This document shows positions 1 to 54,454 of a DNA stretch of 54,454 nt, in pieces. Numbering within the stretch: the stretch's first letter is position 1; every line of letters begins with the position of its first letter. The notes under the pieces are model-generated. The model saw only the letters and a program-made list of their open reading frames with translations. It searched no databases and was not told the origin of the DNA. The position numbers were made by a program, and so were the translations under genes. The stretch comes from a virus (taxonomy: Duplodnaviria; Caudoviricetes), in the IMG/VR virus record IMGVR_UViG_3300031974_003269, positions 1 through 54,454 of that record. One strand, given 5' to 3'.

Positions 1-621
1 TTGAGTGCTGAGCATAAAGGATCCAACGTTAATACCATCCCGGTAGTACATCTTCCCGGCGGTAAATATCGGTACCGCTGCATGCTTATACGCAGTTCCC
101 TTAATTCTCCAGATGGCGAACGCATAGTTCTCACCATTATATTCGAATGGAAAGTTCGTGGTATCATCGCCACCTTTAATACATACCAACGCATCAGCGA
201 TAGGTTTCCAGCTTGCTGGATTTCCGTCCTGCCACACGAAGGTTGCTTCTGGGTCAGCTTCGAGTACCTCCGCCTTCGTATTGAAAATGCGAGGGATTTC
301 TCCGCTGTCCCATTCGATGTTCTCCTCGAACATTTTTCCGATACGGCAGATGGTAATTTCTACCTCTTGCTCCCCATTACTGATCTCGGTCTCACCGTCT
401 AGGACAATGGTTCCTTTTTTGTAGGTCTCAGACAATGCTCCAACCCCCTGTGCAATTTGCAGCTTAGGAAAGCTGATATCGCTAGCGTCGAAGTCACCCA
501 CCAGACCCGCGCCGGGAGCGATCGCCAAGGAAGCTGTTGGACTCCCCTCAATGATATCGCCTGTCGCGCTTGTTATTTCAGTCGTTTCGGACTGTGTTTC
601 AGATAATGCTGTTTTAGCCAT
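1..621 (-). CDS. Putative ssDNA-binding/annealing protein (runs off left edge; absent from ORF track)
   Basis: Manual translation MAKTALSETQ...DASDISFPKLQIAQGVG..., open to position 1; AGGAGA Shine-Dalgarno upstream; lies next to DUF2800 nuclease as in phage replication modules. Confidence 0.6.
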   Translation of the reverse strand, partial: MAKTALSETQSETTEITSATGDIIEGSPTASLAIAPGAGLVGDFDASDISFPKLQIAQGVGALSETYKKGTIVLDGETEISNGEQEVEITICRIGKMFEENIEWDSGEIPRIFNTKAEVLEADPEATFVWQDGNPASWKPIADALVCIKGGDDTTNFPFEYNGENYAFAIWRIKGTAYKHAAVPIFTAGKMYYRDGINVGSFMLSTQ

Positions 622-681
622 TTTATTTTTCTCCTTTTTTACTTTGTTATACTTATGTTAGGTAAATGTTATACATATTGT

Positions 682-1521
682 TTAAAGGTTCTGGGATTTA
701 CGTAGGTAAGGACTACGGTCCCGATCTTCTTCCGCGGGAAGCACGCCAGCTTCCTCGAGGCTTAGCTCAACAACACCGCGAGCATTCTTTTTCTGACCAC
801 GCTCCAACTTCTCAGAATACTTCTTTGCGAGCTTAGTTAGACTGACGCTGCATGCTGACATGAATTCGTCTGGTGTCATTAAATGCTCCAATGCATCATA
901 AGCTTCCTGCGCATCCTCAATCTTCATTACTGCGTTTCTGTAATGTAAATCATACCCAGGTATCTCCTCACCGTTTTCAACAGCCAGCTTCAATGCCTGC
1001 TTCTTCGCGGCTTCTTGCCACTTATTAACCACAGATGCTACATTTAGCATCTTAGATAAAACCACAGGATCCTCGACCTTTTCAGGAGCGTAACTACCCC
1101 ACAGAGTCATCTCAAAATCGTCTACACTTTCGCTGTACTTCTTCGCTAATGGCAGAAGCTTGTCGGATAGGGCGGGGCATTCCAACTTGTGCTTGCAGTA
1201 TTTGCAACCCTCAGTATTCGGAATTGCCTTCCTGTCCTCAGCCTCAGCGCGAGAGACAATCAGATTAATACGAAGACGGATATCTTCCATGTCTTCTTTC
1301 GTGTAGTCGTGTTTCAGTACTTCATCCCGTCGCGGGATAATAAAGTGAACTGTAGCAGTCTGTAGCTCAGGGAATTTGTCCATAACTCCCAGGAGGTACG
1401 CCTGCCCTTGTATGTTCATGTCAGCATCGTCGATTTCTCCGACGCCGAATTTAAAATCTACTATGTCTACATGAGTACCCTTAATAATTACTCTGTCGAC
1501 TGTCCCGAAAATCCTACTCAT
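682..1521 (-). CDS. DUF2800/Cas4-like PD-(D/E)XK nuclease, C-terminal part
   Basis: FGTVD...IVDFKFG catalytic motifs, Q..AY motif, CKYC...CP cluster; own SD GGAGGT 5 nt before ATG. Confidence 0.8.
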   Translation of the reverse strand: MSRIFGTVDRVIIKGTHVDIVDFKFGVGEIDDADMNIQGQAYLLGVMDKFPELQTATVHFIIPRRDEVLKHDYTKEDMEDIRLRINLIVSRAEAEDRKAIPNTEGCKYCKHKLECPALSDKLLPLAKKYSESVDDFEMTLWGSYAPEKVEDPVVLSKMLNVASVVNKWQEAAKKQALKLAVENGEEIPGYDLHYRNAVMKIEDAQEAYDALEHLMTPDEFMSACSVSLTKLAKKYSEKLERGQKKNARGVVELSLEEAGVLPAEEDRDRSPYLRKSQNL

Positions 1522-1554
1522 ACCAAACCTCCATGTTGTCTTTAAGAAGTCTCA

Positions 1555-1692
1555 TTAATTCTTTTTCCATTTTGATCGCGTAAATAGGAATGATATCATC
1601 AGTAGTAATGATACAGATGCCGTTACTACGCCGTAAAACCCCAGTAGCCACAACAGGACTTCGATCAAGGAGAAGTTGGAGTCGGTATTCAT
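1555..1692 (-). CDS. Small single-pass membrane protein (45 aa) between the two nuclease halves
   Basis: Manual translation MNTDSNFSLIEVLLWLLGFYGVVTASVSLLLMISFLFTRSKWKKN; TAATG coupling to upstream stop. Confidence 0.55.
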   Translation of the reverse strand: MNTDSNFSLIEVLLWLLGFYGVVTASVSLLLMISFLFTRSKWKKN

Positions 1693-1964
1693 TACTCTTC
1701 TCCATGGCGGATTGAAACTCGCAATTCTTTATAGATATCATCTGCGACATCCTCCATTGGTTGAATGTAATCTAAGCAGGATACAACCAAGCGAATCTGC
1801 TCATCGCTTAAGCCATCCATGTTCCCGGTCTCCGCAGCCGAGTGAAGCATAGTCCCTTCTTCCGCGAATGGATTTGTCTCATCGCTGCTTCGATAGCTTG
1901 GACAAATCTCCACATATTTCAGTGTGCTCGGTCCAAGCTCGTGGTGATCTTCCGGACTACTCAT
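1692..1964 (-). CDS. DUF2800/Cas4-like nuclease, N-terminal part
   Basis: HHELGPSTL...CP...AEEGTMLH...ELRV matches the typical N-terminus of this family. Confidence 0.75.
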   Translation of the reverse strand: MSSPEDHHELGPSTLKYVEICPSYRSSDETNPFAEEGTMLHSAAETGNMDGLSDEQIRLVVSCLDYIQPMEDVADDIYKELRVSIRHGEE

Positions 1965-2133
1965 CGCAATCAAGCCCCCATTCATCAGCCAAAATGTGCT
2001 GGTCAACAGTCGCAGGGTGAAAGCCGGAGGACACGAGCAGTCCCTTGATCGCTTCAAGAGTAGTCAAAATATCTGAATCATCCGGAACATCTGTGGTCAC
2101 GGTAGTGTCTCTATTAATTATCGTTATTCTCAT
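1957..2133 (-). CDS. Hypothetical protein (58 aa)
   Basis: Start chosen at MRITIINRD; overlaps neighbours in a tightly packed operon. Confidence 0.6.
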   Translation of the reverse strand: MRITIINRDTTVTTDVPDDSDILTTLEAIKGLLVSSGFHPATVDQHILADEWGLDCDE

Positions 2134-2398
2134 CACCTTCCTTATTTTCGAGCCCTTCATTATCATCCCTCTCCGCATCGATACTAGCGAGATAGGCCTC
2201 AAGACCTTCGCGAAGGGCGATAGAAACATAGTCATCATCCGTGGCAACTTCCTTACCCCACGCGACCATGGTTTCCTTCGTAGAATCCTCCATCTCAAGT
2301 TCCATGCCAACATATGCTTCATCCCACTCCCTCACTATGCGTATGACCGGTAAATCTCCGTCTATTATTTCCTTTAATGTTTTATCAGGAATCCCCAT
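2114..2398 (-). CDS. Hypothetical protein, probable paralog of 5631-5906
   Basis: Operon packing, GGAGG upstream; shared ELxM...GxEV...LR..L pattern. Confidence 0.65.
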   Translation of the reverse strand: MGIPDKTLKEIIDGDLPVIRIVREWDEAYVGMELEMEDSTKETMVAWGKEVATDDDYVSIALREGLEAYLASIDAERDDNEGLENKEGDENNDN

Positions 2399-2726
2399 CT
2401 TTTCTGTCCTCCTTTTTGTCTATGGCTTTAGCTATAAAAACTAACATCTCATGGATCTGGTTAATCTTTTGCTGAAGGCCGTGTATTTGCATCTGCTGAA
2501 ATCCGAGATACTTAATTACTGCGTCATCTTCGGGATTAACTTTAAGTTCGTGGTCGAGCATTGCGGTCACTCTACCTGCAAGAACTCTAAGCTCTTCCTT
2601 TTGCTGATCCGGTAAGTCTTCCAAGGTATTTACTACCTGAAAGCTGCTGTTAAGGATGTCCTCTAATTCAGGAAACTTGTCAAATTCGGGGTCAGGCTCG
2701 TTAAAGAAATCAGGATTAAGTCTCAT
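2385..2726 (-). CDS. Hypothetical helical protein
   Basis: Start MRLNPDFF immediately after ACACACCA leader. Confidence 0.65.
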   Translation of the reverse strand: MRLNPDFFNEPDPEFDKFPELEDILNSSFQVVNTLEDLPDQQKEELRVLAGRVTAMLDHELKVNPEDDAVIKYLGFQQMQIHGLQQKINQIHEMLVFIAKAIDKKEDRKDGDS

Positions 2727-2757
2727 AATGGTGTGTTGTTTGTGGTTGTGAGTTAGC

Positions 2758-2773
2758 GCCGATTGCAGTCGGC
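2758..2773 (-). promoter_or_regulatory. GCCGACTGCAATCGGC leader hairpin/near-palindrome, copy 1
   Basis: Identical 16-mer at 5524-5539; follows candidate TTGCTT-17-AACAAT promoter. Confidence 0.6.
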
Positions 2774-2967
2774 TGTTCATATTGTTCTACGTTTGCAGAA
2801 CAAAAGCAATCATAAAAATGGTCTTTCCAAAGGTTTTTTTTCGGGTGAGCATTCGCATCGGCAAATCAATTTGCACCCAAGTCTACGGGCGAAAATTAAA
2901 AACCGGACGGTTTGTTCAAAGACATATTTTACGAAACGATATAATTTATATTTCATACTATCATTAA

Positions 2968-4287
2968 TTATAAAACAGGGTTGAGCTCATCATCATTGAT
3001 GAGGTCCAGATTGTTGAGCTTCTTCCGAACGAGCTGGCAGACACGCATTTCAACCGTTCCCTCAGCAAAGACTATCTTCTGAATTGCAGGAGTCTTAGCA
3101 CCCGCACGATGGATACGACCCAATGCCTGGCGGAAATCTATCGCACTAAAGCTGGGCGAGATAAGAGATACACGCGGATGGTTGCCGTTCTTATCGTGCA
3201 GAGACAACCCCGTACCTCCCGCCTGAATCGTGCAGAGCATGATACGGGCGACATCGTTCTCGAAGCCAAGACATTGAAGCTCGCGCTCCGTTTCTGTCTG
3301 CCCGCCATGAACCATACGAATCTCGCACAGACCAGCCAGACGCTTCAATAATGCCTCCATGCTCTGACGGAAATTTACGAAGATGACAACAGAGTTACCA
3401 TTCTCGTACGCATCCCTGGCAAGATCTTCGAACAATGGAACCTTTAATAATTCCACCTCCTGCCGAGCACGAAGCTGGGCGACAAGCGGGCTGTCACTCT
3501 CATCATTACTCTTCTTCTCCTCAAGCTCCAAAAGCTCATCCTTTAGATCATCATAGATCTGAGTAATATCATCAGCGGCACTAAGATCATAGCCATCAGC
3601 CATGATTAAATTATTGGGGAAGGAGCCGGGGGGCAGATTCGCAATCTTGATCCTGCTCCCCCGTCCTTCCTTATAGATGTGGTCGTGCAGACGCTTAAGG
3701 ACGGATTTAGCGTTACCAAACGTCAAGCCACCGAATACGCCACGCTTACATCCATTCTTTAAGCACCAGCGATACCAACCACGATCATCATGCATATCTA
3801 ACACATAACCAAGGGCACGCATTTCAGTTGGATTAGAACAACTGGTTGCTCCCAAACACAAAATCTTAAGGCCAGCGGTTTTCGCCCGAATCATCATCTT
3901 TGCATTCTCGCTCTTCGCTCCTTTGCATCGATGATCCTCGTCGAAAATCATTAAGACAGCAGCTCGTCTAAGACGCCACTTATCATCACGGTAATACTCT
4001 GTATTTCCGCGACGCATCTTCTCATAGGTGAAGACATATGGCTTCTTATAACCGAACTTCTTAGCCGCTTCCTTCCAACTAGGAACGACAGCCTTAGGGC
4101 ACAGGACGAAGGGCTCAAGTCCAAGGACGTTGGCCACATGCAAAGCGACATATGTTTTACCGGTGCCGGTATCCGATCCATCCTTAGCATACCCATTTAA
4201 GGCGACAGAGGTGACCAGATTACTGGCGTGCTCCTTCTGCCAGTCAAACAGATCCGGGGAAGTACTGAGTTCTGTCTTTGTCGTCAT
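2968..4287 (-). CDS. Superfamily 2 (SNF2-like) helicase
   Basis: DTGTGKT Walker A, DEDH Walker B, GAT motif III, GGTGLSL, QALGRIHR motif VI. Confidence 0.9.
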   Translation of the reverse strand: MTTKTELSTSPDLFDWQKEHASNLVTSVALNGYAKDGSDTGTGKTYVALHVANVLGLEPFVLCPKAVVPSWKEAAKKFGYKKPYVFTYEKMRRGNTEYYRDDKWRLRRAAVLMIFDEDHRCKGAKSENAKMMIRAKTAGLKILCLGATSCSNPTEMRALGYVLDMHDDRGWYRWCLKNGCKRGVFGGLTFGNAKSVLKRLHDHIYKEGRGSRIKIANLPPGSFPNNLIMADGYDLSAADDITQIYDDLKDELLELEEKKSNDESDSPLVAQLRARQEVELLKVPLFEDLARDAYENGNSVVIFVNFRQSMEALLKRLAGLCEIRMVHGGQTETERELQCLGFENDVARIMLCTIQAGGTGLSLHDKNGNHPRVSLISPSFSAIDFRQALGRIHRAGAKTPAIQKIVFAEGTVEMRVCQLVRKKLNNLDLINDDELNPVL

Positions 4288-4645
4288 TTTGTTTTAAAAC
4301 TCCTAGCCAATCGCTCTCCTTTAAACCTTCGCGAAGATTCAATGATCGAATGTGCTTCCACATTTTTCGCAGTGCTTGTTCCTCGATTTGTCGAACCCTC
4401 TCGCGCGTAACTCCCATGATCGTACCGATCTCCTCAAGAGTGTATTGCTTACCTCCCTTGGCGTTGAACCAGATTTCATCGCCATGACGGTCAATAAAAC
4501 TGCGCTGACCAAGCATAAATTCGCGAAGACGAACATCAGCATTAGATGCGTTATCATCATACAAATTGTCTACTTTTTTCTCGAAGGCACTTTTGGTCTC
4601 AGGCGGCGGCTTGATCGCTCTCGCGTATCCTTTTCGCTTCTTCAA
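4244..4645 (-). CDS. Stand-alone sigma-70 region 4 HTH protein (start uncertain: TTG 4645, ATG 4516 or ATG 4831)
   Basis: YTLEEIGTIMGVTRERVRQIEEQALRKM is a canonical region 4.2 motif; no region 2 visible. Confidence 0.8.
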   Translation of the reverse strand: MKKRKGYARAIKPPPETKSAFEKKVDNLYDDNASNADVRLREFMLGQRSFIDRHGDEIWFNAKGGKQYTLEEIGTIMGVTRERVRQIEEQALRKMWKHIRSLNLREGLKESDWLGVLKQNDDKDRTQYFPGSV

Positions 4646-4847
4646 AGACCGACGCGATCCCCGTGTAACCTTTCCGGAGCCGCTGGCTTTCTTTGATGAT
4701 TGTTGTGAAATCTTCGTGGTAGACTTCTTTCGTCGTGAAACGCGTTCCGCAAGCAGGGCATTCGCGGCGTCGTCGAACGTATTTTTTGTTTCCTGCATGT
4801 CTAGTATCCTTGCAGTAGGTTCCGGCTCCACACTTCGGACAGTACAT
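4599..4847 (-). CDS. NrdR-N/Ogr-Delta-like zinc-ribbon protein
   Basis: CPKCG...DTR...RRRRECPACGTRFTTKE; no ATP-cone. Confidence 0.8.
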   Translation of the reverse strand: MYCPKCGAGTYCKDTRHAGNKKYVRRRRECPACGTRFTTKEVYHEDFTTIIKESQRLRKGYTGIASVFEEAKRIRESDQAAA

Positions 4848-4850
4848 AGC

Positions 4851-5069
4851 TCATGCCCTTGCTTTCACGCGTTTCCTCATCCGCTCGGATATAAAACGAT
4901 AATCCTGCGGCCTCTGAGATAACAGGCTCATGTCCTCATCGACATATAAAACCTGACCCTTATCAAATTCCTCGAGCATCGACTCCATCTTAACTATACG
5001 CTCAATGACGCCTGATAACGCAGTTTCTACCTGCTCGAGCTTATTTCCTAACAAATTTAATTCTTTCAT
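4851..5069 (-). CDS. Hypothetical protein
   Basis: Operon packing, coiled-coil character. Confidence 0.6.
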   Translation of the reverse strand: MKELNLLGNKLEQVETALSGVIERIVKMESMLEEFDKGQVLYVDEDMSLLSQRPQDYRFISERMRKRVKARA

Positions 5070-5269
5070 CTATAATTTTTTTGGTGGGTGAAATCTATGG
5101 CGGGTTCGTGCTTCTCGAAATAGCCAGCATCGCCAACAGCTTTGGCCATTTCATAAAAGACATCGGGCATAGCCTTCGGGCCTCGCTCCGCAAGCTCCTC
5201 AATCCAGCGCTCGAGGCGCATAAGCATGAGGTCGTAGCCCCGGTCTGTTTTCTCTATCTGCTCGCTCAT
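5066..5269 (-). CDS. Hypothetical protein
   Basis: 4-nt overlaps with both neighbours. Confidence 0.6.
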   Translation of the reverse strand: MSEQIEKTDRGYDLMLMRLERWIEELAERGPKAMPDVFYEMAKAVGDAGYFEKHEPAIDFTHQKNYR

Positions 5270-5499
5270 ACAAGACCCCCCAAGCGAAGTTTAAGCTCAG
5301 ACAGCTCTTCCTTTACTTGGAGAATCTCGGGACGAACAGCCCGCTCCTCCATAGTGCCGACAGATAAATTAAAGATCACTAAGGATCCATCTGTATCCGG
5401 CTTAGGATTCGCTAAGACCATTATCACATGGGCGGGATTAATATAGATGGGGGCGTCATTGGTGGCTCCCGTAACTTCGACTAGCTGTGTTTGACTCAT
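5266..5499 (-). CDS. Hypothetical protein
   Basis: Start follows ACACACCA leader; IYINPAHV beta-rich pattern. Confidence 0.65.
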   Translation of the reverse strand: MSQTQLVEVTGATNDAPIYINPAHVIMVLANPKPDTDGSLVIFNLSVGTMEERAVRPEILQVKEELSELKLRLGGLV

Positions 5500-5523
5500 T
5501 GGTGTGTTGATTTATTGGTTAAT

Positions 5524-5589
5524 GCCGATTGCAGTCGGCGGTTAATTAATGTTCCGCCAATGTACTCGCATTGTTATACATCCGTCAAA
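5524..5589 (-). promoter_or_regulatory. Sigma70-like promoter (TTGACG-18-TACATT) with TGTATAACA box, followed by leader hairpin copy 2
   Basis: Read directly on minus strand. Confidence 0.6.
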
Positions 5590-5630
5590 TAAAAAGTTAA
5601 GTTTTTTTCGACAGGGCTGGAGCCCGCTAT

Positions 5631-5906
5631 TTAAGCGGACTTCGCAGCCTGATTCTCCTCGTGAATGCGACTCAATCTTTCGATTAATGCACCACGAAGA
5701 CCGGTATTTAATAAGTCAACCTGGTTGGTGACCTCGCTACCGTACTTGATAAAGATACCAGCCAATTCCTCGCTCATATCTAATTCGAGATGGAACTCAC
5801 GAGGATCGCCCTCCGGATGATCGATGCGAACCACATCAATACTACCGAGGATCTCATGCCCCGTACGCCCATCAATTTTAACCTCATCCACGTTATTATC
5901 TGTCAT
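5631..5906 (-). CDS. Hypothetical protein, probable paralog of 2114-2398
   Basis: Operon packing; shared motif. Confidence 0.65.
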   Translation of the reverse strand: MTDNNVDEVKIDGRTGHEILGSIDVVRIDHPEGDPREFHLELDMSEELAGIFIKYGSEVTNQVDLLNTGLRGALIERLSRIHEENQAAKSA

Positions 5907-6105
5907 AATTTAAAAATACATATATCGGCGTATCCTCGCCCATGCTTGCTCCATCTATATTAAACCAAAAGAAATCCTCTGCCTCCTCATAAGTCATACC
6001 ATCCCGCAAAACCAAGACATCTATCATAGCATCCGCATCATAGATAGCCCGGTTCTTGCTGTCCTTACCAATAAGGCACGAATCAAATCCATCAGCGCGT
6101 AACAT
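5896..6105 (-). CDS. Conserved phage hypothetical protein
   Basis: ADGFD..IG...AIYD...GMTYEEA..FFWFNI.G..MGE.TP pattern common in environmental phages. Confidence 0.75.
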   Translation of the reverse strand: MLRADGFDSCLIGKDSKNRAIYDADAMIDVLVLRDGMTYEEAEDFFWFNIDGASMGEDTPIYVFLNYDR

Positions 6106-6186
6106 ATCATTTACCCCCGCAAAAAACATCGAATGCCAGTATCGCAAACAGCACCATGCAAAATACTGACATTAAAGAATTAAAAT

Positions 6187-6639
6187 CTAAGCCGCCCATT
6201 TCCTCGCCCAATCTAATATCATTACAGCATCGGCTGTTGCATTTGTGATCTTAACATCAGGATACAGACGCGAGGCATTATCTTTAATCGCACGCTTGCG
6301 ATCAGTATATCCCATCTTAGGCTTCAAACCTCTCAAGCCCTTCTGCCAGACCTTTGGCTTAACCAATTCGACCGGAAAACGCTTAGCCCGAAGAGCTCCT
6401 ATTATAAACCCAAAATTATACCCCAATTTAAATGAACTAGCATTCGAGGTAGCCGAGGCCACGAAGGCGGGCACATCTTCCACAACCGCTAAATACCCAG
6501 CCGGATTTATTGGAATTAAAAACTCCAAGAGATCAGCCTCAGTCTTAAAGCTGTAAGTCTCCACGCTCTCGCCATAGGGCTCTTGCCAAGCCCATCCACC
6601 CGAAGCTCCTGGGTCAAATGCTATAAGTCCACGGATCAA
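6187..6639 (-). CDS. RuvC-like Holliday junction resolvase
   Basis: IAFDPGASGG, VVEDV, FKLG..FG, PKVWQK, ADAVMI motifs. Confidence 0.85.
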   Translation of the reverse strand: MIRGLIAFDPGASGGWAWQEPYGESVETYSFKTEADLLEFLIPINPAGYLAVVEDVPAFVASATSNASSFKLGYNFGFIIGALRAKRFPVELVKPKVWQKGLRGLKPKMGYTDRKRAIKDNASRLYPDVKITNATADAVMILDWARKWAA

Positions 6640-6791
6640 GATTCTTTAGGCTCGTGCTCCCTAAGATACAAGGTCACTGCCTTGCGGACCAATTGACTTG
6701 GCGTCGTTACCTCATGATCAGCCAGCTTCTTTAATCTATCAAGAAGATCTGATTCTACCCGAATGTTTAACTGAGTGTCTTTGCTCGCCAT
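6636..6791 (-). CDS. Ribbon-helix-helix (CopG/Arc-like) regulator
   Basis: QLNIRVESDLLDRLKKLA...PSQLVRKAV. Confidence 0.85.
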   Translation of the reverse strand: MASKDTQLNIRVESDLLDRLKKLADHEVTTPSQLVRKAVTLYLREHEPKES

Positions 6792-6927
6792 TACACAGGT
6801 TATACATCGAATAGGCATTGTATCGCAATCGATTGGACTACTTTTTTGCGCATTTATTTGCAAAATACTAGATGTTGTGTATACATTGTTATACACACCC
6901 TAATAATAACTACACACCACATGAATA

Positions 6928-7215
6928 ATGAAAAAGAAAATTGCCCAAAAAAAGAAAGCCGTCGGTCATGCGTCAAAGGTCGAAGGTCGTGAGTCGAAGG
7001 ATATAACCTGTGCAGTAAGACTACCCCGGTCGATGTACGATGCGCTGGATAATTGCGCAAAGCTCAAGAAAACGTCTCTCTCAGACATCATCCGTGATGC
7101 TCTTGTAGCCAAAATGGATGAGGTTCAGGCAGAGGAGCGTGAGAAAATATTGAAAGAGGCTGAATACGAGGCGCGACTACGCGAGCTTGGTGTTGACCCT
7201 CGCAAAACTGCTTAA
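6928..7215 (+). CDS. Ribbon-helix-helix regulator, divergent
   Basis: AVRLPRSMYDALD...SLSDIIRDAL. Confidence 0.8.
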   Translation: MKKKIAQKKKAVGHASKVEGRESKDITCAVRLPRSMYDALDNCAKLKKTSLSDIIRDALVAKMDEVQAEEREKILKEAEYEARLRELGVDPRKTA

Positions 7216-7315
7216 CACCTTCTAGATACCTCTAAGCGCCTTAAACCGGTGTTTCCTTCGAGATGCCAATTTAAGGTTCTTTTGTGCCCGCATATTTCGA
7301 GTCGTAGGGTTCTAA

Positions 7316-7620
7316 ATGTTTCGATTTGGTTTAGTCGGGACAGAACCATTTTCATAAGTCGTTGATATTACATAATCTCGGAAGGCAATATGGTTTTATG
7401 GTTTTATTTATTATATTCTATAGAGTATATATATATTATATAGGGGGAGCAGGAATACATACGGAATACACAAACCAGACCCAAACCAAAACCAAAAACC
7501 ATAAAACCATATTTTTGTTGCAATTAATTAAAATTCAAAGGTTTATGCGTATGGTTTATGTCAAAAACGCCCTAAAATAAACCATTTTTGTTCAAAATAG
7601 AACCTTTTAGAACCTTATTC
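7316..7620. repeat. AT-rich region with AAACC/GGTTT repeats and 19-bp perfect inverted repeat; candidate replication origin
   Basis: AATATGGTTTTATGGTTTT 7387-7405 and its reverse complement at 7495-7513 flank a TATATA tract. Confidence 0.6.
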
Positions 7621-7730
7621 CATGATCATCGACCAGTCGAATTCGGGGTCATTTGTTCTGACTGATATCACCAACTTGGTGCTGTGGCATATCAAAATGT
7701 GTAGGTGCTTACCTACAAAATTCTGCTCGA

Positions 7731-7979
7731 TCACTTTTTCGTCTTCCTTTTTCGAGGAAAGCTACGATTCTTACTTTTTGAGACTACTCTGAGATTCTTT
7801 GACCGGTTATCAGCAGTGTTTCGATTCTTATGATCGACATCTTTGCCGTCGCCCTTTCGAGCACGGCCTGCTTTGACCATTTTCGACCTGGCAGCATTGC
7901 GCTGAGCCCTTCGCTTCTTTTGCTTTGGCTTTGCGTGGTATGTTTTATACTCACGCTTATAATTACGTGGTGCTGGCAT
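7731..7979 (-). CDS. Small HNH-like protein
   Basis: RNYKREY...GDGKDVDHK...N...NLRVVS...NRS. Confidence 0.75.
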   Translation of the reverse strand: MPAPRNYKREYKTYHAKPKQKKRRAQRNAARSKMVKAGRARKGDGKDVDHKNRNTADNRSKNLRVVSKSKNRSFPRKRKTKK

Positions 7980-8089
7980 ACTATTGATCATCAGTCAACA
8001 ATCAGCAGTTATCAACCGAATGTACGTACAACGTATAAGATTTCAAATATTCTTGCGCTATCGGTAACCATGTATCTTCATTGCGTTTA

Positions 8090-8311
8090 ATGGAATCGGC
8101 CCAAAAAAAGAGACGTAAAGTCATACAAATATCGGTGACTATGGATGAAGAACTCAAGCACAAGTACGCCCGCCTTGCTGTTGAGCTCGACCTATCCTTC
8201 AGTCAATTAGTACGTTACGCACTTCGCCGTGTAGCCGACGGCGTTGAGGATTTGAGGAGCATTGAAAAGCATAACAGAAATCAAAACGATGGACACGATA
8301 TGTCTACCTAA
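8090..8311 (+). CDS. Ribbon-helix-helix regulator
   Basis: QISVTMDEELK...LSFSQLVRYAL. Confidence 0.8.
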   Translation: MESAQKKRRKVIQISVTMDEELKHKYARLAVELDLSFSQLVRYALRRVADGVEDLRSIEKHNRNQNDGHDMST

Positions 8312-8323
8312 ACCCTTATAAAT

Positions 8324-8353
8324 AAAAAAGGGCCGAGGCTGCAACCTCGACCC
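8324..8353 (-). terminator. Hairpin plus U-tract on minus strand; CTGCAA-loop hairpin on plus strand
   Basis: Minus strand reads GGGTCGAGG-TTGCAG-CCTCGGCCC-TTTTTT. Confidence 0.5.
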
Positions 8354-8378
8354 AAAGTAAATAATAACAACACACCAT

Positions 8379-8543
8379 ATGAAGCTATCGATTACTATTC
8401 CTACAAATGTACGTAATGTGCTGTCCGTCAATCGGATTCAGCATTTTTTATCGAGGCGGCCCGCTAGCTACTATCATTCAGACATTATTATAGCTAAGTT
8501 ACGACCGTCCTTTTCCCAATTTTATAAATTGGAAGAGGTGTAA
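8379..8543 (+). CDS. Possible 54-aa peptide
   Basis: ATG directly after ACACACCA leader, but overlaps a promoter and structured leader. Confidence 0.3.
   Translation: MKLSITIPTNVRNVLSVNRIQHFLSRRPASYYHSDIIIAKLRPSFSQFYKLEEV
8446..8481 (+). promoter_or_regulatory. Early promoter copy 1 (TTTTAT-17-TACTAT)
   Basis: GCCCGCTAGC(A)TACTATCATTCAG shared with 17463-17486. Confidence 0.6.
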
Positions 8544-8588
8544 ACCTCTTAGGACGGTCATGCGTGGTGCATGACTGCCATTCGTAAC
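8498..8588 (+). ncRNA. Structured 5' leader (three-way junction)
   Basis: 8503-8511/8551-8559 stem encloses two hairpins, one with a GTAA (GNRA) loop; outer pair 8498-8504/8582-8588. Confidence 0.55.
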
Positions 8589-8606
8589 ACTCAACTACTT
8601 ATTACT

Positions 8607-8894
8607 ATGTCTGTATCTTCTCTATTACTCGCATGCGGTTTCACTTCTGCCGAACATGTCAAAAACACTATCGAAGTCATCGAGCGTACAGCTACCATCG
8701 ACACTCTTCGCGAAGTAGCTTTACGAAACTTAGAAGCTAACTGCATTACTGGTAGCTTCGGCGGTAAAGCTGACTTTCTAGCTACCGTGCCAACCTTCCT
8801 ACCTTACGGTTGTAAGCAATCAGTACCTCTCGGTTCTGGTCTCGATGACGACGGCACTTTCGCAAACCATGACGATTATATCGCTCATGACTAA
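8607..8894 (+). CDS. Hypothetical early protein
   Basis: First ORF after promoter and leader. Confidence 0.65.
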   Translation: MSVSSLLLACGFTSAEHVKNTIEVIERTATIDTLREVALRNLEANCITGSFGGKADFLATVPTFLPYGCKQSVPLGSGLDDDGTFANHDDYIAHD

Positions 8895-8909
8895 CTTTCA
8901 ACACTTTGC

Positions 8910-9323
8910 ATTGTCCTGATCAGATGATGCGGGGACGCTCGTACACAGGTTGCACTGACAGCCTGCGAGCACAAGTTCTGAGTTCTCTTAGCAGAGGCAC
9001 CCTCGAGCTATTGCTGCAATGGGGTGGTCGGGCACGACACTTAGAGGTTTCAGATCAGTATCTTCCATTGCACTCTCATCGCCGAGCTTATGCAAAGCAT
9101 GCGAAGCACCTAGTACAACAGCCATGTGGCAGAGGAACGGCGGACGCATCCCGTAGCGGGGTCGAGAGGTACGGTCATAGGCACTAAACTATGACGCTAA
9201 ATAACTTGTTATTCAGTTTTCCGTTGGAGGTACGGCGAGCGATCGCTTACTCCTCCCAGCAATGTCGCATAAAAGAAGATACTGTTGCTGGATGGCAGGC
9301 TACCAAGCTCCTGCCCCCCACCA
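8910..9323 (+). ncRNA. Large structured non-coding RNA, family not recognised
   Basis: Nested long-range helices (9056-9065/9275-9284, 9066-9071/9259-9264, 9073-9077/9164-9168, 9080-9084/9138-9142) plus many hairpins; G-U pairs favour plus strand. Confidence 0.65.
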
Positions 9324-9340
9324 CTTTCTTCGGTGTTACT

Positions 9341-9368
9341 TGACCTAAGCATGTCACAAAACTGCTTA
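9341..9368 (+). ncRNA. H-type pseudoknot leader element, copy 1
   Basis: TGAC/GTCA and TAAGCA/TGCTTA stems; covaries with copy 2. Confidence 0.7.
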
Positions 9369-9413
9369 TTACTTTTTACACCGAGTCACAACAACACACC
9401 AACCACTATCACT

Positions 9414-9689
9414 ATGGAAACAATACGACCACATAACTGGGTATCAGCTGCTCAATTATTACAGAATACAGAACCCGAAACAGAGTATCCGCTAAAACTA
9501 GACGACGAAGATATCAGCGGTCTCGATGTAGCCTTCGATCTACACAGCCGTTTCGACGCAGCACGAATGGGACACGAAGTATTCGACAACACCATCGACT
9601 GGATACTCGACGGCAAACTCGTACTTATCGACTCCAAAAACGAAAAAGTATGCTGCTGCCCAATGAAATTCAAAAACATCAAACTTTAA
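9414..9689 (+). CDS. Hypothetical early protein
   Basis: METIRPHNW start after ACACACCA leader. Confidence 0.7.
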   Translation: METIRPHNWVSAAQLLQNTEPETEYPLKLDDEDISGLDVAFDLHSRFDAARMGHEVFDNTIDWILDGKLVLIDSKNEKVCCCPMKFKNIKL

Positions 9690-9699
9690 TTTACGCATC

Positions 9700-9993
9700 A
9701 TGAACTGGCATAAAGATACAAACTACTACGGAGAACCTTACGACTTCCGAGGCAAACCAAGACCTATGGACTGGCGAGACATTTTCACACTCGAAGACAC
9801 ACTAAAAAATGTCCGCAAACAGATCAGGCTACTTACAAAATACATTAACTACAAAGCCAATCTCGGTATACAACCAGCAGGTCCGTTAGTAGAAATCCGT
9901 AACAACCTACGCAAAGAAATGAGCTCTTTAGCAACACAAATTAAAAAAGCACGATACGAAGCGTCATCAGTAGAAACAACAGATGACTTTTAA
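9700..9993 (+). CDS. Hypothetical early protein
   Basis: Operon packing and cassette codon usage. Confidence 0.7.
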   Translation: MNWHKDTNYYGEPYDFRGKPRPMDWRDIFTLEDTLKNVRKQIRLLTKYINYKANLGIQPAGPLVEIRNNLRKEMSSLATQIKKARYEASSVETTDDF

Positions 9994-10022
9994 TCAACAA
10001 CACAACAACACAACAACACACC
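9991..10022 (+). repeat. TAATCAACAACAC... intergenic leader repeat (second copy 10248-10280)
   Basis: CAACAACA units ending in ACACACC before ATG. Confidence 0.7.
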
Positions 10023-10025
10023 GAC

Positions 10026-10250
10026 ATGAAAATTGAAAGCATGCAAGTCAGCATCATTAAAACTAACAAACGAGGCGTTAAACAACAACTCTCCGTATGC
10101 ATAAACGACCAATCAACAAACGCAAACCGTTGGGCTATGCGTGAAATGATGCGATGCATAAATCACAACTGCAAATGGCCTGATCTTCACCGACTAGGAA
10201 AAGTATTCGTAAAACTAACATACCCAAAACCTAGCAAATACTGGGACTAA
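10026..10250 (+). CDS. Hypothetical early protein
   Basis: Flanked by leader repeats. Confidence 0.7.
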   Translation: MKIESMQVSIIKTNKRGVKQQLSVCINDQSTNANRWAMREMMRCINHNCKWPDLHRLGKVFVKLTYPKPSKYWD

Positions 10251-10282
10251 TCAACAACACAACAACACACCAACACACCACA

Positions 10283-10405
10283 ATGAACCTACTACTCAGC
10301 ATAATATCAATCGTACTATGGACTTCAATTTTCATAACTTGGCTAAGCATCTTCGCCGTTATGACTTACGAAATATTCTTCAGCTCTAACGATTACGATC
10401 AATGA
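10283..10405 (+). CDS. Small membrane protein (40 aa)
   Basis: Manual translation MNLLLSIISIVLWTSIFITWLSIFAVMTYEIFF...; ATGA overlap with next gene. Confidence 0.6.
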   Translation: MNLLLSIISIVLWTSIFITWLSIFAVMTYEIFFSSNDYDQ

Positions 10406-10980
10406 TCAATTACTTGCAACCTCACGACTACCAACGCTCTGTATCAGAACTATTAGAATTCTTGCTCTGGTGCACTTGCACTGCAGGCAAATCATCTAAA
10501 ACTATCACACCTCGATTCAATGATCTAATCGCTAACAACTCAGCAAAAAATGTCGTCGTATCTCACGGTAACCATATCCGCGGATTACTGCGTAAATACG
10601 GTATCGGTCAATACGAACGACTAACAAAATGCTGGCAACAAATCGGTAGAGGTAGCGTTGACAATATCAAATGCAGTAGCGGTAGTTTTCTAAAACATGC
10701 ACCTCGAGATCATCTTACATTAATACACGGTTTAGGTCTCAAAACAGCATCGTTCTTCATACAATGCACAAGACCACATGAAGATGTAGCTGTTCTCGAT
10801 GTACATATACTTAGATGGCTACAACAAGAGTTCCCTAAATACCCAGTTTCGACTCAGACACCTCAGTGCGAACACGAATACGCACGACTGGAAGCAATGT
10901 TTGTAGGTGCTTCAGCCGTGCTAAAACTAACTCCAGCAGAACTTGACCTACAAATATGGAAACAAAGTTCTCAAAACTAA
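10402..10980 (+). CDS. HhH-GPD superfamily DNA glycosylase/AP lyase, Ogg2-like
   Basis: IHGLGLKTASFF (HhH plus Lys), VAVLDVHILRWL (Asp), ELDLQIW. Confidence 0.85.
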   Translation: MINYLQPHDYQRSVSELLEFLLWCTCTAGKSSKTITPRFNDLIANNSAKNVVVSHGNHIRGLLRKYGIGQYERLTKCWQQIGRGSVDNIKCSSGSFLKHAPRDHLTLIHGLGLKTASFFIQCTRPHEDVAVLDVHILRWLQQEFPKYPVSTQTPQCEHEYARLEAMFVGASAVLKLTPAELDLQIWKQSSQN

Positions 10981-11001
10981 TAACCAAAAACAACACACCA
11001 A

Positions 11002-11376
11002 ATGCTAAACAGACAAAAACTACTACAGTTCATTAAATCTCTACGCGGTCAGATCTTTCAAGTATGCTGGATCAAAAAAGACGGTACACATAGATGTGCT
11101 AATGTACGACTAGGCGTCCACACTAAACGCAAAGGTAACGGCAAAAGCCCAGCTAAATCAGATAACAGTTACATTACTGTCTATCTCATGTGGTCAATGG
11201 ATGGCGACACTTTCAAAGCTGAAAAAGGTTACCGACTCCTTAATCTTGATACAATTACCAGTATCCAAGCTAAAGGATTACATTACGAAATACACCCCGA
11301 ACCAATTGTATCATCAATTGATCTATCGCTCTCGCATGAAGAACAGCCAAACAATGTCGTCGCTCTCTCGGCCTAG
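11002..11376 (+). CDS. SH3/WYL-like beta-barrel phage protein
   Basis: F.V..IKKDGT.R...GYR..NLDTI pattern. Confidence 0.65.
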   Translation: MLNRQKLLQFIKSLRGQIFQVCWIKKDGTHRCANVRLGVHTKRKGNGKSPAKSDNSYITVYLMWSMDGDTFKAEKGYRLLNLDTITSIQAKGLHYEIHPEPIVSSIDLSLSHEEQPNNVVALSA

Positions 11377-11581
11377 TACAAAACACCGCCGATTCTTCTA
11401 TCACTACAACAAAATCAAGAAGTGCTTAACCGTTCACTTCGCAAACAAATGTCTACTAACGGATAACATCACTGTCTTAGTTCCTTCAGAATCTAAAGAC
11501 AACAAATCACAACCGCACAAAACCATTCAAGGTTGGTGCACAAATATCAATCATACAAAACAACACACCATAATATCATGA
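11354..11581 (+). CDS. Conserved phage hypothetical protein
   Basis: RRFFYHYNK...TVHF...C...QP pattern. Confidence 0.65.
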   Translation: MSSLSRPSTKHRRFFYHYNKIKKCLTVHFANKCLLTDNITVLVPSESKDNKSQPHKTIQGWCTNINHTKQHTIIS

Positions 11582-12303
11582 CTTATATACTATCAGGAGC
11601 AAACGAAGTAACATGGGAACAACTCAAATCAATACCAACACCAAAAGCAAAAGGTCGGTGGCACCCAGTCACTCACAAAACTGTTGCCAGTCACATCATT
11701 GGACTCACACAACAACGCGGTCACACCATCAACGAAATTCGTTACGGTATCGACAAATACAACGACATGTTCGGTTACATGCGTCTAAACAACACAAGTG
11801 CAATCGGTAACAATGCAGACAGCGTTCAACAAGTAGTCGGCTTCCGTAACAGCCACAACAAACGATTCTCAGTAAGTGCTGTTGCCGGTTCACAAGTTAT
11901 GGTATGCAGTAACTTACAGTTTCGAGGAGAGCACGGTATGCGTCGTAAACATACCACACATGTTATGCGTGACTTAGGTAATCGCATAAACGACATGCTC
12001 AACGACGCTTTCGGCGAATGGGAAGATACAGTCAAATCATACACTAAATATTCGCTAACACCACTATCAAGCAAAGACGCTGACCATCTTATCATGCGTT
12101 CTGCTAAAGCTGGTGCTATCAACCCATCTGATGTACTCAAAGTCGAACACGAGTTTTACAACCCAACTCATGACGATTTTGCAGATCACAATGCCTGGTC
12201 GCTATTCAATGCTACTACAGAAATTCTTAAGCGTGTACCTACTCAACTTCAGCAAAAGACCATCAAGCTACACAAAGTGTACGATGAGTTCTGCACTGCT
12301 TGA
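11578..12303 (+). CDS. DUF932-like protein
   Basis: HPVTH, GFRNSHNK, VMVCSNL.F, RKHT, AWSLFNATTE. Confidence 0.75.
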   Translation: MTYILSGANEVTWEQLKSIPTPKAKGRWHPVTHKTVASHIIGLTQQRGHTINEIRYGIDKYNDMFGYMRLNNTSAIGNNADSVQQVVGFRNSHNKRFSVSAVAGSQVMVCSNLQFRGEHGMRRKHTTHVMRDLGNRINDMLNDAFGEWEDTVKSYTKYSLTPLSSKDADHLIMRSAKAGAINPSDVLKVEHEFYNPTHDDFADHNAWSLFNATTEILKRVPTQLQQKTIKLHKVYDEFCTA

Positions 12304-12512
12304 ACTATAGTGAAGCTGTAAAGATACTCTGTAACAAATCAAAATACGATAAATCAGAACATCGTCGTGCGTTAGACTTTCTAAAACGCCACAAACAAGT
12401 AAGCCGCTGCCAATACTGTGGTTCTATCAAACACAACACCAACGCAACGCCTTGTTTCCGCTGTCTAACACATCACGCGCATAATCTACACAAACACTAT
12501 GACTTACACTAA
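12300..12512 (+). CDS. Small Zn-finger protein
   Basis: CQYC...CFRC. Confidence 0.5.
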   Translation: MNYSEAVKILCNKSKYDKSEHRRALDFLKRHKQVSRCQYCGSIKHNTNATPCFRCLTHHAHNLHKHYDLH

Positions 12513-13272
12513 CATCAAAAACAAACCGTTACGATGGAGCGTGGGCAATGCAAAGCTATCAAAACGCATTATTCACTTCTCACTGCCTTCAGGTCACTCG
12601 TGTCCAGCTGCACATCTATGCTTGTCAAAAGCTGACATGACCGACGGCACTATCACTGACGGCGAACATACTGAGTACAGATGTTATGCAGCAACGCAAG
12701 AAGCTGCTTACCCATCACTGCGTAAAATACGATGGGATAACTTCCTCGAACTCAAAAACTGTTCACGCAAAAAGATATTCACGAAACTTCGTGCATCTCT
12801 AGCACCATTGCATGCACAGTATATGCTCGACCACGATCAGCGTCCTATAATTCGTGCACATGTTGGCGGTGACTTCTTCAACGAAGCTTACTTCCTAGCA
12901 TGGCTCGACTTAGCTAACGAATACCATCCAACACAATTCTACGCGTACACAAAACGCTTAGACTTATGGGTCAAACACATAGACAATATACCAGACAACT
13001 TCGAGCTTAACGCATCTCGCGGTGGTAAACACGACCACCTAATAGATAAACATAATCTCAAGTCAGCTACTGTAGTATACAGTCATGAACAAGCTAAACG
13101 ACTCAATCTCGAATTAGATCACGACGATTCACATGCATACAATGCAACAGGATCATTCGCTCAACTAATTCACGGCACTCAACCCAAAGGATCTGCTGCT
13201 AGCAAAGCAATATCCAAACTCAGAACAAAATATGGCTGCGTCGGACATCGTGCAAGTACCCCGTCTGTGTAA
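12499..13272 (+). CDS. GP88-family phage protein
   Basis: GNAKL, FSLPSGHSCP, CYA, RAHVGGDFF, FYAYTK motifs. Confidence 0.75.
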   Translation: MTYTNIKNKPLRWSVGNAKLSKRIIHFSLPSGHSCPAAHLCLSKADMTDGTITDGEHTEYRCYAATQEAAYPSLRKIRWDNFLELKNCSRKKIFTKLRASLAPLHAQYMLDHDQRPIIRAHVGGDFFNEAYFLAWLDLANEYHPTQFYAYTKRLDLWVKHIDNIPDNFELNASRGGKHDHLIDKHNLKSATVVYSHEQAKRLNLELDHDDSHAYNATGSFAQLIHGTQPKGSAASKAISKLRTKYGCVGHRASTPSV

Positions 13273-13903
13273 ACAGCGTATAACAAAATTCTTCGCAGGT
13301 ATAACACCTCGCAAGAAACAGCAATACATAGACGACTGGTCACAACTAACACCTCGTAGTAATCACAGTAAACTAAACCGTTGGCGTTTCGCATACTGCA
13401 CAGTGCATACGCCCTGGCTTCGTAGCTGTGAACAATACGATCTAATCAAAAACAAAAACAAAACATCAACATATGACACACTAGTTCAACTACTCAAACA
13501 AACATCAGGTGGCATGTTCACTATCAAAGCTACAGGTATCAATCACCTACAAGAGCTTTGGTCTAAAGATCCATCTATGTTCGAACCAACCTCAGATTGG
13601 CAATCATGGCGAGACAACCTTGCATCAAAGCTAAAGAAGCTAGGCATGGCAAAAACATCATTCGCTATCGAAATGCTGCATCCGCTAAACGCAAACTTGA
13701 TATGCATTGATCGACACATGTTCAAAGCATTCGGATGGCACCGTGTAGACGACTCAGCATCTGTTAAACAATACAGATACTACGAAGACTACTGGCTTGA
13801 TATGTCAGCAGCTTTCAATGTCTCACCCGTTATAGCACGCAACATATTCTGGGACAAAATTCAAAAACAACCTAACTCACTATACTGGGCAAAATACCTA
13901 TAA
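13232..13903 (+). CDS. Second HhH-GPD-like DNA glycosylase
   Basis: KKLGMAKTSFAIEML...ICIDRHM, Y..YE..W. Confidence 0.7.
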   Translation: MAASDIVQVPRLCKQRITKFFAGITPRKKQQYIDDWSQLTPRSNHSKLNRWRFAYCTVHTPWLRSCEQYDLIKNKNKTSTYDTLVQLLKQTSGGMFTIKATGINHLQELWSKDPSMFEPTSDWQSWRDNLASKLKKLGMAKTSFAIEMLHPLNANLICIDRHMFKAFGWHRVDDSASVKQYRYYEDYWLDMSAAFNVSPVIARNIFWDKIQKQPNSLYWAKYL

Positions 13904-13908
13904 CTATC

Positions 13909-14874
13909 ATGAACAATATCGATTACGCTCTCGGTCCAAATTCAATATTCGTATACGACCGAATCAACAATAAACCTATCGAAGTCACAAGCGATCGCGT
14001 TAACTACAAACCTCTTCTTGAAGCTCTACAACGAGGTGTTGAAGAAGAAGTTCTCGAACTACTTGACGAAACGCATGTACTTAATGTTATCAGCGACGGC
14101 AAAGTTGTTGTTAAAAACAACTCTGTATTCTACAACGGTAGAGAACTGCATACAGCAGAAGCTAAAAAGCTAACTGATCTAGTATCAGAAGGTGTAACAG
14201 ACATATCTCGCTGGTGCCGTTTCATCGAACGACTGCAAAATAATCCATCGTACCACTGTCGCAATCAAGCATACAACTTCATTGCACATACAGGTATGCC
14301 AATGACTGCCGATGGCAAACTCATCGGTTACAAAGGTGTACGAGATGATTACCACGACAAATACAGTGGCAAATTCAGTAACCATGTAGGTGCAGAACTA
14401 TCAATGCATCGATCAGATGTTGACGACAATCCTAACAACGGATGCTCATCTGGCTTCCATGTAGGTTCTTACGAATACGCTAACGACTGGGCATCAAGTG
14501 ACGGCAAACTAATGATTGTCGAGTACTGTCCATCAGACATCGTATCAGTGCCTGACGAATCCGGTTACGGTAAACTGCGTGTATGCAAATACAAAGTTAT
14601 ATCTGAGCATGTTAACCGTACTAAACTAAACGACGGTGCATACGGTAACGCACAATTCAACGACAGCGACCTATTCGATTACATAGACAATCGTACAGAT
14701 CAAATAGATGAATTAGGCAGTCTCTACTACAAAGATCTAAAGCAAGAATTTCCAACAGTAACAATGCATGATGTTAAAGACGCTATAGAAATGCATAGCG
14801 AATACCATCTCGATTGTACATGGGACGGCTCTGCAAACGATTACATAATCAGTATGCAATCTCTTCCGTGCTAG
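13909..14874 (+). CDS. rIIB: rIIB-like protein
   Basis: L..NPS, GYKGVR.DY.D..SG...N, M.R..VDDN...CSSGFHVG, DIVSVP, KLRVCKY. Confidence 0.85.
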   Translation: MNNIDYALGPNSIFVYDRINNKPIEVTSDRVNYKPLLEALQRGVEEEVLELLDETHVLNVISDGKVVVKNNSVFYNGRELHTAEAKKLTDLVSEGVTDISRWCRFIERLQNNPSYHCRNQAYNFIAHTGMPMTADGKLIGYKGVRDDYHDKYSGKFSNHVGAELSMHRSDVDDNPNNGCSSGFHVGSYEYANDWASSDGKLMIVEYCPSDIVSVPDESGYGKLRVCKYKVISEHVNRTKLNDGAYGNAQFNDSDLFDYIDNRTDQIDELGSLYYKDLKQEFPTVTMHDVKDAIEMHSEYHLDCTWDGSANDYIISMQSLPC

Positions 14875-14909
14875 GTGCTACACTAGTGCGGTTTTCATAA
14901 TAGTTAAGT

Positions 14910-14937
14910 TGACCTGAGCATGTCACAAAACTGCTCA
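14910..14937 (+). ncRNA. H-type pseudoknot leader element, copy 2
   Basis: TGAC/GTCA and TGAGCA/TGCTCA stems. Confidence 0.7.
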
Positions 14938-14969
14938 TATTAACTACAACACAGCAAAACATATATACT

Positions 14970-17051
14970 ATGAAGCTAGAACAAAATACATCACAACACA
15001 CCACAACTATCACAAAAGCAGCCGACTTCGGCATAAACGAAAATGATCTATCTCACATCATGGGCATTCTCCGCTCACAAATATATTCTGACAAACTCAT
15101 GGCAGTCATCCGCGAGTATTCTACCAATGCTACTGATGCTAACATCGAAGCCGGTCGCCCAGATACTCCTATATGCGTCCACTTACCTACAATCGCCGAT
15201 CCTTACATAGGTTTCCGCGACTTCGGTGTAGGTCTGTCAGAAGATGATGTTACACAGCTGTATGTCAAATACGGTGCATCAACAAAGCGTAACTCTAATG
15301 ACTACACAGGTTGCTTAGGTATCGGTTGCAAAGCAGGCTTTGCTTACGGTGACAACTTCCAGGTCATTACTCATCACGGCAGATACAGTAAAACATGGCT
15401 TGCTCGTATCGACGAAACCAAACGCGGTACTATCAGTCTTGTACATACAACTAACCACCACACACCTGTTAATACTGGTACAGAAGTTCGTGTATCAATA
15501 CGCAAAAATGACATAGAATCATGCATTAACAAAGCTAAACAACTGTTTACTTACTGGCGTGTACAACCAACATGCAATCTAGAGTTAGACAAACCAAAAT
15601 ACCACGCAGAATCAGATGACTGGGCAATACTAGATCTACGCGAACAAAGTTATGACCGCAGAGCATACTACAACTCAGCAGTCATTATGGGTAACATTGT
15701 ATATCCAATCAACCCACGCATGATCAAAACAAGTGACCTACCCGCATCTCTACTTGATTCATCTGCAGTTCTACTCCGTGCACCTGTCGGTTCATTAGAC
15801 ATCGCAGCTAACCGAGAATCATTAGAATACACTGACAGAACATGCGATTCAATCATTGCAATGTGTAACAACATGATTGCTGATCTTATACTCAATGTAA
15901 CAAACGCTGTAACCAAAGCACCTACTAGACTTAAAGCTAGTATGAATGCACATATTTACAGTCATTGCTTCAACTATAACATCAGTAGCAAACTTGTAAC
16001 CTCAGCTAAATGGCAAGGTCAACCACTGCTCGATGTTGTTGGCTTTCCAGAACATGGTGTATGCAAACACTCTAAGCATAAATCATGGCGAGCAAGCGGT
16101 GATGATGTATGGCGTAACAAACGCGACAAAGATATACGCAATATGAAAATCGACGCTAACAGTTACTTATGTGTATTCAATGACAATCAATACAATGACG
16201 CTAATGCAACTCGTCGTGTGCGTACTCTGCAATTGCAAAACAACGACGATCCAAATCATTCGTACTATGTCATACCAATGTCTAAACTTGATCAAATTAC
16301 ACCTACATTAACAAGCGATGACTACATTGACTTAGACAAAGTAGAACCACTCAAGCCTAACCGCACAACTATCACAACAAACAACGGTACAAAAAGCAAA
16401 AGTGTTCGTATCAATGTGTGTAAACTGCAACCTAACACGCTTAAATCATCAAGACTAAGTGCTGAATGCGAACCAACAATTGATCCTACACACAAAGTCT
16501 ATGTCTATGTACCACTAGATCGATTCGATTGGGTAGGCAAACCTGATGCGTTAGAAGAACTAGATGCTATCTATGATGCATTGCACACAATGCTAGGCTA
16601 TCGCCCAACAATCAACGGTGTCAAAAAACATTACATCAAAAAATTAGATGACCAATGGATGACACTAGACGCGTTCTACCTCAAAGTATTCACTGACTAT
16701 CGCAAATCAATACCTCATGTTGAAGATATACTACTAGCAACATCAGCATGTCACCACTACCACTGGTCACACGATATGCTTTCTTTGCTAGAACAATGCG
16801 ACAATCCTACAGTCTCAAAAGTAGCTAAAATACTGCTCATTCGTGACACTAATGTACATCACGACATCAAAAAGATATGCAAAGTAGGTTACTTACTTCA
16901 TGCAATTAAACGGACTGACTGGCTCAAAGATCAATGGTCAATCATAACAAACAAATACAAATTGTTATCAGGTATAAATTACTTGTCATATCCAATATCA
17001 GATACAACTGAGCAAGATTTCATTAACGACATCAACAAACTGTTAGCATGA
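14970..17051 (+). CDS. rIIA: rIIA-like protein with GHKL/Hsp90-type ATPase domain
   Basis: IYSDK.AVIREYSTNA.DA, RDFGVGLS, YGASTK, G.LGIG.K..FAY, NRESLEY. Confidence 0.88.
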   Translation: MKLEQNTSQHTTTITKAADFGINENDLSHIMGILRSQIYSDKLMAVIREYSTNATDANIEAGRPDTPICVHLPTIADPYIGFRDFGVGLSEDDVTQLYVKYGASTKRNSNDYTGCLGIGCKAGFAYGDNFQVITHHGRYSKTWLARIDETKRGTISLVHTTNHHTPVNTGTEVRVSIRKNDIESCINKAKQLFTYWRVQPTCNLELDKPKYHAESDDWAILDLREQSYDRRAYYNSAVIMGNIVYPINPRMIKTSDLPASLLDSSAVLLRAPVGSLDIAANRESLEYTDRTCDSIIAMCNNMIADLILNVTNAVTKAPTRLKASMNAHIYSHCFNYNISSKLVTSAKWQGQPLLDVVGFPEHGVCKHSKHKSWRASGDDVWRNKRDKDIRNMKIDANSYLCVFNDNQYNDANATRRVRTLQLQNNDDPNHSYYVIPMSKLDQITPTLTSDDYIDLDKVEPLKPNRTTITTNNGTKSKSVRINVCKLQPNTLKSSRLSAECEPTIDPTHKVYVYVPLDRFDWVGKPDALEELDAIYDALHTMLGYRPTINGVKKHYIKKLDDQWMTLDAFYLKVFTDYRKSIPHVEDILLATSACHHYHWSHDMLSLLEQCDNPTVSKVAKILLIRDTNVHHDIKKICKVGYLLHAIKRTDWLKDQWSIITNKYKLLSGINYLSYPISDTTEQDFINDINKLLA

Positions 17052-17404
17052 ACACACCAATACCAGTACACATCAAATCCCACCGCGGTATCAAACAAAA
17101 TCAAATTGTAAAAGATTACGAAATACCGCTTGTCAAAACATCACTGCGTACATGGGAACTCCCCAACAACGCAATAACAATATCAGGCGGAAGCGGTGTA
17201 ATCAGCTACAGATACACATACGACACAACGCGATCACAACACAGCAACATGGGTTGGTCTCGATATGCCAACGTTACTGTATACGGCAAAGACTTCGATA
17301 CATTCGAATACTCTGGCGTAATACACACACTAGAACGACACATACAGTTCATGGACACAATCAGACAAATTCATCCCATTATCAAATCCATATTCGATAA
17401 ATAA
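17048..17404 (+). CDS. Hypothetical protein
   Basis: ATGA overlap with rIIA. Confidence 0.65.
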   Translation: MNTPIPVHIKSHRGIKQNQIVKDYEIPLVKTSLRTWELPNNAITISGGSGVISYRYTYDTTRSQHSNMGWSRYANVTVYGKDFDTFEYSGVIHTLERHIQFMDTIRQIHPIIKSIFDK

Positions 17405-17410
17405 CCTCTC

Positions 17411-17452
17411 AGCCACAGGCATGTATACTCTGCATGTCTGTGGCTTTTTTTT
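17411..17452 (+). terminator. Intrinsic terminator
   Basis: AGCCACAGGCATG...CATGTCTGTGGCT followed by T tract. Confidence 0.85.
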
Positions 17453-17486
17453 GCTCCGAGTCGCCCGCTAGCATACTATCATTCAG
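17451..17486 (+). promoter_or_regulatory. Early promoter copy 2 (TTGCTC-17-TACTAT)
   Basis: Shares spacer, -10 and downstream bases with 8459-8481. Confidence 0.65.
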
Positions 17487-17530
17487 TTACCATTTCTTTT
17501 TCAAACTCGGGTTTCCTAATTCTATTCAGT

Positions 17531-17902
17531 ATGGCACTGAATAAATCAGATTCCGAGTTCTCTCCTGATGGTGAGGACACCAACAGTAACGCCGTATCTT
17601 CCAAACTCATTGCTGAGCTTGGTGAAGATACTCAACACTCTGCCGTCGTGGACGGCATCCGTGAGCATATAAGCCAGTCAGGGACTGCTTACATGCTTAT
17701 GGACTTTACCTTCGAGAATACGAAGAGCAACTCTCCGCTTCTCAAAGGCAAGTCAGCCACCGCTTACCTTGACAGGTTCGGTGGCAAAAATGCGATCGCC
17801 AAAGGCTCTCGCATCGCAGTCAATCTCGGGATTGACAAAGACGGTTACCCCAGCATAGGTGCTGGCGGTAAACGCCTTAACAAACTACTTCCTAGTAAGT
17901 AG
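17531..17902 (+). CDS. Hypothetical protein in its own transcription unit
   Basis: Bounded by own promoter and terminator. Confidence 0.7.
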   Translation: MALNKSDSEFSPDGEDTNSNAVSSKLIAELGEDTQHSAVVDGIREHISQSGTAYMLMDFTFENTKSNSPLLKGKSATAYLDRFGGKNAIAKGSRIAVNLGIDKDGYPSIGAGGKRLNKLLPSK

Positions 17903-17908
17903 CTTGTT

Positions 17909-17941
17909 AGCCTCTGCCCTTACGGGTAGAGGCTTTTTTTT
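17909..17941 (+). terminator. Intrinsic terminator
   Basis: AGCCTCTGCCC-TTAC-GGGTAGAGGCT followed by T tract. Confidence 0.85.
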
Positions 17942-17994
17942 GCTCCGAGTCGGTTGCCTTACCCTCACTGACGCACTAAATTCTGCACTCAGAC

Positions 17995-18220
17995 TCTCAG
18001 GGATCAAGGGACTCGCACACTCATCCCTTCATCTCCTGACCCGTGGCTGGATTCCGAATCCAGTGCGTCCGCTCACGCAAGTCATTGCCTCGTAGCTAGT
18101 TACAATGTTGCTCGGTGCCTTCTGCACCGACATTGCACCTATTCGCGATTGCAACTGGCAATAGCAGGCCCCCCACATCCCGCGGGGTACCAACTATCAC
18201 TACCACTCGCAATCGCTATC
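17995..18220 (-). ncRNA. Candidate antisense structured RNA
   Basis: Series of hairpins; in the 18145-18216 stem the plus-strand A-C mismatches become G-U pairs on the minus strand. Confidence 0.45.
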
Positions 18221-18354
18221 AATCACAGAAATAAAAAAAGAAATCTTTTGGAAGGCGTTCCTGCCGGATAAATCATGCAGATTGATGTGTAATCTATGAA
18301 AACACTGATTTTTGAGCATTAAGCGAGGTTTTTGCCTCTTTTAACCGGCCGACC

Positions 18355-18390
18355 CAACCGCTAGCCCCCGGGGTACCAAAAATGTACATT
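18355..18390 (+). promoter_or_regulatory. Late-type promoter upstream of TerS (CAACCGC-TAGCCC-17-TACATT)
   Basis: Same geometry as other late promoters. Confidence 0.55.
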
Positions 18391-18411
18391 GTATCGCAAA
18401 GAGGACTCCTT

Positions 18412-18804
18412 ATGGCGAATAAACAAATAACAAGATTACGCGAAGACGTACATAAGTTCATCCATGACGATGACTTCGAATCTGCTATTACAGCTCTTCG
18501 AGAAGGGCTAAAAGCCAACCACACCGTCAGAAAAAGCCGCGATGACGGCCAAAGAGGTGTAGAATACAGCGAAGTTCCTTGCCATACAGTACGCTTAACA
18601 GCGGCAAAACTGCTTTTAGAGTACGGATTTGGAAAACCAGCTACTCGAGCCGAGATTACAGTCACAAAAGACACCACTCGCGAGATAACAACAGGCGATA
18701 TTTTAGCCAGATTTCGCAGTTCAGGCATGGATTTGAACGAAATCGTCGATGTTTACGCAGAATCCGTCGAAAAAGAGCCAATTTTACTCGAAAATGAAGA
18801 CTAG
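18412..18804 (+). CDS. Putative terminase small subunit
   Basis: P.H.VRL.AAKLLLEYGFGKP motif; first gene of late block upstream of TerL. Confidence 0.6.
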   Translation: MANKQITRLREDVHKFIHDDDFESAITALREGLKANHTVRKSRDDGQRGVEYSEVPCHTVRLTAAKLLLEYGFGKPATRAEITVTKDTTREITTGDILARFRSSGMDLNEIVDVYAESVEKEPILLENED

Positions 18805-19084
18805 TTACGAAGATTTTCTTAAAAGGGTGCGAAATAACGACATTGTAGGCGCCTCCGACAGCTTAAAAGCTTCTGCCGTCAACGCATACAGCGATCAAAA
18901 CGCGACAAACAGTAAAAGTTTAGAGAATCCCGCCGGATCTTTAGGTTCTTTGTCGTCATGGCGCAAAACTGTAGAGATGCACCCCCAAATTTTCCGAAAT
19001 GTTTCGCCAGAATACCCTCCACGAGGGTTTACCCCCGAAGAGTGGCGCGAATACAGAAGACGCCACTTTGGAACCGATTTATGA
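18794..19084 (+). CDS. Hypothetical protein
   Basis: Operon packing. Confidence 0.55.
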   Translation: MKTSYEDFLKRVRNNDIVGASDSLKASAVNAYSDQNATNSKSLENPAGSLGSLSSWRKTVEMHPQIFRNVSPEYPPRGFTPEEWREYRRRHFGTDL

Positions 19085-19263
19085 CAATGAACCCTTTAAA
19101 ACAATTTGAAAACGAACTCTCCGCGGTATTTGTCCGCTGGTGGGAGGAATCTGACATCGACGAGCATGAAATGGCTGAAACTGCTATGCTTGTTATCGAC
19201 AGATTCTGCTCAACCGACATCGAATTCGAAGCCGATTTCGATCTAGACGATATCGAGGAGTAA
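19081..19263 (+). CDS. Small acidic hypothetical protein
   Basis: ATGA overlap; RWWEESD, acidic tail. Confidence 0.6.
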   Translation: MTMNPLKQFENELSAVFVRWWEESDIDEHEMAETAMLVIDRFCSTDIEFEADFDLDDIEE

Positions 19264-19346
19264 CATGTTCGACATAGCAACAATCAAATGGATGAACACG
19301 GATGAACAGATCCGTATTCGCCAGGCAAAAGCGAGAAAACTGAACC

Positions 19347-19475
19347 ATGCCAGCAAAGAAAAAAAGTAAAAAAGGACCTTGTTGGAAGGGGTACCAAGCC
19401 GTCGGCATGAAGAAAAAAGGCGGAAGAAAGGTACCTAACTGCGTACCCAAGAAAGGAGCGAGTAGAGGAAGATAA
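19347..19475 (+). CDS. Small basic phage protein with CWKGY...VPNCV motif
   Basis: Manual translation MPAKKKSKKGPCWKGYQAVGMKKKGGRKVPNCVPKK; TAATG coupling. Confidence 0.75.
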   Translation: MPAKKKSKKGPCWKGYQAVGMKKKGGRKVPNCVPKKGASRGR

Positions 19476-19747
19476 TGCCAGCAAAAAGAAAACCAAGTAA
19501 CCCCATTCGTAAGACTACGAAGGGCAAAGGAGCTAACTACCGCAAAACAAAAGACGGCGCTGGCATGACCGCAAAAGGTGTTGCTGCATATCGCCGTGCT
19601 AATCCAGGATCCAAGCTCAAGACTGCGGTCACCGGCAAGGTCAAAAAGGGTAGTAAAGCGGCCAAACGCCGTAAAGCTTTCTGTGCAAGAAGTAAGAGTT
19701 GGACTGGCGAGAGGGGTAAAGCTGCCCGCCGCCGCTGGAAATGTTAA
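19475..19747 (+). CDS. Basic phage protein (DUF6321-like)
   Basis: GMTAKGVAAYRRANPGSKLKTAVTG...RRKAFCAR...RRWKC. Confidence 0.75.
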   Translation: MPAKRKPSNPIRKTTKGKGANYRKTKDGAGMTAKGVAAYRRANPGSKLKTAVTGKVKKGSKAAKRRKAFCARSKSWTGERGKAARRRWKC

Positions 19748-19748
19748 A

Positions 19749-20900
19749 ATGAAAGAGTATTTGGAAGACGGCTACGAGGTTGAACCTTTTATGCCAGGGA
19801 TTAGTCCCGTTGGTAAAGCTACCCCACCAACAAAAACGGTAAATATACCTACCCCTTATGTGCCGTATGGTACAGGGTATAAATACTTAAGGTCTAAACC
19901 AGGATTCAGGAAAGTTAACAACGCCGTTAGAAATCAAATTATAGCTGAATACGGTTTGGGGAAACCTGTAGAAACTGAAAGAGGTCAAGGATTCAGATCA
20001 AAGATAACTTTGATGGATATTTTGGATCCAAAATCGGAGCCAAGACGACGCCCATACCTGCGATCAGAAACGGGACCAGCTTTTAAGCAAGGGTACAAAC
20101 AAATACCTAAAGGGATGGAAGTAACCTCAGACATAGATTTTTATACTAAGCATGCTATGGGGGAAATTTTTGATACTTTACACCCTCCTTACAATGGAAG
20201 CAGCAGTTCTTTAGGAGGTCAGTACGACTCGGTTAATAAGGTTGTTATTGTTCCAGAAAAAGGACCCGACTACCCTAAAACTAAAATTCCACCACGCGTT
20301 GTAACAGACGGCATAGAAAACTACGCTACTGATGATTCAAAAATATTAACCGATGCCGAATTAGATTCTAGAGGGATTAGAAGACATGAGTTTGGTCATG
20401 TAGTCGACTATGAGACGGGCAAGGCTGTAGGCTCTCAGAATTCTCCTTTAAAAGCAGAACTACCTGCAAGGGTAGCTGAAACAAAATCTATTAGACAAGG
20501 TTTGGACAAAACAATGAACCACTTACCCGCCTACGAAGAAAGGTTAATTTCTGAAATTAACCGGCGAAATATAATGGATATACCGTACGACTCTAAATGG
20601 AAAGAAACAGTCGACGCAAGTATGAACGAAAAAGGAAATTTTCCAGAAGCACAGGCCAAGCAAGACATTTTAGATAAACAAAGCAAACCTTACAAAATAG
20701 CTAATAAAGTACTTCAAAAAATCCCAAGCAAGCCTGGAATGTTTACTGGAAGAGTGCCAACCTTTGTAGGTATAGGAGGTAACTTAGTTGATATGGTTAT
20801 GATGTCCCCAGATTACCAGCGGGCTAAGGAAGACCCCACTTTTGGTATAGGCGAGGCCGAGCGCGAAAGACTCGAGGCTGCCTACCAATACGGATTATGA
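19749..20900 (+). CDS. Hypothetical protein with zincin-like HExxH motif
   Basis: RRHEFGHVVD followed by AELPA. Confidence 0.6.
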   Translation: MKEYLEDGYEVEPFMPGISPVGKATPPTKTVNIPTPYVPYGTGYKYLRSKPGFRKVNNAVRNQIIAEYGLGKPVETERGQGFRSKITLMDILDPKSEPRRRPYLRSETGPAFKQGYKQIPKGMEVTSDIDFYTKHAMGEIFDTLHPPYNGSSSSLGGQYDSVNKVVIVPEKGPDYPKTKIPPRVVTDGIENYATDDSKILTDAELDSRGIRRHEFGHVVDYETGKAVGSQNSPLKAELPARVAETKSIRQGLDKTMNHLPAYEERLISEINRRNIMDIPYDSKWKETVDASMNEKGNFPEAQAKQDILDKQSKPYKIANKVLQKIPSKPGMFTGRVPTFVGIGGNLVDMVMMSPDYQRAKEDPTFGIGEAERERLEAAYQYGL

Positions 20901-22666
20901 CCCAAGACAAAACCCAACAGCTTCAGGATCTTATTCGTATCGATCCTGAGGTCTGGTTCAGTACATTTGCGGTAATCAAGGACAAGCGGGGCAAGGATAT
21001 CAAGCCCAAGCCGAATACCTTGCAGAAGCGTATGTTCGCTCATTATCGGAAATGCCAGATCGAGGATAAGCCATGTAAAATGATTATCCTGAAACCTCGT
21101 CAGAAAGGTGCGAGTACCTGCGCCCAGGCTCTGACATATCACCATATGCGTAAGCATCCGACATTGTCTGGCTCATTGATGGGGGATATCAGCGGCACAT
21201 CCGATAAAGTTTTCGAGATCTATCGCCGATATGCGGAAAATGATCTGTTTCCTTGGGAGCCTGATGGAGCGGCCAGTATCATGGAGGGCGGATCTCTTGT
21301 TGATTTAATCAAGCTACGAAGCGGTAGTCAGTATGGTAAAGAAACCGCGGGATCTAAGAATGCAGGAAGATCAGGAACGATCCAGGTTGGTAACATGACT
21401 GAGGTCGCATTCTGGCCTATGCAGGGAGAAAGAGACCCAGCTCTTGGATATTTGCAGAGTTTATATGACGGTGACAATTTATCTTTAGTTGTCGCGGATT
21501 CCACACCTAACGGTCCAGCCGGTTGGTTCTATCGTACCTGGGTGCAGGACAATGAATGGGCCAAGATCTTTGCTGCATGGTTTGAATTTGAGGACTCCAC
21601 AATCCCATTTAATAGCGAGGAGGAAAAACAGGACTTCATTGATACCATGACCGAGGACGAGAAGTCCGAGATGGAAAGATTCGATGTAAATTACGAGCAA
21701 TTGAATTGGCGTCGCCGTGTTCTTCAGGACAAATGTAATGGAGATATCAGCAAGTTTCGGCAGGAGTATCCCAGCGATCCTGAGGAATGTTTCTTAATGT
21801 CATCTCGTCCTAGATTCCACACCGGAAATCTGGATAAAATGATCAAAGCATCCAAGAATGTAACTTGTAAATTTGGTAATCTAGCTGTTCAGGGCGATGG
21901 AAGAAACGCTAGCTTCAACCCCGATAGGGCGGGGAGCTGGAAGATTTACGAAGAACCTGTCTACGATTCAAAATATCTGGTATCAATTGATACCTGTACA
22001 GGCGAAGATCAACAGACTCAGGGCTTAGCCGCAGATCCTGACTATCATTCCGTCCAGGTTTGGAAAGCACCTTATGAAGACTGGCATGGCAACTGGCACG
22101 TACCACGACTTGTAGCATTGCACCACAGTCGTTTGGACATTGGTATACTAGCCCACGAAGTCGAAGCCGTCGCCCGTTGGTATGGTAATGCATTCGTCAT
22201 CCCTGAGGTCAACAATTCTGGACTGGCGTTGTTAAAATATCTTCTCGATATGGGTCTTACGGTCTATCGACGCAGAAAATTTAATGATTCTATGGGCATG
22301 GTCGAAAAAAGTTTTGGGTGGAGCACCGATAAGATTACTAGAAAAACTGTTATCGATCATCTGGCCGCAGAATTAATTGATGAGAATATAGATATCCCCG
22401 ACGAAGACGTTCTCCGAGAAATGAAAACCTTCGTAATCAATGAACGAGGCAAGCCCGAAGCAGCCCCCGGCCATCACGATGACCACGTTCTAGCGGCAGC
22501 TATTGCACTATATAACATTGATAACGCAACGACTTACAAGCTTCCGAAAAAGAAGAAGATTACCACCCGCATGCTACACAAGAATCCTAGTCTTTTATGT
22601 CCTGACGGCTTCATGCGGGTGCCCCTCAATGCATTGCGAAAGAATTACAAGCGGTTGAGCCCTTAA
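20897..22666 (+). CDS. terL: Terminase large subunit
   Basis: ILKPRQKGAST Walker A, STPNG, FRQEYP, PEVNNSG, HHDDHVLA nuclease motif. Confidence 0.93.
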   Translation: MTQDKTQQLQDLIRIDPEVWFSTFAVIKDKRGKDIKPKPNTLQKRMFAHYRKCQIEDKPCKMIILKPRQKGASTCAQALTYHHMRKHPTLSGSLMGDISGTSDKVFEIYRRYAENDLFPWEPDGAASIMEGGSLVDLIKLRSGSQYGKETAGSKNAGRSGTIQVGNMTEVAFWPMQGERDPALGYLQSLYDGDNLSLVVADSTPNGPAGWFYRTWVQDNEWAKIFAAWFEFEDSTIPFNSEEEKQDFIDTMTEDEKSEMERFDVNYEQLNWRRRVLQDKCNGDISKFRQEYPSDPEECFLMSSRPRFHTGNLDKMIKASKNVTCKFGNLAVQGDGRNASFNPDRAGSWKIYEEPVYDSKYLVSIDTCTGEDQQTQGLAADPDYHSVQVWKAPYEDWHGNWHVPRLVALHHSRLDIGILAHEVEAVARWYGNAFVIPEVNNSGLALLKYLLDMGLTVYRRRKFNDSMGMVEKSFGWSTDKITRKTVIDHLAAELIDENIDIPDEDVLREMKTFVINERGKPEAAPGHHDDHVLAAAIALYNIDNATTYKLPKKKKITTRMLHKNPSLLCPDGFMRVPLNALRKNYKRLSP

Positions 22667-22683
22667 TATATACCAAGTAATTT
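22648..22683 (+). promoter_or_regulatory. Late promoter, probably leaderless (CAAGCGG-TTGAGC-17-TAATTT)
   Basis: ATG follows the -10 by 6 nt. Confidence 0.6.
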
Positions 22684-22689
22684 TTTTCT

Positions 22690-24363
22690 ATGAGTTTCGA
22701 AACTATACTGGATAAACTATCGAGGGCTTCTAATTATTCTTGGGGTACGGACGAAGATCTGTTCTACAGCGCCATAGATGATTTAAAGAACATGCCCGGC
22801 TCATACCAGGAGAATTTAAAATCCCTTAATGCACTACTACCAGATTTTAAGAGGACTGTAATCAGCCCTACCGGCGGAGAAATTGAGATTCCAGCTTTTG
22901 ACGGGATTACAAGTCTTGAAGATTTAGTAAAAGATGAGTTTGAAGGCCAAGAATTGAGAGGCATTCAAAAAAGACTTGGGTTCGATGCAGTTAACAGAGG
23001 GGGTAGAGTAATCAAAGCAGAACCGGTTGATATTGATAATCCAGCTCCAGCAGAGAAAAAAGAGCCTGCATTTGAACCATTACCAGAGCCCAAGCCACTA
23101 CCAGAACCTGCTCAAAACAACCCAGTAGCAGAAGCTGAGGCGGAAGCCCCAGCCAACCCAGTAAGAGACGTAGATGCACCAATACCTGGCAGCTTCAGAG
23201 CTGCTCAATTGAACAGAGCTGCACAAAGGCAGAAATCAGCATCCGCACCAACTCCTAACGCTGGGGATCGCACGCAGAAATTTTTAGCAGACAGTGCTCA
23301 AAACATTTTAGATCAGGAGAATTCCATTCGCGAAAATCGACAGTTCCAAAGAGATAGCTATTCTAAAGAAGGCGGTCTTATGGATCAATGGATAGATCGA
23401 AACACCACTTTAAATAATGCAGGTCAGAGAGTAGCTACTAACGAAAGAGCTGACAAAATTTTAAGAAAGTTTGGGTCAGACCCAAGACTCTGGGATGATG
23501 CTGTTAAGAATAGTTTTATTAGAAACTACAATTTAGGAAATCTCGACGACCCAGCTCCTGCACCAACTACCGCGCCTATTTACGGTAAAGAAGGTTTAAT
23601 AGGACATCAATCTCTCGAGGACATGGAAAGAGAGATGGGTGGAAAAAGTATAAAAGTAGGAGATATGCCTGTTAGCCGTGAGCAACAAATGATCGATGAG
23701 ATTCAAGCCGAGATTGATCGATCGGGCGTCAGCCCATTCGGTCCTGAGGCACAAGCCGCGTATAATAGAAGCAAGAATCCTAGGCACTATACTGAAGAGT
23801 TTGATAACAAGCTCAAGGCGGATGCCCGAGCAAATGTCATAAATAAACAAGCAAGCCAAGGAGTAGATTTTGCCAGAGCCTACGCTCCCCAAGACATTCT
23901 CAATATGGCTCCGCCAATGCCAAAAGCTCCGACCTCCATGGGTTTCTCGAAAGCTGCGCAGGATTATAACACAATGAATGTTCTTGATGAAAGAGCATCA
24001 GCGGCTCTGGATGTGAAGAATACTCTAGATTCAATGCACCCTATCGGTACATATAAACCAGGCACCAAAGGTCTAGGCCCAAGTAATCAACCGCAGTACA
24101 ACCCAACAGTTCCTAAGTACGAACCTTTTTCAGATTTAAGCGGTCAGAACAGGTCAGCGTTAGTTAAACCGGTTAGAGATGATGTTAATGATATTTTAGA
24201 CCAGGCTCCCATACCAAAACCTTCGTCGTTCCCGAAGTATGTGGATAGGCCTGTTTCAAGACCAACTCCCTCAGATCCAAACTGGAAGAGCCCTGTAGTT
24301 AAAAAATTCGTGGGTGACGAAATACGTAAAAAGAGATTTTTGGGGCTACCTTACACTCTGTAA
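22690..24363 (+). CDS. Pro-rich putative internal virion protein
   Basis: Low-complexity 557 aa ORF before giant protein. Confidence 0.6.
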   Translation: MSFETILDKLSRASNYSWGTDEDLFYSAIDDLKNMPGSYQENLKSLNALLPDFKRTVISPTGGEIEIPAFDGITSLEDLVKDEFEGQELRGIQKRLGFDAVNRGGRVIKAEPVDIDNPAPAEKKEPAFEPLPEPKPLPEPAQNNPVAEAEAEAPANPVRDVDAPIPGSFRAAQLNRAAQRQKSASAPTPNAGDRTQKFLADSAQNILDQENSIRENRQFQRDSYSKEGGLMDQWIDRNTTLNNAGQRVATNERADKILRKFGSDPRLWDDAVKNSFIRNYNLGNLDDPAPAPTTAPIYGKEGLIGHQSLEDMEREMGGKSIKVGDMPVSREQQMIDEIQAEIDRSGVSPFGPEAQAAYNRSKNPRHYTEEFDNKLKADARANVINKQASQGVDFARAYAPQDILNMAPPMPKAPTSMGFSKAAQDYNTMNVLDERASAALDVKNTLDSMHPIGTYKPGTKGLGPSNQPQYNPTVPKYEPFSDLSGQNRSALVKPVRDDVNDILDQAPIPKPSSFPKYVDRPVSRPTPSDPNWKSPVVKKFVGDEIRKKRFLGLPYTL

Positions 24364-24392
24364 GTTATTGTCACTAACTTATATTTTTAGCT

Positions 24393-27300
24393 ATGCCTGA
24401 CAGTTTCCCAGGTTTAGATTTAGGGCAAAAAGACTACAGCCCAGAGGATGAAGACGACATTCTCGGGCTGAATAAGTTTACTAGCAAACCAAGCCCTAGA
24501 AAATTCCAGCCATTTGGCGGTTCTTTGCAGCAGCAAGCTCCAACATTTCAGGAGCCTCAGCAGATAGAGCAACCTCAACAGACAAACGAGTACTACAATG
24601 TTTTTGACGATGCTCAGCTAGGACAGTTCGAGCAGTTAGACAAGATGGCTTCTCTGTCTTCTAAGTATAAATCTAGTGCCGATAAGGTCTACAAGCTTAG
24701 GGAGAAGAACCTAGAAGACTTCGTAGCTAACGATCTAAAACCTTTTTATGACGAGTACGGAGCAGGATTCGATTACAAAGATAATTACGATCAATATATT
24801 TCCGAGCTGCAGGATTTAGAAAAGCAGTATTTTAAACAAAGTAAAAAAGAAGACGGCTTTTTCAGTAGCGAAAGTGATGCTCGAGCTAGCGCTAATCAAA
24901 TGCTTAGTAAGTTTAAAAAATTCTCAGGTAGAAATGGACTACTAGATAGATTTAACCGTTTTAAATCCGAGCTAGATAGATACGGCAAGATCAGAGATGC
25001 CGCGGCTGCGGAGCAAGCTAAGTACGAAGAAGTTTTATTAAGTATCCCGATGCAGGAACGTCTTGCGTTGGAAGAAGGATTAAAAGGTCCTAAAACACGT
25101 AAGTCAAAAAAGCAGGTAAATGAAGCGTTGGACTCGATGCAATTCGAGAAACCTATGTATAATTACTACGACGGTTTGTTAAACGTCGATAAGGTTGACC
25201 CACGCTACAAACCTAAAGTTGATTTCGAGGACGGAAGAACCGCTACACGCCAAGCTGAAAGAATGGATATGGCGTATCGCGGTAAGTTCGAAGGACTACT
25301 ATCACGCCGTGACCAAGTTCTTAAAGATCGTCAGATGCGCGATCGAGGAGTGTTCTTTTCTAGTAACGGTACCGTAGACGGAAGACCGTTTCAACTGTCC
25401 CGAGAAGATGTCGACATCCTCGATTTGAATGACATTCGTAAGACAGGAATTAAAAACTACAAAGGCAAACCTATAGATGAAGCTATTGCAAGTTTAGGAG
25501 GCGAGGAAAGACTTAAAGTAGCTGAATTATTGCAAGCAGTCTTTACCGCATATAGTAATAGAGAAGACCGTCAGATAGCTTACTTTAACAACGGTAAGAC
25601 CGACGCCGATAAAGAAGCTATGGAAAAAGCTAACGAGGCGTTTGAAGGTATTCTTCTACATGCAGCCGATAAAGGTCTTACCGACGAAATAGTTAAAAGC
25701 AATGAAAGCCAAGGTTTTCTAAGTTCAATCACTTCATTTTTTGGGAACGCTATTAAGCGTGGCTGGCACACAAGCGAGTTGGCTGAGTATGCCGACGATT
25801 TCTTTTTGAATAATATGGATGAGACTGCTTTCGAGCAGTTTATTGCCGCAGCGGAGAATTTAGAGCAAGTACCAACCAGTAAATCTTTGCAGAACTTCAT
25901 GGGGTCAGACAGCGACGGTGTTATGGAATCGCTTGGCAACCTTCTGTTTGAAAATCCCGCGGCCATACCTGAGATGTTCGTAGAGTCTCTGGCTTCCTTC
26001 TTACCTACTTATGTAAAGACTGCCCCAGCTACACTAGGTGCTTCTTTTGCAGCCGGCCTACCTTTTGGTGGAGTTCCTGGGGGCATGACAGGTTTAGGTG
26101 TAGGTGCTCGTTTAAACTGGGGTATAGCTTCCGCAGCTATCGAGTATTCTTCGACTATACTAGAGGAAATGAAGGGGTTAGGTATTGATTATAAAAACCC
26201 GAGAGTTTTTATGGCGGCCTGGAATAACGAAGCTACTCGAAACGCGGTCGTCGAAAAAGCGGAGAAGCGTGGTTTAGCTATCGGTACATTAGACGCAATC
26301 GCCGGTATGATGGGAAGCCGAGTTGCAAACGTGCTTCATCACACAGGTAATGCAGCTAAAGGCGGTAAGCTACTAGACTCAAAAGCTTGGAACAGATCTA
26401 AGCTTACAACTCCTAGATTCACCAAGTTTCAACGCGGTAGAAACGCGGCTTTAGAAATCGGAACCGACAGTACTTTAGGAACTTCCGGCGAACTTATCGC
26501 ACAGCTTTTAACTAGAGAAGAGGGTGAGAAGTTAGATTACAACTCTCTCATTGCTGAAGGTATTATTGGCGTAGGTCCTGGTCTTTTAGGAGCAGTAAAC
26601 GAAGTCCGAGGATCTGCCGACGTATCCAATGTACCTTTTGATTTATCAGAAGAGCAGGAAACAGCCACAGGTACTACTGGTAAGATCAGTGCAGCTGGTT
26701 TTAATAACCAGTACAACACTTTCAAGGATGCTCAATCAGCAACAGCGTTTATTATCGAACAAGCTGATGTAACAGGCGACCAGCAAAATGCTTTAGTCGA
26801 CATATTTTCTCGATTGTACGACGCAAACAGTAAAGAGATGTCGAATCTTAAAATTGTTGTAGCTGAACGCACTCCTTTCAAGGACACAGAAAACCCCGCT
26901 TCTTTTCATAACATCGAAGGTCAGAGGGTGATATTTCTTAACAAAAACGCCGTTGGGACAAATCCAGTAGGAGCTTTCTTACACGAGTCCGGACATTTAG
27001 CTCGTTTGCTCATGGGTATAGAAGATTCTAATCTTCTAGGCATGTACGATGCTCTCGGGCAACAAGGCAAACAAGATGCTGCTGCTCAGTACATCACCAA
27101 AAACCACGGCCAGAAATACTCTAAATTAGACGAAACCACCCAAAAACAAGTAGACAAACACTTAGCTAATACAAGACCTACTGAGTTAGCTGATGAGTGG
27201 TTTGCTTATCAATTTGCAAGAGTGCTAACAGGTAATACTGCTGAAAAATCAGTACAGACTCCTTTGCAACAGTTTTTAAAGTCTACTCTTCGACCACTAT

Positions 27301-30300
27301 TAGAAGGTTATGTAGGAACACAAAAAGGTGCTGGTAGTGTAGAGAACCGACTTAAATTAGACAGACAGATCCTTAATTTCATGGGTTACAGCCCTCAAGG
27401 GTTCAAAAACATCACTTTCGGTCAGTACATTACTGAAAGACCTGGCATGAAGTACAACTTCTTTAACGGGGAGAATCGTATATCTCTACTTGGCGATGAA
27501 GAAGGTCTTAATTACTTGATGCGCGAAATACGGGCTATTGCTCGCAAGGATGGTAAAAGCAGAGCTAAAAAAGTAGCTAGAGCTATTAATGGAATGGTCG
27601 GTAAAAATGTATTACCTACCGACGATAAACTTTTTACTGAAACAGAAACAGAAGAGATGTTTCGCCCTATGGCTGAAGCTCAGGTTACAGCCGATGCCGC
27701 AGTAGACACTGCTGAAACTCTTCAAGGCATAGCTGATAAGACAGGCAGTAAAGATGTCCAGGCCGCTGCTGATAAATTAGTAGAGCCTAAAATGACTCCT
27801 CAAAGAAAAGATCTTGAGGATAGGATTTCGAGTACCGAAAACGCTATAGCTGAGGAAAGCAGGAGAAGAAAGTTAAGACAAGGTGAGAAAGACGGCCTCA
27901 ACGAAGAGCTAAAAAAAGCTAAAGATCCTGCAAAGATAGAACAGCTAAAACGTAAAATACAAGCATCCAAGGAGTCTGAGTCTAAACTACAAAAAAGAAA
28001 GGCCGAGTTTGAGGCCGAGCGTGATGCTTTACCCAAAGAGGTACAAGCTAAAGGACAGACCGATATAGATGTTGCTGTTGCACAACAAGCTACTCGTATT
28101 AACGCTCTTAATAAATTTGCAAATAAACAAACAGCCGCGTCTGCAAAAGCTGTAGTTGATAAGATAAATAAGAATCGAGCTCTTTTAGCAGACCAGGACG
28201 CGTTCGAAAAGAAATCAGCTCAGGTACAAGAAACTCTCGTAAATAGATTAAAGGAAAAATACGAAAAAATAGCTAAAGAGGAAGATCGAGAAATCAGAAA
28301 AGAAGATTTGATACCGACCCACGGTCAGATCATTGCAGAGATGTTAGACTTAAAATCTTTAATTAAAGGGTCAGCATTAACTAGCCAAAAAGCTGCAGAT
28401 GATCTTGCCGATATAGTATCTTCAAAAAACCCAGATCCGGACAGAGTCGTTCAAGCTTTCGAAGAGTTTACTAATGAGGTAGAGGACACAATTTCTTTAC
28501 TTGAAGGTAGAGAGACAGAAATCTTAAAAAGAATAGACCAACTTAGCCAAACAGCAGATTCTGCTCTTGGCGCTAAAAAGGTATACAGCCATACCCACCG
28601 ACTAGTTAATATAGTCAATCAAAACACCAAGACTGGTAAGATACAGTTCCGCGAGTGGGACGAGAAAAAGAACGACTGGGGTAAAGTCATAAGTCTAGAT
28701 AAAAAATCAGCTGATATACTTGAATACAAAGGAAACGAAAAGACACTTCAGTATAAACAAAAAGACTACAAGAAGGCTAGCGAAGCCTTAAAAAAGGCTG
28801 GGAAAAAGACTAACTTTTTAAAGTACCGTAAAATCAGTAATACAAAAGCAGCAGATCAAGCTACAAAGAAAGCCTCAGGCAAAACAACAAAAACAAAATC
28901 TGCTGATAAAACCAAAAAAGCCAAAAAACCAGAAATTTCAAAAGAAGCAAAAGCGGAGATTTCGGAGCTTCGTAAAATTCTCACAGTTGTGAGAGACCTC
29001 AAGAACTCAATAGCTCCAGAAAAAGCGGCTATTCATTGGAAAGATATTCCTCACGCTGTGTATTACTACCGAGACGAAAACAAGAAATTGCAGCCGGTCA
29101 CATTAGGAATGTTGGCAGACCAATCTAGTTTGTCTCAAGACGACACGAAACCAAAATTCGATAATTTTTATACAAGCCGTGGAAAGCTTCTCAAAAATGT
29201 AAAAAGAGATCCAGTAGCTTACCTGTGGCAGTTTAGTAATTGGAGAATAGCTAAACCAAAAACTGAAAAAGATACTAAAGACAATAAAGACACTACAGAG
29301 ATACACTGGACTCAAAATAAAAATAAAGTCTTGAGCAACTTTAGTATTGTTAAAGGAGGTTTAGATTACAAGGGGGTTACCTACAACACGGTAGAGGGTG
29401 CTTATCAAGCAAACAAAAGCGGAATTTATGTAGCTGGTTTTGAAAATTTGTCAGGATCTGACGCACAGAAAAAAGCTAGAGCGGATAAAATATCAACAGA
29501 TCTGACTACAAACAGAGCTTTAATGAAAGAGCTCATATCTATTAGATATAAATCAGATTCTGATTTTAAGCAGGCTTTAGACAAAGCTAAAGCTAATATA
29601 ACTCACCCCGTTCAAGATAAGTTTTGGAAAGTAGAATTTCCAAAAATATTAAACGAGGTTCGCGAGGTTAAGCCTGAAGTCCCAAAGCTTACGGATAGCG
29701 ATACAAGTAGGGAAGACGGTGCTGAAATTTCCATGATGCCTATTGAATCAATGTCAGTAGACATTGGAAACGGACAATCTATAGAAATCGATCAAAACGG
29801 TAATGGGGGTATTTACACGACCGAAGATAAGGTAAAGACTCTTGTTTCTGAGGCAACTGACGATCAGATAAAACAATATTTCGGTAAAGAGAAAAGTCTT
29901 CTAATAACCGACATGCGGGCTGGCAAAGCTCCCAACTCACCTGATGTTACTGCTCGTACTATCATAGATCCTGACATTGGGCAGGCTTACAACCCTTACG
30001 AAAATAACGGTAAAATAGACTACGATAAAAAGTTAGATTGGGCAGGCGGTATAACCCAAAGAGAATACTTAGGTATTTTAGATGCTGTGCGTGCATCAGC
30101 CGCTTTAGCCAACAACCAAAAAGGTTCAGGTATTAAGGTCACAAAAAACAAAGACGGCGACCAAGTAGCCCAGCCTGAAAAAATATATTTTCAACCAGAT
30201 AAAGGTACTACACACGTAAGTTTAGCGCTTTGGCGTCAGCGCTTAATGGACCAAAAAAACGGTGACTTTAGAGACCTTACCAGCGGAACTCTTGAAGAGT

Positions 30301-33300
30301 TAAACTTAGCCGAAACAGTAGTTTATGAAGTAGCAGAAGGCAGGACTCTCGAGCTTCTGGACGACAGAGATTTTTCAGGTTACAAGCTTCAACAAGTTAT
30401 GTCTTTGGCCGAACGAAGGGCTGAGCTACTTGCTGCTGACATTGAAAGATTAGAAAAAGAAAAATCTGTTAGAGCAAAAAACAGTAAAGGTGTAGAGGAG
30501 GAGTATTCTTTTGATGAAGCTATACAGCTAAGAAAGAGGAAACTAGCAGGACTTCTTTTTGATCCACACACCTTAGGAGATAAACAAGGCGAGGAGTCGG
30601 GAGGTCTTTTCCCCAAAGTGCACTCAGGTAAGCCTTGGACTTCTGCCTTGGTTGAGTTTCTATTCTACAAAGAAAAAGAGGCTGCTAAAGAAGCTATATT
30701 AAGAAACTGGTCGGATGACCTTAGAGCTAGAGACGGTATTGCAAAACCTAGCGATAAAAACGATCCTTATGGCGATCAGAGTAGAGTGCCTATAATGGGT
30801 TATTTAAAACACCTAGACTCCCCTGAAGTACTACAAGAGCTACAGCGAATCGAGGCTCAGGTCTTCGGACTAAATCAAGAAAGAAGACTTATCGCCGTAT
30901 CAGAGGAAAACCAAAAGAGCTATTTGGATAAAGTAGCTAGAGGAGAGACGGAAGCAGTCCCAGGATACGATGAAAAAGACAAAGCCAAGCAAGCTAGAAA
31001 AGAGGCTATCGGAGACCTTATATTTAAGCTTCTCGAAAAAGATCGGGAGCTCATGGAAGAAGCCAGAGAAGCCTTTGCTGAAGAGTACTCCAAAAAAGCA
31101 CAAAAAAGTAAGACTAGATTTCTTGAAAAGTTGGATATAACTAATCGAAACGGCACTCCTTTTAGTATTGAGGACTATACCTTTTTTCAAGCAGGAGAGC
31201 AGGCAGATGATCTTGTAGGGTCTAGAGTTCGCACTAAAGGAGAGCAGGCTCGCAAGAGGTTTAGGCGAGGTAATGTAGATCTTGGTATTCCTGTACTAGC
31301 TAATTTTATCAAAGCCAGAAAGGACAACGACACACCTTTAGTACTAGAGAAAACAACTCTAGGTTTTAATGAGTTAGCAGATCCCATTAGAGCATACGGA
31401 TATGAGAAGTCGCTCCGTAAAAACGTTAACACTAACCCGCAACCTCCTAATAATATAGAGTCCTTTAGTATGCCTAAAGCTAAGGGTAAAGGAGCCGTTT
31501 CCATATACCGAGAAAACGGTGTCTGGAAGTATAAGTCTACAAAAAGAAAATTAAACCAAAACTCCATAAATCGTGCAAACGAAGCTTACGTAAGCAAGGT
31601 ACTTCAAGATATTGAAAACTATGATACTAAGTTAGCGGAAGGAGCTAAGTCAGATAACCATGTTTCTTTAGCAAACTTTGTTAATTATATACTAGGGAAA
31701 TACTACGAAAACAAAGGTGACTTAGTCACAGCTATGGAGAAGTTAGATCACACAGCTTCTACAGATGCAAAAGGTATTAACAGACAAGGAGCTCCTGGGT
31801 TGGGTCTATTACCAAGCGTGTGGTTTACCTTCATCAAGGAAGCTTACACGTTAATTGGTTACGACTCTTCTAAAATAAGCCCAAAAGCAGATAGCAAATA
31901 CTCGTGGAATTTTGATGCTAAAACTATGTCGTTCAACGGCGAGGTTTTAGAAGGCAACATGTTCAAAGACGGAGTGCCCGACCCGAAAGACATGGCTGAA
32001 ATGGTCAAGCCGATTATACAAGCTGTGGTTGATGCGGGTAGAGTACAGTTCGAGGTAGGTATTGGGTTGGACGAGGATAAAACATCTAAAAATCTAGTTG
32101 CCGGTGGAGAACTCCAACAATTCGACAGTCAACTTTCCGACGCAGCCGAAGACATAGTTGACGCAGTTTACAGTCAAGCAGGTGCCGATACAGGGCAAGC
32201 TGAGAGCTCAGGATTAATAACTCAGGAGGGTTTAGATCAAGATGTAGATACTAGCCAGGATACCCGGATAAACATTAACAAAAGTTTTAAATCAAAAGAT
32301 TTTCAGCTAGAACCTCTCAATAAAGATCCAAAAGTTGTAGAGGAGTTCCAAGATAACTTTGAAGACTACCAGAAACGTATTAGCGATCTACGCAAGGGAG
32401 GGAAGGGCACAACCTTAGCAAAGGTGCTCAAGGAGTTTAAGAACGACCCAGGGTTTTGGAGAATCTTTGGATTGCCGGTGCCTCCTCAGCCGCAGTTTAC
32501 TAAGAAATTAAAAGCTAGCCCAAACTACCCCAGGTTCAAAGAGATTGTACTTGATCCCGACGACCCGCAAGGACCTAAGCCCCCCAAGCCTGGAACCCCT
32601 AAACAACCTCAACCTTCTATACAGAGCATACTAGATAATAGAGGTCCGGTTACATTCTCACTCGGAGCTCGAGTAGTTAATGACGACGACGCTAGTATCT
32701 TCGCTAGAATAATGAATCGAGTCAGCTGGTTTGCTACCGACGTAGCAGATTATTTAGGAGGTAAAAGAGAAAATTTTAAGCTTACCGGAAAAGGTATTAT
32801 GGACTCGTTTGTTGATCAGTCCAGAGCCTCCACTAAAGTATTGCGAGACGCGCTAATAGATGCGGGGGTTACTGACAAGAAAGTATTGGAAGCTCTTGAT
32901 GTGCGTGCTTTGTGGCATCAGTATTTTGGTAAAACAGATGAAGCGGTTAGGCAGGCGGAAATAGAATATATCGAGCCTATTATGGACGCTATGCGAGAGC
33001 ATGACGTGACTAACGAGGAGTGGGGTAGTTACATCACCGCAAGAGCTGTTCCCACAAGAAACATACATTTAGAAAAGTTGTACAAGGGTATGCTTGACGA
33101 GCTCGACCCTACTGATTCAGCAGACGCCAAGACTCGTAAAGAACTCGAGGCTTTCATGAAAAAGTACAAAGGCAAAATGAGCGGTATAGAAACCGCCGTA
33201 GCTGTAGATGTAGTCAAGAAGATGGAAGCTCAGGAAAAATTTAAGAACTTCCTCAACGATAAGCGGAACCCTCTTCAAAAATACTACGACATGAATATGC

Positions 33301-35972
33301 AGTCTCTCGTTATGAGAGGTGAGATGGGTTTAATACAGAACGACCCATCTAAAGGCGGTATTGATGAGGTAGCAGCTATGCGCAAAGCAAGCTCGTACTG
33401 GAACTGGCGATCCAACGGATCTCAGTACATGTACAAAATTGACGGTAAAGAAAACCAATACTCGTACTCTCCAATGCAAGGATTTGAGGGAGAGACCGAA
33501 ACTATTTTTGACAACGACCGAGCGTTTCAGATGGTAGGTAAATCTACCAACTCCTCAGGTAGAGGTTGGGATCAACCTAGGCAGAAACTGTTGTTTAAGG
33601 GATCTTTCGGTAGACCTGACGGAGTACCGGGGCCAGACCCCAACACCGCATTCGCTACCGCTCAGTCTCAATTTTTTGAAGGTGCTATACGAGCTCACAA
33701 GAATGAAGTTTCGCAAGCTTTCGGTTTAACTTACGAAGTACTTAGAGCTATGGCATACCACGGCGACAAGAAAGCCGTAGACACTCCGCTATTCGATCTT
33801 AGCCAAGCCGAGTTTAAGCAAGTAGAGGATCTTGTTAAGAATAATCCAGAAGCTATTAAGCGAGCTCGCGAGTTGTTCGAAGGCAAGAACCGTATATTCG
33901 AAAAAGAGTACAACCCAATAGATACTGTAAAGGGATACAAAATTGTACCTAAAGCTTACGGAGGAGACGACCCAGGTTTTAAAATGTTCCGTAAAGAGAT
34001 TAGCAGGGATTTTCAGAATAACCCAATGGTGTTCGTCTACCGTAAAAACGGTATACCGACTTATATTCAGTTTGCTAACACAGAAGCAGGAGGTAGAGCA
34101 GCTACTTCGATCAAGAACTTAAGATACGAAGCCTTACCAAGCTTTCTGCAAGGTATCAATAAGATCACTCGTTTCATGGCGAGTATGTTTACCTCGAGAA
34201 ACCCCGCTTTCTTAGTCCCCAACTTTGTCAGGGATTTGCAAACTGCATGGATCCATCTAAACGAAGATGAGAAAAAAGCTTTTGCTAAAGATGCTTTAAG
34301 CCCAAAGCAGATATATCCTTTGATGCGTGCTATATACAAAGTGGAGCGTAAGATGTTCAAAGGAGAGTCTACTTTAATTAAAGACGCGCCCAAATCAGGA
34401 GAGGCCGCAGAAACGTTTGTTAAAGAGCTAATCGCTAATGGAGATTGGGAGCGTGTATACCAATACGCAAAACAAGCAGGCGCTAAAGTTGGATACTTCA
34501 GGTTAGACACTATACCTGAAATTATAGACAGGCTTGCCGAAAATAAAGGTAAGCGGTCTAGCTTCGGGCCTAAAGCTCAGTGGGATAGCATGGTTAATAT
34601 GTTAGACAGCGCTAACAGCATGCTCGAAAACTCTATTCGTATATCTGCATTTGCAGCAGCAGTTAAGAACGGCAGCTCTATTCAAGAAGCGGCTAAAATC
34701 TCTAGAAACGTAACCGTCGACTTTAACCAAAAAGGAAACATGACACAGACCATGGGTTCCTTGTTTGTATTCTTTGGTGCTTCGATGAACTCGTTACATC
34801 GTATGTTTAAGACGATGCATAAGAGAGGTTTTAAGGAGTCCGCTAAGATGGCTGGTTATATAGCAGGTGCATCCGTTGTCATGGCTATGTTCAACCGAGC
34901 TTTTAGCGACGACGAAGATGAGATCGAGCCTGACTACGACAGAATTTCTACATACAAAAGAGATACTAACTTTATCATTACTGACCCGAGAGAAGGTAAG
35001 ACAGGATACTACAGTTTCCCTCTCCCGCTCGGTTACAATGTGTTCTGGGCCATAGGCCAATACGCTGCAGACTTCTGGGCAAGGTACGGAGGTGATGAGC
35101 CTCGGGGCGGAAGCGATCCTTTAACAGGCACATTACGTGTGCTTGAGTCCTTCATGAATACAGCCAATCCTATGGGCGGTGCTTCTTTGAGCACTTTCTA
35201 TGCTCCTAGTGCTTTAGAGCCGGTTGCACAGTTAGCGGCCAATAAAAACTTTATGGGTCTGCCTATACGGAGAGAGGATCCCGACTGGGGGGTTCAAAAA
35301 CCTGCGCATAAATCTGACGGTAAGCATGTCAGGCAGCACTGGACTGATTTTTCTGAATTAATCAATAAAATTGCGGGAGGAGACGATAACATAAAAGGTT
35401 CCATAAGAGGCGTGTTCGGAGACGACCCCGCGGATAATTTAAATGATTTTAAATGGGATTTCTCCGGGTCGGAGTTAGAGCATTTATTCACTGGTTGGAC
35501 AGGTGGGCCAGGGCAGTTGTTAGATGCTTTCTTTGGTGGAGTCGCATATCCTTTAATGAATTCAGATCTTAAAGAGGATTTGTCAGATCCTACCGGTGAA
35601 ACATGGGCAAACAAAATACCTATTCTAAATAGATTCTACAGATCATCTACTTCGGACGGTTCGTTGAAAAACAAGTTCTACAAAGTAAGACAGTTGGTCA
35701 AAGAATCTGAGATAGCTGTTAAAAATGAGAGCGCTAGAGGTGCCAAGTTTGGGGCTGCAGCAAAGAAACGTTTTAAAACACAGCTTCAGCTTTCGGGACT
35801 AGTCAAAATGGCCGACACAGTTAAACAAAAAGCTACCCAAGCTAGGAAAAAAGTATCTAGTTCTAAACTTGATGTTTCTGGAAAACTGCAACGCGTTGCG
35901 AAGATAGACCAGCAAGAACATAATGCGTACGTTGCAGTCGTGAAAAAAGCCCAATCCTTAGGTATATACTAG
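24393..35972 (+). CDS. Giant polyvalent virion/ejection protein (HExxH peptidase-like, NADAR-like, C-terminal LPD38-like)
   Basis: FLHESGH...DEWFA at ~aa 864; LSNF...Y.TVEGAYQA.K at ~aa 1646-1758; PLPLGYN...ANKNFMG.PI near C-terminus. Confidence 0.8.
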   Translation: MPDSFPGLDLGQKDYSPEDEDDILGLNKFTSKPSPRKFQPFGGSLQQQAPTFQEPQQIEQPQQTNEYYNVFDDAQLGQFEQLDKMASLSSKYKSSADKVYKLREKNLEDFVANDLKPFYDEYGAGFDYKDNYDQYISELQDLEKQYFKQSKKEDGFFSSESDARASANQMLSKFKKFSGRNGLLDRFNRFKSELDRYGKIRDAAAAEQAKYEEVLLSIPMQERLALEEGLKGPKTRKSKKQVNEALDSMQFEKPMYNYYDGLLNVDKVDPRYKPKVDFEDGRTATRQAERMDMAYRGKFEGLLSRRDQVLKDRQMRDRGVFFSSNGTVDGRPFQLSREDVDILDLNDIRKTGIKNYKGKPIDEAIASLGGEERLKVAELLQAVFTAYSNREDRQIAYFNNGKTDADKEAMEKANEAFEGILLHAADKGLTDEIVKSNESQGFLSSITSFFGNAIKRGWHTSELAEYADDFFLNNMDETAFEQFIAAAENLEQVPTSKSLQNFMGSDSDGVMESLGNLLFENPAAIPEMFVESLASFLPTYVKTAPATLGASFAAGLPFGGVPGGMTGLGVGARLNWGIASAAIEYSSTILEEMKGLGIDYKNPRVFMAAWNNEATRNAVVEKAEKRGLAIGTLDAIAGMMGSRVANVLHHTGNAAKGGKLLDSKAWNRSKLTTPRFTKFQRGRNAALEIGTDSTLGTSGELIAQLLTREEGEKLDYNSLIAEGIIGVGPGLLGAVNEVRGSADVSNVPFDLSEEQETATGTTGKISAAGFNNQYNTFKDAQSATAFIIEQADVTGDQQNALVDIFSRLYDANSKEMSNLKIVVAERTPFKDTENPASFHNIEGQRVIFLNKNAVGTNPVGAFLHESGHLARLLMGIEDSNLLGMYDALGQQGKQDAAAQYITKNHGQKYSKLDETTQKQVDKHLANTRPTELADEWFAYQFARVLTGNTAEKSVQTPLQQFLKSTLRPLLEGYVGTQKGAGSVENRLKLDRQILNFMGYSPQGFKNITFGQYITERPGMKYNFFNGENRISLLGDEEGLNYLMREIRAIARKDGKSRAKKVARAINGMVGKNVLPTDDKLFTETETEEMFRPMAEAQVTADAAVDTAETLQGIADKTGSKDVQAAADKLVEPKMTPQRKDLEDRISSTENAIAEESRRRKLRQGEKDGLNEELKKAKDPAKIEQLKRKIQASKESESKLQKRKAEFEAERDALPKEVQAKGQTDIDVAVAQQATRINALNKFANKQTAASAKAVVDKINKNRALLADQDAFEKKSAQVQETLVNRLKEKYEKIAKEEDREIRKEDLIPTHGQIIAEMLDLKSLIKGSALTSQKAADDLADIVSSKNPDPDRVVQAFEEFTNEVEDTISLLEGRETEILKRIDQLSQTADSALGAKKVYSHTHRLVNIVNQNTKTGKIQFREWDEKKNDWGKVISLDKKSADILEYKGNEKTLQYKQKDYKKASEALKKAGKKTNFLKYRKISNTKAADQATKKASGKTTKTKSADKTKKAKKPEISKEAKAEISELRKILTVVRDLKNSIAPEKAAIHWKDIPHAVYYYRDENKKLQPVTLGMLADQSSLSQDDTKPKFDNFYTSRGKLLKNVKRDPVAYLWQFSNWRIAKPKTEKDTKDNKDTTEIHWTQNKNKVLSNFSIVKGGLDYKGVTYNTVEGAYQANKSGIYVAGFENLSGSDAQKKARADKISTDLTTNRALMKELISIRYKSDSDFKQALDKAKANITHPVQDKFWKVEFPKILNEVREVKPEVPKLTDSDTSREDGAEISMMPIESMSVDIGNGQSIEIDQNGNGGIYTTEDKVKTLVSEATDDQIKQYFGKEKSLLITDMRAGKAPNSPDVTARTIIDPDIGQAYNPYENNGKIDYDKKLDWAGGITQREYLGILDAVRASAALANNQKGSGIKVTKNKDGDQVAQPEKIYFQPDKGTTHVSLALWRQRLMDQKNGDFRDLTSGTLEELNLAETVVYEVAEGRTLELLDDRDFSGYKLQQVMSLAERRAELLAADIERLEKEKSVRAKNSKGVEEEYSFDEAIQLRKRKLAGLLFDPHTLGDKQGEESGGLFPKVHSGKPWTSALVEFLFYKEKEAAKEAILRNWSDDLRARDGIAKPSDKNDPYGDQSRVPIMGYLKHLDSPEVLQELQRIEAQVFGLNQERRLIAVSEENQKSYLDKVARGETEAVPGYDEKDKAKQARKEAIGDLIFKLLEKDRELMEEAREAFAEEYSKKAQKSKTRFLEKLDITNRNGTPFSIEDYTFFQAGEQADDLVGSRVRTKGEQARKRFRRGNVDLGIPVLANFIKARKDNDTPLVLEKTTLGFNELADPIRAYGYEKSLRKNVNTNPQPPNNIESFSMPKAKGKGAVSIYRENGVWKYKSTKRKLNQNSINRANEAYVSKVLQDIENYDTKLAEGAKSDNHVSLANFVNYILGKYYENKGDLVTAMEKLDHTASTDAKGINRQGAPGLGLLPSVWFTFIKEAYTLIGYDSSKISPKADSKYSWNFDAKTMSFNGEVLEGNMFKDGVPDPKDMAEMVKPIIQAVVDAGRVQFEVGIGLDEDKTSKNLVAGGELQQFDSQLSDAAEDIVDAVYSQAGADTGQAESSGLITQEGLDQDVDTSQDTRININKSFKSKDFQLEPLNKDPKVVEEFQDNFEDYQKRISDLRKGGKGTTLAKVLKEFKNDPGFWRIFGLPVPPQPQFTKKLKASPNYPRFKEIVLDPDDPQGPKPPKPGTPKQPQPSIQSILDNRGPVTFSLGARVVNDDDASIFARIMNRVSWFATDVADYLGGKRENFKLTGKGIMDSFVDQSRASTKVLRDALIDAGVTDKKVLEALDVRALWHQYFGKTDEAVRQAEIEYIEPIMDAMREHDVTNEEWGSYITARAVPTRNIHLEKLYKGMLDELDPTDSADAKTRKELEAFMKKYKGKMSGIETAVAVDVVKKMEAQEKFKNFLNDKRNPLQKYYDMNMQSLVMRGEMGLIQNDPSKGGIDEVAAMRKASSYWNWRSNGSQYMYKIDGKENQYSYSPMQGFEGETETIFDNDRAFQMVGKSTNSSGRGWDQPRQKLLFKGSFGRPDGVPGPDPNTAFATAQSQFFEGAIRAHKNEVSQAFGLTYEVLRAMAYHGDKKAVDTPLFDLSQAEFKQVEDLVKNNPEAIKRARELFEGKNRIFEKEYNPIDTVKGYKIVPKAYGGDDPGFKMFRKEISRDFQNNPMVFVYRKNGIPTYIQFANTEAGGRAATSIKNLRYEALPSFLQGINKITRFMASMFTSRNPAFLVPNFVRDLQTAWIHLNEDEKKAFAKDALSPKQIYPLMRAIYKVERKMFKGESTLIKDAPKSGEAAETFVKELIANGDWERVYQYAKQAGAKVGYFRLDTIPEIIDRLAENKGKRSSFGPKAQWDSMVNMLDSANSMLENSIRISAFAAAVKNGSSIQEAAKISRNVTVDFNQKGNMTQTMGSLFVFFGASMNSLHRMFKTMHKRGFKESAKMAGYIAGASVVMAMFNRAFSDDEDEIEPDYDRISTYKRDTNFIITDPREGKTGYYSFPLPLGYNVFWAIGQYAADFWARYGGDEPRGGSDPLTGTLRVLESFMNTANPMGGASLSTFYAPSALEPVAQLAANKNFMGLPIRREDPDWGVQKPAHKSDGKHVRQHWTDFSELINKIAGGDDNIKGSIRGVFGDDPADNLNDFKWDFSGSELEHLFTGWTGGPGQLLDAFFGGVAYPLMNSDLKEDLSDPTGETWANKIPILNRFYRSSTSDGSLKNKFYKVRQLVKESEIAVKNESARGAKFGAAAKKRFKTQLQLSGLVKMADTVKQKATQARKKVSSSKLDVSGKLQRVAKIDQQEHNAYVAVVKKAQSLGIY

Positions 35973-37991
35973 ATGAAAGAAACTAATTTAAAGCTGAGCC
36001 AGAAACAAGAAGACAAACTTGTCAAATATGTCTTGGAGAGGTACAGGCAACTTAAAGAGGATAATAGAGAGCGGATCGAAGCTGATAAGATCTCATGGAA
36101 GACATATCATAACGACCGTTCAGATCGTGTTGATTACGATGGTATATTTAACCACTCGAATCTCTCGGTTCCTATGACCTCGCTTGTCGTAGATCATTTC
36201 ATGGCTAGAGCTGAGGATGAGATAACCGGTACGAGTCCTTACTTCAAATTCGAAGCACAGGGAGCGAGCGACCTGGAGATGGCCGAAACCTACGACAAGT
36301 ACTTTAACTGGAAAATAGAAGATCAAGCAAAGACACGGGAACGTCTGGAAGAGTCGTATCTACACTTATTTATCCAACGTGCTCTTGTTTTGAAATCTAC
36401 CTACAAGGAAGATGTCTCGGTCTGGTATGATTATGAACGCAACGGCTTGTTCAATAACCAGACTGGTGATTTCGAAGATATACCTGGCGAAGGACCAATC
36501 ATTGAGGGAGAAGCACAGTTCATCCCAGAGATGAATCCTTTGACCGGAGAAACAGAACTTCGACTTGCGAACGATCCTAGCTTCCAAATGATACCTGGAG
36601 TTCACGAGTTCCGACCGCTACCCCAAGGAATCCCAACCCAACAGATTAGGTACAAAGGTCCCAGGTCGGAGGTCATAGACTCAGATCGTTTCCTTTGCCC
36701 AATGACCGCAGCATCTGTCGATGAGGCTGACATCCTTGTAGAGCTGTACGACAAGGACATGAGCTGGGTTAGTGAGATGTTCATGAATCGGGAGTGGCTA
36801 ACAATCGCTGACTACGCAAACCTCATTAAAAAGGACGCAAATCCCAGGTCGGAGGTCGAAGAGAATGAGGAGAGGAAAGAGAATTTAGATTTCGATTCGG
36901 AAGAAAATCCAGTCGTTCCAATCATTGAGTGCTGGGTAAAACGTGATGTTCTCGGCACTGGCATCCCTCAGGAGTTTTGTGTATTCATCGACACTGAGAC
37001 CGAGAAACCAATTTACTACGAATACGTCGCTAAACTGACTCCCGACAACAAGGTTCCATATACCGCAGTATCGATCGGAAAAGAGCGTAACAAATGGTGC
37101 GGCAAAAGCCTGCCCGAGCGTATCCGCACCTTCCAGGAATATGTAGATAAACAATTTAATTCCCAAAGCTATCGGAATGAGCTCGCAGCTAATCCGATCA
37201 TTGGTGTTAATCCGCAAGCCGTTGAGGACGAGCCTGAGGATGTAGAATTGCATGCGGGTAAGATCTTTGAGCTTAAGGATCAGTACAGCATTGATGACTT
37301 CATAAACTTTGCAGCTGTTCCTAATGTAGACATCCGGACACAGGATCTTATTGATTTTGTATTTGGTATAGTGCAGCTCTGGCTCGGGGTATCTAATATG
37401 GCACAGGGTGACTACCAAGCATTAGCTCCCGCCAATACAGCGACTGGTGTCGAAGCAACATTACGCGAGGCGAGTAAGATCGGTCGCCGTTGGATGCGTC
37501 GTATTGTTCGTGGTTTCGAGGAGCATCTTACCAAGCTTGTACAAGTAACCATGGCAACCATCGATGAGGAAGAAGTCTTCGAATACATGGAGGGCGATGT
37601 CAGAGATTTTGGTGTTATGTCTCCTGAAGCAATTCGTGAGATCGGTATCAATGTCCGTGTCATACTATCACAGGATCAAGGTCAGCGTGCTATCGAGAAA
37701 GCTAATCTCGCATTGCAGACACAAGACAGATACTTCCAGTCACCGCCTGAGATGCGACCCTTTATCAGACCTATGCTTAAACGTATTCTCGATGCTATGG
37801 GCTTTGAGAAAACCGATGAGCTTCTTCCTCCCGAAGCACCACCCGATCCTAAGACCGAGGCAGAGATTGCAAAGATGCTTGGAGATAATGCTGCGCAGGG
37901 TGAAAGCCCAGCTCCAAGAGATGGTGTCTCAGCAGCAGCCGCTGGCATGGGAAATAGTAACCCCGCAGGAATGAACCAATATCAAGGATGA
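35973..37991 (+). CDS. Portal protein
   Basis: 672 aa; W.G.SLPE..., TATGVEA motif, Q/P-rich tail typical of P22/podovirus-like portals. Confidence 0.8.
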   Translation: MKETNLKLSQKQEDKLVKYVLERYRQLKEDNRERIEADKISWKTYHNDRSDRVDYDGIFNHSNLSVPMTSLVVDHFMARAEDEITGTSPYFKFEAQGASDLEMAETYDKYFNWKIEDQAKTRERLEESYLHLFIQRALVLKSTYKEDVSVWYDYERNGLFNNQTGDFEDIPGEGPIIEGEAQFIPEMNPLTGETELRLANDPSFQMIPGVHEFRPLPQGIPTQQIRYKGPRSEVIDSDRFLCPMTAASVDEADILVELYDKDMSWVSEMFMNREWLTIADYANLIKKDANPRSEVEENEERKENLDFDSEENPVVPIIECWVKRDVLGTGIPQEFCVFIDTETEKPIYYEYVAKLTPDNKVPYTAVSIGKERNKWCGKSLPERIRTFQEYVDKQFNSQSYRNELAANPIIGVNPQAVEDEPEDVELHAGKIFELKDQYSIDDFINFAAVPNVDIRTQDLIDFVFGIVQLWLGVSNMAQGDYQALAPANTATGVEATLREASKIGRRWMRRIVRGFEEHLTKLVQVTMATIDEEEVFEYMEGDVRDFGVMSPEAIREIGINVRVILSQDQGQRAIEKANLALQTQDRYFQSPPEMRPFIRPMLKRILDAMGFEKTDELLPPEAPPDPKTEAEIAKMLGDNAAQGESPAPRDGVSAAAAGMGNSNPAGMNQYQG

Positions 37992-38278
37992 GCGACTTAG
38001 TAATATTTGATCAATTAGCTGATATAAAAAAGCTAACCGTAGACGAAGCATTTATACATCTAGAAAAACGGTTTCAAAAAGAACGCGCTCGGTATCTCGC
38101 TCGCATGCTTGATCCAGATACTGACGCCTCAGAAACTATTCAGATCAAAGCAGTAATTAATGCTTTAGAAGCTCTATCGCCTATGGCACTTGCGGAAAAG
38201 ACCCTCAAGATAGAGACCAAAAATCGTAAGGTTAAGCATCCAGAAATGTTCCGTGTTAAGAAACCCGCAACAGGTTGA
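37988..38278 (+). CDS. Hypothetical protein downstream of portal
   Basis: ATGA overlap. Confidence 0.7.
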   Translation: MSDLVIFDQLADIKKLTVDEAFIHLEKRFQKERARYLARMLDPDTDASETIQIKAVINALEALSPMALAEKTLKIETKNRKVKHPEMFRVKKPATG

Positions 38279-38299
38279 TGTATACCTAATGTATAACAA
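38267..38299 (+). promoter_or_regulatory. Late promoter with TGTATAACA box; near-identical copy at 41457-41489
   Basis: 29 of 33 positions identical between the copies. Confidence 0.65.
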
Positions 38300-38315
38300 T
38301 AATTAATTTTTAGCG

Positions 38316-40241
38316 ATGTACCGAGTAACTATAAGTTGGCTATATGAAAATCATGCGGATGTAGAATCGGCACATATTTTTCGGTCTACTGTACACAACT
38401 CAGAAAAAGAGTTTCAGGAAGCATTAAACAACAACGATTTTACCGATTTAACACTTGTTAAATCTTACGACGATTTAACTCAGCTCTCTGACAACAGTAT
38501 TCAAACACATACCGACACTAGTGTAGCCAAGAATACTACTTATTTCTACGCAGTTACCGCGAAAAGCATGTATGGAAAATACAGGCTCGGGGTATACCCA
38601 GGAGTTGATCCTTCAGATACCGAGCTTACTTCGAGTGATCAGCCTGAAAACTCCTCCGTTTACGGTGTAACTATCCCAGATTTTGCGGATGTTCATACTA
38701 CTCTGCCCGTATTTAACATAAGTTCGGAAAGGGTAGATGAAAGTGTGGCAGATAGCGATGTTACTTATATTAAAACAGAGCTTCAAAGCGCTATGGATTG
38801 GTGGTCTTCCGCAGTCACTATCCCCTCCAATGCTACCAGCTTGATGGACAATGGAAAGATATCAATAGAGCTAGTTATTGAAGATCTCGGAGCATCCGCC
38901 GCTCCCGCAACATCTCAAATTTTAGAATACGTCGGCCTGGATGAATTCGGCGATGTTGATTGGGGTACCACATTTACCAAAAGAGCAAGAGTAACTTTTA
39001 ACTCTTACTTTGTGGCAGAAAGTAAGACCCGGCATACAGCTGACCCATCCAAAACAACCCTCATGTACGCACTTGCCCGCCACGAGCTATTCCATTTACT
39101 TGGGATGGGTTCTACTCTTTTTAATGCACCAAACGCTCCTCTAAGCGGGAACACCGATGAAGGGGGCGCTGCAAAATATTTCTTTGTGGGTGAAAATGCT
39201 ATAAGTGCGTATGAAAATAGTTTAGATGCTTCCTTTGCTGGTCAAATACTAGGAATACCTTTAGAAGACAACGGGGGTGCAGGCACAGAAAACATGCACT
39301 TTGAAGCCGGAGAGGCCTATGTTGATTTAGATTCCTTAGTGCGCACGGAAGAAGCTCAAGATAATCCCGAAAGTACGGCCGTTAGCGATAATTACGGAAT
39401 AGCCACCAATCTGATAAACACTGTAAGCGATTACCAAAGATCTAGCAACGATCTAACAAATATGATCTTTAAGTCAGATTACAGTCCAGCAAACAGTAGT
39501 TTTTTCAGCCAGTTAGATTTTTTTGGAGCTTATGTAACACTGTACGGGTACGGCGATTTTACGACCACAGGAGCTGCTAAAGATTACTCCGTATATTTAA
39601 ACAAATATAATAATGAATACCTTAGCAGGGCTAACGGATCTACAAGCTCAGACGAGATATTGAAAAATTACATAATCTACGAGCTTACAAATAATTGGGA
39701 AACTAAGTACCCTGGTTTACCGCTACCTGAGTCTTCAGGAGACTGGTCCGATAGTTCGTCGTCAAGGTATGTCAACATAATGGATCAGCTCGCCTACAAT
39801 AAACGCGGCTTTAAGAGAACTAACGGTTATGGGCATGACTATTCTGACATTAGTTTAAAAAGGGCTAAAAGTATTGCTTCATCAGTATACAGTGGGGAAG
39901 GCACTTTTTGGGGTCACGGATTAACTTGGGGTAATGATGAAAACATAGCAAAATTGGCTATTATAATTTTTAACCTAGTTGTAGAAAGAATCGAGCCGCC
40001 CCTCGACACCCCGTTTTTGTATTATGAGGAAACCCGTAGACATAAGCACTGGGCTGCGGGTGTGCTAATCTATAATTTATTCCAAGATACTTCCGCAGGT
40101 TTGGAAAGCATAGCTTTTATTAAAAGTTTCGGAGGCAAAGAAGCTGACGACCAATTAAGATTCGAAGAAAATCACACGACGCACAAACAAATTTTAAAGA
40201 ATGTTCTTAATAACCCCCGCGCAAGCCTTTCACTATCATGA
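38316..40241 (+). CDS. FN3-like plus leishmanolysin-like (M8) zinc peptidase protein
   Basis: YFYAVTA; RHELFHLLGMG...FVGENA...IPLEDNGGAGT...HFE. Confidence 0.7.
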   Translation: MYRVTISWLYENHADVESAHIFRSTVHNSEKEFQEALNNNDFTDLTLVKSYDDLTQLSDNSIQTHTDTSVAKNTTYFYAVTAKSMYGKYRLGVYPGVDPSDTELTSSDQPENSSVYGVTIPDFADVHTTLPVFNISSERVDESVADSDVTYIKTELQSAMDWWSSAVTIPSNATSLMDNGKISIELVIEDLGASAAPATSQILEYVGLDEFGDVDWGTTFTKRARVTFNSYFVAESKTRHTADPSKTTLMYALARHELFHLLGMGSTLFNAPNAPLSGNTDEGGAAKYFFVGENAISAYENSLDASFAGQILGIPLEDNGGAGTENMHFEAGEAYVDLDSLVRTEEAQDNPESTAVSDNYGIATNLINTVSDYQRSSNDLTNMIFKSDYSPANSSFFSQLDFFGAYVTLYGYGDFTTTGAAKDYSVYLNKYNNEYLSRANGSTSSDEILKNYIIYELTNNWETKYPGLPLPESSGDWSDSSSSRYVNIMDQLAYNKRGFKRTNGYGHDYSDISLKRAKSIASSVYSGEGTFWGHGLTWGNDENIAKLAIIIFNLVVERIEPPLDTPFLYYEETRRHKHWAAGVLIYNLFQDTSAGLESIAFIKSFGGKEADDQLRFEENHTTHKQILKNVLNNPRASLSLS

Positions 40242-41446
40242 TTAAAAATAACGATATAATGAATGCTACGCTCGGGTACATCTCCCGAAATGATCGAGTA
40301 GCGTTTCCTGGGACTGGTTACGAGCTTTTTCACCCTGGCCTGGGTAATGATGTAAGCACGGCATTTGTTAGCGAAGATTTAGTAGTTAGTGATATAGCGC
40401 TTTCATTTTTGAAAGACCAAAATCTTTTAGTAGACGATACCACAGCTGAAGAATTAATAATTAGCACTGATCAGACGCAATCGTCTTCTACAGTAGGAAC
40501 CAGCGGTGGGTCGGGGTCGTATGATGATCCCTACTCAGTAACTAGCAAGCTCACCGCAACACTATCCGTCATAGACTCTGCCGATTTAACTGCTACCATA
40601 GACAGTAATATTTTAGCGGATATAAAATCGGCAGTAGATTACTGGGCAGGTGCAATAGGATTTCCTATGGGCTATAACTATAAAAACTTAGATATCTTTG
40701 TTTTTATCCAAGACAACTTTGCGTATAGAAGCTGCGAAAATAGCAGGCTTAGTTACACGGCTACAATTCCTTCGCTGCAAGGAATCCAAATAAGTATGCT
40801 AACAAGCTTCCCTCATATAATTTCTATATTTTTAGATCGGCAGCTTATTGATTTTTGGACAACTGTGCGCACGGAGACTACTAGAAAAAGAATTGAAGAT
40901 TACAGAGACGGTTCGTATAAGTCTAATTTCTACCATATTATAAGAAAAGAAATTCTTAAAGGATTAGGAATCGGGCCGTATTGGATAAGCAATACTTGCT
41001 TAAAAACTCACACACAAACCAGCAATATAACTTTTACAGACCCCGCGTATTGCTGGACTGGATCTAATGGAGTAGCCGCCTATCAGGCCTACATAAGCAG
41101 CTATAATACCTCCGGCATCCCTTTTGAGTATAGAAGCCGAAAACCGTCAGGCGGCTCTAGCTGCTCTGATAATTGTATAATCTCCGGGCTAGAGGGAGGT
41201 TTTCTTGTAAACGGCGGCGTACATTATGACGGAGTCTCTAAATTTTACGAGAATTCTGCAGTTATAGGAGGGCTGGCAGAAGGAGAAATATCTCAATCAT
41301 CGATTTACATACATGATACGCCTCTCTCAAGAACACACGGATACGCAGTTTCCGGTATTACTTTAGGAGTACTAAAAGACATGGGTTGGGATGTAGACTA
41401 TTCTAAAGCGGAAGAATATAACGGCGTATATCCGTACACTCCCTAG
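40238..41446 (+). CDS. Leishmanolysin-like protein, degenerate active site
   Basis: KEILKGLGIG in place of HExxH; VSGITLGVLKDMGWDVDY C-terminal motif. Confidence 0.6.
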   Translation: MIKNNDIMNATLGYISRNDRVAFPGTGYELFHPGLGNDVSTAFVSEDLVVSDIALSFLKDQNLLVDDTTAEELIISTDQTQSSSTVGTSGGSGSYDDPYSVTSKLTATLSVIDSADLTATIDSNILADIKSAVDYWAGAIGFPMGYNYKNLDIFVFIQDNFAYRSCENSRLSYTATIPSLQGIQISMLTSFPHIISIFLDRQLIDFWTTVRTETTRKRIEDYRDGSYKSNFYHIIRKEILKGLGIGPYWISNTCLKTHTQTSNITFTDPAYCWTGSNGVAAYQAYISSYNTSGIPFEYRSRKPSGGSSCSDNCIISGLEGGFLVNGGVHYDGVSKFYENSAVIGGLAEGEISQSSIYIHDTPLSRTHGYAVSGITLGVLKDMGWDVDYSKAEEYNGVYPYTP

Positions 41447-41504
41447 CATAGCTCCAGCAACCGGTTGATGTATATATAATGTATGACAAACTGATATTCA
41501 AATC

Positions 41505-41816
41505 ATGGCAGATATAAAATTAGATTGGTTAAGTCCGCTTGATGTGGATAACATTGAAGAACTAAGGGTATTTAGACACTACAATGTAAATCCCGCAGAG
41601 ACGGAGGGAAATGTTCCTAGCGCAACAGCAAGCACTTTTGCTGAGGATACTAGCGCTGTTCAAGTGACTGCTAAACAAGGTGAGGCTCTACTTAACAGCA
41701 GAGCACCGGACACATATACGGACACTGTTAGTGATACAGGCACTTATTATTACGGCGTATTCTCCTGGAATTCAGCAGGCTACGGCCCAGGTTCAATAGT
41801 TAAAATAGAGGTTTAA
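41505..41816 (+). CDS. FN3-like virion protein
   Basis: LDW...VFR...YTDT...TYYYGVFSWN. Confidence 0.6.
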   Translation: MADIKLDWLSPLDVDNIEELRVFRHYNVNPAETEGNVPSATASTFAEDTSAVQVTAKQGEALLNSRAPDTYTDTVSDTGTYYYGVFSWNSAGYGPGSIVKIEV

Positions 41817-41819
41817 AAA

Positions 41820-42179
41820 ATGAGCGTTCGCATATCATGGAGTCCATACTCGTCACCACCTAGTGATGTCACTGAAGTTGTAGTAGTTAGATCTACAAGT
41901 TTGACTAATGAAGCAGCTTTCGAGAATGAATTAAATGCTAATGGCAGGCAATCAACGGCACTTGACTTTATCACTACCGATCAGCAAATCATTGGTTCTA
42001 ATATAACAGTAACGTCTAGCGTAGTAGACTATGACAATCTTGCTGCAGATCAATACTACTACTGCATAGCAGCAAAAAATGATGTAGGTTATACGGTCGG
42101 CGCAAACGGTGCGCAGAGTGTGGTACCCTCACCTAGCGGGGCTATTGAAGGAGGCGTAGCACGCATTGATATTTCTTAA
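41820..42179 (+). CDS. FN3-like virion protein
   Basis: ISW...VVRS...YYYCIAAKNDVG. Confidence 0.6.
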   Translation: MSVRISWSPYSSPPSDVTEVVVVRSTSLTNEAAFENELNANGRQSTALDFITTDQQIIGSNITVTSSVVDYDNLAADQYYYCIAAKNDVGYTVGANGAQSVVPSPSGAIEGGVARIDIS

Positions 42180-42220
42180 TTAACGGAGCTCCAAAGTTTT
42201 TCAATAAGGAGTATGAAACT

Positions 42221-42505
42221 ATGGGAGACATAAAAATATTTAATGCGGCAGGTGGAGAAGATCCCCCCACTACTGTGACTCCCACACCAGGTACATCTGT
42301 TGGTAAAGTTCAGGATCTTTTTGTTAGTAATGAACGATTAGAAGAAGTTCTTGAGCAAATAGAAATTTTAAAAAATCAAGCAGACTCTAACACCCAAGAG
42401 ATACAGGATGTAACTCAAGACGCCCCCGAAACTTTAGATACTTTCAAGGAAGTGTCTGACAACATGAATGTGGACGACTTTATAGCCGGCCTAAACAGCG
42501 ACTAA
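42221..42505 (+). CDS. Fibre-associated protein
   Basis: APETLDTFKEV motif common in phage tail fibres. Confidence 0.6.
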   Translation: MGDIKIFNAAGGEDPPTTVTPTPGTSVGKVQDLFVSNERLEEVLEQIEILKNQADSNTQEIQDVTQDAPETLDTFKEVSDNMNVDDFIAGLNSD

Positions 42506-42520
42506 AATGCACCTAAGATC

Positions 42521-42721
42521 ATGGCCAACACAGAGTCTGTACTATATAAGATAGGGCAAGCTGTTAGTGATGCCACAGTCAAGGTTGTAAACAGTGAAAG
42601 CGAACTGCCAAGCACCGCAAAAGATGGAACCCTGGCAATTATCTCCGCAAACCCGCCATACATGGCTTATAGAGCCAACTCGAATTGGTATGCTATGAGC
42701 CCGGGCACACTAATCACTTAA
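42521..42721 (+). CDS. Small virion protein
   Basis: N-terminus resembles that of 42911-44116. Confidence 0.6.
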   Translation: MANTESVLYKIGQAVSDATVKVVNSESELPSTAKDGTLAIISANPPYMAYRANSNWYAMSPGTLIT

Positions 42722-42910
42722 GTAAAGCCCTGAAAAGCACTGCATTTCAAGTAGTGTAAAAAAGTGATAAAATTCTAATATTTTATAAATATTAGGTAAA
42801 ATATTTAGGGGGCAACTGGTTTTCATGAGGGTGTCCCTGTGGTTATATTTAGCATAGGTAAGCGTATTCTCGCTTATTTTGCATAACCTAAACCCAAATT
42901 ATTACTTATT

Positions 42911-44116
42911 ATGGCAAACGAACAATCAATCTTTTATCAACTCGGTGCGGCTGTTAAAGCTCAAATCGCCTCCGCTAATGGCGCTTCCACAGCTGTTCAA
43001 GAAGAACTAAACACCACTCAAGCTGGTGCTGGTCTTTCCGAAACCGGTGCTTATGTAGCTGAAACTGACTCTAACTACATCAATGCTGCTGCTACTCTTA
43101 AAGCTGCTGACAAATTGTTGGACGCTCAGCTTAAATCTGCTAACGAGGCTATAGATACTAAAGCATCTCAAACAGATCTTAATACTACTAACAGCAGTCT
43201 TTCTACCGCTGAAAGTAATATTACCTCCCTTCAAAGCGACAAAGCTAATCTCTCCGGTGCTGCTTTCACTGGTGATGTTAGCGGAACTAACCTTACTCTT
43301 AGCGGAAATCTTATAGTTAACGGTGAAACTACCCAAACCAAGATCACTGAACAAAATCTTGACATCAAGGACAACTTCATCGGTTTGAACCGTGGAGCTT
43401 CTGTTGCTGCTAACAATGCTAAGGACATCGGATTGTACTTCGAGCGTGGTTCTTCTGAATCTGCTGGTGCTATCGTATTTGACGAAACTAACGACAAATT
43501 CGTTGTTGGATTCTTAGAAGGCGGAGTTGTCCAACTTTTAGACCTATATTGGGGGTCAGGCATGGACGGGCTAGAGGCCACTGTGGTTGACACTTACTTG
43601 TCACTTGAAATAGATGATGCAACAAAAGCTGTTTTGAATAATGTAGTTGAGGTTCTCCGAGTAAATGATAATTGGGGAAATTCAAACGATTACATGGGCA
43701 ACGCTGTAACCGGCGATACCATTAGTATGGTCATCTCTAGTGATGGATTTAGCCTTTATTTTACGGTTGGTGCTGGAGTTAACTTATTGGACCTTAGTTC
43801 AACCACAATTACTCTTGTTCATCAAGACACCATCAGTTACCCAAATCCATTCCCTGTTTCGCTCTCTTCGATTAGTTTTGAAGACGCTAACAATCCTGGT
43901 TCTGAGTACGAGCATGTTTCTACGTCCATAGGTTCAGGAGACTTGTCCACGGAGCCGAGTGCTACCTTATCATTCTCCACTTCTGGATCAGCAGCGACTG
44001 GATCTGATGCAGCGACCGCATCTGCTACTGCTGCTCCTTTGAAAGTTGGATCTCTTGAGATCGGAGCTACCGTTCTTGGTGATCTTACCGACTTCAATGC
44101 TGGTTTAGCAGGCTAA
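42911..44116 (+). CDS. Fibre/whisker-like structural protein
   Basis: Coiled coil, FTGDV...LSGNL.V.G, D.GL..ERG...FDET.DKF fibre motifs. Confidence 0.7.
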   Translation: MANEQSIFYQLGAAVKAQIASANGASTAVQEELNTTQAGAGLSETGAYVAETDSNYINAAATLKAADKLLDAQLKSANEAIDTKASQTDLNTTNSSLSTAESNITSLQSDKANLSGAAFTGDVSGTNLTLSGNLIVNGETTQTKITEQNLDIKDNFIGLNRGASVAANNAKDIGLYFERGSSESAGAIVFDETNDKFVVGFLEGGVVQLLDLYWGSGMDGLEATVVDTYLSLEIDDATKAVLNNVVEVLRVNDNWGNSNDYMGNAVTGDTISMVISSDGFSLYFTVGAGVNLLDLSSTTITLVHQDTISYPNPFPVSLSSISFEDANNPGSEYEHVSTSIGSGDLSTEPSATLSFSTSGSAATGSDAATASATAAPLKVGSLEIGATVLGDLTDFNAGLAG

Positions 44117-44159
44117 GAGTTAGTACCGAGTACATAACTTAACTACTCATGATTTAAAC

Positions 44160-44193
44160 GGGGGCCGGAGGCAATGTCTTCCGGCCCCTTTTT
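44160..44193 (+). terminator. Intrinsic terminator
   Basis: GGGGCCGGA...TCCGGCCCC plus T tract. Confidence 0.85.
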
Positions 44194-44198
44194 AATCT

Positions 44199-44630
44199 AT
44201 GCATATTCGTTTCACTTTATTTGTTATCCTGGCGATATTCGTAATTTCATGCCTTGCATCTTGTAGTATGAAAACATTCGCCCCGACGGCTCTGGGAGCT
44301 GTTGGTGGTGGAGTAGGAGCAATCGGAGGACCGGGAACAGCATTTGCTGGAGCCGCTGCCGGAGCTGCCGCCGGACAAATAATTAAAGAGAGCGATAAAG
44401 TAGAAGCACAAGCAGAGAAAATAAAAGCTCTTAGTGAGGGTGATATTTCTAAGCTTGTAGAATTAAAACTAAAAGAAGAACGCGGGTGGTTCGAGAAGAC
44501 GATAGATGGGGTGTATCAGATCCTCATGATCTCCGCACTCGGAATGGGACTCTACGCGGTATTCAATTTCTGGCACGGGCGGAAGCTCGCGCAAAAAATA
44601 AACACAAACGCACACAAATTTTTTCAGTAA
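44199..44630 (+). CDS. Membrane lipoprotein with glycine zipper (possible lysis accessory)
   Basis: Signal-like N-terminus with LASC, GxxxG repeats, C-terminal TM helix. Confidence 0.6.
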   Translation: MHIRFTLFVILAIFVISCLASCSMKTFAPTALGAVGGGVGAIGGPGTAFAGAAAGAAAGQIIKESDKVEAQAEKIKALSEGDISKLVELKLKEERGWFEKTIDGVYQILMISALGMGLYAVFNFWHGRKLAQKINTNAHKFFQ

Positions 44631-44785
44631 TGACAGACAACGCAGCAATAGTGGGATGGACTGGTACTTTCGCTACCTTTTCGATAGGGCAATGGAACGA
44701 GGCAATCGCTTGCGTATGCGGTGTAGTTACTACGATATACATGGTTACTAAACTAATAAAAACTCTTAAGCATAAGGATAAATAA
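44630..44785 (+). CDS. Small holin-like membrane protein
   Basis: Hydrophobic segments plus basic C-terminus, 51 aa. Confidence 0.5.
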   Translation: MTDNAAIVGWTGTFATFSIGQWNEAIACVCGVVTTIYMVTKLIKTLKHKDK

Positions 44786-44787
44786 CC

Positions 44788-44925
44788 ATGGCCGAATTTA
44801 AACACTGCGACGGATGCCCAGAAAATAAAAAGAAGCTTTGTGCTAAGTTCAGAACTTGCTTGGCAGAAGATTCCAAAAAGAAAAAAGGCGATAAGAAACC
44901 CGTCAAAAATGGTACTTATGGGTGA
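44788..44925 (+). CDS. Small Cys/Lys-rich protein
   Basis: Manual translation MAEFKHCDGCPENKKKLCAKFRTC... Confidence 0.55.
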   Translation: MAEFKHCDGCPENKKKLCAKFRTCLAEDSKKKKGDKKPVKNGTYG

Positions 44926-44929
44926 TTCC

Positions 44930-44965
44930 CAACCGGTTACATTTTTGTGACCCAAAGTATATCTT
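44930..44965 (+). promoter_or_regulatory. Late promoter, probably leaderless (CAACCGG-TTACAT-17-TATCTT)
   Basis: ATG follows the -10 by 6 nt. Confidence 0.65.
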
Positions 44966-44971
44966 CGCGGT

Positions 44972-46042
44972 ATGGAAACATCTATCGCGGAGGTTGAATC
45001 CCCGCAAACTACAGAGGAACAGTTCAGCATTGAGAATGCGTCCACGGACGATCTTCGCAATGCATTAGGTATAACGCCAGAGACTCACGACCATGAGCCA
45101 GTAGCCGAGGAGCAGATCCCGGAGACACAGGAAGAAGGTCTTGAGCCGCAAGCCGAGAGTCAAGAGCCGGAGGCAGAGGTATCATTAGACGCCCTTGAAT
45201 CCGAGACTGACGAGGATGAGGAAGAGAAGCTTGGAAAACGTAGGATTCGTCCTCGTAACGAGCTAGATCAGCAAGTCATAGACTTGTACCGATCCGAAGG
45301 CTTTAATGGTTCGTTTGCTGATGCATCGAGAATAATCTACGGACAAAATGCAGAACCTACTCCCCAATCTATTTCGCCCAATCAGGAGCAAGTCGAGGCG
45401 TCCGAGCCCGACCCAATCAGTGGCATAGATAAACAAGCTGATGACATCCGTGCATCTATCCTTGAGCTTGAAGGAAAAGTAGAACAAGCAGCAGAAGATC
45501 TTGAGACCACCGAAGCACTTAGGCTTCAGCGTGAGATCATGAAACAAGAACTTCAGTTGCAAAATCTCACACTCCGTAAACAGCAAATAGAGCAGGAAAG
45601 AGAGCAGCAAGTTTATCAATCCCATCGCAGTAAAGCGATGGAAAGCCGTGATCGAGTTTACGAAAGATTTCCCGCATTGCAGGATAAACAATCAGTCTAT
45701 CGCAAGCAGTTCGATGATTTCGTATCGCAGGCTCAAACGGATCCCGACTACGCCGCAGTATTCGAGTCACCACGTTGGCCCGAGCTTATTGCAAGTGAGT
45801 TTGCCGCATTGAATCCAATGCAACAGGCTCCAGCCGAGCAGGCTCAAGCTGCTCCGCAGGCTCCACAACAAACTGCACCGCAATTAGGCACGCAAGCCAA
45901 GGTATTGACCACGGGGACTACGGCACAACCTGTAAACACACCCGCTACTCGCGAGGGCTTGCTTCAACAGCTTCCGAATATGGACACTAAAGATATTTAC
46001 GCATTACTCGGAGCGCCTGGAGGATCGCAACCTTTGAGATAG
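44972..46042 (+). CDS. Capsid scaffolding protein
   Basis: Acidic, coiled-coil, directly upstream of capsid gene. Confidence 0.75.
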   Translation: METSIAEVESPQTTEEQFSIENASTDDLRNALGITPETHDHEPVAEEQIPETQEEGLEPQAESQEPEAEVSLDALESETDEDEEEKLGKRRIRPRNELDQQVIDLYRSEGFNGSFADASRIIYGQNAEPTPQSISPNQEQVEASEPDPISGIDKQADDIRASILELEGKVEQAAEDLETTEALRLQREIMKQELQLQNLTLRKQQIEQEREQQVYQSHRSKAMESRDRVYERFPALQDKQSVYRKQFDDFVSQAQTDPDYAAVFESPRWPELIASEFAALNPMQQAPAEQAQAAPQAPQQTAPQLGTQAKVLTTGTTAQPVNTPATREGLLQQLPNMDTKDIYALLGAPGGSQPLR

Positions 46043-46075
46043 TGGGACTAATAAAACCCTTAATATCTTAATAAA

Positions 46076-47587
46076 ATGGCATCAAAAAACTTACCATCAA
46101 CCAACAGCGCTGCCGGACTTACCGGTACTAATGTTGATTTAATCTCAAACACAACTTCATATGCTGAGCTTATTAAAGGCCAGCCCAACTCTGATTTGCG
46201 CTCACGCCTTTGGTCCGAGCTCGTATCTCGCGATGCTCGGGAAAAAAACGTGTTCGCAAAATTCATCGGAGGAGAAGGTAGTGGAAAACCAATCACCGAA
46301 AAGCGTGACCTCTCCGCTGGCGGAAGCGACAAAGTAACCTTTACTACTGTTGCTCCTATTCGTGGACAAGGTGTACGCGGGGAAGAAATTCTCAAGAACA
46401 CTACAGATACACTCGACTTCGGAACTTTCTCCGTTGAGATCGATCTCGTTCGTCATGCTGTCTCCTGGACTCAAGTTCTCAAGCTGATGAGATTCACCGG
46501 CAAAACCATCGACCAGCTTTCTGCTGAGGTTATGTCCGAGTGGATGTCCCGCACTGAGCAAGACCAAATCCAGTACGCATTGCGTCAGAGCTGCATCAAT
46601 AACACCGACACCAACTTCTTGCGTGCTAAGAGCGACTTCACAATGGCTGAAGGTGGTCTTAGTATTGATCTAATCCAAGAAGCTAAACAAGCTCTTATCG
46701 CACAAGGCGGTGAGCCAATGAACATGGGTGGAGACGAAAACCAAGAAATTCCTGGTTACTTGTTCTTCGGCCCAGACGCATGTTTGCGCGCTCTTCGTTC
46801 CGATACTGAGTATCTTGAAGCAATTCAATACGCTGACTCCCGTGGAAACGACAACAAGTTGTTCTCCGGTTCGTATGCAAAATGGGACAACAACATCATT
46901 GCTAATCACAATGTTATGATTGACACCGCTCGCGGTCGTCAAGGTTCCCCACTTCTGCCTACCTACTATCACTTCGACTCCGCCGCAATCGTCCCTGCTG
47001 CTGCTGCAAATGCAGCGCAGGGTGTTACCGTTGGTGACTTCGTGATTGGAGCTTACGGATCTATGGATGACTGGACTGCAAACTTCCGCGGTGCAGGAAT
47101 TAGAATTCCTGGTGGAGCAGGAGCAGAGTACGCAGAAGATGCTGATGACAGCACTTTCTACGTTCTTGGTATTACTCCTAGCGGAGCGCACCGTTTGTTC
47201 AGCTACCAAGCTTCTAAAGCAAGCACAAGTCGCATCGTATTAACCCCTGTAGCTGATGCCAGCCAGCCCTCAAGCGCGACTAAAACACTCGCTTCCTTCC
47301 CACAAGGTTCCTTGTTTGTACAAGCTAATTCTGCTGGTACTCCTATCGGATATGTCCTTGCTATGGGTAAAGACGCGATGTACTACGCAAAAGGAAAAAT
47401 CTATGGTGAGCAAATCTTCCACTATGACGACTTCGCGAACTCCGGCAACGAAGCTCACTTGAGCGCTGTTGGTGTTCAGTCCGTCTACGGTATGGCTGTT
47501 CGTCAAGACACTCGCGGTCGTGTTCCTGCGGTTCAACTTCTTGAAGTTGCACGTCAGGTTCCTGGCTTAGCTTTGACCCAGTCATAA
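46076..47587 (+). CDS. Major capsid protein (N4 gp56/DUF4043-like)
   Basis: DLS...DKVTF...G.GV.GE..L...IDLVRHAV; biased codon usage; followed by terminator. Confidence 0.85.
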   Translation: MASKNLPSTNSAAGLTGTNVDLISNTTSYAELIKGQPNSDLRSRLWSELVSRDAREKNVFAKFIGGEGSGKPITEKRDLSAGGSDKVTFTTVAPIRGQGVRGEEILKNTTDTLDFGTFSVEIDLVRHAVSWTQVLKLMRFTGKTIDQLSAEVMSEWMSRTEQDQIQYALRQSCINNTDTNFLRAKSDFTMAEGGLSIDLIQEAKQALIAQGGEPMNMGGDENQEIPGYLFFGPDACLRALRSDTEYLEAIQYADSRGNDNKLFSGSYAKWDNNIIANHNVMIDTARGRQGSPLLPTYYHFDSAAIVPAAAANAAQGVTVGDFVIGAYGSMDDWTANFRGAGIRIPGGAGAEYAEDADDSTFYVLGITPSGAHRLFSYQASKASTSRIVLTPVADASQPSSATKTLASFPQGSLFVQANSAGTPIGYVLAMGKDAMYYAKGKIYGEQIFHYDDFANSGNEAHLSAVGVQSVYGMAVRQDTRGRVPAVQLLEVARQVPGLALTQS

Positions 47588-47630
47588 GGTTTATGCCTAA
47601 CAGGATTTTCTTAATCCAACCCTAAAACTC

Positions 47631-47667
47631 AGCCCCTCGTCCTGCTTATTGGGCGAGGGGCTTTTTT
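47631..47667 (+). terminator. Intrinsic terminator
   Basis: AGCCCCTCG...CGAGGGGCT plus T tract. Confidence 0.85.
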
Positions 47668-47675
47668 ATTAAATC

Positions 47676-48002
47676 ATGAAAATAGTTATACTCAGAAAAA
47701 GTAATCAATTAGGAGCCACGGCAAATATTATCGTAAAAGGTATGAGTCAGATACGATATAATTTTGTGTGGGATAGACAGCTCGGCAGCTATGCCTATGA
47801 GCCTCGGAATCAAAAGGAAGCTGATGATATCTTTTTAACTCAAGGGAAAATCTATCGGCATATGTTCTTCGGGATTGTTATGGATAAGCCATACCCTGAA
47901 GAAAAAATCGATAAGCGTGCTAGCGTGAAAAAAGCTTTGGAGGCTAAAAAGAAAAAGAAGCCTGCAAAGCAACCGGTAGATAAAGAAGTACTGGACGCAT
48001 AA
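47676..48002 (+). CDS. Hypothetical protein
   Basis: ORF after capsid terminator. Confidence 0.65.
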   Translation: MKIVILRKSNQLGATANIIVKGMSQIRYNFVWDRQLGSYAYEPRNQKEADDIFLTQGKIYRHMFFGIVMDKPYPEEKIDKRASVKKALEAKKKKKPAKQPVDKEVLDA

Positions 48003-48005
48003 TAT
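47970..48005 (+). promoter_or_regulatory. Late promoter, probably leaderless (CAACCGG-TAGATA-17-TAATAT)
   Basis: ATG follows the -10 by 6 nt. Confidence 0.65.
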
Positions 48006-48011
48006 TTCTAG

Positions 48012-48764
48012 ATGGCCGCTGTAACATTTAAAGATCTGCAAGATCAGCTTGCGTCTATGTTAGGCGCAGGCGAGGTATCTGAGTTACCTCCAGTTGATCG
48101 GAAAAGAATCGCGGTATGTGTAAACCAGGCATACAGGGAATGTTACCTACCAATTGACGGGAAGCGTCCTATGTGGGCTCAGAAGAAGTTCGAGCTCTCC
48201 TACTGTATGGAACAAGCTGGTGCGGATCTACCCCCCGAGGTTGTATCCGTAGACAAAATACCACAGCTGGTAGGGGAGGGTCCTTTATCTCCGATGAAAG
48301 GGCCAGAGGATGAAATCAAAGTTCGCTCAATTTTCAGTTGGGATTTTCGTGCTCCAAGCGGCCGGGGCCTGAATTTCCCGCACTTTAAAGACAATGAGCC
48401 AGAGATTGGTCGTCCGGTCTGGTATTATCTGGATAATAGAGATCATGGACAAGATACTAAAGTAATCCCTAGATTCTATCTCTACCCAATACCCGACAAA
48501 GACTACACCGTAGAATTGTACGGAAACATTATACCTGCGGATCTCGAGCTTGAGACCGACGAACCAAGAATCCCGTCCGATTTAATTTGGGATATTCTAT
48601 TCCCCATCGCTCAAGGAAAGATGTTGGCTGATCCAAGATACAATGGAGATAATCGTGAGATCCTGATGCGTATAGCTGACGAAGCTAGAAAGCGTCTAAA
48701 AACAATTATTACTCCGCAAAAGCACAAGGGATCGCTTCGTCTAACCAAGCGTATTGGCTGGTAA
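48012..48764 (+). CDS. Putative head-tail adaptor
   Basis: VNQAY, GRP.WY, LYPIPD...Y, L....DEP.IP pattern. Confidence 0.7.
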   Translation: MAAVTFKDLQDQLASMLGAGEVSELPPVDRKRIAVCVNQAYRECYLPIDGKRPMWAQKKFELSYCMEQAGADLPPEVVSVDKIPQLVGEGPLSPMKGPEDEIKVRSIFSWDFRAPSGRGLNFPHFKDNEPEIGRPVWYYLDNRDHGQDTKVIPRFYLYPIPDKDYTVELYGNIIPADLELETDEPRIPSDLIWDILFPIAQGKMLADPRYNGDNREILMRIADEARKRLKTIITPQKHKGSLRLTKRIGW

Positions 48765-48767
48765 TGT

Positions 48768-50081
48768 ATGAGCAGAGACCTGACAATCAGGCTGCTCGGG
48801 CGACCACAAGTTAGCACGGACAAAGTAACCGGCTTCAGGAAGCTGGTACGCAAGTATGTGGTCGAAGGTCCAAGGGCTAGTAAAGCAGGGATCCATGATG
48901 ACCTTAATCCTCTATTTCTACCTGCCGGTGCAACCGATGAGGAGTTCGATACCTACCATCTCACAAACCAGGCATTAGCACCTGCAAATGGTACGCTTGA
49001 TAAAGCATATCTTCAAAGAGAATTTATCGAGCTTAAAAGATCTGCACTGGCTGAGAATTACATACAGAAAAACGATCTTATTGCTGTGCGTAAACGATTT
49101 GCTGTCTTGCGAAACGAAAGCGTAAGCCTCGGGTACGGAGATAAATGGGGTAGCCATCCAAGCGAGGCATCAACCTATGCAAAAGATCCCTGGGAGTATG
49201 CTCCTGACTGGGTAGCTAATGCTACACCTGGATCATACGCTTACTCATTTTCCAATGCTGCTAGTAACACTGGATTTACCGATACGCCCGCGGTTTTATA
49301 TTATCAGGACGGAGTATCTGTTGCCTCAAATCTGTCTGAATATCTACTAGGAAGATTTAGCCCATCAGGTGATTGGCTAAGAGGTACCGCTGTTATGTCC
49401 CAAGTCGGCTCGGAGCTTGATGTCTGGCAGGTAGAGTGGGTAACTCATGCCGCACCATACTGGACTGCGGGTACTGGAAAATCTGGAGAAAGAAAGGTTT
49501 CCAATTCCATGAGAGTGGTGGACTTTGACGAGTATGGACTGGAAATCAGTCTTGTCGGAGGAACCGCTTCATCTAATTCTAATGTAAAAATTAAAACCTA
49601 TAACTTTTTTACCATAGGTTCGGAATTACCAGAATCTTTAATGGAAATATCCGGTGGGGCCAGTAGTACAGCCATAAATAATTCTGTTGATGTAGATTTG
49701 TTTGTTACAACATTAGAGGGTAAGAGTTTTGCAATTAAAAATCATATACCTGGCGGTGTTTGGAATAGCAGCACAGCACCTATCCGATTTCCAAGTACTG
49801 CTGGCGGAAATATCACGGTTGGGTCAACTAGTGGTTACTCTGTTATTTTTGATTATGAAGCGGATATGACCAGTGATTCATCCCCTATAGAGGGCTTTCC
49901 AATTTTCCAAAAAACTCCTATTCGTAGCATAGCCGGAAGAATATCTTTTACATCCACCGACCGTCTACCAATAACCTCTAGATCAGGAACTTTTGGCGGT
50001 ACGCAAACAACCATAACCCCTATATTTAGCCACGGGGACACTAAGATCTGGAAGGTTGGAATAACCTATGTTGGGGGATGA
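48768..50081 (+). CDS. Putative tail protein
   Basis: Position; beta-rich S/T/G composition. Confidence 0.55.
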   Translation: MSRDLTIRLLGRPQVSTDKVTGFRKLVRKYVVEGPRASKAGIHDDLNPLFLPAGATDEEFDTYHLTNQALAPANGTLDKAYLQREFIELKRSALAENYIQKNDLIAVRKRFAVLRNESVSLGYGDKWGSHPSEASTYAKDPWEYAPDWVANATPGSYAYSFSNAASNTGFTDTPAVLYYQDGVSVASNLSEYLLGRFSPSGDWLRGTAVMSQVGSELDVWQVEWVTHAAPYWTAGTGKSGERKVSNSMRVVDFDEYGLEISLVGGTASSNSNVKIKTYNFFTIGSELPESLMEISGGASSTAINNSVDVDLFVTTLEGKSFAIKNHIPGGVWNSSTAPIRFPSTAGGNITVGSTSGYSVIFDYEADMTSDSSPIEGFPIFQKTPIRSIAGRISFTSTDRLPITSRSGTFGGTQTTITPIFSHGDTKIWKVGITYVGG

Positions 50082-53000
50082 ACAACGGCTTGAAGAGCTA
50101 GAGAATAAGCTCGCAGCTCTCAGCTCGCAGGTCGAAGGTCTTGAGCTGGAGAAACAGATAGACCCATTCTTTGAAGAGGATGTGCGTAGATTGATTAATG
50201 ATTTCCGTGAGCAGGAAATTATTGAGTCTCAAGATCTAGATGTTACTGAAGTTAGTGCTGAGAACGACGCCGTCATCAGTGTCACTACGGCTATAGACGC
50301 ACCTTTTAAATTGCACTGGATCAAGCCTGAATCCTGCGAAGCAATGACGGAGGAAAAAGCTCGTGCGGCCTTTGCGGTAGGGGTTGAGGAGCGTATAGGT
50401 ACTGCTCAAAGCGTGCAGACCGGTGATGTATTAATCCTTCTTTGCCGTGAGCCTATTTCCGAAGAATCCTCTTCTGAGGATCTTCCTGGTAGCTTCTGTA
50501 AATTCATCGGTATGGCGGTGGATGTTTTGGGTAATCCAAACTCTAAAGAACCAGACGCAGAGGATGAGCATAAAATAACTGAGAGTGCTCAGTCTTTTGA
50601 GATATTTGTGTGGAGCTCTTGCGAGTGTTCGGGTGAAGAGTCTTCACCTGTCACAATCCCGTCTGCACTAGAAAAAGGCAGCACCTCGGATGGAGGTATG
50701 TATTTAACTCCTTTTCCTGGTTACGAGAATGAGTCCGACACCGCAGAATTTCTTGTATCTGCAGAGATACGAAAGGATAATGTAACATTAAAATCTGAGG
50801 TAGCTAAAACCATAAGCAATACTATTGAGATTAGCGAAAAACGTGCAGGTTATAACACGAAGCTAGTTCAATTATCTGAAGAATTAACTGATTTTTATCT
50901 AGATCGGGAGAAGAAAGATTACACTATAAAACATGCTTACGGTTATTTAGGAGAGAATACTTTTCAAATAGATAATTACTCTACTGAAAGTCTCAGCCTA
51001 AAAACTGCCGAGTGTGGTAATTTACAAGCTGTAAGTATTTCAGGAACCGAACTCGATCTATTTTTTCTAAAAGAAGGGCCTAAAGGATACGAGCAGTTTG
51101 ATTTCTATTGGCGGCATGACCGATACCTAAGAAATTTAGTAGTATCCTTAGGTGTATCAATTGGTTTAGAGGATTCCGTAGCTATTGAAAGTTACAGACC
51201 AATAACTGCTCCTCTGGAAAATCCATTACCTGAAGACGAGTCCGTATTCCTCCCAATTTTAGACACTGTTAACGCTGATAAAATAGAGGTAACAGATGAT
51301 TTTAATACTAGAGATATTAGCACAGTCAGCTTGTTTACAATCGATGAATCCGATGCTCCTCTAAAAGATAGCAAAATAATTCTTACTAAATCAGGTAGCC
51401 AGAAAAAATTTGCTTCGGGGTTGCTCATGGAGCAGCAAGATATCTCTCCGGTATCTATAAACAGCTTAGATTTTCCTGTAATTGATAAAGAGTATGTAAA
51501 GAACTGGCACGGACTCGGTGTGTCGGGGTTAAATTTACTTTCCTCTGCCACTACTAAAGACTCAGATAATTGGAATGTAAGCATTGGTATTAGCTTAAAG
51601 TACGAGAATCTCGGATTTGAGTCTGGGCTGCTAAATTCTGTAGGTAATACAGTATCTCTTGGTAATTCTGTTAATATACAAATACCAAAAGGAACTACGG
51701 ATAATGCTGTATCAATAGCATCAGATCTTAGTTTTACCGGTCTCAAAAAGACTGTAACGGATGAAGGAGTTACTGTCAGTCTAGGTGCGTCCTGGAACTC
51801 ACACCATTCGCAATTTACAGACGGGCTGTTCAAAGGGGATTCTGTGGATGTACCGCAGAGCAGCGAATCCTCTTTTGATTTAGAAATTACAGATCTAGTC
51901 GATTTGGGTGAGGGAGGAACTGCTGGAGATTATATTAAACAACTGAAAGATCTCAGCGGATCCGGGCATTACAATAATGGCGGATCTATGGATCTACAGC
52001 TTGAATTTCAAGAGCTTCGATCCCAGTTAGGATTTAATGACAGCGGGTTCTTTACAGGCGAAGAAGTTGCCAACTCTATATCCCAATCGGTCAGTATACA
52101 TGTGCCGGCCATGGATGCTGTTACATTCCCAAGCATAGGTAAATCAGGTCTAGTAAATGTAGACTCTCTTCAAGATTTAACTCTCAGACCAGCAGATGGT
52201 GGGTTTACTTTACACGCTCGGTATGCCTACAATGGTTTTACCTTTCAAAAAGGTCTTTTTCTAAATCTTACATCTGGTACTGATGCTCAGGAAGGAGAGA
52301 TGGGTTATGTTTCTCTAGGTTATATACCATTCCCGGAAATACCTACTGGAGAAAATAGCACAATCTCAGAACACCAACTATCATCGTTTGAACTAGTATC
52401 TGAATCAAACGACAGTGGCACTACATACAGGCTAACATATACTCCCGAGAAATATAGCCACAATTTTGAAGGCGGTCTTCTTAAAAGTGTAAGTATATCT
52501 TCAGCTGATTCGGAACCTGTATCTATTGCAGTTCCTAAGGGAATTACTTCTGATGAATATGAATCTCCAATTGATTTAGCTTCTCTGGAGATAAGCGAAC
52601 CATTACCAAATGATAACGGTGATACTGAGTATAAAATTACTCTTACGCCAAAGACTTATAGTTCTAAGTTTGAGGGTGGATTACTAAAAAGTTTAAATAT
52701 ATCTACTGCTGCTTCTCAGGAAGTTAGTTTCACAATTCCAAAGGTTAGCGTGTATTCGCCTGAAGGGGTGAGCACTTACATAGCTCCGACCGAGCTATTT
52801 TCCGATTTTACTGCTAATGTAACTACCAAGGAAGTAAATGGTGTGCATGGTGCAAGCTATGTTTTATCACTAATCCCCAAAGAATTAGAGGCTAACTTTG
52901 AGCATGGTTTAACCAAAGATTTTAATCTTAATCAAGGCGCTCCGAAACAGGTAAGTTTTTTTGTTCCAGCACCTGATAACTATGTACCGCCCGATGGCGC

Positions 53001-53823
53001 TCGTATTTCTTTAAGCACTTTTGACTTTAGTGATTTTGCTATTAAGAGAACTGAAGCAGAAGGTGGTGGTGGAGATACTTACAGTTTTAGCTACGAACCT
53101 AAAAATTTAGTCTACCAAGTAGACAACGGTGTAGTTAAAAAACTAAACTTTACGAGCGGCGGCGAAGTATCTCTTGCGCAAAGTATTTTTGTACCTAAGC
53201 TCGGAGATTATAATAATAATACTGGGCACACAGTAAGAGATATATCCTCAATAGATGTTCGTGGAGTTTACGATCACGCTGTAATAAGCAGTTCAGGAGG
53301 GACCGGGGAAACTAGGTATTATATTGATTACGAATATAAGGATATAACTTTTAAAATTAATAATGGATTGGTAACAGATATTACTGCAACGGAGCTTCAA
53401 ACCGCTACGAAAGGTCCAATTATCGTTCCTGGAGAAGTCCCTCTAAAATATTCATGCGATCCAGGCTATGGATGCCAGCCAGATCCTGCGGGTGAGTATG
53501 ATGAGGATACTTGTGGTGGGAATTGTACCGCCGACGCCTATTACTGCGATTCAATACTAACATTTAGACCCTCCCAAATTTACGAATATTACAAAAGCGG
53601 TGGAAATAACGATAAATACACCCTTTACGATACTTGGTCAACTGGGAGCGTATCAGGTCCTTGTATGCAACAATATGTTAGTGAATCATCAGGTCGAATA
53701 ACCGAGCTGGAGCTTCTTCCCGGAAGATCCCAGCCTCGTTTATCTCATGCCATGACTACTTTAGACGAAGACGGTCCGACCGTATACGGGACAGTCTTTC
53801 TTTCTTATGAAGTATCATCATGA
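50068..53823 (+). CDS. Large tail fibre/spike-like protein with internal repeats
   Basis: Recurring F..GL(L/F)K motif; Cys-rich C-terminal segment. Confidence 0.6.
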   Translation: MLGDEQRLEELENKLAALSSQVEGLELEKQIDPFFEEDVRRLINDFREQEIIESQDLDVTEVSAENDAVISVTTAIDAPFKLHWIKPESCEAMTEEKARAAFAVGVEERIGTAQSVQTGDVLILLCREPISEESSSEDLPGSFCKFIGMAVDVLGNPNSKEPDAEDEHKITESAQSFEIFVWSSCECSGEESSPVTIPSALEKGSTSDGGMYLTPFPGYENESDTAEFLVSAEIRKDNVTLKSEVAKTISNTIEISEKRAGYNTKLVQLSEELTDFYLDREKKDYTIKHAYGYLGENTFQIDNYSTESLSLKTAECGNLQAVSISGTELDLFFLKEGPKGYEQFDFYWRHDRYLRNLVVSLGVSIGLEDSVAIESYRPITAPLENPLPEDESVFLPILDTVNADKIEVTDDFNTRDISTVSLFTIDESDAPLKDSKIILTKSGSQKKFASGLLMEQQDISPVSINSLDFPVIDKEYVKNWHGLGVSGLNLLSSATTKDSDNWNVSIGISLKYENLGFESGLLNSVGNTVSLGNSVNIQIPKGTTDNAVSIASDLSFTGLKKTVTDEGVTVSLGASWNSHHSQFTDGLFKGDSVDVPQSSESSFDLEITDLVDLGEGGTAGDYIKQLKDLSGSGHYNNGGSMDLQLEFQELRSQLGFNDSGFFTGEEVANSISQSVSIHVPAMDAVTFPSIGKSGLVNVDSLQDLTLRPADGGFTLHARYAYNGFTFQKGLFLNLTSGTDAQEGEMGYVSLGYIPFPEIPTGENSTISEHQLSSFELVSESNDSGTTYRLTYTPEKYSHNFEGGLLKSVSISSADSEPVSIAVPKGITSDEYESPIDLASLEISEPLPNDNGDTEYKITLTPKTYSSKFEGGLLKSLNISTAASQEVSFTIPKVSVYSPEGVSTYIAPTELFSDFTANVTTKEVNGVHGASYVLSLIPKELEANFEHGLTKDFNLNQGAPKQVSFFVPAPDNYVPPDGARISLSTFDFSDFAIKRTEAEGGGGDTYSFSYEPKNLVYQVDNGVVKKLNFTSGGEVSLAQSIFVPKLGDYNNNTGHTVRDISSIDVRGVYDHAVISSSGGTGETRYYIDYEYKDITFKINNGLVTDITATELQTATKGPIIVPGEVPLKYSCDPGYGCQPDPAGEYDEDTCGGNCTADAYYCDSILTFRPSQIYEYYKSGGNNDKYTLYDTWSTGSVSGPCMQQYVSESSGRITELELLPGRSQPRLSHAMTTLDEDGPTVYGTVFLSYEVSS

Positions 53824-54454
53824 ATGAAGAAGAGTCAGTAACGGTTAATCTGGGGGATCCTTATGAGGATAACCCTAAAACAGAACCTGGGTTTACTACC
53901 TATGTAAATAACCCTGTAAATACCAATGAAGTCGGGGATTATACTGTCACTTACAACTTAATAAAAACTAACCCTACGTTTGAGGCTAAAACATATTTTA
54001 GGGTAGTAACTGTAGAAGATCCTAAACCAGTTATTACAATTAATGGGTCCGATAATGTATTCATTGCTGTCGGAACATCATATATCGATGCGGGGGCTGC
54101 CGCTGATAAAGGAACGCTTGAAACAATAATTCCCTCGGGTGGAATACGTAACGATACGCCTGGTAGCTATTGTATTCTTTATATAGCTACTCATAAAGGA
54201 TTCCTTAGCTTTGCCTCTAGAACCGTCCATGTAGTAGGACAGAGTAGTGGAGTTATCGATCAAAAACCTGTGGGTGGTCTTGATATTACTGAGATTCTCA
54301 CAAAACCTGGAATAGGCCTGGATATTTTGGAAATTGAAATTCCCTCAAAGCCAGAACTAGGCCTAGATATTTCAAGTATTGAAGAACTTTTAACTAAACC
54401 AGAACTAGGATTAGATATTTCAAGTATTGAAGAACTTTTAACTAAACCAGAACT
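53820..54454 (+). CDS. Ig-like (DUF5011-type) repeat protein, runs off right edge (absent from ORF track)
   Basis: Manual translation: VNTNEVGDYTVTY, PVITING...YIDAGAAAD, then KPELGLDISSIEELLT repeats. Confidence 0.7.
   Translation, partial: MNEEESVTVNLGDPYEDNPKTEPGFTTYVNNPVNTNEVGDYTVTYNLIKTNPTFEAKTYFRVVTVEDPKPVITINGSDNVFIAVGTSYIDAGAAADKGTLETIIPSGGIRNDTPGSYCILYIATHKGFLSFASRTVHVVGQSSGVIDQKPVGGLDITEILTKPGIGLDILEIEIPSKPELGLDISSIEELLTKPELGLDISSIEELLTKPE
54348..54454 (+). repeat. 48-bp in-frame tandem repeat
   Basis: Copies at 54348-54395, 54396-54443 and partial from 54444. Confidence 0.9.

Follow-up and report, generated by a model that had tools for sequence, protein, structure and literature searches.

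The window analyzed here is the whole of a linear IMG/VR virus record (54,454 bp, estimated completeness 81%), and in its early region 445 nt without a credible gene extend from the stop codon of a small gene at 8571–8894 to a promoter-like motif at 9340. The small gene (plus strand), which lies outside the RNA element described below, encodes a protein of 107 aa and has a codon-usage log-ratio of 0.52; a single homologue of the protein was found (73% identity; encoded on a 3,487-nt Logan contig), none occurs in the 13 related genomes, and its alignment against metagenome contigs, in which two patterns were used, gave 0 matches. Upstream of the gene, at 8459–8481 on the plus strand, lies the promoter-like motif (a), GCCCGCTAGCTACTATCATTCAG, preceded by a run of T and present in a second copy at 17465–17487. 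In its extended form, the motif consists of the T-run followed by ..CGAG..GCCCGCTAGC(A)TACTATCATTCAG, at 8440–8481 and 17444–17487, and its 18-nt core recurs in the related genomes G001 (twice), G002, G003, and G014, with a variant in G004. The second promoter-like motif (b), TTGACCTAAGCATGTCACAAAACTGCT, covers 27 nt at 9340–9366 on the plus strand and forms the downstream limit of the element; it is repeated with 1 mismatch at 14909, ahead of rIIA, occurs in one copy each in G002, G003, G005, and G008, and is found within other flanks in contigs of the metagenome runs X4 and X11. No terminator-like site was detected on the plus strand between motif (a) and position 9340, the 3′ end of the element included, which suggests co-transcription; motif (a), a putative promoter, is likely to be the start of a transcription unit holding both the 107-aa gene and the RNA element, and the RNA would accordingly be made together with this gene from position 8459.

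The rest of the genome comprises a leftward replication arm with a helicase and a rightward arm that carries, next to small early genes, rIIA, terminase, portal, a 3,859-aa protein containing an LPD38 domain, and the major capsid protein; ARAGORN detected 0 tRNA genes in the window. Near-identical DNA is present in seawater, marine, and estuary metagenome runs. The leaders ahead of the start codons have no Shine-Dalgarno sequence, a possible hint of a host among the Bacteroidota. Among GenBank phages, no cultured relative was found with the DNA of positions 8500–9800 or with the N-terminal 1000 aa of the giant protein as queries, and the sole match of the capsid protein is to a Paracoccus phage (28% identity). 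In IMG/VR, the capsid protein identifies at least 137 related contigs at 66–85% identity, several of which are complete and 68–71 kb long, and the source lineage is one of abundant, uncultured marine phages of ~69 kb. IMG/VR searches with two other proteins gave 1 locus in an unrelated jumbo phage (Ogg-like protein) and 0 matches (rIIA). The window also contains an AT-rich repeat region near the element (7350–7620), which may be an origin, a further ORF-free region that is conserved, and a small gene extraordinarily rich in hairpins; in view of the last two, RNA structure may be a wider theme in this phage group. No similarity beyond 9-mers was found between the gap at 8895–9339 and a second gap at 17903–18385.

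The gap and its predicted fold

Positions 8895–9339 make up the second most GC-rich of 244 segments of 445 nt (GC 0.524). The gap has a GC content of 0.52 and a GC skew of ~0, and the flanking genes have a GC content of 0.38–0.46 with a strongly negative skew, the neighboring genes on the plus strand being rich in C and A. With a codon-usage log-ratio trained on 16 long genes, the flanking genes reach 0.35–0.54 and the ORFs of the gap, on either strand, −0.16 to 0.07 (−0.11 for ORF 8906–9187, 0.07 for ORF 9191–9343), in agreement with the initial annotation, which had described a GC-richer gap without the codon signature of the surrounding cassette. No Pfam or PHROG family was assigned to the eight ORF fragments of the gap, ORF 8906–9187 among them, and two zinc-finger matches of E ~0.1 lie far under the curated cut-offs. 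Among 5.8 billion predicted proteins, none has a word in common with ORF 8906–9187 (ORF93), and there is not even an entry for the ORF itself, which means that gene callers skipped it even on the source contig; the peptide patterns of ORF93 returned 0 matches in the viral set, 0 in JGI metagenome contigs, and 0 in GTDB genomes. The homologous stretch of the diverged phage G004, described below, contains no ORF of 40 aa or longer on either strand, so that the frame of ORF93 is not open there, and the codon-type conservation that had been named as a possible objection to a non-coding RNA was not seen. In a diverged SRA contig, two 1-nt deletions fall within ORF 9191–9343. As regards the reading frame, one of the properties by which a structured non-coding RNA is defined, no conserved frame was found, and the element at 8898–9335 is non-coding.

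On the plus strand, the element begins with a conserved 5′ flank, CAACACTTT (8899–8907), identical in G004. It is followed in the MFE fold by hairpin A (8908–8930; 8 bp, loop CUGAUCA) and by GGGG at 8931–8934, the 5′ strand of a helix termed P1, whose 3′ strand, CCCC at 9316–9319, is located inside a run of six C. P1 would join both ends of the molecule around hairpin B (8937–8970; GCUCG/CGAGC and CAGGUUG/CAGCCUG), domain C (8974–9048), domain D (9049–9292), and hairpin E (9294–9315), the last of which abuts the 3′ strand of P1 and may be stacked on it. Domain C is composed of a closing helix and three hairpins, C1 (8984–8997, loop UAGC), C2 (8998–9026), and C3 (9027–9038). Domain D is closed by a long-range helix, 9049–9065/9275–9292, and contains hairpins at 9148–9162, 9174–9195, 9196–9217, and 9226–9256, the last with the GNRA loop GCGA, together with a block, TGTCGCATAA (9263–9272), that is conserved in the MAFFT alignment with G004.

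Much of domain D had been recognized from the sequence in the initial annotation, as a second domain closed by the perfect 10-bp helix CAGTATCTTC/GAAGATACTG. This helix is present at 9056–9065/9275–9284, one base away from where it had been placed; the four hairpins listed above were all recovered in the MFE fold, and GAGGTACGG does occur twice, at 9166 and 9227. The helices 9066–9071/9259–9264, 9073–9077/9164–9168, and 9080–9084/9138–9142 are also part of the MFE fold, and to that extent were borne out, although the inner fold of this domain stays at background in the covariance model R2 discussed below. Two other proposals had to be abandoned. The helix 8912–8921/9026–9034, thought to close a first domain, amounts to ~5 pairs only, is absent from all the predicted folds, and shows no conservation; and the supposed CCACCA end is a C-run forming the 3′ strand of the molecule-closing helix with GGGG at 8931–8934, G004 having no CCA there.

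Taken alone, the folding energy of this copy is a weak argument for a structured RNA. The 451-nt region folds at −152.7 kcal/mol, with z −1.55 on the plus strand and 8 of 100 shuffles equally good, a value close to the shuffle-like folding that the initial annotation would have counted against itself, and with z −0.68 on the minus strand. The first domain of that annotation gives z −1.61; the second gives z −2.99 on the plus strand and −2.73 on the minus strand, its borders having been picked at the helix after the fact. In a plus-strand scan of 244 segments, the region ranks 4 by raw energy and 55 after regression on GC content and skew, and the folding energy of this copy is fully explained by these two properties; folding beyond chance is only weakly supported from this copy alone. 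The adjoining segment 8482–8894 folds with z −5.5, and transcripts downstream of motif (a) give z −1.2 to −9.5 at all seven sites in six genomes.

Comparison with a diverged phage

Thirteen related records of 27–71 kb were taken whole via the capsid gene, making 14 genomes together with the present phage (G000). A homologue of the element was found in one of the 13 only, G004 (70,907 bp; capsid protein 66% identical), where blastn aligned G004:26757–26798 with 8934–8975 of the window (81% over 42 nt, E 4e-5); the motif of the element is thus present in 2 of the 14 genomes. A pattern scan of IMG/VR returned G004 alone. With an nhmmer profile and a covariance model, each built from the two sequences, no further member was obtained among 264 loci, 80 HNH-linked loci, or 46 loci including the 13 genomes; the HNH-linked set was drawn from at least 600 stretches and 565 relatives, and among the matches listed 0 of the 80 kept carry the element. 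In GTDB genomes, a pattern scan gave 115 matches, about our estimate for chance, none of which extends past the pattern in nhmmer. GenBank phages, IMG/VR, JGI metagenome contigs, and GTDB genomes gave no relative in direct searches with the region, the ORF translation, or the neighbors, these collections having been searched by exact-word methods, which miss diverged RNA. The 56 IMG/VR loci containing the 15-mer GGTCGAGAGGTACGG are all chance matches by blastn. The idea that the element is a piece of a host RNA gene carried as attP was dropped, as GTDB genomes contain no match. The homologue set therefore consists of two diverged sequences.

In G004, the element (locus L139, ~1452–1900) follows the first small gene downstream of the conserved HNH gene and a variant of motif (a), as it does here, so that it occupies the same genomic position in both phages. 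No early protein encoded at 8,100–18,300 of the window, from the HNH gene to the terS-like gene, matches G004 in blastp at 1e-4, and the 107-, 91-, 97-, and 123-aa proteins are absent from all 13 relatives. The element is the only item besides the promoter-like motif that the two phages have in common across an early region of ~10 kb. The two copies are ~50% diverged and collinear along their full length in the MAFFT alignment, sharing CAACACTTT, the 42 nt of hairpin B, TAGC loops, ATTGCAC, TAGCGG, GGTAC, TAGGCA, and TGTCGCATAA. Compared with 300 dinucleotide shuffles, the alignment score reaches z 8.2 for hairpin A, P1, and hairpin B together and z 4.2 for domain D with the 3′ end; for domain C it is not significant (z 1.5), and three control alignments gave z −0.9 to −1.7. 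Both the structure of the element and blocks of its sequence are thus conserved in a much diverged phage in which all the surrounding early genes differ. Its retention amid unrelated early genes argues for strong selection on the RNA, in a region that has been seen as a store of small accessory proteins.

The G004 element folds with z −3.70 on the plus strand (0 of 100 shuffles as good) and z −1.00 on the minus strand, and the MFE folds calculated independently for the two phages have the same architecture: hairpin A, then P1 enclosing hairpin B, domain C with C1, C2, and C3, domain D, and hairpin E. P1 is GGGG/CCCC here and GGAACAG/CUGUUCC in G004, encloses 381 and 383 nt, respectively, and in both phages begins just before AC-GCUCG and ends just past hairpin E. 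At the position of hairpin A, G004 has a hairpin with UGAUC in its loop, and at that of hairpin E it has GUGG/CCAC, likewise abutting the 3′ strand of its P1. Hairpin B, the most conserved piece of the element, shows two compensatory pairs in its inner stem. All helices of domain C are kept, the closing helix being AGUUCUGAGU/ACUUAGAGGU here and AACUAU/AUAGUU in G004, and the spans are closely similar for domain C (55 versus 58) and C2 (17 versus 17), with 209 versus 228 for domain D. The long-range helix of domain D, which includes the perfect 10 bp here, is replaced in G004 by AAUCAGAAAAUA/UGUUUUCUGAUU, a closing helix of 12 bp and other sequence that encloses 228 nt.

It is this comparative evidence that decides the case, and an objective test of it was made with a covariance model, R1, built from the sequence of this window and its MFE fold only (8935–9050; 116 nt, 39 pairs). 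R1 matches G004 over its full length with 44.4 bits (E 5.7e-10), the best background match in 57 kb on both strands being 10.6 bits; the sequence-only nhmmer search of G004 gives 16.4 bits and covers model positions 1–62 only. In the resulting alignment (A6), which was fitted to the model and hence leans towards pairing, 94.8% of the cells are paired and 15 of the 39 pairs are changed on both sides and still paired. With the pairing partner slid by 1–3 columns, 0–2 such pairs are left, and shuffles give 7.5 ± 1.9, with 0 of 500 reaching the observed number. Eleven of the 15 compensatory pairs are in helices 3–7, that is, in domain C without significant sequence similarity, and G.U pairs are kept in both sequences. 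Outside the core, hairpin 9226–9256 (D4) retains nine pairs, five of them compensatory, with a GNRA loop that is GCGA here and GAGA in G004, and hairpin 9148–9162 retains its stem with two of three pairs compensatory. Compensatory changes thus occur in B and C (15 of 39 pairs) and in D4 (5 of 9), on the basis of two sequences and a model-fitted alignment. R1 matches the plus strand only, and the folding z is stronger on the plus strand in both phages; the structure is specific to this strand. We regard the 116-nt core of B and C as well supported for a comparison of two diverged sequences.

The interior of domain D is less clear. The model R2 of the second domain (9053–9290, 71 pairs) scores 10.9 bits against G004 and 12.5 bits at a random place in the window. 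When the whole MFE fold is projected on a sequence-only alignment, G004 has standard pairs at only 70 of 133 positions, compared with 34–43% in slid controls, and among the pairs changed on one side 15 of 57 are still paired. The background score of R2 and the poor projection make the inner fold given here a tentative one, and several helices predicted from the single sequence are probably wrong: helix 9080–9093/9129–9142 probably is, with 2 of 11 pairs kept, and helix 9174–9195 possibly is.

Variation among strains was followed in a 1,311-nt contig of run X4, which has 14 differences from the window: one in the upstream non-coding sequence, five in gene 8571–8894, three in the 445-nt gap, and five in the next gene. 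All five differences in gene 8571–8894 are at third codon positions by our count, and the flanking genes together have 10 differences in ~590 nt, versus the three in the gap. Of these three, 8912 T>C turns a U.G pair of hairpin A into C-G, 9043 A>G turns a U-A pair in the closing helix of domain C into U.G, and the one at 9251 falls in an internal loop; one of them is at a first codon position of a candidate ORF and would replace Cys with Arg. The strain differences are consistent with the structure, though far too few for a test. A more diverged contig from X4 (record 20, 9134–9283) has 21 differences and two 1-nt deletions in 150 nt.

Known RNA families and alternative explanations

Neither the whole window at the gathering score nor positions 8700–9500 on both strands at E ≤ 10 gave any match in Rfam 15, which we take to include ROOL, GOLLD, OLE, raiA, HEARO, IMES, RNase P, tmRNA, 6S, pRNA, group I and II introns, and small ribozymes. 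The statement in the initial annotation that signatures of RNase P, tmRNA, and group I and II introns are missing is thereby upheld, as is its view of the element as an unrecognized RNA by the Rfam comparison that it had proposed. RNase P RNA and tmRNA do resemble the element in their size of 350–430 nt, in having their 5′ and 3′ ends brought together by a helix, and in their multi-way junctions; they differ in that no model matches and in that the C-rich 3′ end of the element is not conserved in G004. A tmRNA- or tRNA-like molecule with a CCA end was rejected (ARAGORN 0; the C-run paired with GGGG as P1; no CCA in G004). A group I or II intron was likewise set aside, the element following a stop codon and the flanking ORFs having no homologues that span them, with no Rfam intron match. 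Further candidates that were dropped are a retron msr–msd, with no RT domain in the nine neighboring ORFs scanned; a MITE-like element, present as a single copy in the window and with a 10-bp inverted repeat that is internal and of other sequence in G004; and CACTTTC as a punctuation signal, which is not clearly enriched (8 on the plus and 2 on the minus strand in 54 kb).

The packaging RNA (pRNA) of phage phi29 is expressed from an early promoter near a genome end and is less than half the size of the element. It resembles the element as a structured RNA encoded by a phage, and acts as RNA; the element differs from it in having no Rfam match and in being more than twice its size. Since the element occurs in only 2 of 14 related genomes with shared packaging genes, an essential role in the motor is excluded. 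RNA also serves phages in counter-defense, as RNA anti-CRISPRs that mimic repeats, as pseudo-ToxI antitoxin mimics, and as tRNAs directed against anticodon nucleases. Action of tRNA against retron defense is reported in 10.1101/2023.03.15.532788. Like the element, the RNAs of counter-defense are accessory and do not code for protein, have a patchy distribution, and lie among early genes. However, they are short repeats or tRNAs copying a known host RNA, whereas the element resembles no known RNA (ARAGORN 0, Rfam 0) and has no internal repeats except the 9-mer occurring twice. The closest parallels are ROOL and GOLLD, the large "ornate" RNAs of phages and prophages, which are described as having no known function (PMC12286853). 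They are similar to the element in being large, multi-domain, structured, phage-carried, seemingly protein-free, and without assigned function, and different in length, many GOLLD RNAs exceeding 800 nt compared with ~430 nt for the element. Different too is the setting, among early accessory genes in a marine phage that looks lytic and has no tRNA genes in the window, as is the lack of an Rfam match. The element is a new family, of two diverged members, within this loose kind of large phage-borne RNAs.

That a conserved structured RNA element exists at this locus is, in our judgment, quite probable, and we consider it somewhat better than an even bet that ~8898–9335 of the plus strand encodes an undescribed structured non-coding RNA of ~430 nt. 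The initial annotation had proposed an unrecognized multidomain non-coding RNA of ~420 nt; the diverged homologue with compensatory changes, the strand asymmetry, the unconserved ORF, and the absence of an Rfam match favor this proposal, while the folding energy lends it nothing. The most serious competing explanation, rather unlikely in our estimate, is that the element acts in cis as part of an mRNA, either as a structured 3′ UTR protecting against exonucleases or as a leader or processing platform, and has no function in trans. In its favor are the lack of a terminator or recognizable promoter between gene 8571–8894 and the element, and the generally structured RNA downstream of motif (a) (7 of 7 sites in 6 genomes). 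However, the genes upstream and downstream are unrelated in the two carriers, so that the element is not tied to one message, and its length of ~430 nt, unpaired conserved blocks, end-joining helix, and kept GNRA loop exceed what a 3′ stabilizer needs. A mobile or selfish sequence, that is, an intron-like ribozyme without an ORF or a MITE-like insertion with the 10-bp inverted repeat at its borders, landed between genes and conserved by spreading rather than by serving the phage, seems distinctly improbable. Its patchy occurrence in 2 of 14 related genomes, a composition foreign to the surroundings, short ACTTTC-like words at both borders in both phages, and a free-standing HNH gene 1 kb off are features that one would expect of such a sequence; but no second copy was found in the window or in any collection searched, no intron or ribozyme of Rfam matches at E ≤ 10, no gene is interrupted by the element, relatives without it have the HNH gene all the same, CACTTTC is not clearly enriched, and the copies are ~50% diverged, yet at the same locus.

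About as improbable is a signal at the DNA level, such as a site of single-strand initiation, a replication or recombination site, or a protein-binding region, in which the folding would be that of DNA or irrelevant. The inverted repeats of the second domain fold on both strands (z −2.99 and −2.73) and the AT-rich repeats at 7350–7620, a possible origin, are nearby; against this, R1 matches the plus strand only, G.U pairs are kept, the minus strand of G004 folds with z −1.0, and the element contains neither iterons nor direct repeats. We hold it to be very improbable that the gap has no function, being a decaying foreign remnant or a spacer with the helices that any sequence of 52% GC would give. 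An MFE z of −1.55, the absence of an outlier after the GC regression, and the lack of homologues in most collections would fit such a remnant, but not a homologue kept in a phage with no early protein in common, 15 compensatory pairs, a covariance-model E of 6e-10, and a number of strain differences lower than that of the flanking genes. Practically negligible, finally, is a protein-coding gene, whether ORF 8906–9187 (93 aa, TTG start) or ORF 9191–9343: the frames are indeed open over 93 and 50 codons, but their log-ratios are −0.11 and 0.07, they have neither family nor homologue, the frame is closed in G004, a strain SNP changes Cys to Arg, and the relative has 1-nt deletions.

A possible role in trans

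Returning to the structured non-coding RNA that we prefer, we suggest that it would be an accessory RNA of a hypervariable early region, carried by 2 of 14 related genomes, and that it may act in trans as a stably folded molecule binding a protein or a ligand. Several features fit an RNA of defined shape that is recognized by something: the element is independent of the neighboring genes, a helix joins its ends, the GNRA loop is kept, and blocks of unpaired sequence are conserved. The patchy, accessory spread among early genes is the pattern of counter-defense or host takeover, for which reason we favor, while holding it weakly, a role in which the RNA captures a host protein as a decoy or sponge. 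Tentatively, then, it would sequester or mimic a host factor or a component of defense. An equally tentative suggestion is that the element represents a new class of large phage RNAs working alone, be it as a decoy of immune or RNA-processing proteins, a self-assembling particle of the ROOL/GOLLD type, or a ribozyme. The initial annotation had named a sponge, an anti-defense decoy, or a ribozyme as possible roles and proposed very early expression; the element would lie downstream of motif (a), a putative promoter, and of one small gene.

If this is true, marine phages carry an exchangeable "RNA gene" in the slot where their relatives carry small anti-defense proteins. If confirmed, the element would offer a compact target of ~430 nt with a well-supported core of 116 nt. 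Few large structured RNAs of unassigned function have been described, and new biology has tended to follow from every class added to them.

Promoter-like motifs and the folding of downstream transcripts

The promoter-like motifs fall into two families, each represented by two copies in the window and both kept in relatives: motif (a), at 8440–8481 and 17444–17487, and motif (b), at 9340–9366 and 14909–14935, the latter being found with different flanks in contigs from two sequencing runs. The 400 nt 3′ of motif (a) fold with z-scores from −1.2 to −9.5 at each of the seven sites tested, which are distributed over six genomes. In the window, the transcript part 8482–8894, made up of a 57-nt leader hairpin (8503–8559) and the small gene at 8571–8894, gives z-scores of −5.54 on the + strand and −3.20 on the − strand; this part, lying upstream of the putative structured RNA element (~8898–9335), is itself more structured than the element.

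Hairpin chain and ORF-free gap upstream of the terS-like gene

At 17520–17940, roughly 12 near-perfect hairpins form a chain that spans a small gene (17531–17902; 123 aa; codon-usage log-ratio, 0.49), for whose product no Pfam or PHROG family was found, nor a homologue in any of the 13 related genomes. Folding of this stretch yields an MFE of −172.2 (z, −9.4) on the + strand and −203.1 (z, −14.75) on the − strand, the latter equaled by none of 100 shuffles, with 68–75% of the bases paired, a signal far more extreme than that of the RNA element at ~8898–9335. The unit comes with a motif (a) copy of its own and is flanked on both sides by + strand terminators.

A second GC-rich gap without ORFs, at 17935–18290, is located immediately upstream of the terS-like gene, and its DNA sequence is conserved in six of the 13 related genomes. 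It matches two of them (G001 and G003) at ~70% over 320–350 nt, and its portion 18169–18257 matches four (G002, G005, G008, and G014) at ~90%. Alongside a long block that is invariant, the gap holds a hairpin that covaries (~18047–18063), and it folds with an MFE z-score of −3.48. It may represent another conserved RNA, or alternatively serve the late operon as its regulatory or packaging region.

Giant protein and HNH endonuclease

The 3,859-aa protein encoded at 24393–35972 has a C-terminal LPD38 domain as its sole Pfam match exceeding the curated cut-off. Its counterpart in G004, a relative that carries a homologue of the RNA element, is a longer ORF (39219–55874), sharing only 26% identity over 688 aa. 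The free-standing HNH endonuclease gene (7731–7991, − strand), which has at least 565 relatives in IMG/VR, is conserved at 75–97% in 6 of the 13 related genomes, and the genes beyond it all turn over between relatives.

Divergent gene arms and start-codon leaders

The divergent gene arms are separated by an AT-rich region (7350–7620; 31% GC) that holds a perfect 19-nt inverted repeat (7387–7405/7495–7513), AAACCA-type repeats, and an AT palindrome, and that may serve as an origin or, alternatively, as a divergent control region. Leaders preceding the start codons within 6900–11004 are A/C-rich (e.g., AACAACACACCA..ATG), and none contains a Shine–Dalgarno sequence. These leaders give a hint about the host alone, which may not use Shine–Dalgarno pairing.

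Follow-up and report, generated by a model that had tools for sequence, protein, structure and literature searches.

The T-even gene 32 leader carries a pseudoknot that is the autoregulatory site for gp32, an arrangement in which one gene is served by one binding protein. Frameshifting pseudoknots of the luteovirus type, as for example that of beet western yellows virus, are about 28 nt long. The exoribonuclease-resistant RNAs (xrRNAs) known from RNA viruses are larger folds that form a ring and block decay in the 5'-3' direction, and the bacterial 3' or intercistronic stabilisers, such as the T7 RNase III sites and REP elements, are plain hairpins. Hammerhead ribozymes have been placed in prophage intergenic regions, where they are suggested to cut long phage transcripts into gene-length units (PMC3088659).

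The DNA analysed for the current report (the window) is a stretch of 54,454 nucleotides that constitutes the whole of virus record IMGVR_UViG_3300031974_003269. The original prediction described two 28-nt copies of an H-type pseudoknot at 9341-9368 and 14910-14937, and both were seen on the + strand. A degenerate search allowing up to three mismatches detected exactly these two sites in the window (both on the + strand) and no third copy in the whole record, and none of 100 dinucleotide shuffles contained two or more matches (mean 0.00). The features of the two regions are:

8895..9340, + strand: ORF-poor, G+C-rich stretch (the "large RNA") directly upstream of copy 1
9341..9368, + strand: pseudoknot copy 1, fitting the family consensus and both covarying stems; stem 1 formed by S1a 9341-9344 (UGAC) and S1b 9353-9356 (GUCA), stem 2 by S2a 9346-9351 (UAAGCA) and S2b 9363-9368 (UGCUUA); loops L1 9345 (C), L2 9352 (U) and L3 9357-9362 (CAAAAC)
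9369..9413, + strand: tail and leader after copy 1, a U-rich UUACUUUUUA and then a C/A-rich leader to ATG 9414
9414..9689, + strand: ORF of 91 aa downstream of copy 1, with no PHROG or Pfam family
13909..14874, + strand: rIIB-like gene upstream of copy 2 (phrog_609, E = 5e-54)
14866..14899, + strand: terminator-like hairpin of 9 pairs plus a U-run, overlapping the rIIB stop (consensus scan only)
14910..14937, + strand: pseudoknot copy 2, fitting the family consensus and both covarying stems; stem 1 formed by S1a 14910-14913 and S1b 14922-14925, stem 2 by S2a 14915-14920 (UGAGCA, the commonest variant in the family) and S2b 14932-14937 (UGCUCA); loops L1 14914, L2 14921 and L3 14926-14931
14938..14969, + strand: leader after copy 2, 32 nt, A/U/C-rich, up to the rIIA start codon
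14970..17051, + strand: rIIA-like gene downstream of copy 2 (phrog_612, E = 7e-88)

The start codons lie where they had been placed, ATG 9414 at 45 nt after copy 1 and ATG 14970 of rIIA at 32 nt after copy 2. The C/A-rich leader after copy 1 has no obvious Shine-Dalgarno (SD) sequence. Copy 2 begins 35 nt past the rIIB stop codon and about 11 nt past the U-run of the hairpin at that stop. Copy 1 stands at the 3' end of the stretch 8895-9340 (MFE -152.7 kcal/mol, z = -1.9), in which no Rfam family was matched, and the same arrangement recurs in another locus (L003). The window also encodes a sigma-70 region-4 protein and a polyvalent virion protein of 3859 aa.

The two copies differ only at element positions 7 (A/G) and 27 (T/C), and the changes convert an A-U pair of stem 2 to G-C, which confirms that they are compensatory as predicted. 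Because the predicted base pairs make up 10 of the 378 position pairs possible in 28 nt (our own arithmetic), two random differences would fall on one pair ~2.6% of the time, and the decisive evidence for pairing is the covariation across the family rather than the comparison of two copies. The family consensus is N-NNC / C / U-RRR-CA / N / GNN-N' / NN-AAAC / UG-YYY-A, with a stem 1 of 4 bp that has a near-invariant C-G pair at the junction, a stem 2 of 5-6 bp with a purine-rich 5' strand, a loop 1 of one invariant C, a junction loop of 1 nt and a loop 3 of 6 nt with an invariant AAAC at its 3' end. When the search pattern left stem 1 free, the 272 distinct sequences among the matches listed had stem 1 cores of GAC/GTC (157), ATC/GAT (28), TTC/GAA (18), GTC/GAC (17), CAC/GTG (15), CTC/GAG (11), AAC/GTT (6) and rarer ones, almost all of them complementary. 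In an alignment of 150 sequences from the matches listed, the stem 1 positions were paired in 149, 148 and 148, with four pair types at two of the pairs; the covariation score was 0.314 (0.073 in shuffles), and pairing stood at 94.3% against 23-41% in slid controls. With stem 2 left free, its variable pairs were formed in 147, 145 and 135 of 150 sequences, with 5-6 pair types, and in 162, 160 and 147 of 165 sequences of a second set (both sets among the matches listed). For neither stem did any of 500 shuffles reach the observed covariation score, and the slid controls for the two stems were 23-43% paired. G-U pairs are tolerated in both stems, and the outermost pairs are weaker among the matches listed (101-111 of 150 for stem 1; 90-108 of 150 for the outer U-A/U-G pair of stem 2). 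Copy 1 of the window is the first row in both stem alignments.

Since both stems covary when the search pattern leaves them free, the element has two interlocked helices that each carry compensatory changes, and the H-type pseudoknot, with its stems as first drawn, is established across hundreds of independent sequences. We are close to certain of this structure and of action at the level of RNA. On the two points named at the outset as capable of overturning the idea, further copies with broken pairing and a DNA promoter independent of pairing, the outcome favours RNA pairing. A DNA-level element, such as a host or phage promoter, an N4-type hairpin promoter, a protein operator or a recombination linker, might have been suggested by the -35-box-like TTGAC with which both window copies start, by the sigma-70 region-4 and polyvalent virion proteins of the window and by the fact that instances of the element mark mosaic junctions between otherwise unrelated flanks. 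TTGAC is not conserved, however: stem 1 is free to vary if it remains complementary to the loop, and pseudoknot pairing that tolerates G-U would be meaningless in duplex DNA. A sigma-70 or phage-polymerase promoter was rejected, as TTGAC is replaced by any loop-complementary sequence and scanning and inspection found no sigma-70 -10 box at a spacing of 16-18 bp. The loop of 11 nt compares with 3 nt in N4 hairpin promoters, and locus L017 has an SD-led start codon 16 nt past the end of the element. The DNA-level reading is largely refuted by covariation already, and we give it next to no credence.

Both repeats are thus seen as transcribed copies of one compact H-type pseudoknot of 28 nt, a widespread and autonomous module of phage, prophage and mobile-element transcripts. 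The pattern search across phage genomes and the comparison with Rfam that had been proposed as a check yielded a large covarying family: each of four collection scans returned at least 120 loci, with IMG/VR phage contigs as well as prophages or mobile elements of very diverse bacteria among the sources. The carriers, which have unrelated hosts, include marine podoviruses, Firmicutes siphoviruses, crAss-like phages and phages of Patescibacteria, and there are 1-3 copies per genome. Among the cultured carriers are Lactobacillus phage phig1e, Staphylococcus phage StB12, roseophage SIO1 and phiEcoM-GJ1. In host genomes the element is sporadic, being found in 16 of 301 genomes of one family (0 of 301 with a reversed-pattern control). 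This spread over unrelated hosts, together with the sporadic occurrence in host genomes, fits a mechanism that needs no host-specific partner. No family of Rfam 15 matches the element, and the literature searched contained neither a prior description of a 28-nt phage pseudoknot family nor one of a conserved 28-nt triplex-type knot as a stabiliser in phages; the family seems to be previously undescribed.

The element is strand-specific relative to its neighbours. Among the matches listed it is nearly always intergenic and co-oriented with the flanking genes, the upstream gene being on the same strand in 152 instances and on the opposite strand in 24, and the downstream gene in 142 and 15, respectively. 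An upstream ORF is present in 284 of the 355 instances listed, and in these 284 the gap from its stop codon to the element is 5-6 nt in 73 and 3-9 nt in 124, while none has a gap of 0-2 nt. This spacing is much sharper than that to the downstream start codon, for which the commonest distance among the matches listed is 15-35 nt. Spacing alone would fit a frameshift stimulator, and there is some resemblance to the luteovirus pseudoknots in size class, in the 1-nt C loop 1, in an A-rich loop 3 that crosses the minor groove of a short stem 1 and in a position 5-7 nt past a decoding event, here the stop codon. Unlike those pseudoknots, members of the present family are intergenic, lack a slippery site and have a stem 2 longer than stem 1. 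A role in programmed -1 frameshifting or readthrough was rejected, as reading on in frame beyond the stop adds little (a median of 15-20 codons in the 5- and 6-nt classes) and the 65 stop-codon contexts share no slippery motif.

What follows the element is often a site at which RNA is cut or ends. A tRNA gene on the same strand follows in 28 of the 355 instances among the matches listed, at a gap of -1 to 7 nt in 22 of the 28 and of 11-13 nt in 4, whereas tRNAs lie upstream in 3 of the 355 and on the opposite strand in none. The element often ends 3-7 nt before the tRNA 5' end, and 22 of the 25 tRNA cases that were checked have an ORF whose end lies 4-19 nt before the element. The other downstream contexts are a hammerhead-like cleavage site, a U-tract or a ribosome-binding site; in two loci (L003 and L208) the element is closely followed by a canonical terminator. 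In three loci (L183, L228 and L255) a hammerhead-like core follows, with a stem III of 6 nt right after the element. Separately, a Hammerhead_II was found 400 nt from the element in locus L006.

These neighbours invite the idea that the element is itself a catalytic or processing signal, either all or part of a very small ribozyme that cleaves itself, or a recognition mark by which a host endonuclease would be led to cut in the tail. It has a strongly conserved core and shares its habitat with hammerheads, which adjoin it in the three loci above and lie near it in L006, and which have been described as flanking genes in prophages (Perreault et al. 2011, PMC3088659). The habitat of the prophage hammerheads and the purpose suggested for them are also those of our element, which is sometimes adjacent to them. 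The element nevertheless differs from hammerheads in having no hammerhead core and half the size, and where the two are adjacent it stands just 5' of the hammerhead-like cleavage site. The presence of a separate cutting device, be it a tRNA with RNase P or a hammerhead-like core, argues that the knot itself does not cut. At 28 nt it is far below any known self-cleaving class. The known self-cleaving ribozymes and RAGATH motifs of Rfam 15 were rejected as candidates, with no match to the element at gathering score in the window or at E up to 10 in 101 nt around copy 1 and in five loci. We regard catalysis or a processing mark as very unlikely.

Among the matches listed, U and A abound and G is scarce in the 8 nt that follow the element. 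At least five U occur in these 8 nt in 112 of the 355 instances listed, compared with 24 and 16 of 355 in control windows, and TTTT runs right after stem 2 number 94 and 143 per 10-nt bin among the matches listed, over a background of ~25. Such a tail, which copy 1 of the window also has, could belong to a pseudoknot-assisted intrinsic terminator or attenuator, in which stem 2 and the U-rich tail would end a fraction of transcripts, stem 1 and the loop triples would stabilise a weak hairpin and a ribosome at the nearby stop could modulate the outcome; the minimum spacing from the stop is also what a terminator folding beside a terminating ribosome needs. The U-tract is, however, absent from about two thirds of the instances listed, the stem has only 5-6 bp with a loop of 11 nt, and neither window copy was called by a terminator consensus scan. 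Termination would be counter-productive before tRNAs (at 3-7 nt), hammerhead-like cores or scaffold and capsid genes, and a second terminator would be redundant in L003 and L208. We consider termination unlikely.

The genes that follow the element bear on the proposal that it is a translational operator or riboswitch dedicated to them. Most of the 78 downstream proteins among the matches listed belong to no common family, the two largest groups numbering 10 and 6, and for many copies the next feature is a tRNA, a hammerhead-like ribozyme, a terminator or a promoter and not a start codon. Because the downstream genes are unrelated to each other, the element is no operator of a particular gene and no riboswitch of a pathway, and that part of the original prediction was not supported. 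The analogy drawn with the gene 32 leader survives in structure, since both are small H-type pseudoknots in phage mRNA that lie 5' of a start codon and have an A/U-rich unstructured 3' stretch. It fails in gene context: no examined copy precedes a recognised gp32 gene, and in contrast to the gene 32 leader, members of the present family stand before genes of no common kind, before tRNAs and before ribozyme-like cores. Their conserved sequence is another one, and they range far beyond the T4-like phages. Identity with the T4 gene 32 autoregulatory pseudoknot was rejected, as the window copies are followed by rIIA and by the ORF of 91 aa that has no family, and the 78 downstream proteins of other instances are mostly unrelated. 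The downstream protein of L006 appeared OB-fold-like by eye only.

A more general service to the downstream cistron might still be envisaged, with the element acting as a 5' stabiliser after upstream cleavage or as a translational enhancer, standby site or insulator of the ribosome-binding site. SD-like motifs are enriched 2-30 nt past the element (57, 56 and 34 per bin among the matches listed, over ~15), which, with the usual distance to the next start codon and the 45 and 32 nt in the window, would suit such a role. In about 15 of 232 instances listed the upstream gene is divergent and the element heads a transcription unit, and in four Firmicutes phages or prophages it has a minor head (MuF-like) gene before it and the genes for scaffold and major capsid after it, a site that fits the boosting of abundant products. 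Against this service, cleavage at a tRNA or hammerhead-like site would part the element from what follows, 11 of the 232 instances listed are at convergent operon ends, and the spacing is sharper on the upstream side. The flanks point the same way: among the matches listed, 39 pairs of instances share only the upstream flank and 13 only the downstream one (11 and 6, respectively, when independent groups are counted), which favours a link of the element to the upstream side. We judge service to the downstream cistron improbable. The suggestion of nuclease blocking fares better, although the contexts are no less indicative of a protected 3' end on the upstream RNA than of a 5' stabiliser.

We tentatively favour, at somewhat less than an even chance, the reading that the element is an autonomous nuclease- and ribosome-resistant boundary, or roadblock, in polycistronic phage RNA, a function suggested by placement and conservation. 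The invariant loop and junction nucleotides might form minor- and major-groove triples and so give a very stable knot, if tertiary stabilisation is assumed. Acting in cis as a structural boundary within the polycistronic RNA, the knot would sit as near the upstream stop codon as a terminating ribosome permits and directly before a point at which the RNA is cut or ends, whether by RNase P at the 5' end of a tRNA, by a hammerhead-like ribozyme, at a U-tract or in an A/U-rich tail. The knot would then be left at the 3' end as a cap with a short tail, which 3' exonucleases could not pass; it might possibly stop decay or ribosomes arriving from either side, and neighbouring cistrons would be insulated from each other. 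In the window, copy 1 would cap the non-coding stretch 8895-9340, and both copies head the gene blocks that follow (9414 onward and rIIA onward). On positional evidence, the proposed role resembles that of xrRNAs and stabiliser hairpins, a folded block that halts exonucleases and defines stable segments of polycistronic RNA, and the element differs from them in being a conserved 28-nt knot.

The boundary reading is consistent with the stop-codon spacing, the adjacency to tRNAs and hammerhead-like cores, the canonical terminators of L003 and L208, the U/A-rich tail and the upstream bias in shared flanks. Several observations speak against it. The window copies depart from the commonest layout, copy 2 in its distance from the rIIB stop and the terminator-like hairpin there and copy 1 in being preceded by a non-coding stretch. 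The unit-heading instances with a divergent upstream gene have no upstream cistron to protect, and one element that lies between two tRNAs (L053) has no mRNA to protect. Before the scaffold and capsid genes, a 5' stabiliser or a role in translating the abundant products is no less plausible. In a Lactococcus/Pseudolactococcus group the first 24 nt are retained but stem 2 has no complementary 3' strand, and the nested-fold energy of stem 2 alone is modest (-5.4 and -7.7 kcal/mol).

The ~17 of 28 positions that are invariant across phages of unrelated hosts (among the matches listed) could equally form a ligand or protein pocket or serve catalysis. Such conservation is of a level typical of aptamers, and a small aptamer in which the loop 1 C, the loop 3 AAAC and the junction pairs bind a ubiquitous metabolite, an ion or a conserved protein (e.g. 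a ribosomal protein, RNA polymerase or a nuclease) might act as a riboswitch-like or operator-like regulator or as a decoy; the element of L053 would come free between its tRNAs as a small RNA. The short P1, 1-nt L1 and A-rich L3 recall pseudoknots of the preQ1-I and SAM-II type, and with preQ1-I and other minimal aptamers the element shares an H-type knot of <35 nt, a 3' loop rich in A and strong conservation of the loop nucleotides. Its junction loop L2, however, consists of one nucleotide that is not conserved (A 52%, U 36% among the matches listed) and so differs from the loop that reads the ligand in preQ1-I, and the SD sequence is not sequestered. The preQ1-I riboswitch (RF00522) was rejected, with no covariance-model match at E up to 10 in 101 nt around copy 1 or in five loci, and no queuosine or preQ1 gene was recognised among the diverse downstream genes of the matches listed. 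An aptamer would have no pathway common to the downstream genes, no expression platform overlapping the ribosome-binding site and no Rfam riboswitch match even at E = 10, and 1-3 copies per genome would make a poor sponge. We find an aptamer unlikely.

Less likely than not is the broader proposition that the family represents an unnamed pan-bacterial RNA class, either a universal roadblock that needs no partner (mainly a 3' cap, as a counterpart of the xrRNAs) or the smallest natural aptamer or ribozyme core; either would be among the most widespread structured phage RNA motifs missing from Rfam. So heavily conserved an element could also have a ligand, a protein partner or a catalytic activity, and each of these would mean a new RNA class. 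As a minimal natural pseudoknot with both stems proven by covariation, the element is suited to structural work, and its small size and apparent host independence would suit an insulator or stabiliser part in engineered operons. It offers a simple marker of transcript boundaries for the annotation of uncultured phage genomes and, if the boundary reading is true, one 28-nt module would explain how long transcripts are partitioned into units of separate fate in very different phages.

The two 28-nt sequences of the window, each proposed to fold as an H-type pseudoknot, lie exactly where the original prediction had placed them, and they differ from each other at two positions only, which are opposite one another in the proposed stem 2 and convert an A-U to a G-C pair. 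With a degenerate pattern allowing up to three mismatches these two copies were the sole sites in the window, and two or more matches were obtained in none of 100 shuffles; a looser structural scan of both strands yielded no third copy in the window. The distances of 45 and 32 nt from the copies to their start codons and the identity of the gene after copy 2 as rIIA are likewise borne out. The copies and the features that precede them are:

9341-9368, + strand: pseudoknot copy 1
14910-14937, + strand: pseudoknot copy 2, preceded by the rIIB gene
8895-9340, + strand: ORF-poor, G+C-rich, non-coding stretch of 446 nt (the proposed "large RNA"), directly 5' of copy 1
14866-14891: terminator-like hairpin preceding copy 2

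The stretch at 8895-9340 has a predicted minimum free energy (MFE) of -152.7 kcal/mol (z = -1.9 relative to shuffles); it matched no Rfam family and resembled none of the other element loci compared. The window, an entire IMG/VR virus record of 54,454 nt, has an estimated completeness of 81%, and neither a megablast match to it in the phage collection nor a relative of its rIIA protein in the viral contigs was found.

Several other parts of the window deserve mention. The final 21 nt (7195-7215, + strand) of the ORF at 6928-7215 resemble a shortened element whose middle is absent, sharing the 5' TTGACC and the 3' CAAAACTGCTTA of the element, and could be a relic or a chance likeness. At a divergent gene boundary, where the minus-strand genes end near 6896, an A/T-rich non-coding region (7380-7570, + strand) contains short AACC/AAAACC-type repeats in runs and is a possible origin or regulatory region. 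An ORF of 3859 aa (24393-35972, + strand) between the terminase region and the portal gene has as its only domain LPD38, a "large polyvalent protein" domain near the C-terminus. Among the minus-strand replication genes, a 195-aa protein (4244-4831, - strand) carries a sigma-70 region 4 domain (E = 2.4e-11), through which the phage may direct its own promoter use.

Search patterns bias the positions that they fix, and one scan was therefore run for each freed stem, with either stem 1 or the middle of stem 2 left open. Among the matches listed with stem 1 free there were 272 distinct sequences, in which the cores of the stem were GAC/GTC (157), ATC/GAT (28), TTC/GAA (18), GTC/GAC (17), CAC/GTG (15), CTC/GAG (11) and AAC/GTT (6), the rarer cores being equally complementary with about six exceptions. 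Pairs were counted in 150 of the stem-1-free sequences listed, together with the window copies. The second pair of stem 1 was G-C in 82, A-U in 26, C-G in 22, U-A in 19 and unpaired in 1; the third was A-U in 86, U-A in 52, C-G in 8, G-C in 2 and unpaired in 2; the C-G pair at the junction was present in 147 and the outer pair was formed in 111. In these 150 the whole structure was 94.3% paired, versus 80.9% in shuffles, and its covariation score of 0.314 (0.073 when shuffled) was reached by none of 500 shuffles; when the partners were slid by one to three columns, only 23-41% remained paired. When stem 2 was the freed stem, the three pairs that vary in it formed in 147, 145 and 135 of the 150 sequences listed, each with five to six pair types, and the outermost U-A/U-G pair in only 90; the picture from a set of 165 sequences was the same.

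Because both stems covary when left free by the scan pattern, the element is indeed an H-type pseudoknot, in which each stem can do without its outermost pair. Invariant or nearly so are the junction C-G pair in stem 1, loop 1 with its one C, the first U of stem 2 together with its closing C-A/U-G pairs, and the terminal AAAC of loop 3; these loop and junction bases would form a triplex-like and very compact knot. With pairing of this kind on record, it is extremely improbable that the sequence acts as a DNA element. The idea that stem 2 begins with a stop codon was dropped, being explained by a purine-rich rule, U-R-R-R-C-A. In a Lactococcus group the 3' strand of stem 2 is absent. Lactococcus/Pseudolactococcus loci (L230, - strand, ~1784-2455 in reverse-complement coordinates, and likewise L214, L233, L249 and L265; L-numbers designate loci from matched viral or bacterial contigs) carry three element-like copies within ~650 nt, the first without a complementary 3' strand of stem 2, a tRNA-Leu between copies, and a 17-codon ORF that has its own Shine-Dalgarno (SD) sequence and whose stop is the UGA within the second copy.

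The first search of viral contigs, in which stem 2 was unconstrained, found three further sequence types (L017, the L006 group and the L003 group) in which stem 2 is altered on both strands; most of its matches had 0-2 of the six stem 2 pairs and were left out of the family as chance hits. A loop-anchored scan added more types, one of which (L050) has an additional base pair within stem 2, and some ten of its matches, conserved coding sequence without the 5' GACC, were also left out. When only the commonest stem 2 was fixed and the loop left open, at least ~120 loci were found in viral contigs, with the loop form N-GUC-NNN-AAAC common to nearly all matches listed, and likewise at least ~120 in bacterial contigs representing one genome per species. 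The bacterial carriers among the matches listed include Lactobacillales, cyanobacteria, Patescibacteria/Saccharibacteria, a phytoplasma, Bacteroidota, Planctomycetes, actinomycetes, proteobacteria and others; the cultured phage carriers include Lactobacillus phig1e, L. helveticus phages, Staphylococcus StB12, roseophage SIO1 and related cobaviruses, phiEcoM-GJ1-like coliphages, two crAss-like phages and Arthrobacter phages.

Occurrence in host genomes is sporadic: 16 of 301 genomes of one bacterial family have one or two copies each (a reversed-pattern control matched 0 of the 301), and E. coli genomes gave no match. When neighbors were scanned against PHROGs, phage or mobile-element genes adjoined the element in 8 of 12 bacterial loci, among them genes for portal, minor head, scaffold, major head, integrase, anti-restriction, nicking Rep, ParA-like and primase proteins. 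In two bacterial genomes, spacers of CRISPR-like arrays contain the element (L213, ~2446, + strand; L279, 1772 and 3033, + strand, twice in the array), and hosts appear to target this conserved phage pseudoknot sequence. Because of its sporadic presence in hosts, its neighbors and its occurrence in spacers, the element belongs to phages and other mobile DNA and not to host chromosomes proper. On a contig labelled as a giant-virus MAG (L404, ~7509, + strand) a variant abuts a tRNA-Ile gene, and L182, L236/L257, L025 and L163 have copies in tandem or at close spacing (~35-60 nt), some of them with changed loops.

No published description of the element was found in Rfam 15 or, by motif strings and keywords, in the literature, where the strings matched primer coincidences only. 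Rfam gave no family at the window element at gathering score, and a threshold relaxed to E = 10 brought up none in a 101-nt slice or in five loci. The element may be among the 8495 unnamed candidate RNAs from IMG/VR listed by Fremin et al. 2023 (PMC10690425). Its fold is similar to that of the gene 32 leader knot, but it does not share the gene association of that knot; it is also similar to luteoviral frameshift knots, but differs from them in the recoding-product check, on which stop-codon readthrough or frameshifting was rejected. The smallest pseudoknot aptamers are similar in fold too, whereas the element has no covariance-model match, and it is rather improbable that it is an aptamer for a ubiquitous ligand or protein. 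The exonuclease-resistant xrRNAs and the bacterial 3' or intercistronic stabilizer hairpins are alike in proposed role, but the fold of the element is different and much smaller. There is a fair chance that this cis-acting RNA pseudoknot represents a new functional class.

The genomic context was drawn from 232, later 355, distinct instances among the matches listed (248 viral and 107 bacterial), and in both sets the element is co-oriented with its neighbors and almost always intergenic. Spacing is sharply defined on two sides, to the stop codon upstream and to a tRNA downstream. In the 284 of the 355 that have an ORF of at least 80 codons upstream, the distance from the end of the stop codon to the element is 5-6 nt in 73, 3-9 nt in 124 and 0-2 nt in none; in eight the stop is the UGA inside the element. 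A tRNA gene lies downstream on the same strand in 28 of the 355, its 5' end falling -1 to 7 nt beyond the element in 22 cases and 11-13 nt beyond it in four, the usual layout being ORF, stop, 6-9 nt, knot, 3-7 nt and tRNA-Asp; tRNAs upstream number only three and those on the opposite strand none. In Escherichia phage Rtp (L305, 1300-1660), a sigma-70-like promoter is followed by a non-coding RNA of ~170 nt, a degenerate element with a 4-bp stem 2 and, ~60 nt later, a tRNA gene.

The 8 nt after the element are U/A-rich and G-poor, about one-third of the 355 instances listed have a U-tract there, and a canonical terminator follows in L003 and L208; an extended -10 promoter follows some others. 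The idea of a general downstream hairpin was rejected (mean MFE of the next 60 nt -8.8 vs -7.7 in shuffles). We consider it unlikely that the knot assists termination. Equally unlikely is a role in aid of the downstream gene, as a 5' stabilizer or in translation. SD-like motifs are most frequent 2-30 nt past the element, and some instances head operons. In four Firmicutes phages or prophages the element is flanked by the minor head gene on one side and by the scaffold and major head genes on the other. Downstream genes of different instances are mutually unrelated, and a gene-specific regulatory interpretation is unsupported. The element acts as a conserved RNA fold, on the transcribed strand and independently of host and of the identity of neighboring genes.

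In three bacterial loci (L183, L228 and L255) the 6 nt directly 3' of the element constitute stem III of a core whose would-be cleavage site is 6 nt after the knot. We call these cores hammerhead-like because their Rfam scores are below threshold (none at gathering score; in L183 a sub-threshold HH9 match of 20.7 bits vs a cutoff of 52), their putative ribozyme identity coming from inspection of the core by eye. That the element is itself a catalytic or processing signal seems quite improbable. A type II hammerhead ribozyme (L006, 1982-2047, + strand) barely reaches its gathering score (37.5 vs 37 bits) and begins 2 nt past the end of the 122-aa ORF located downstream of the pseudoknot in this phage.

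The spacings to stop codons, tRNAs and hammerhead-like cores lead us to favor, tentatively, a boundary or roadblock element, a function suggested by placement. Several observations speak against it: both window copies are outside the commonest layout (copy 2 after a terminator-like hairpin, copy 1 after a long non-coding stretch), there are instances at the head of operons and one between two tRNAs, and the Lactococcus group lacks the 3' strand of stem 2. Since the mRNA within the ribosome entry channel has about the same length as the gap of 5-6 nt, a knot acting as a boundary would be sited as near to the stop as it can be while still folded beside a terminating ribosome. With gaps of 3-7 nt to the tRNA and 6 nt to the hammerhead-like cut, the upstream RNA would end, after cleavage, in the knot and a tail so short that 3' exonucleases cannot grip it. 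Such a knot would cap the 3' end of the upstream RNA and isolate adjacent cistrons from each other.
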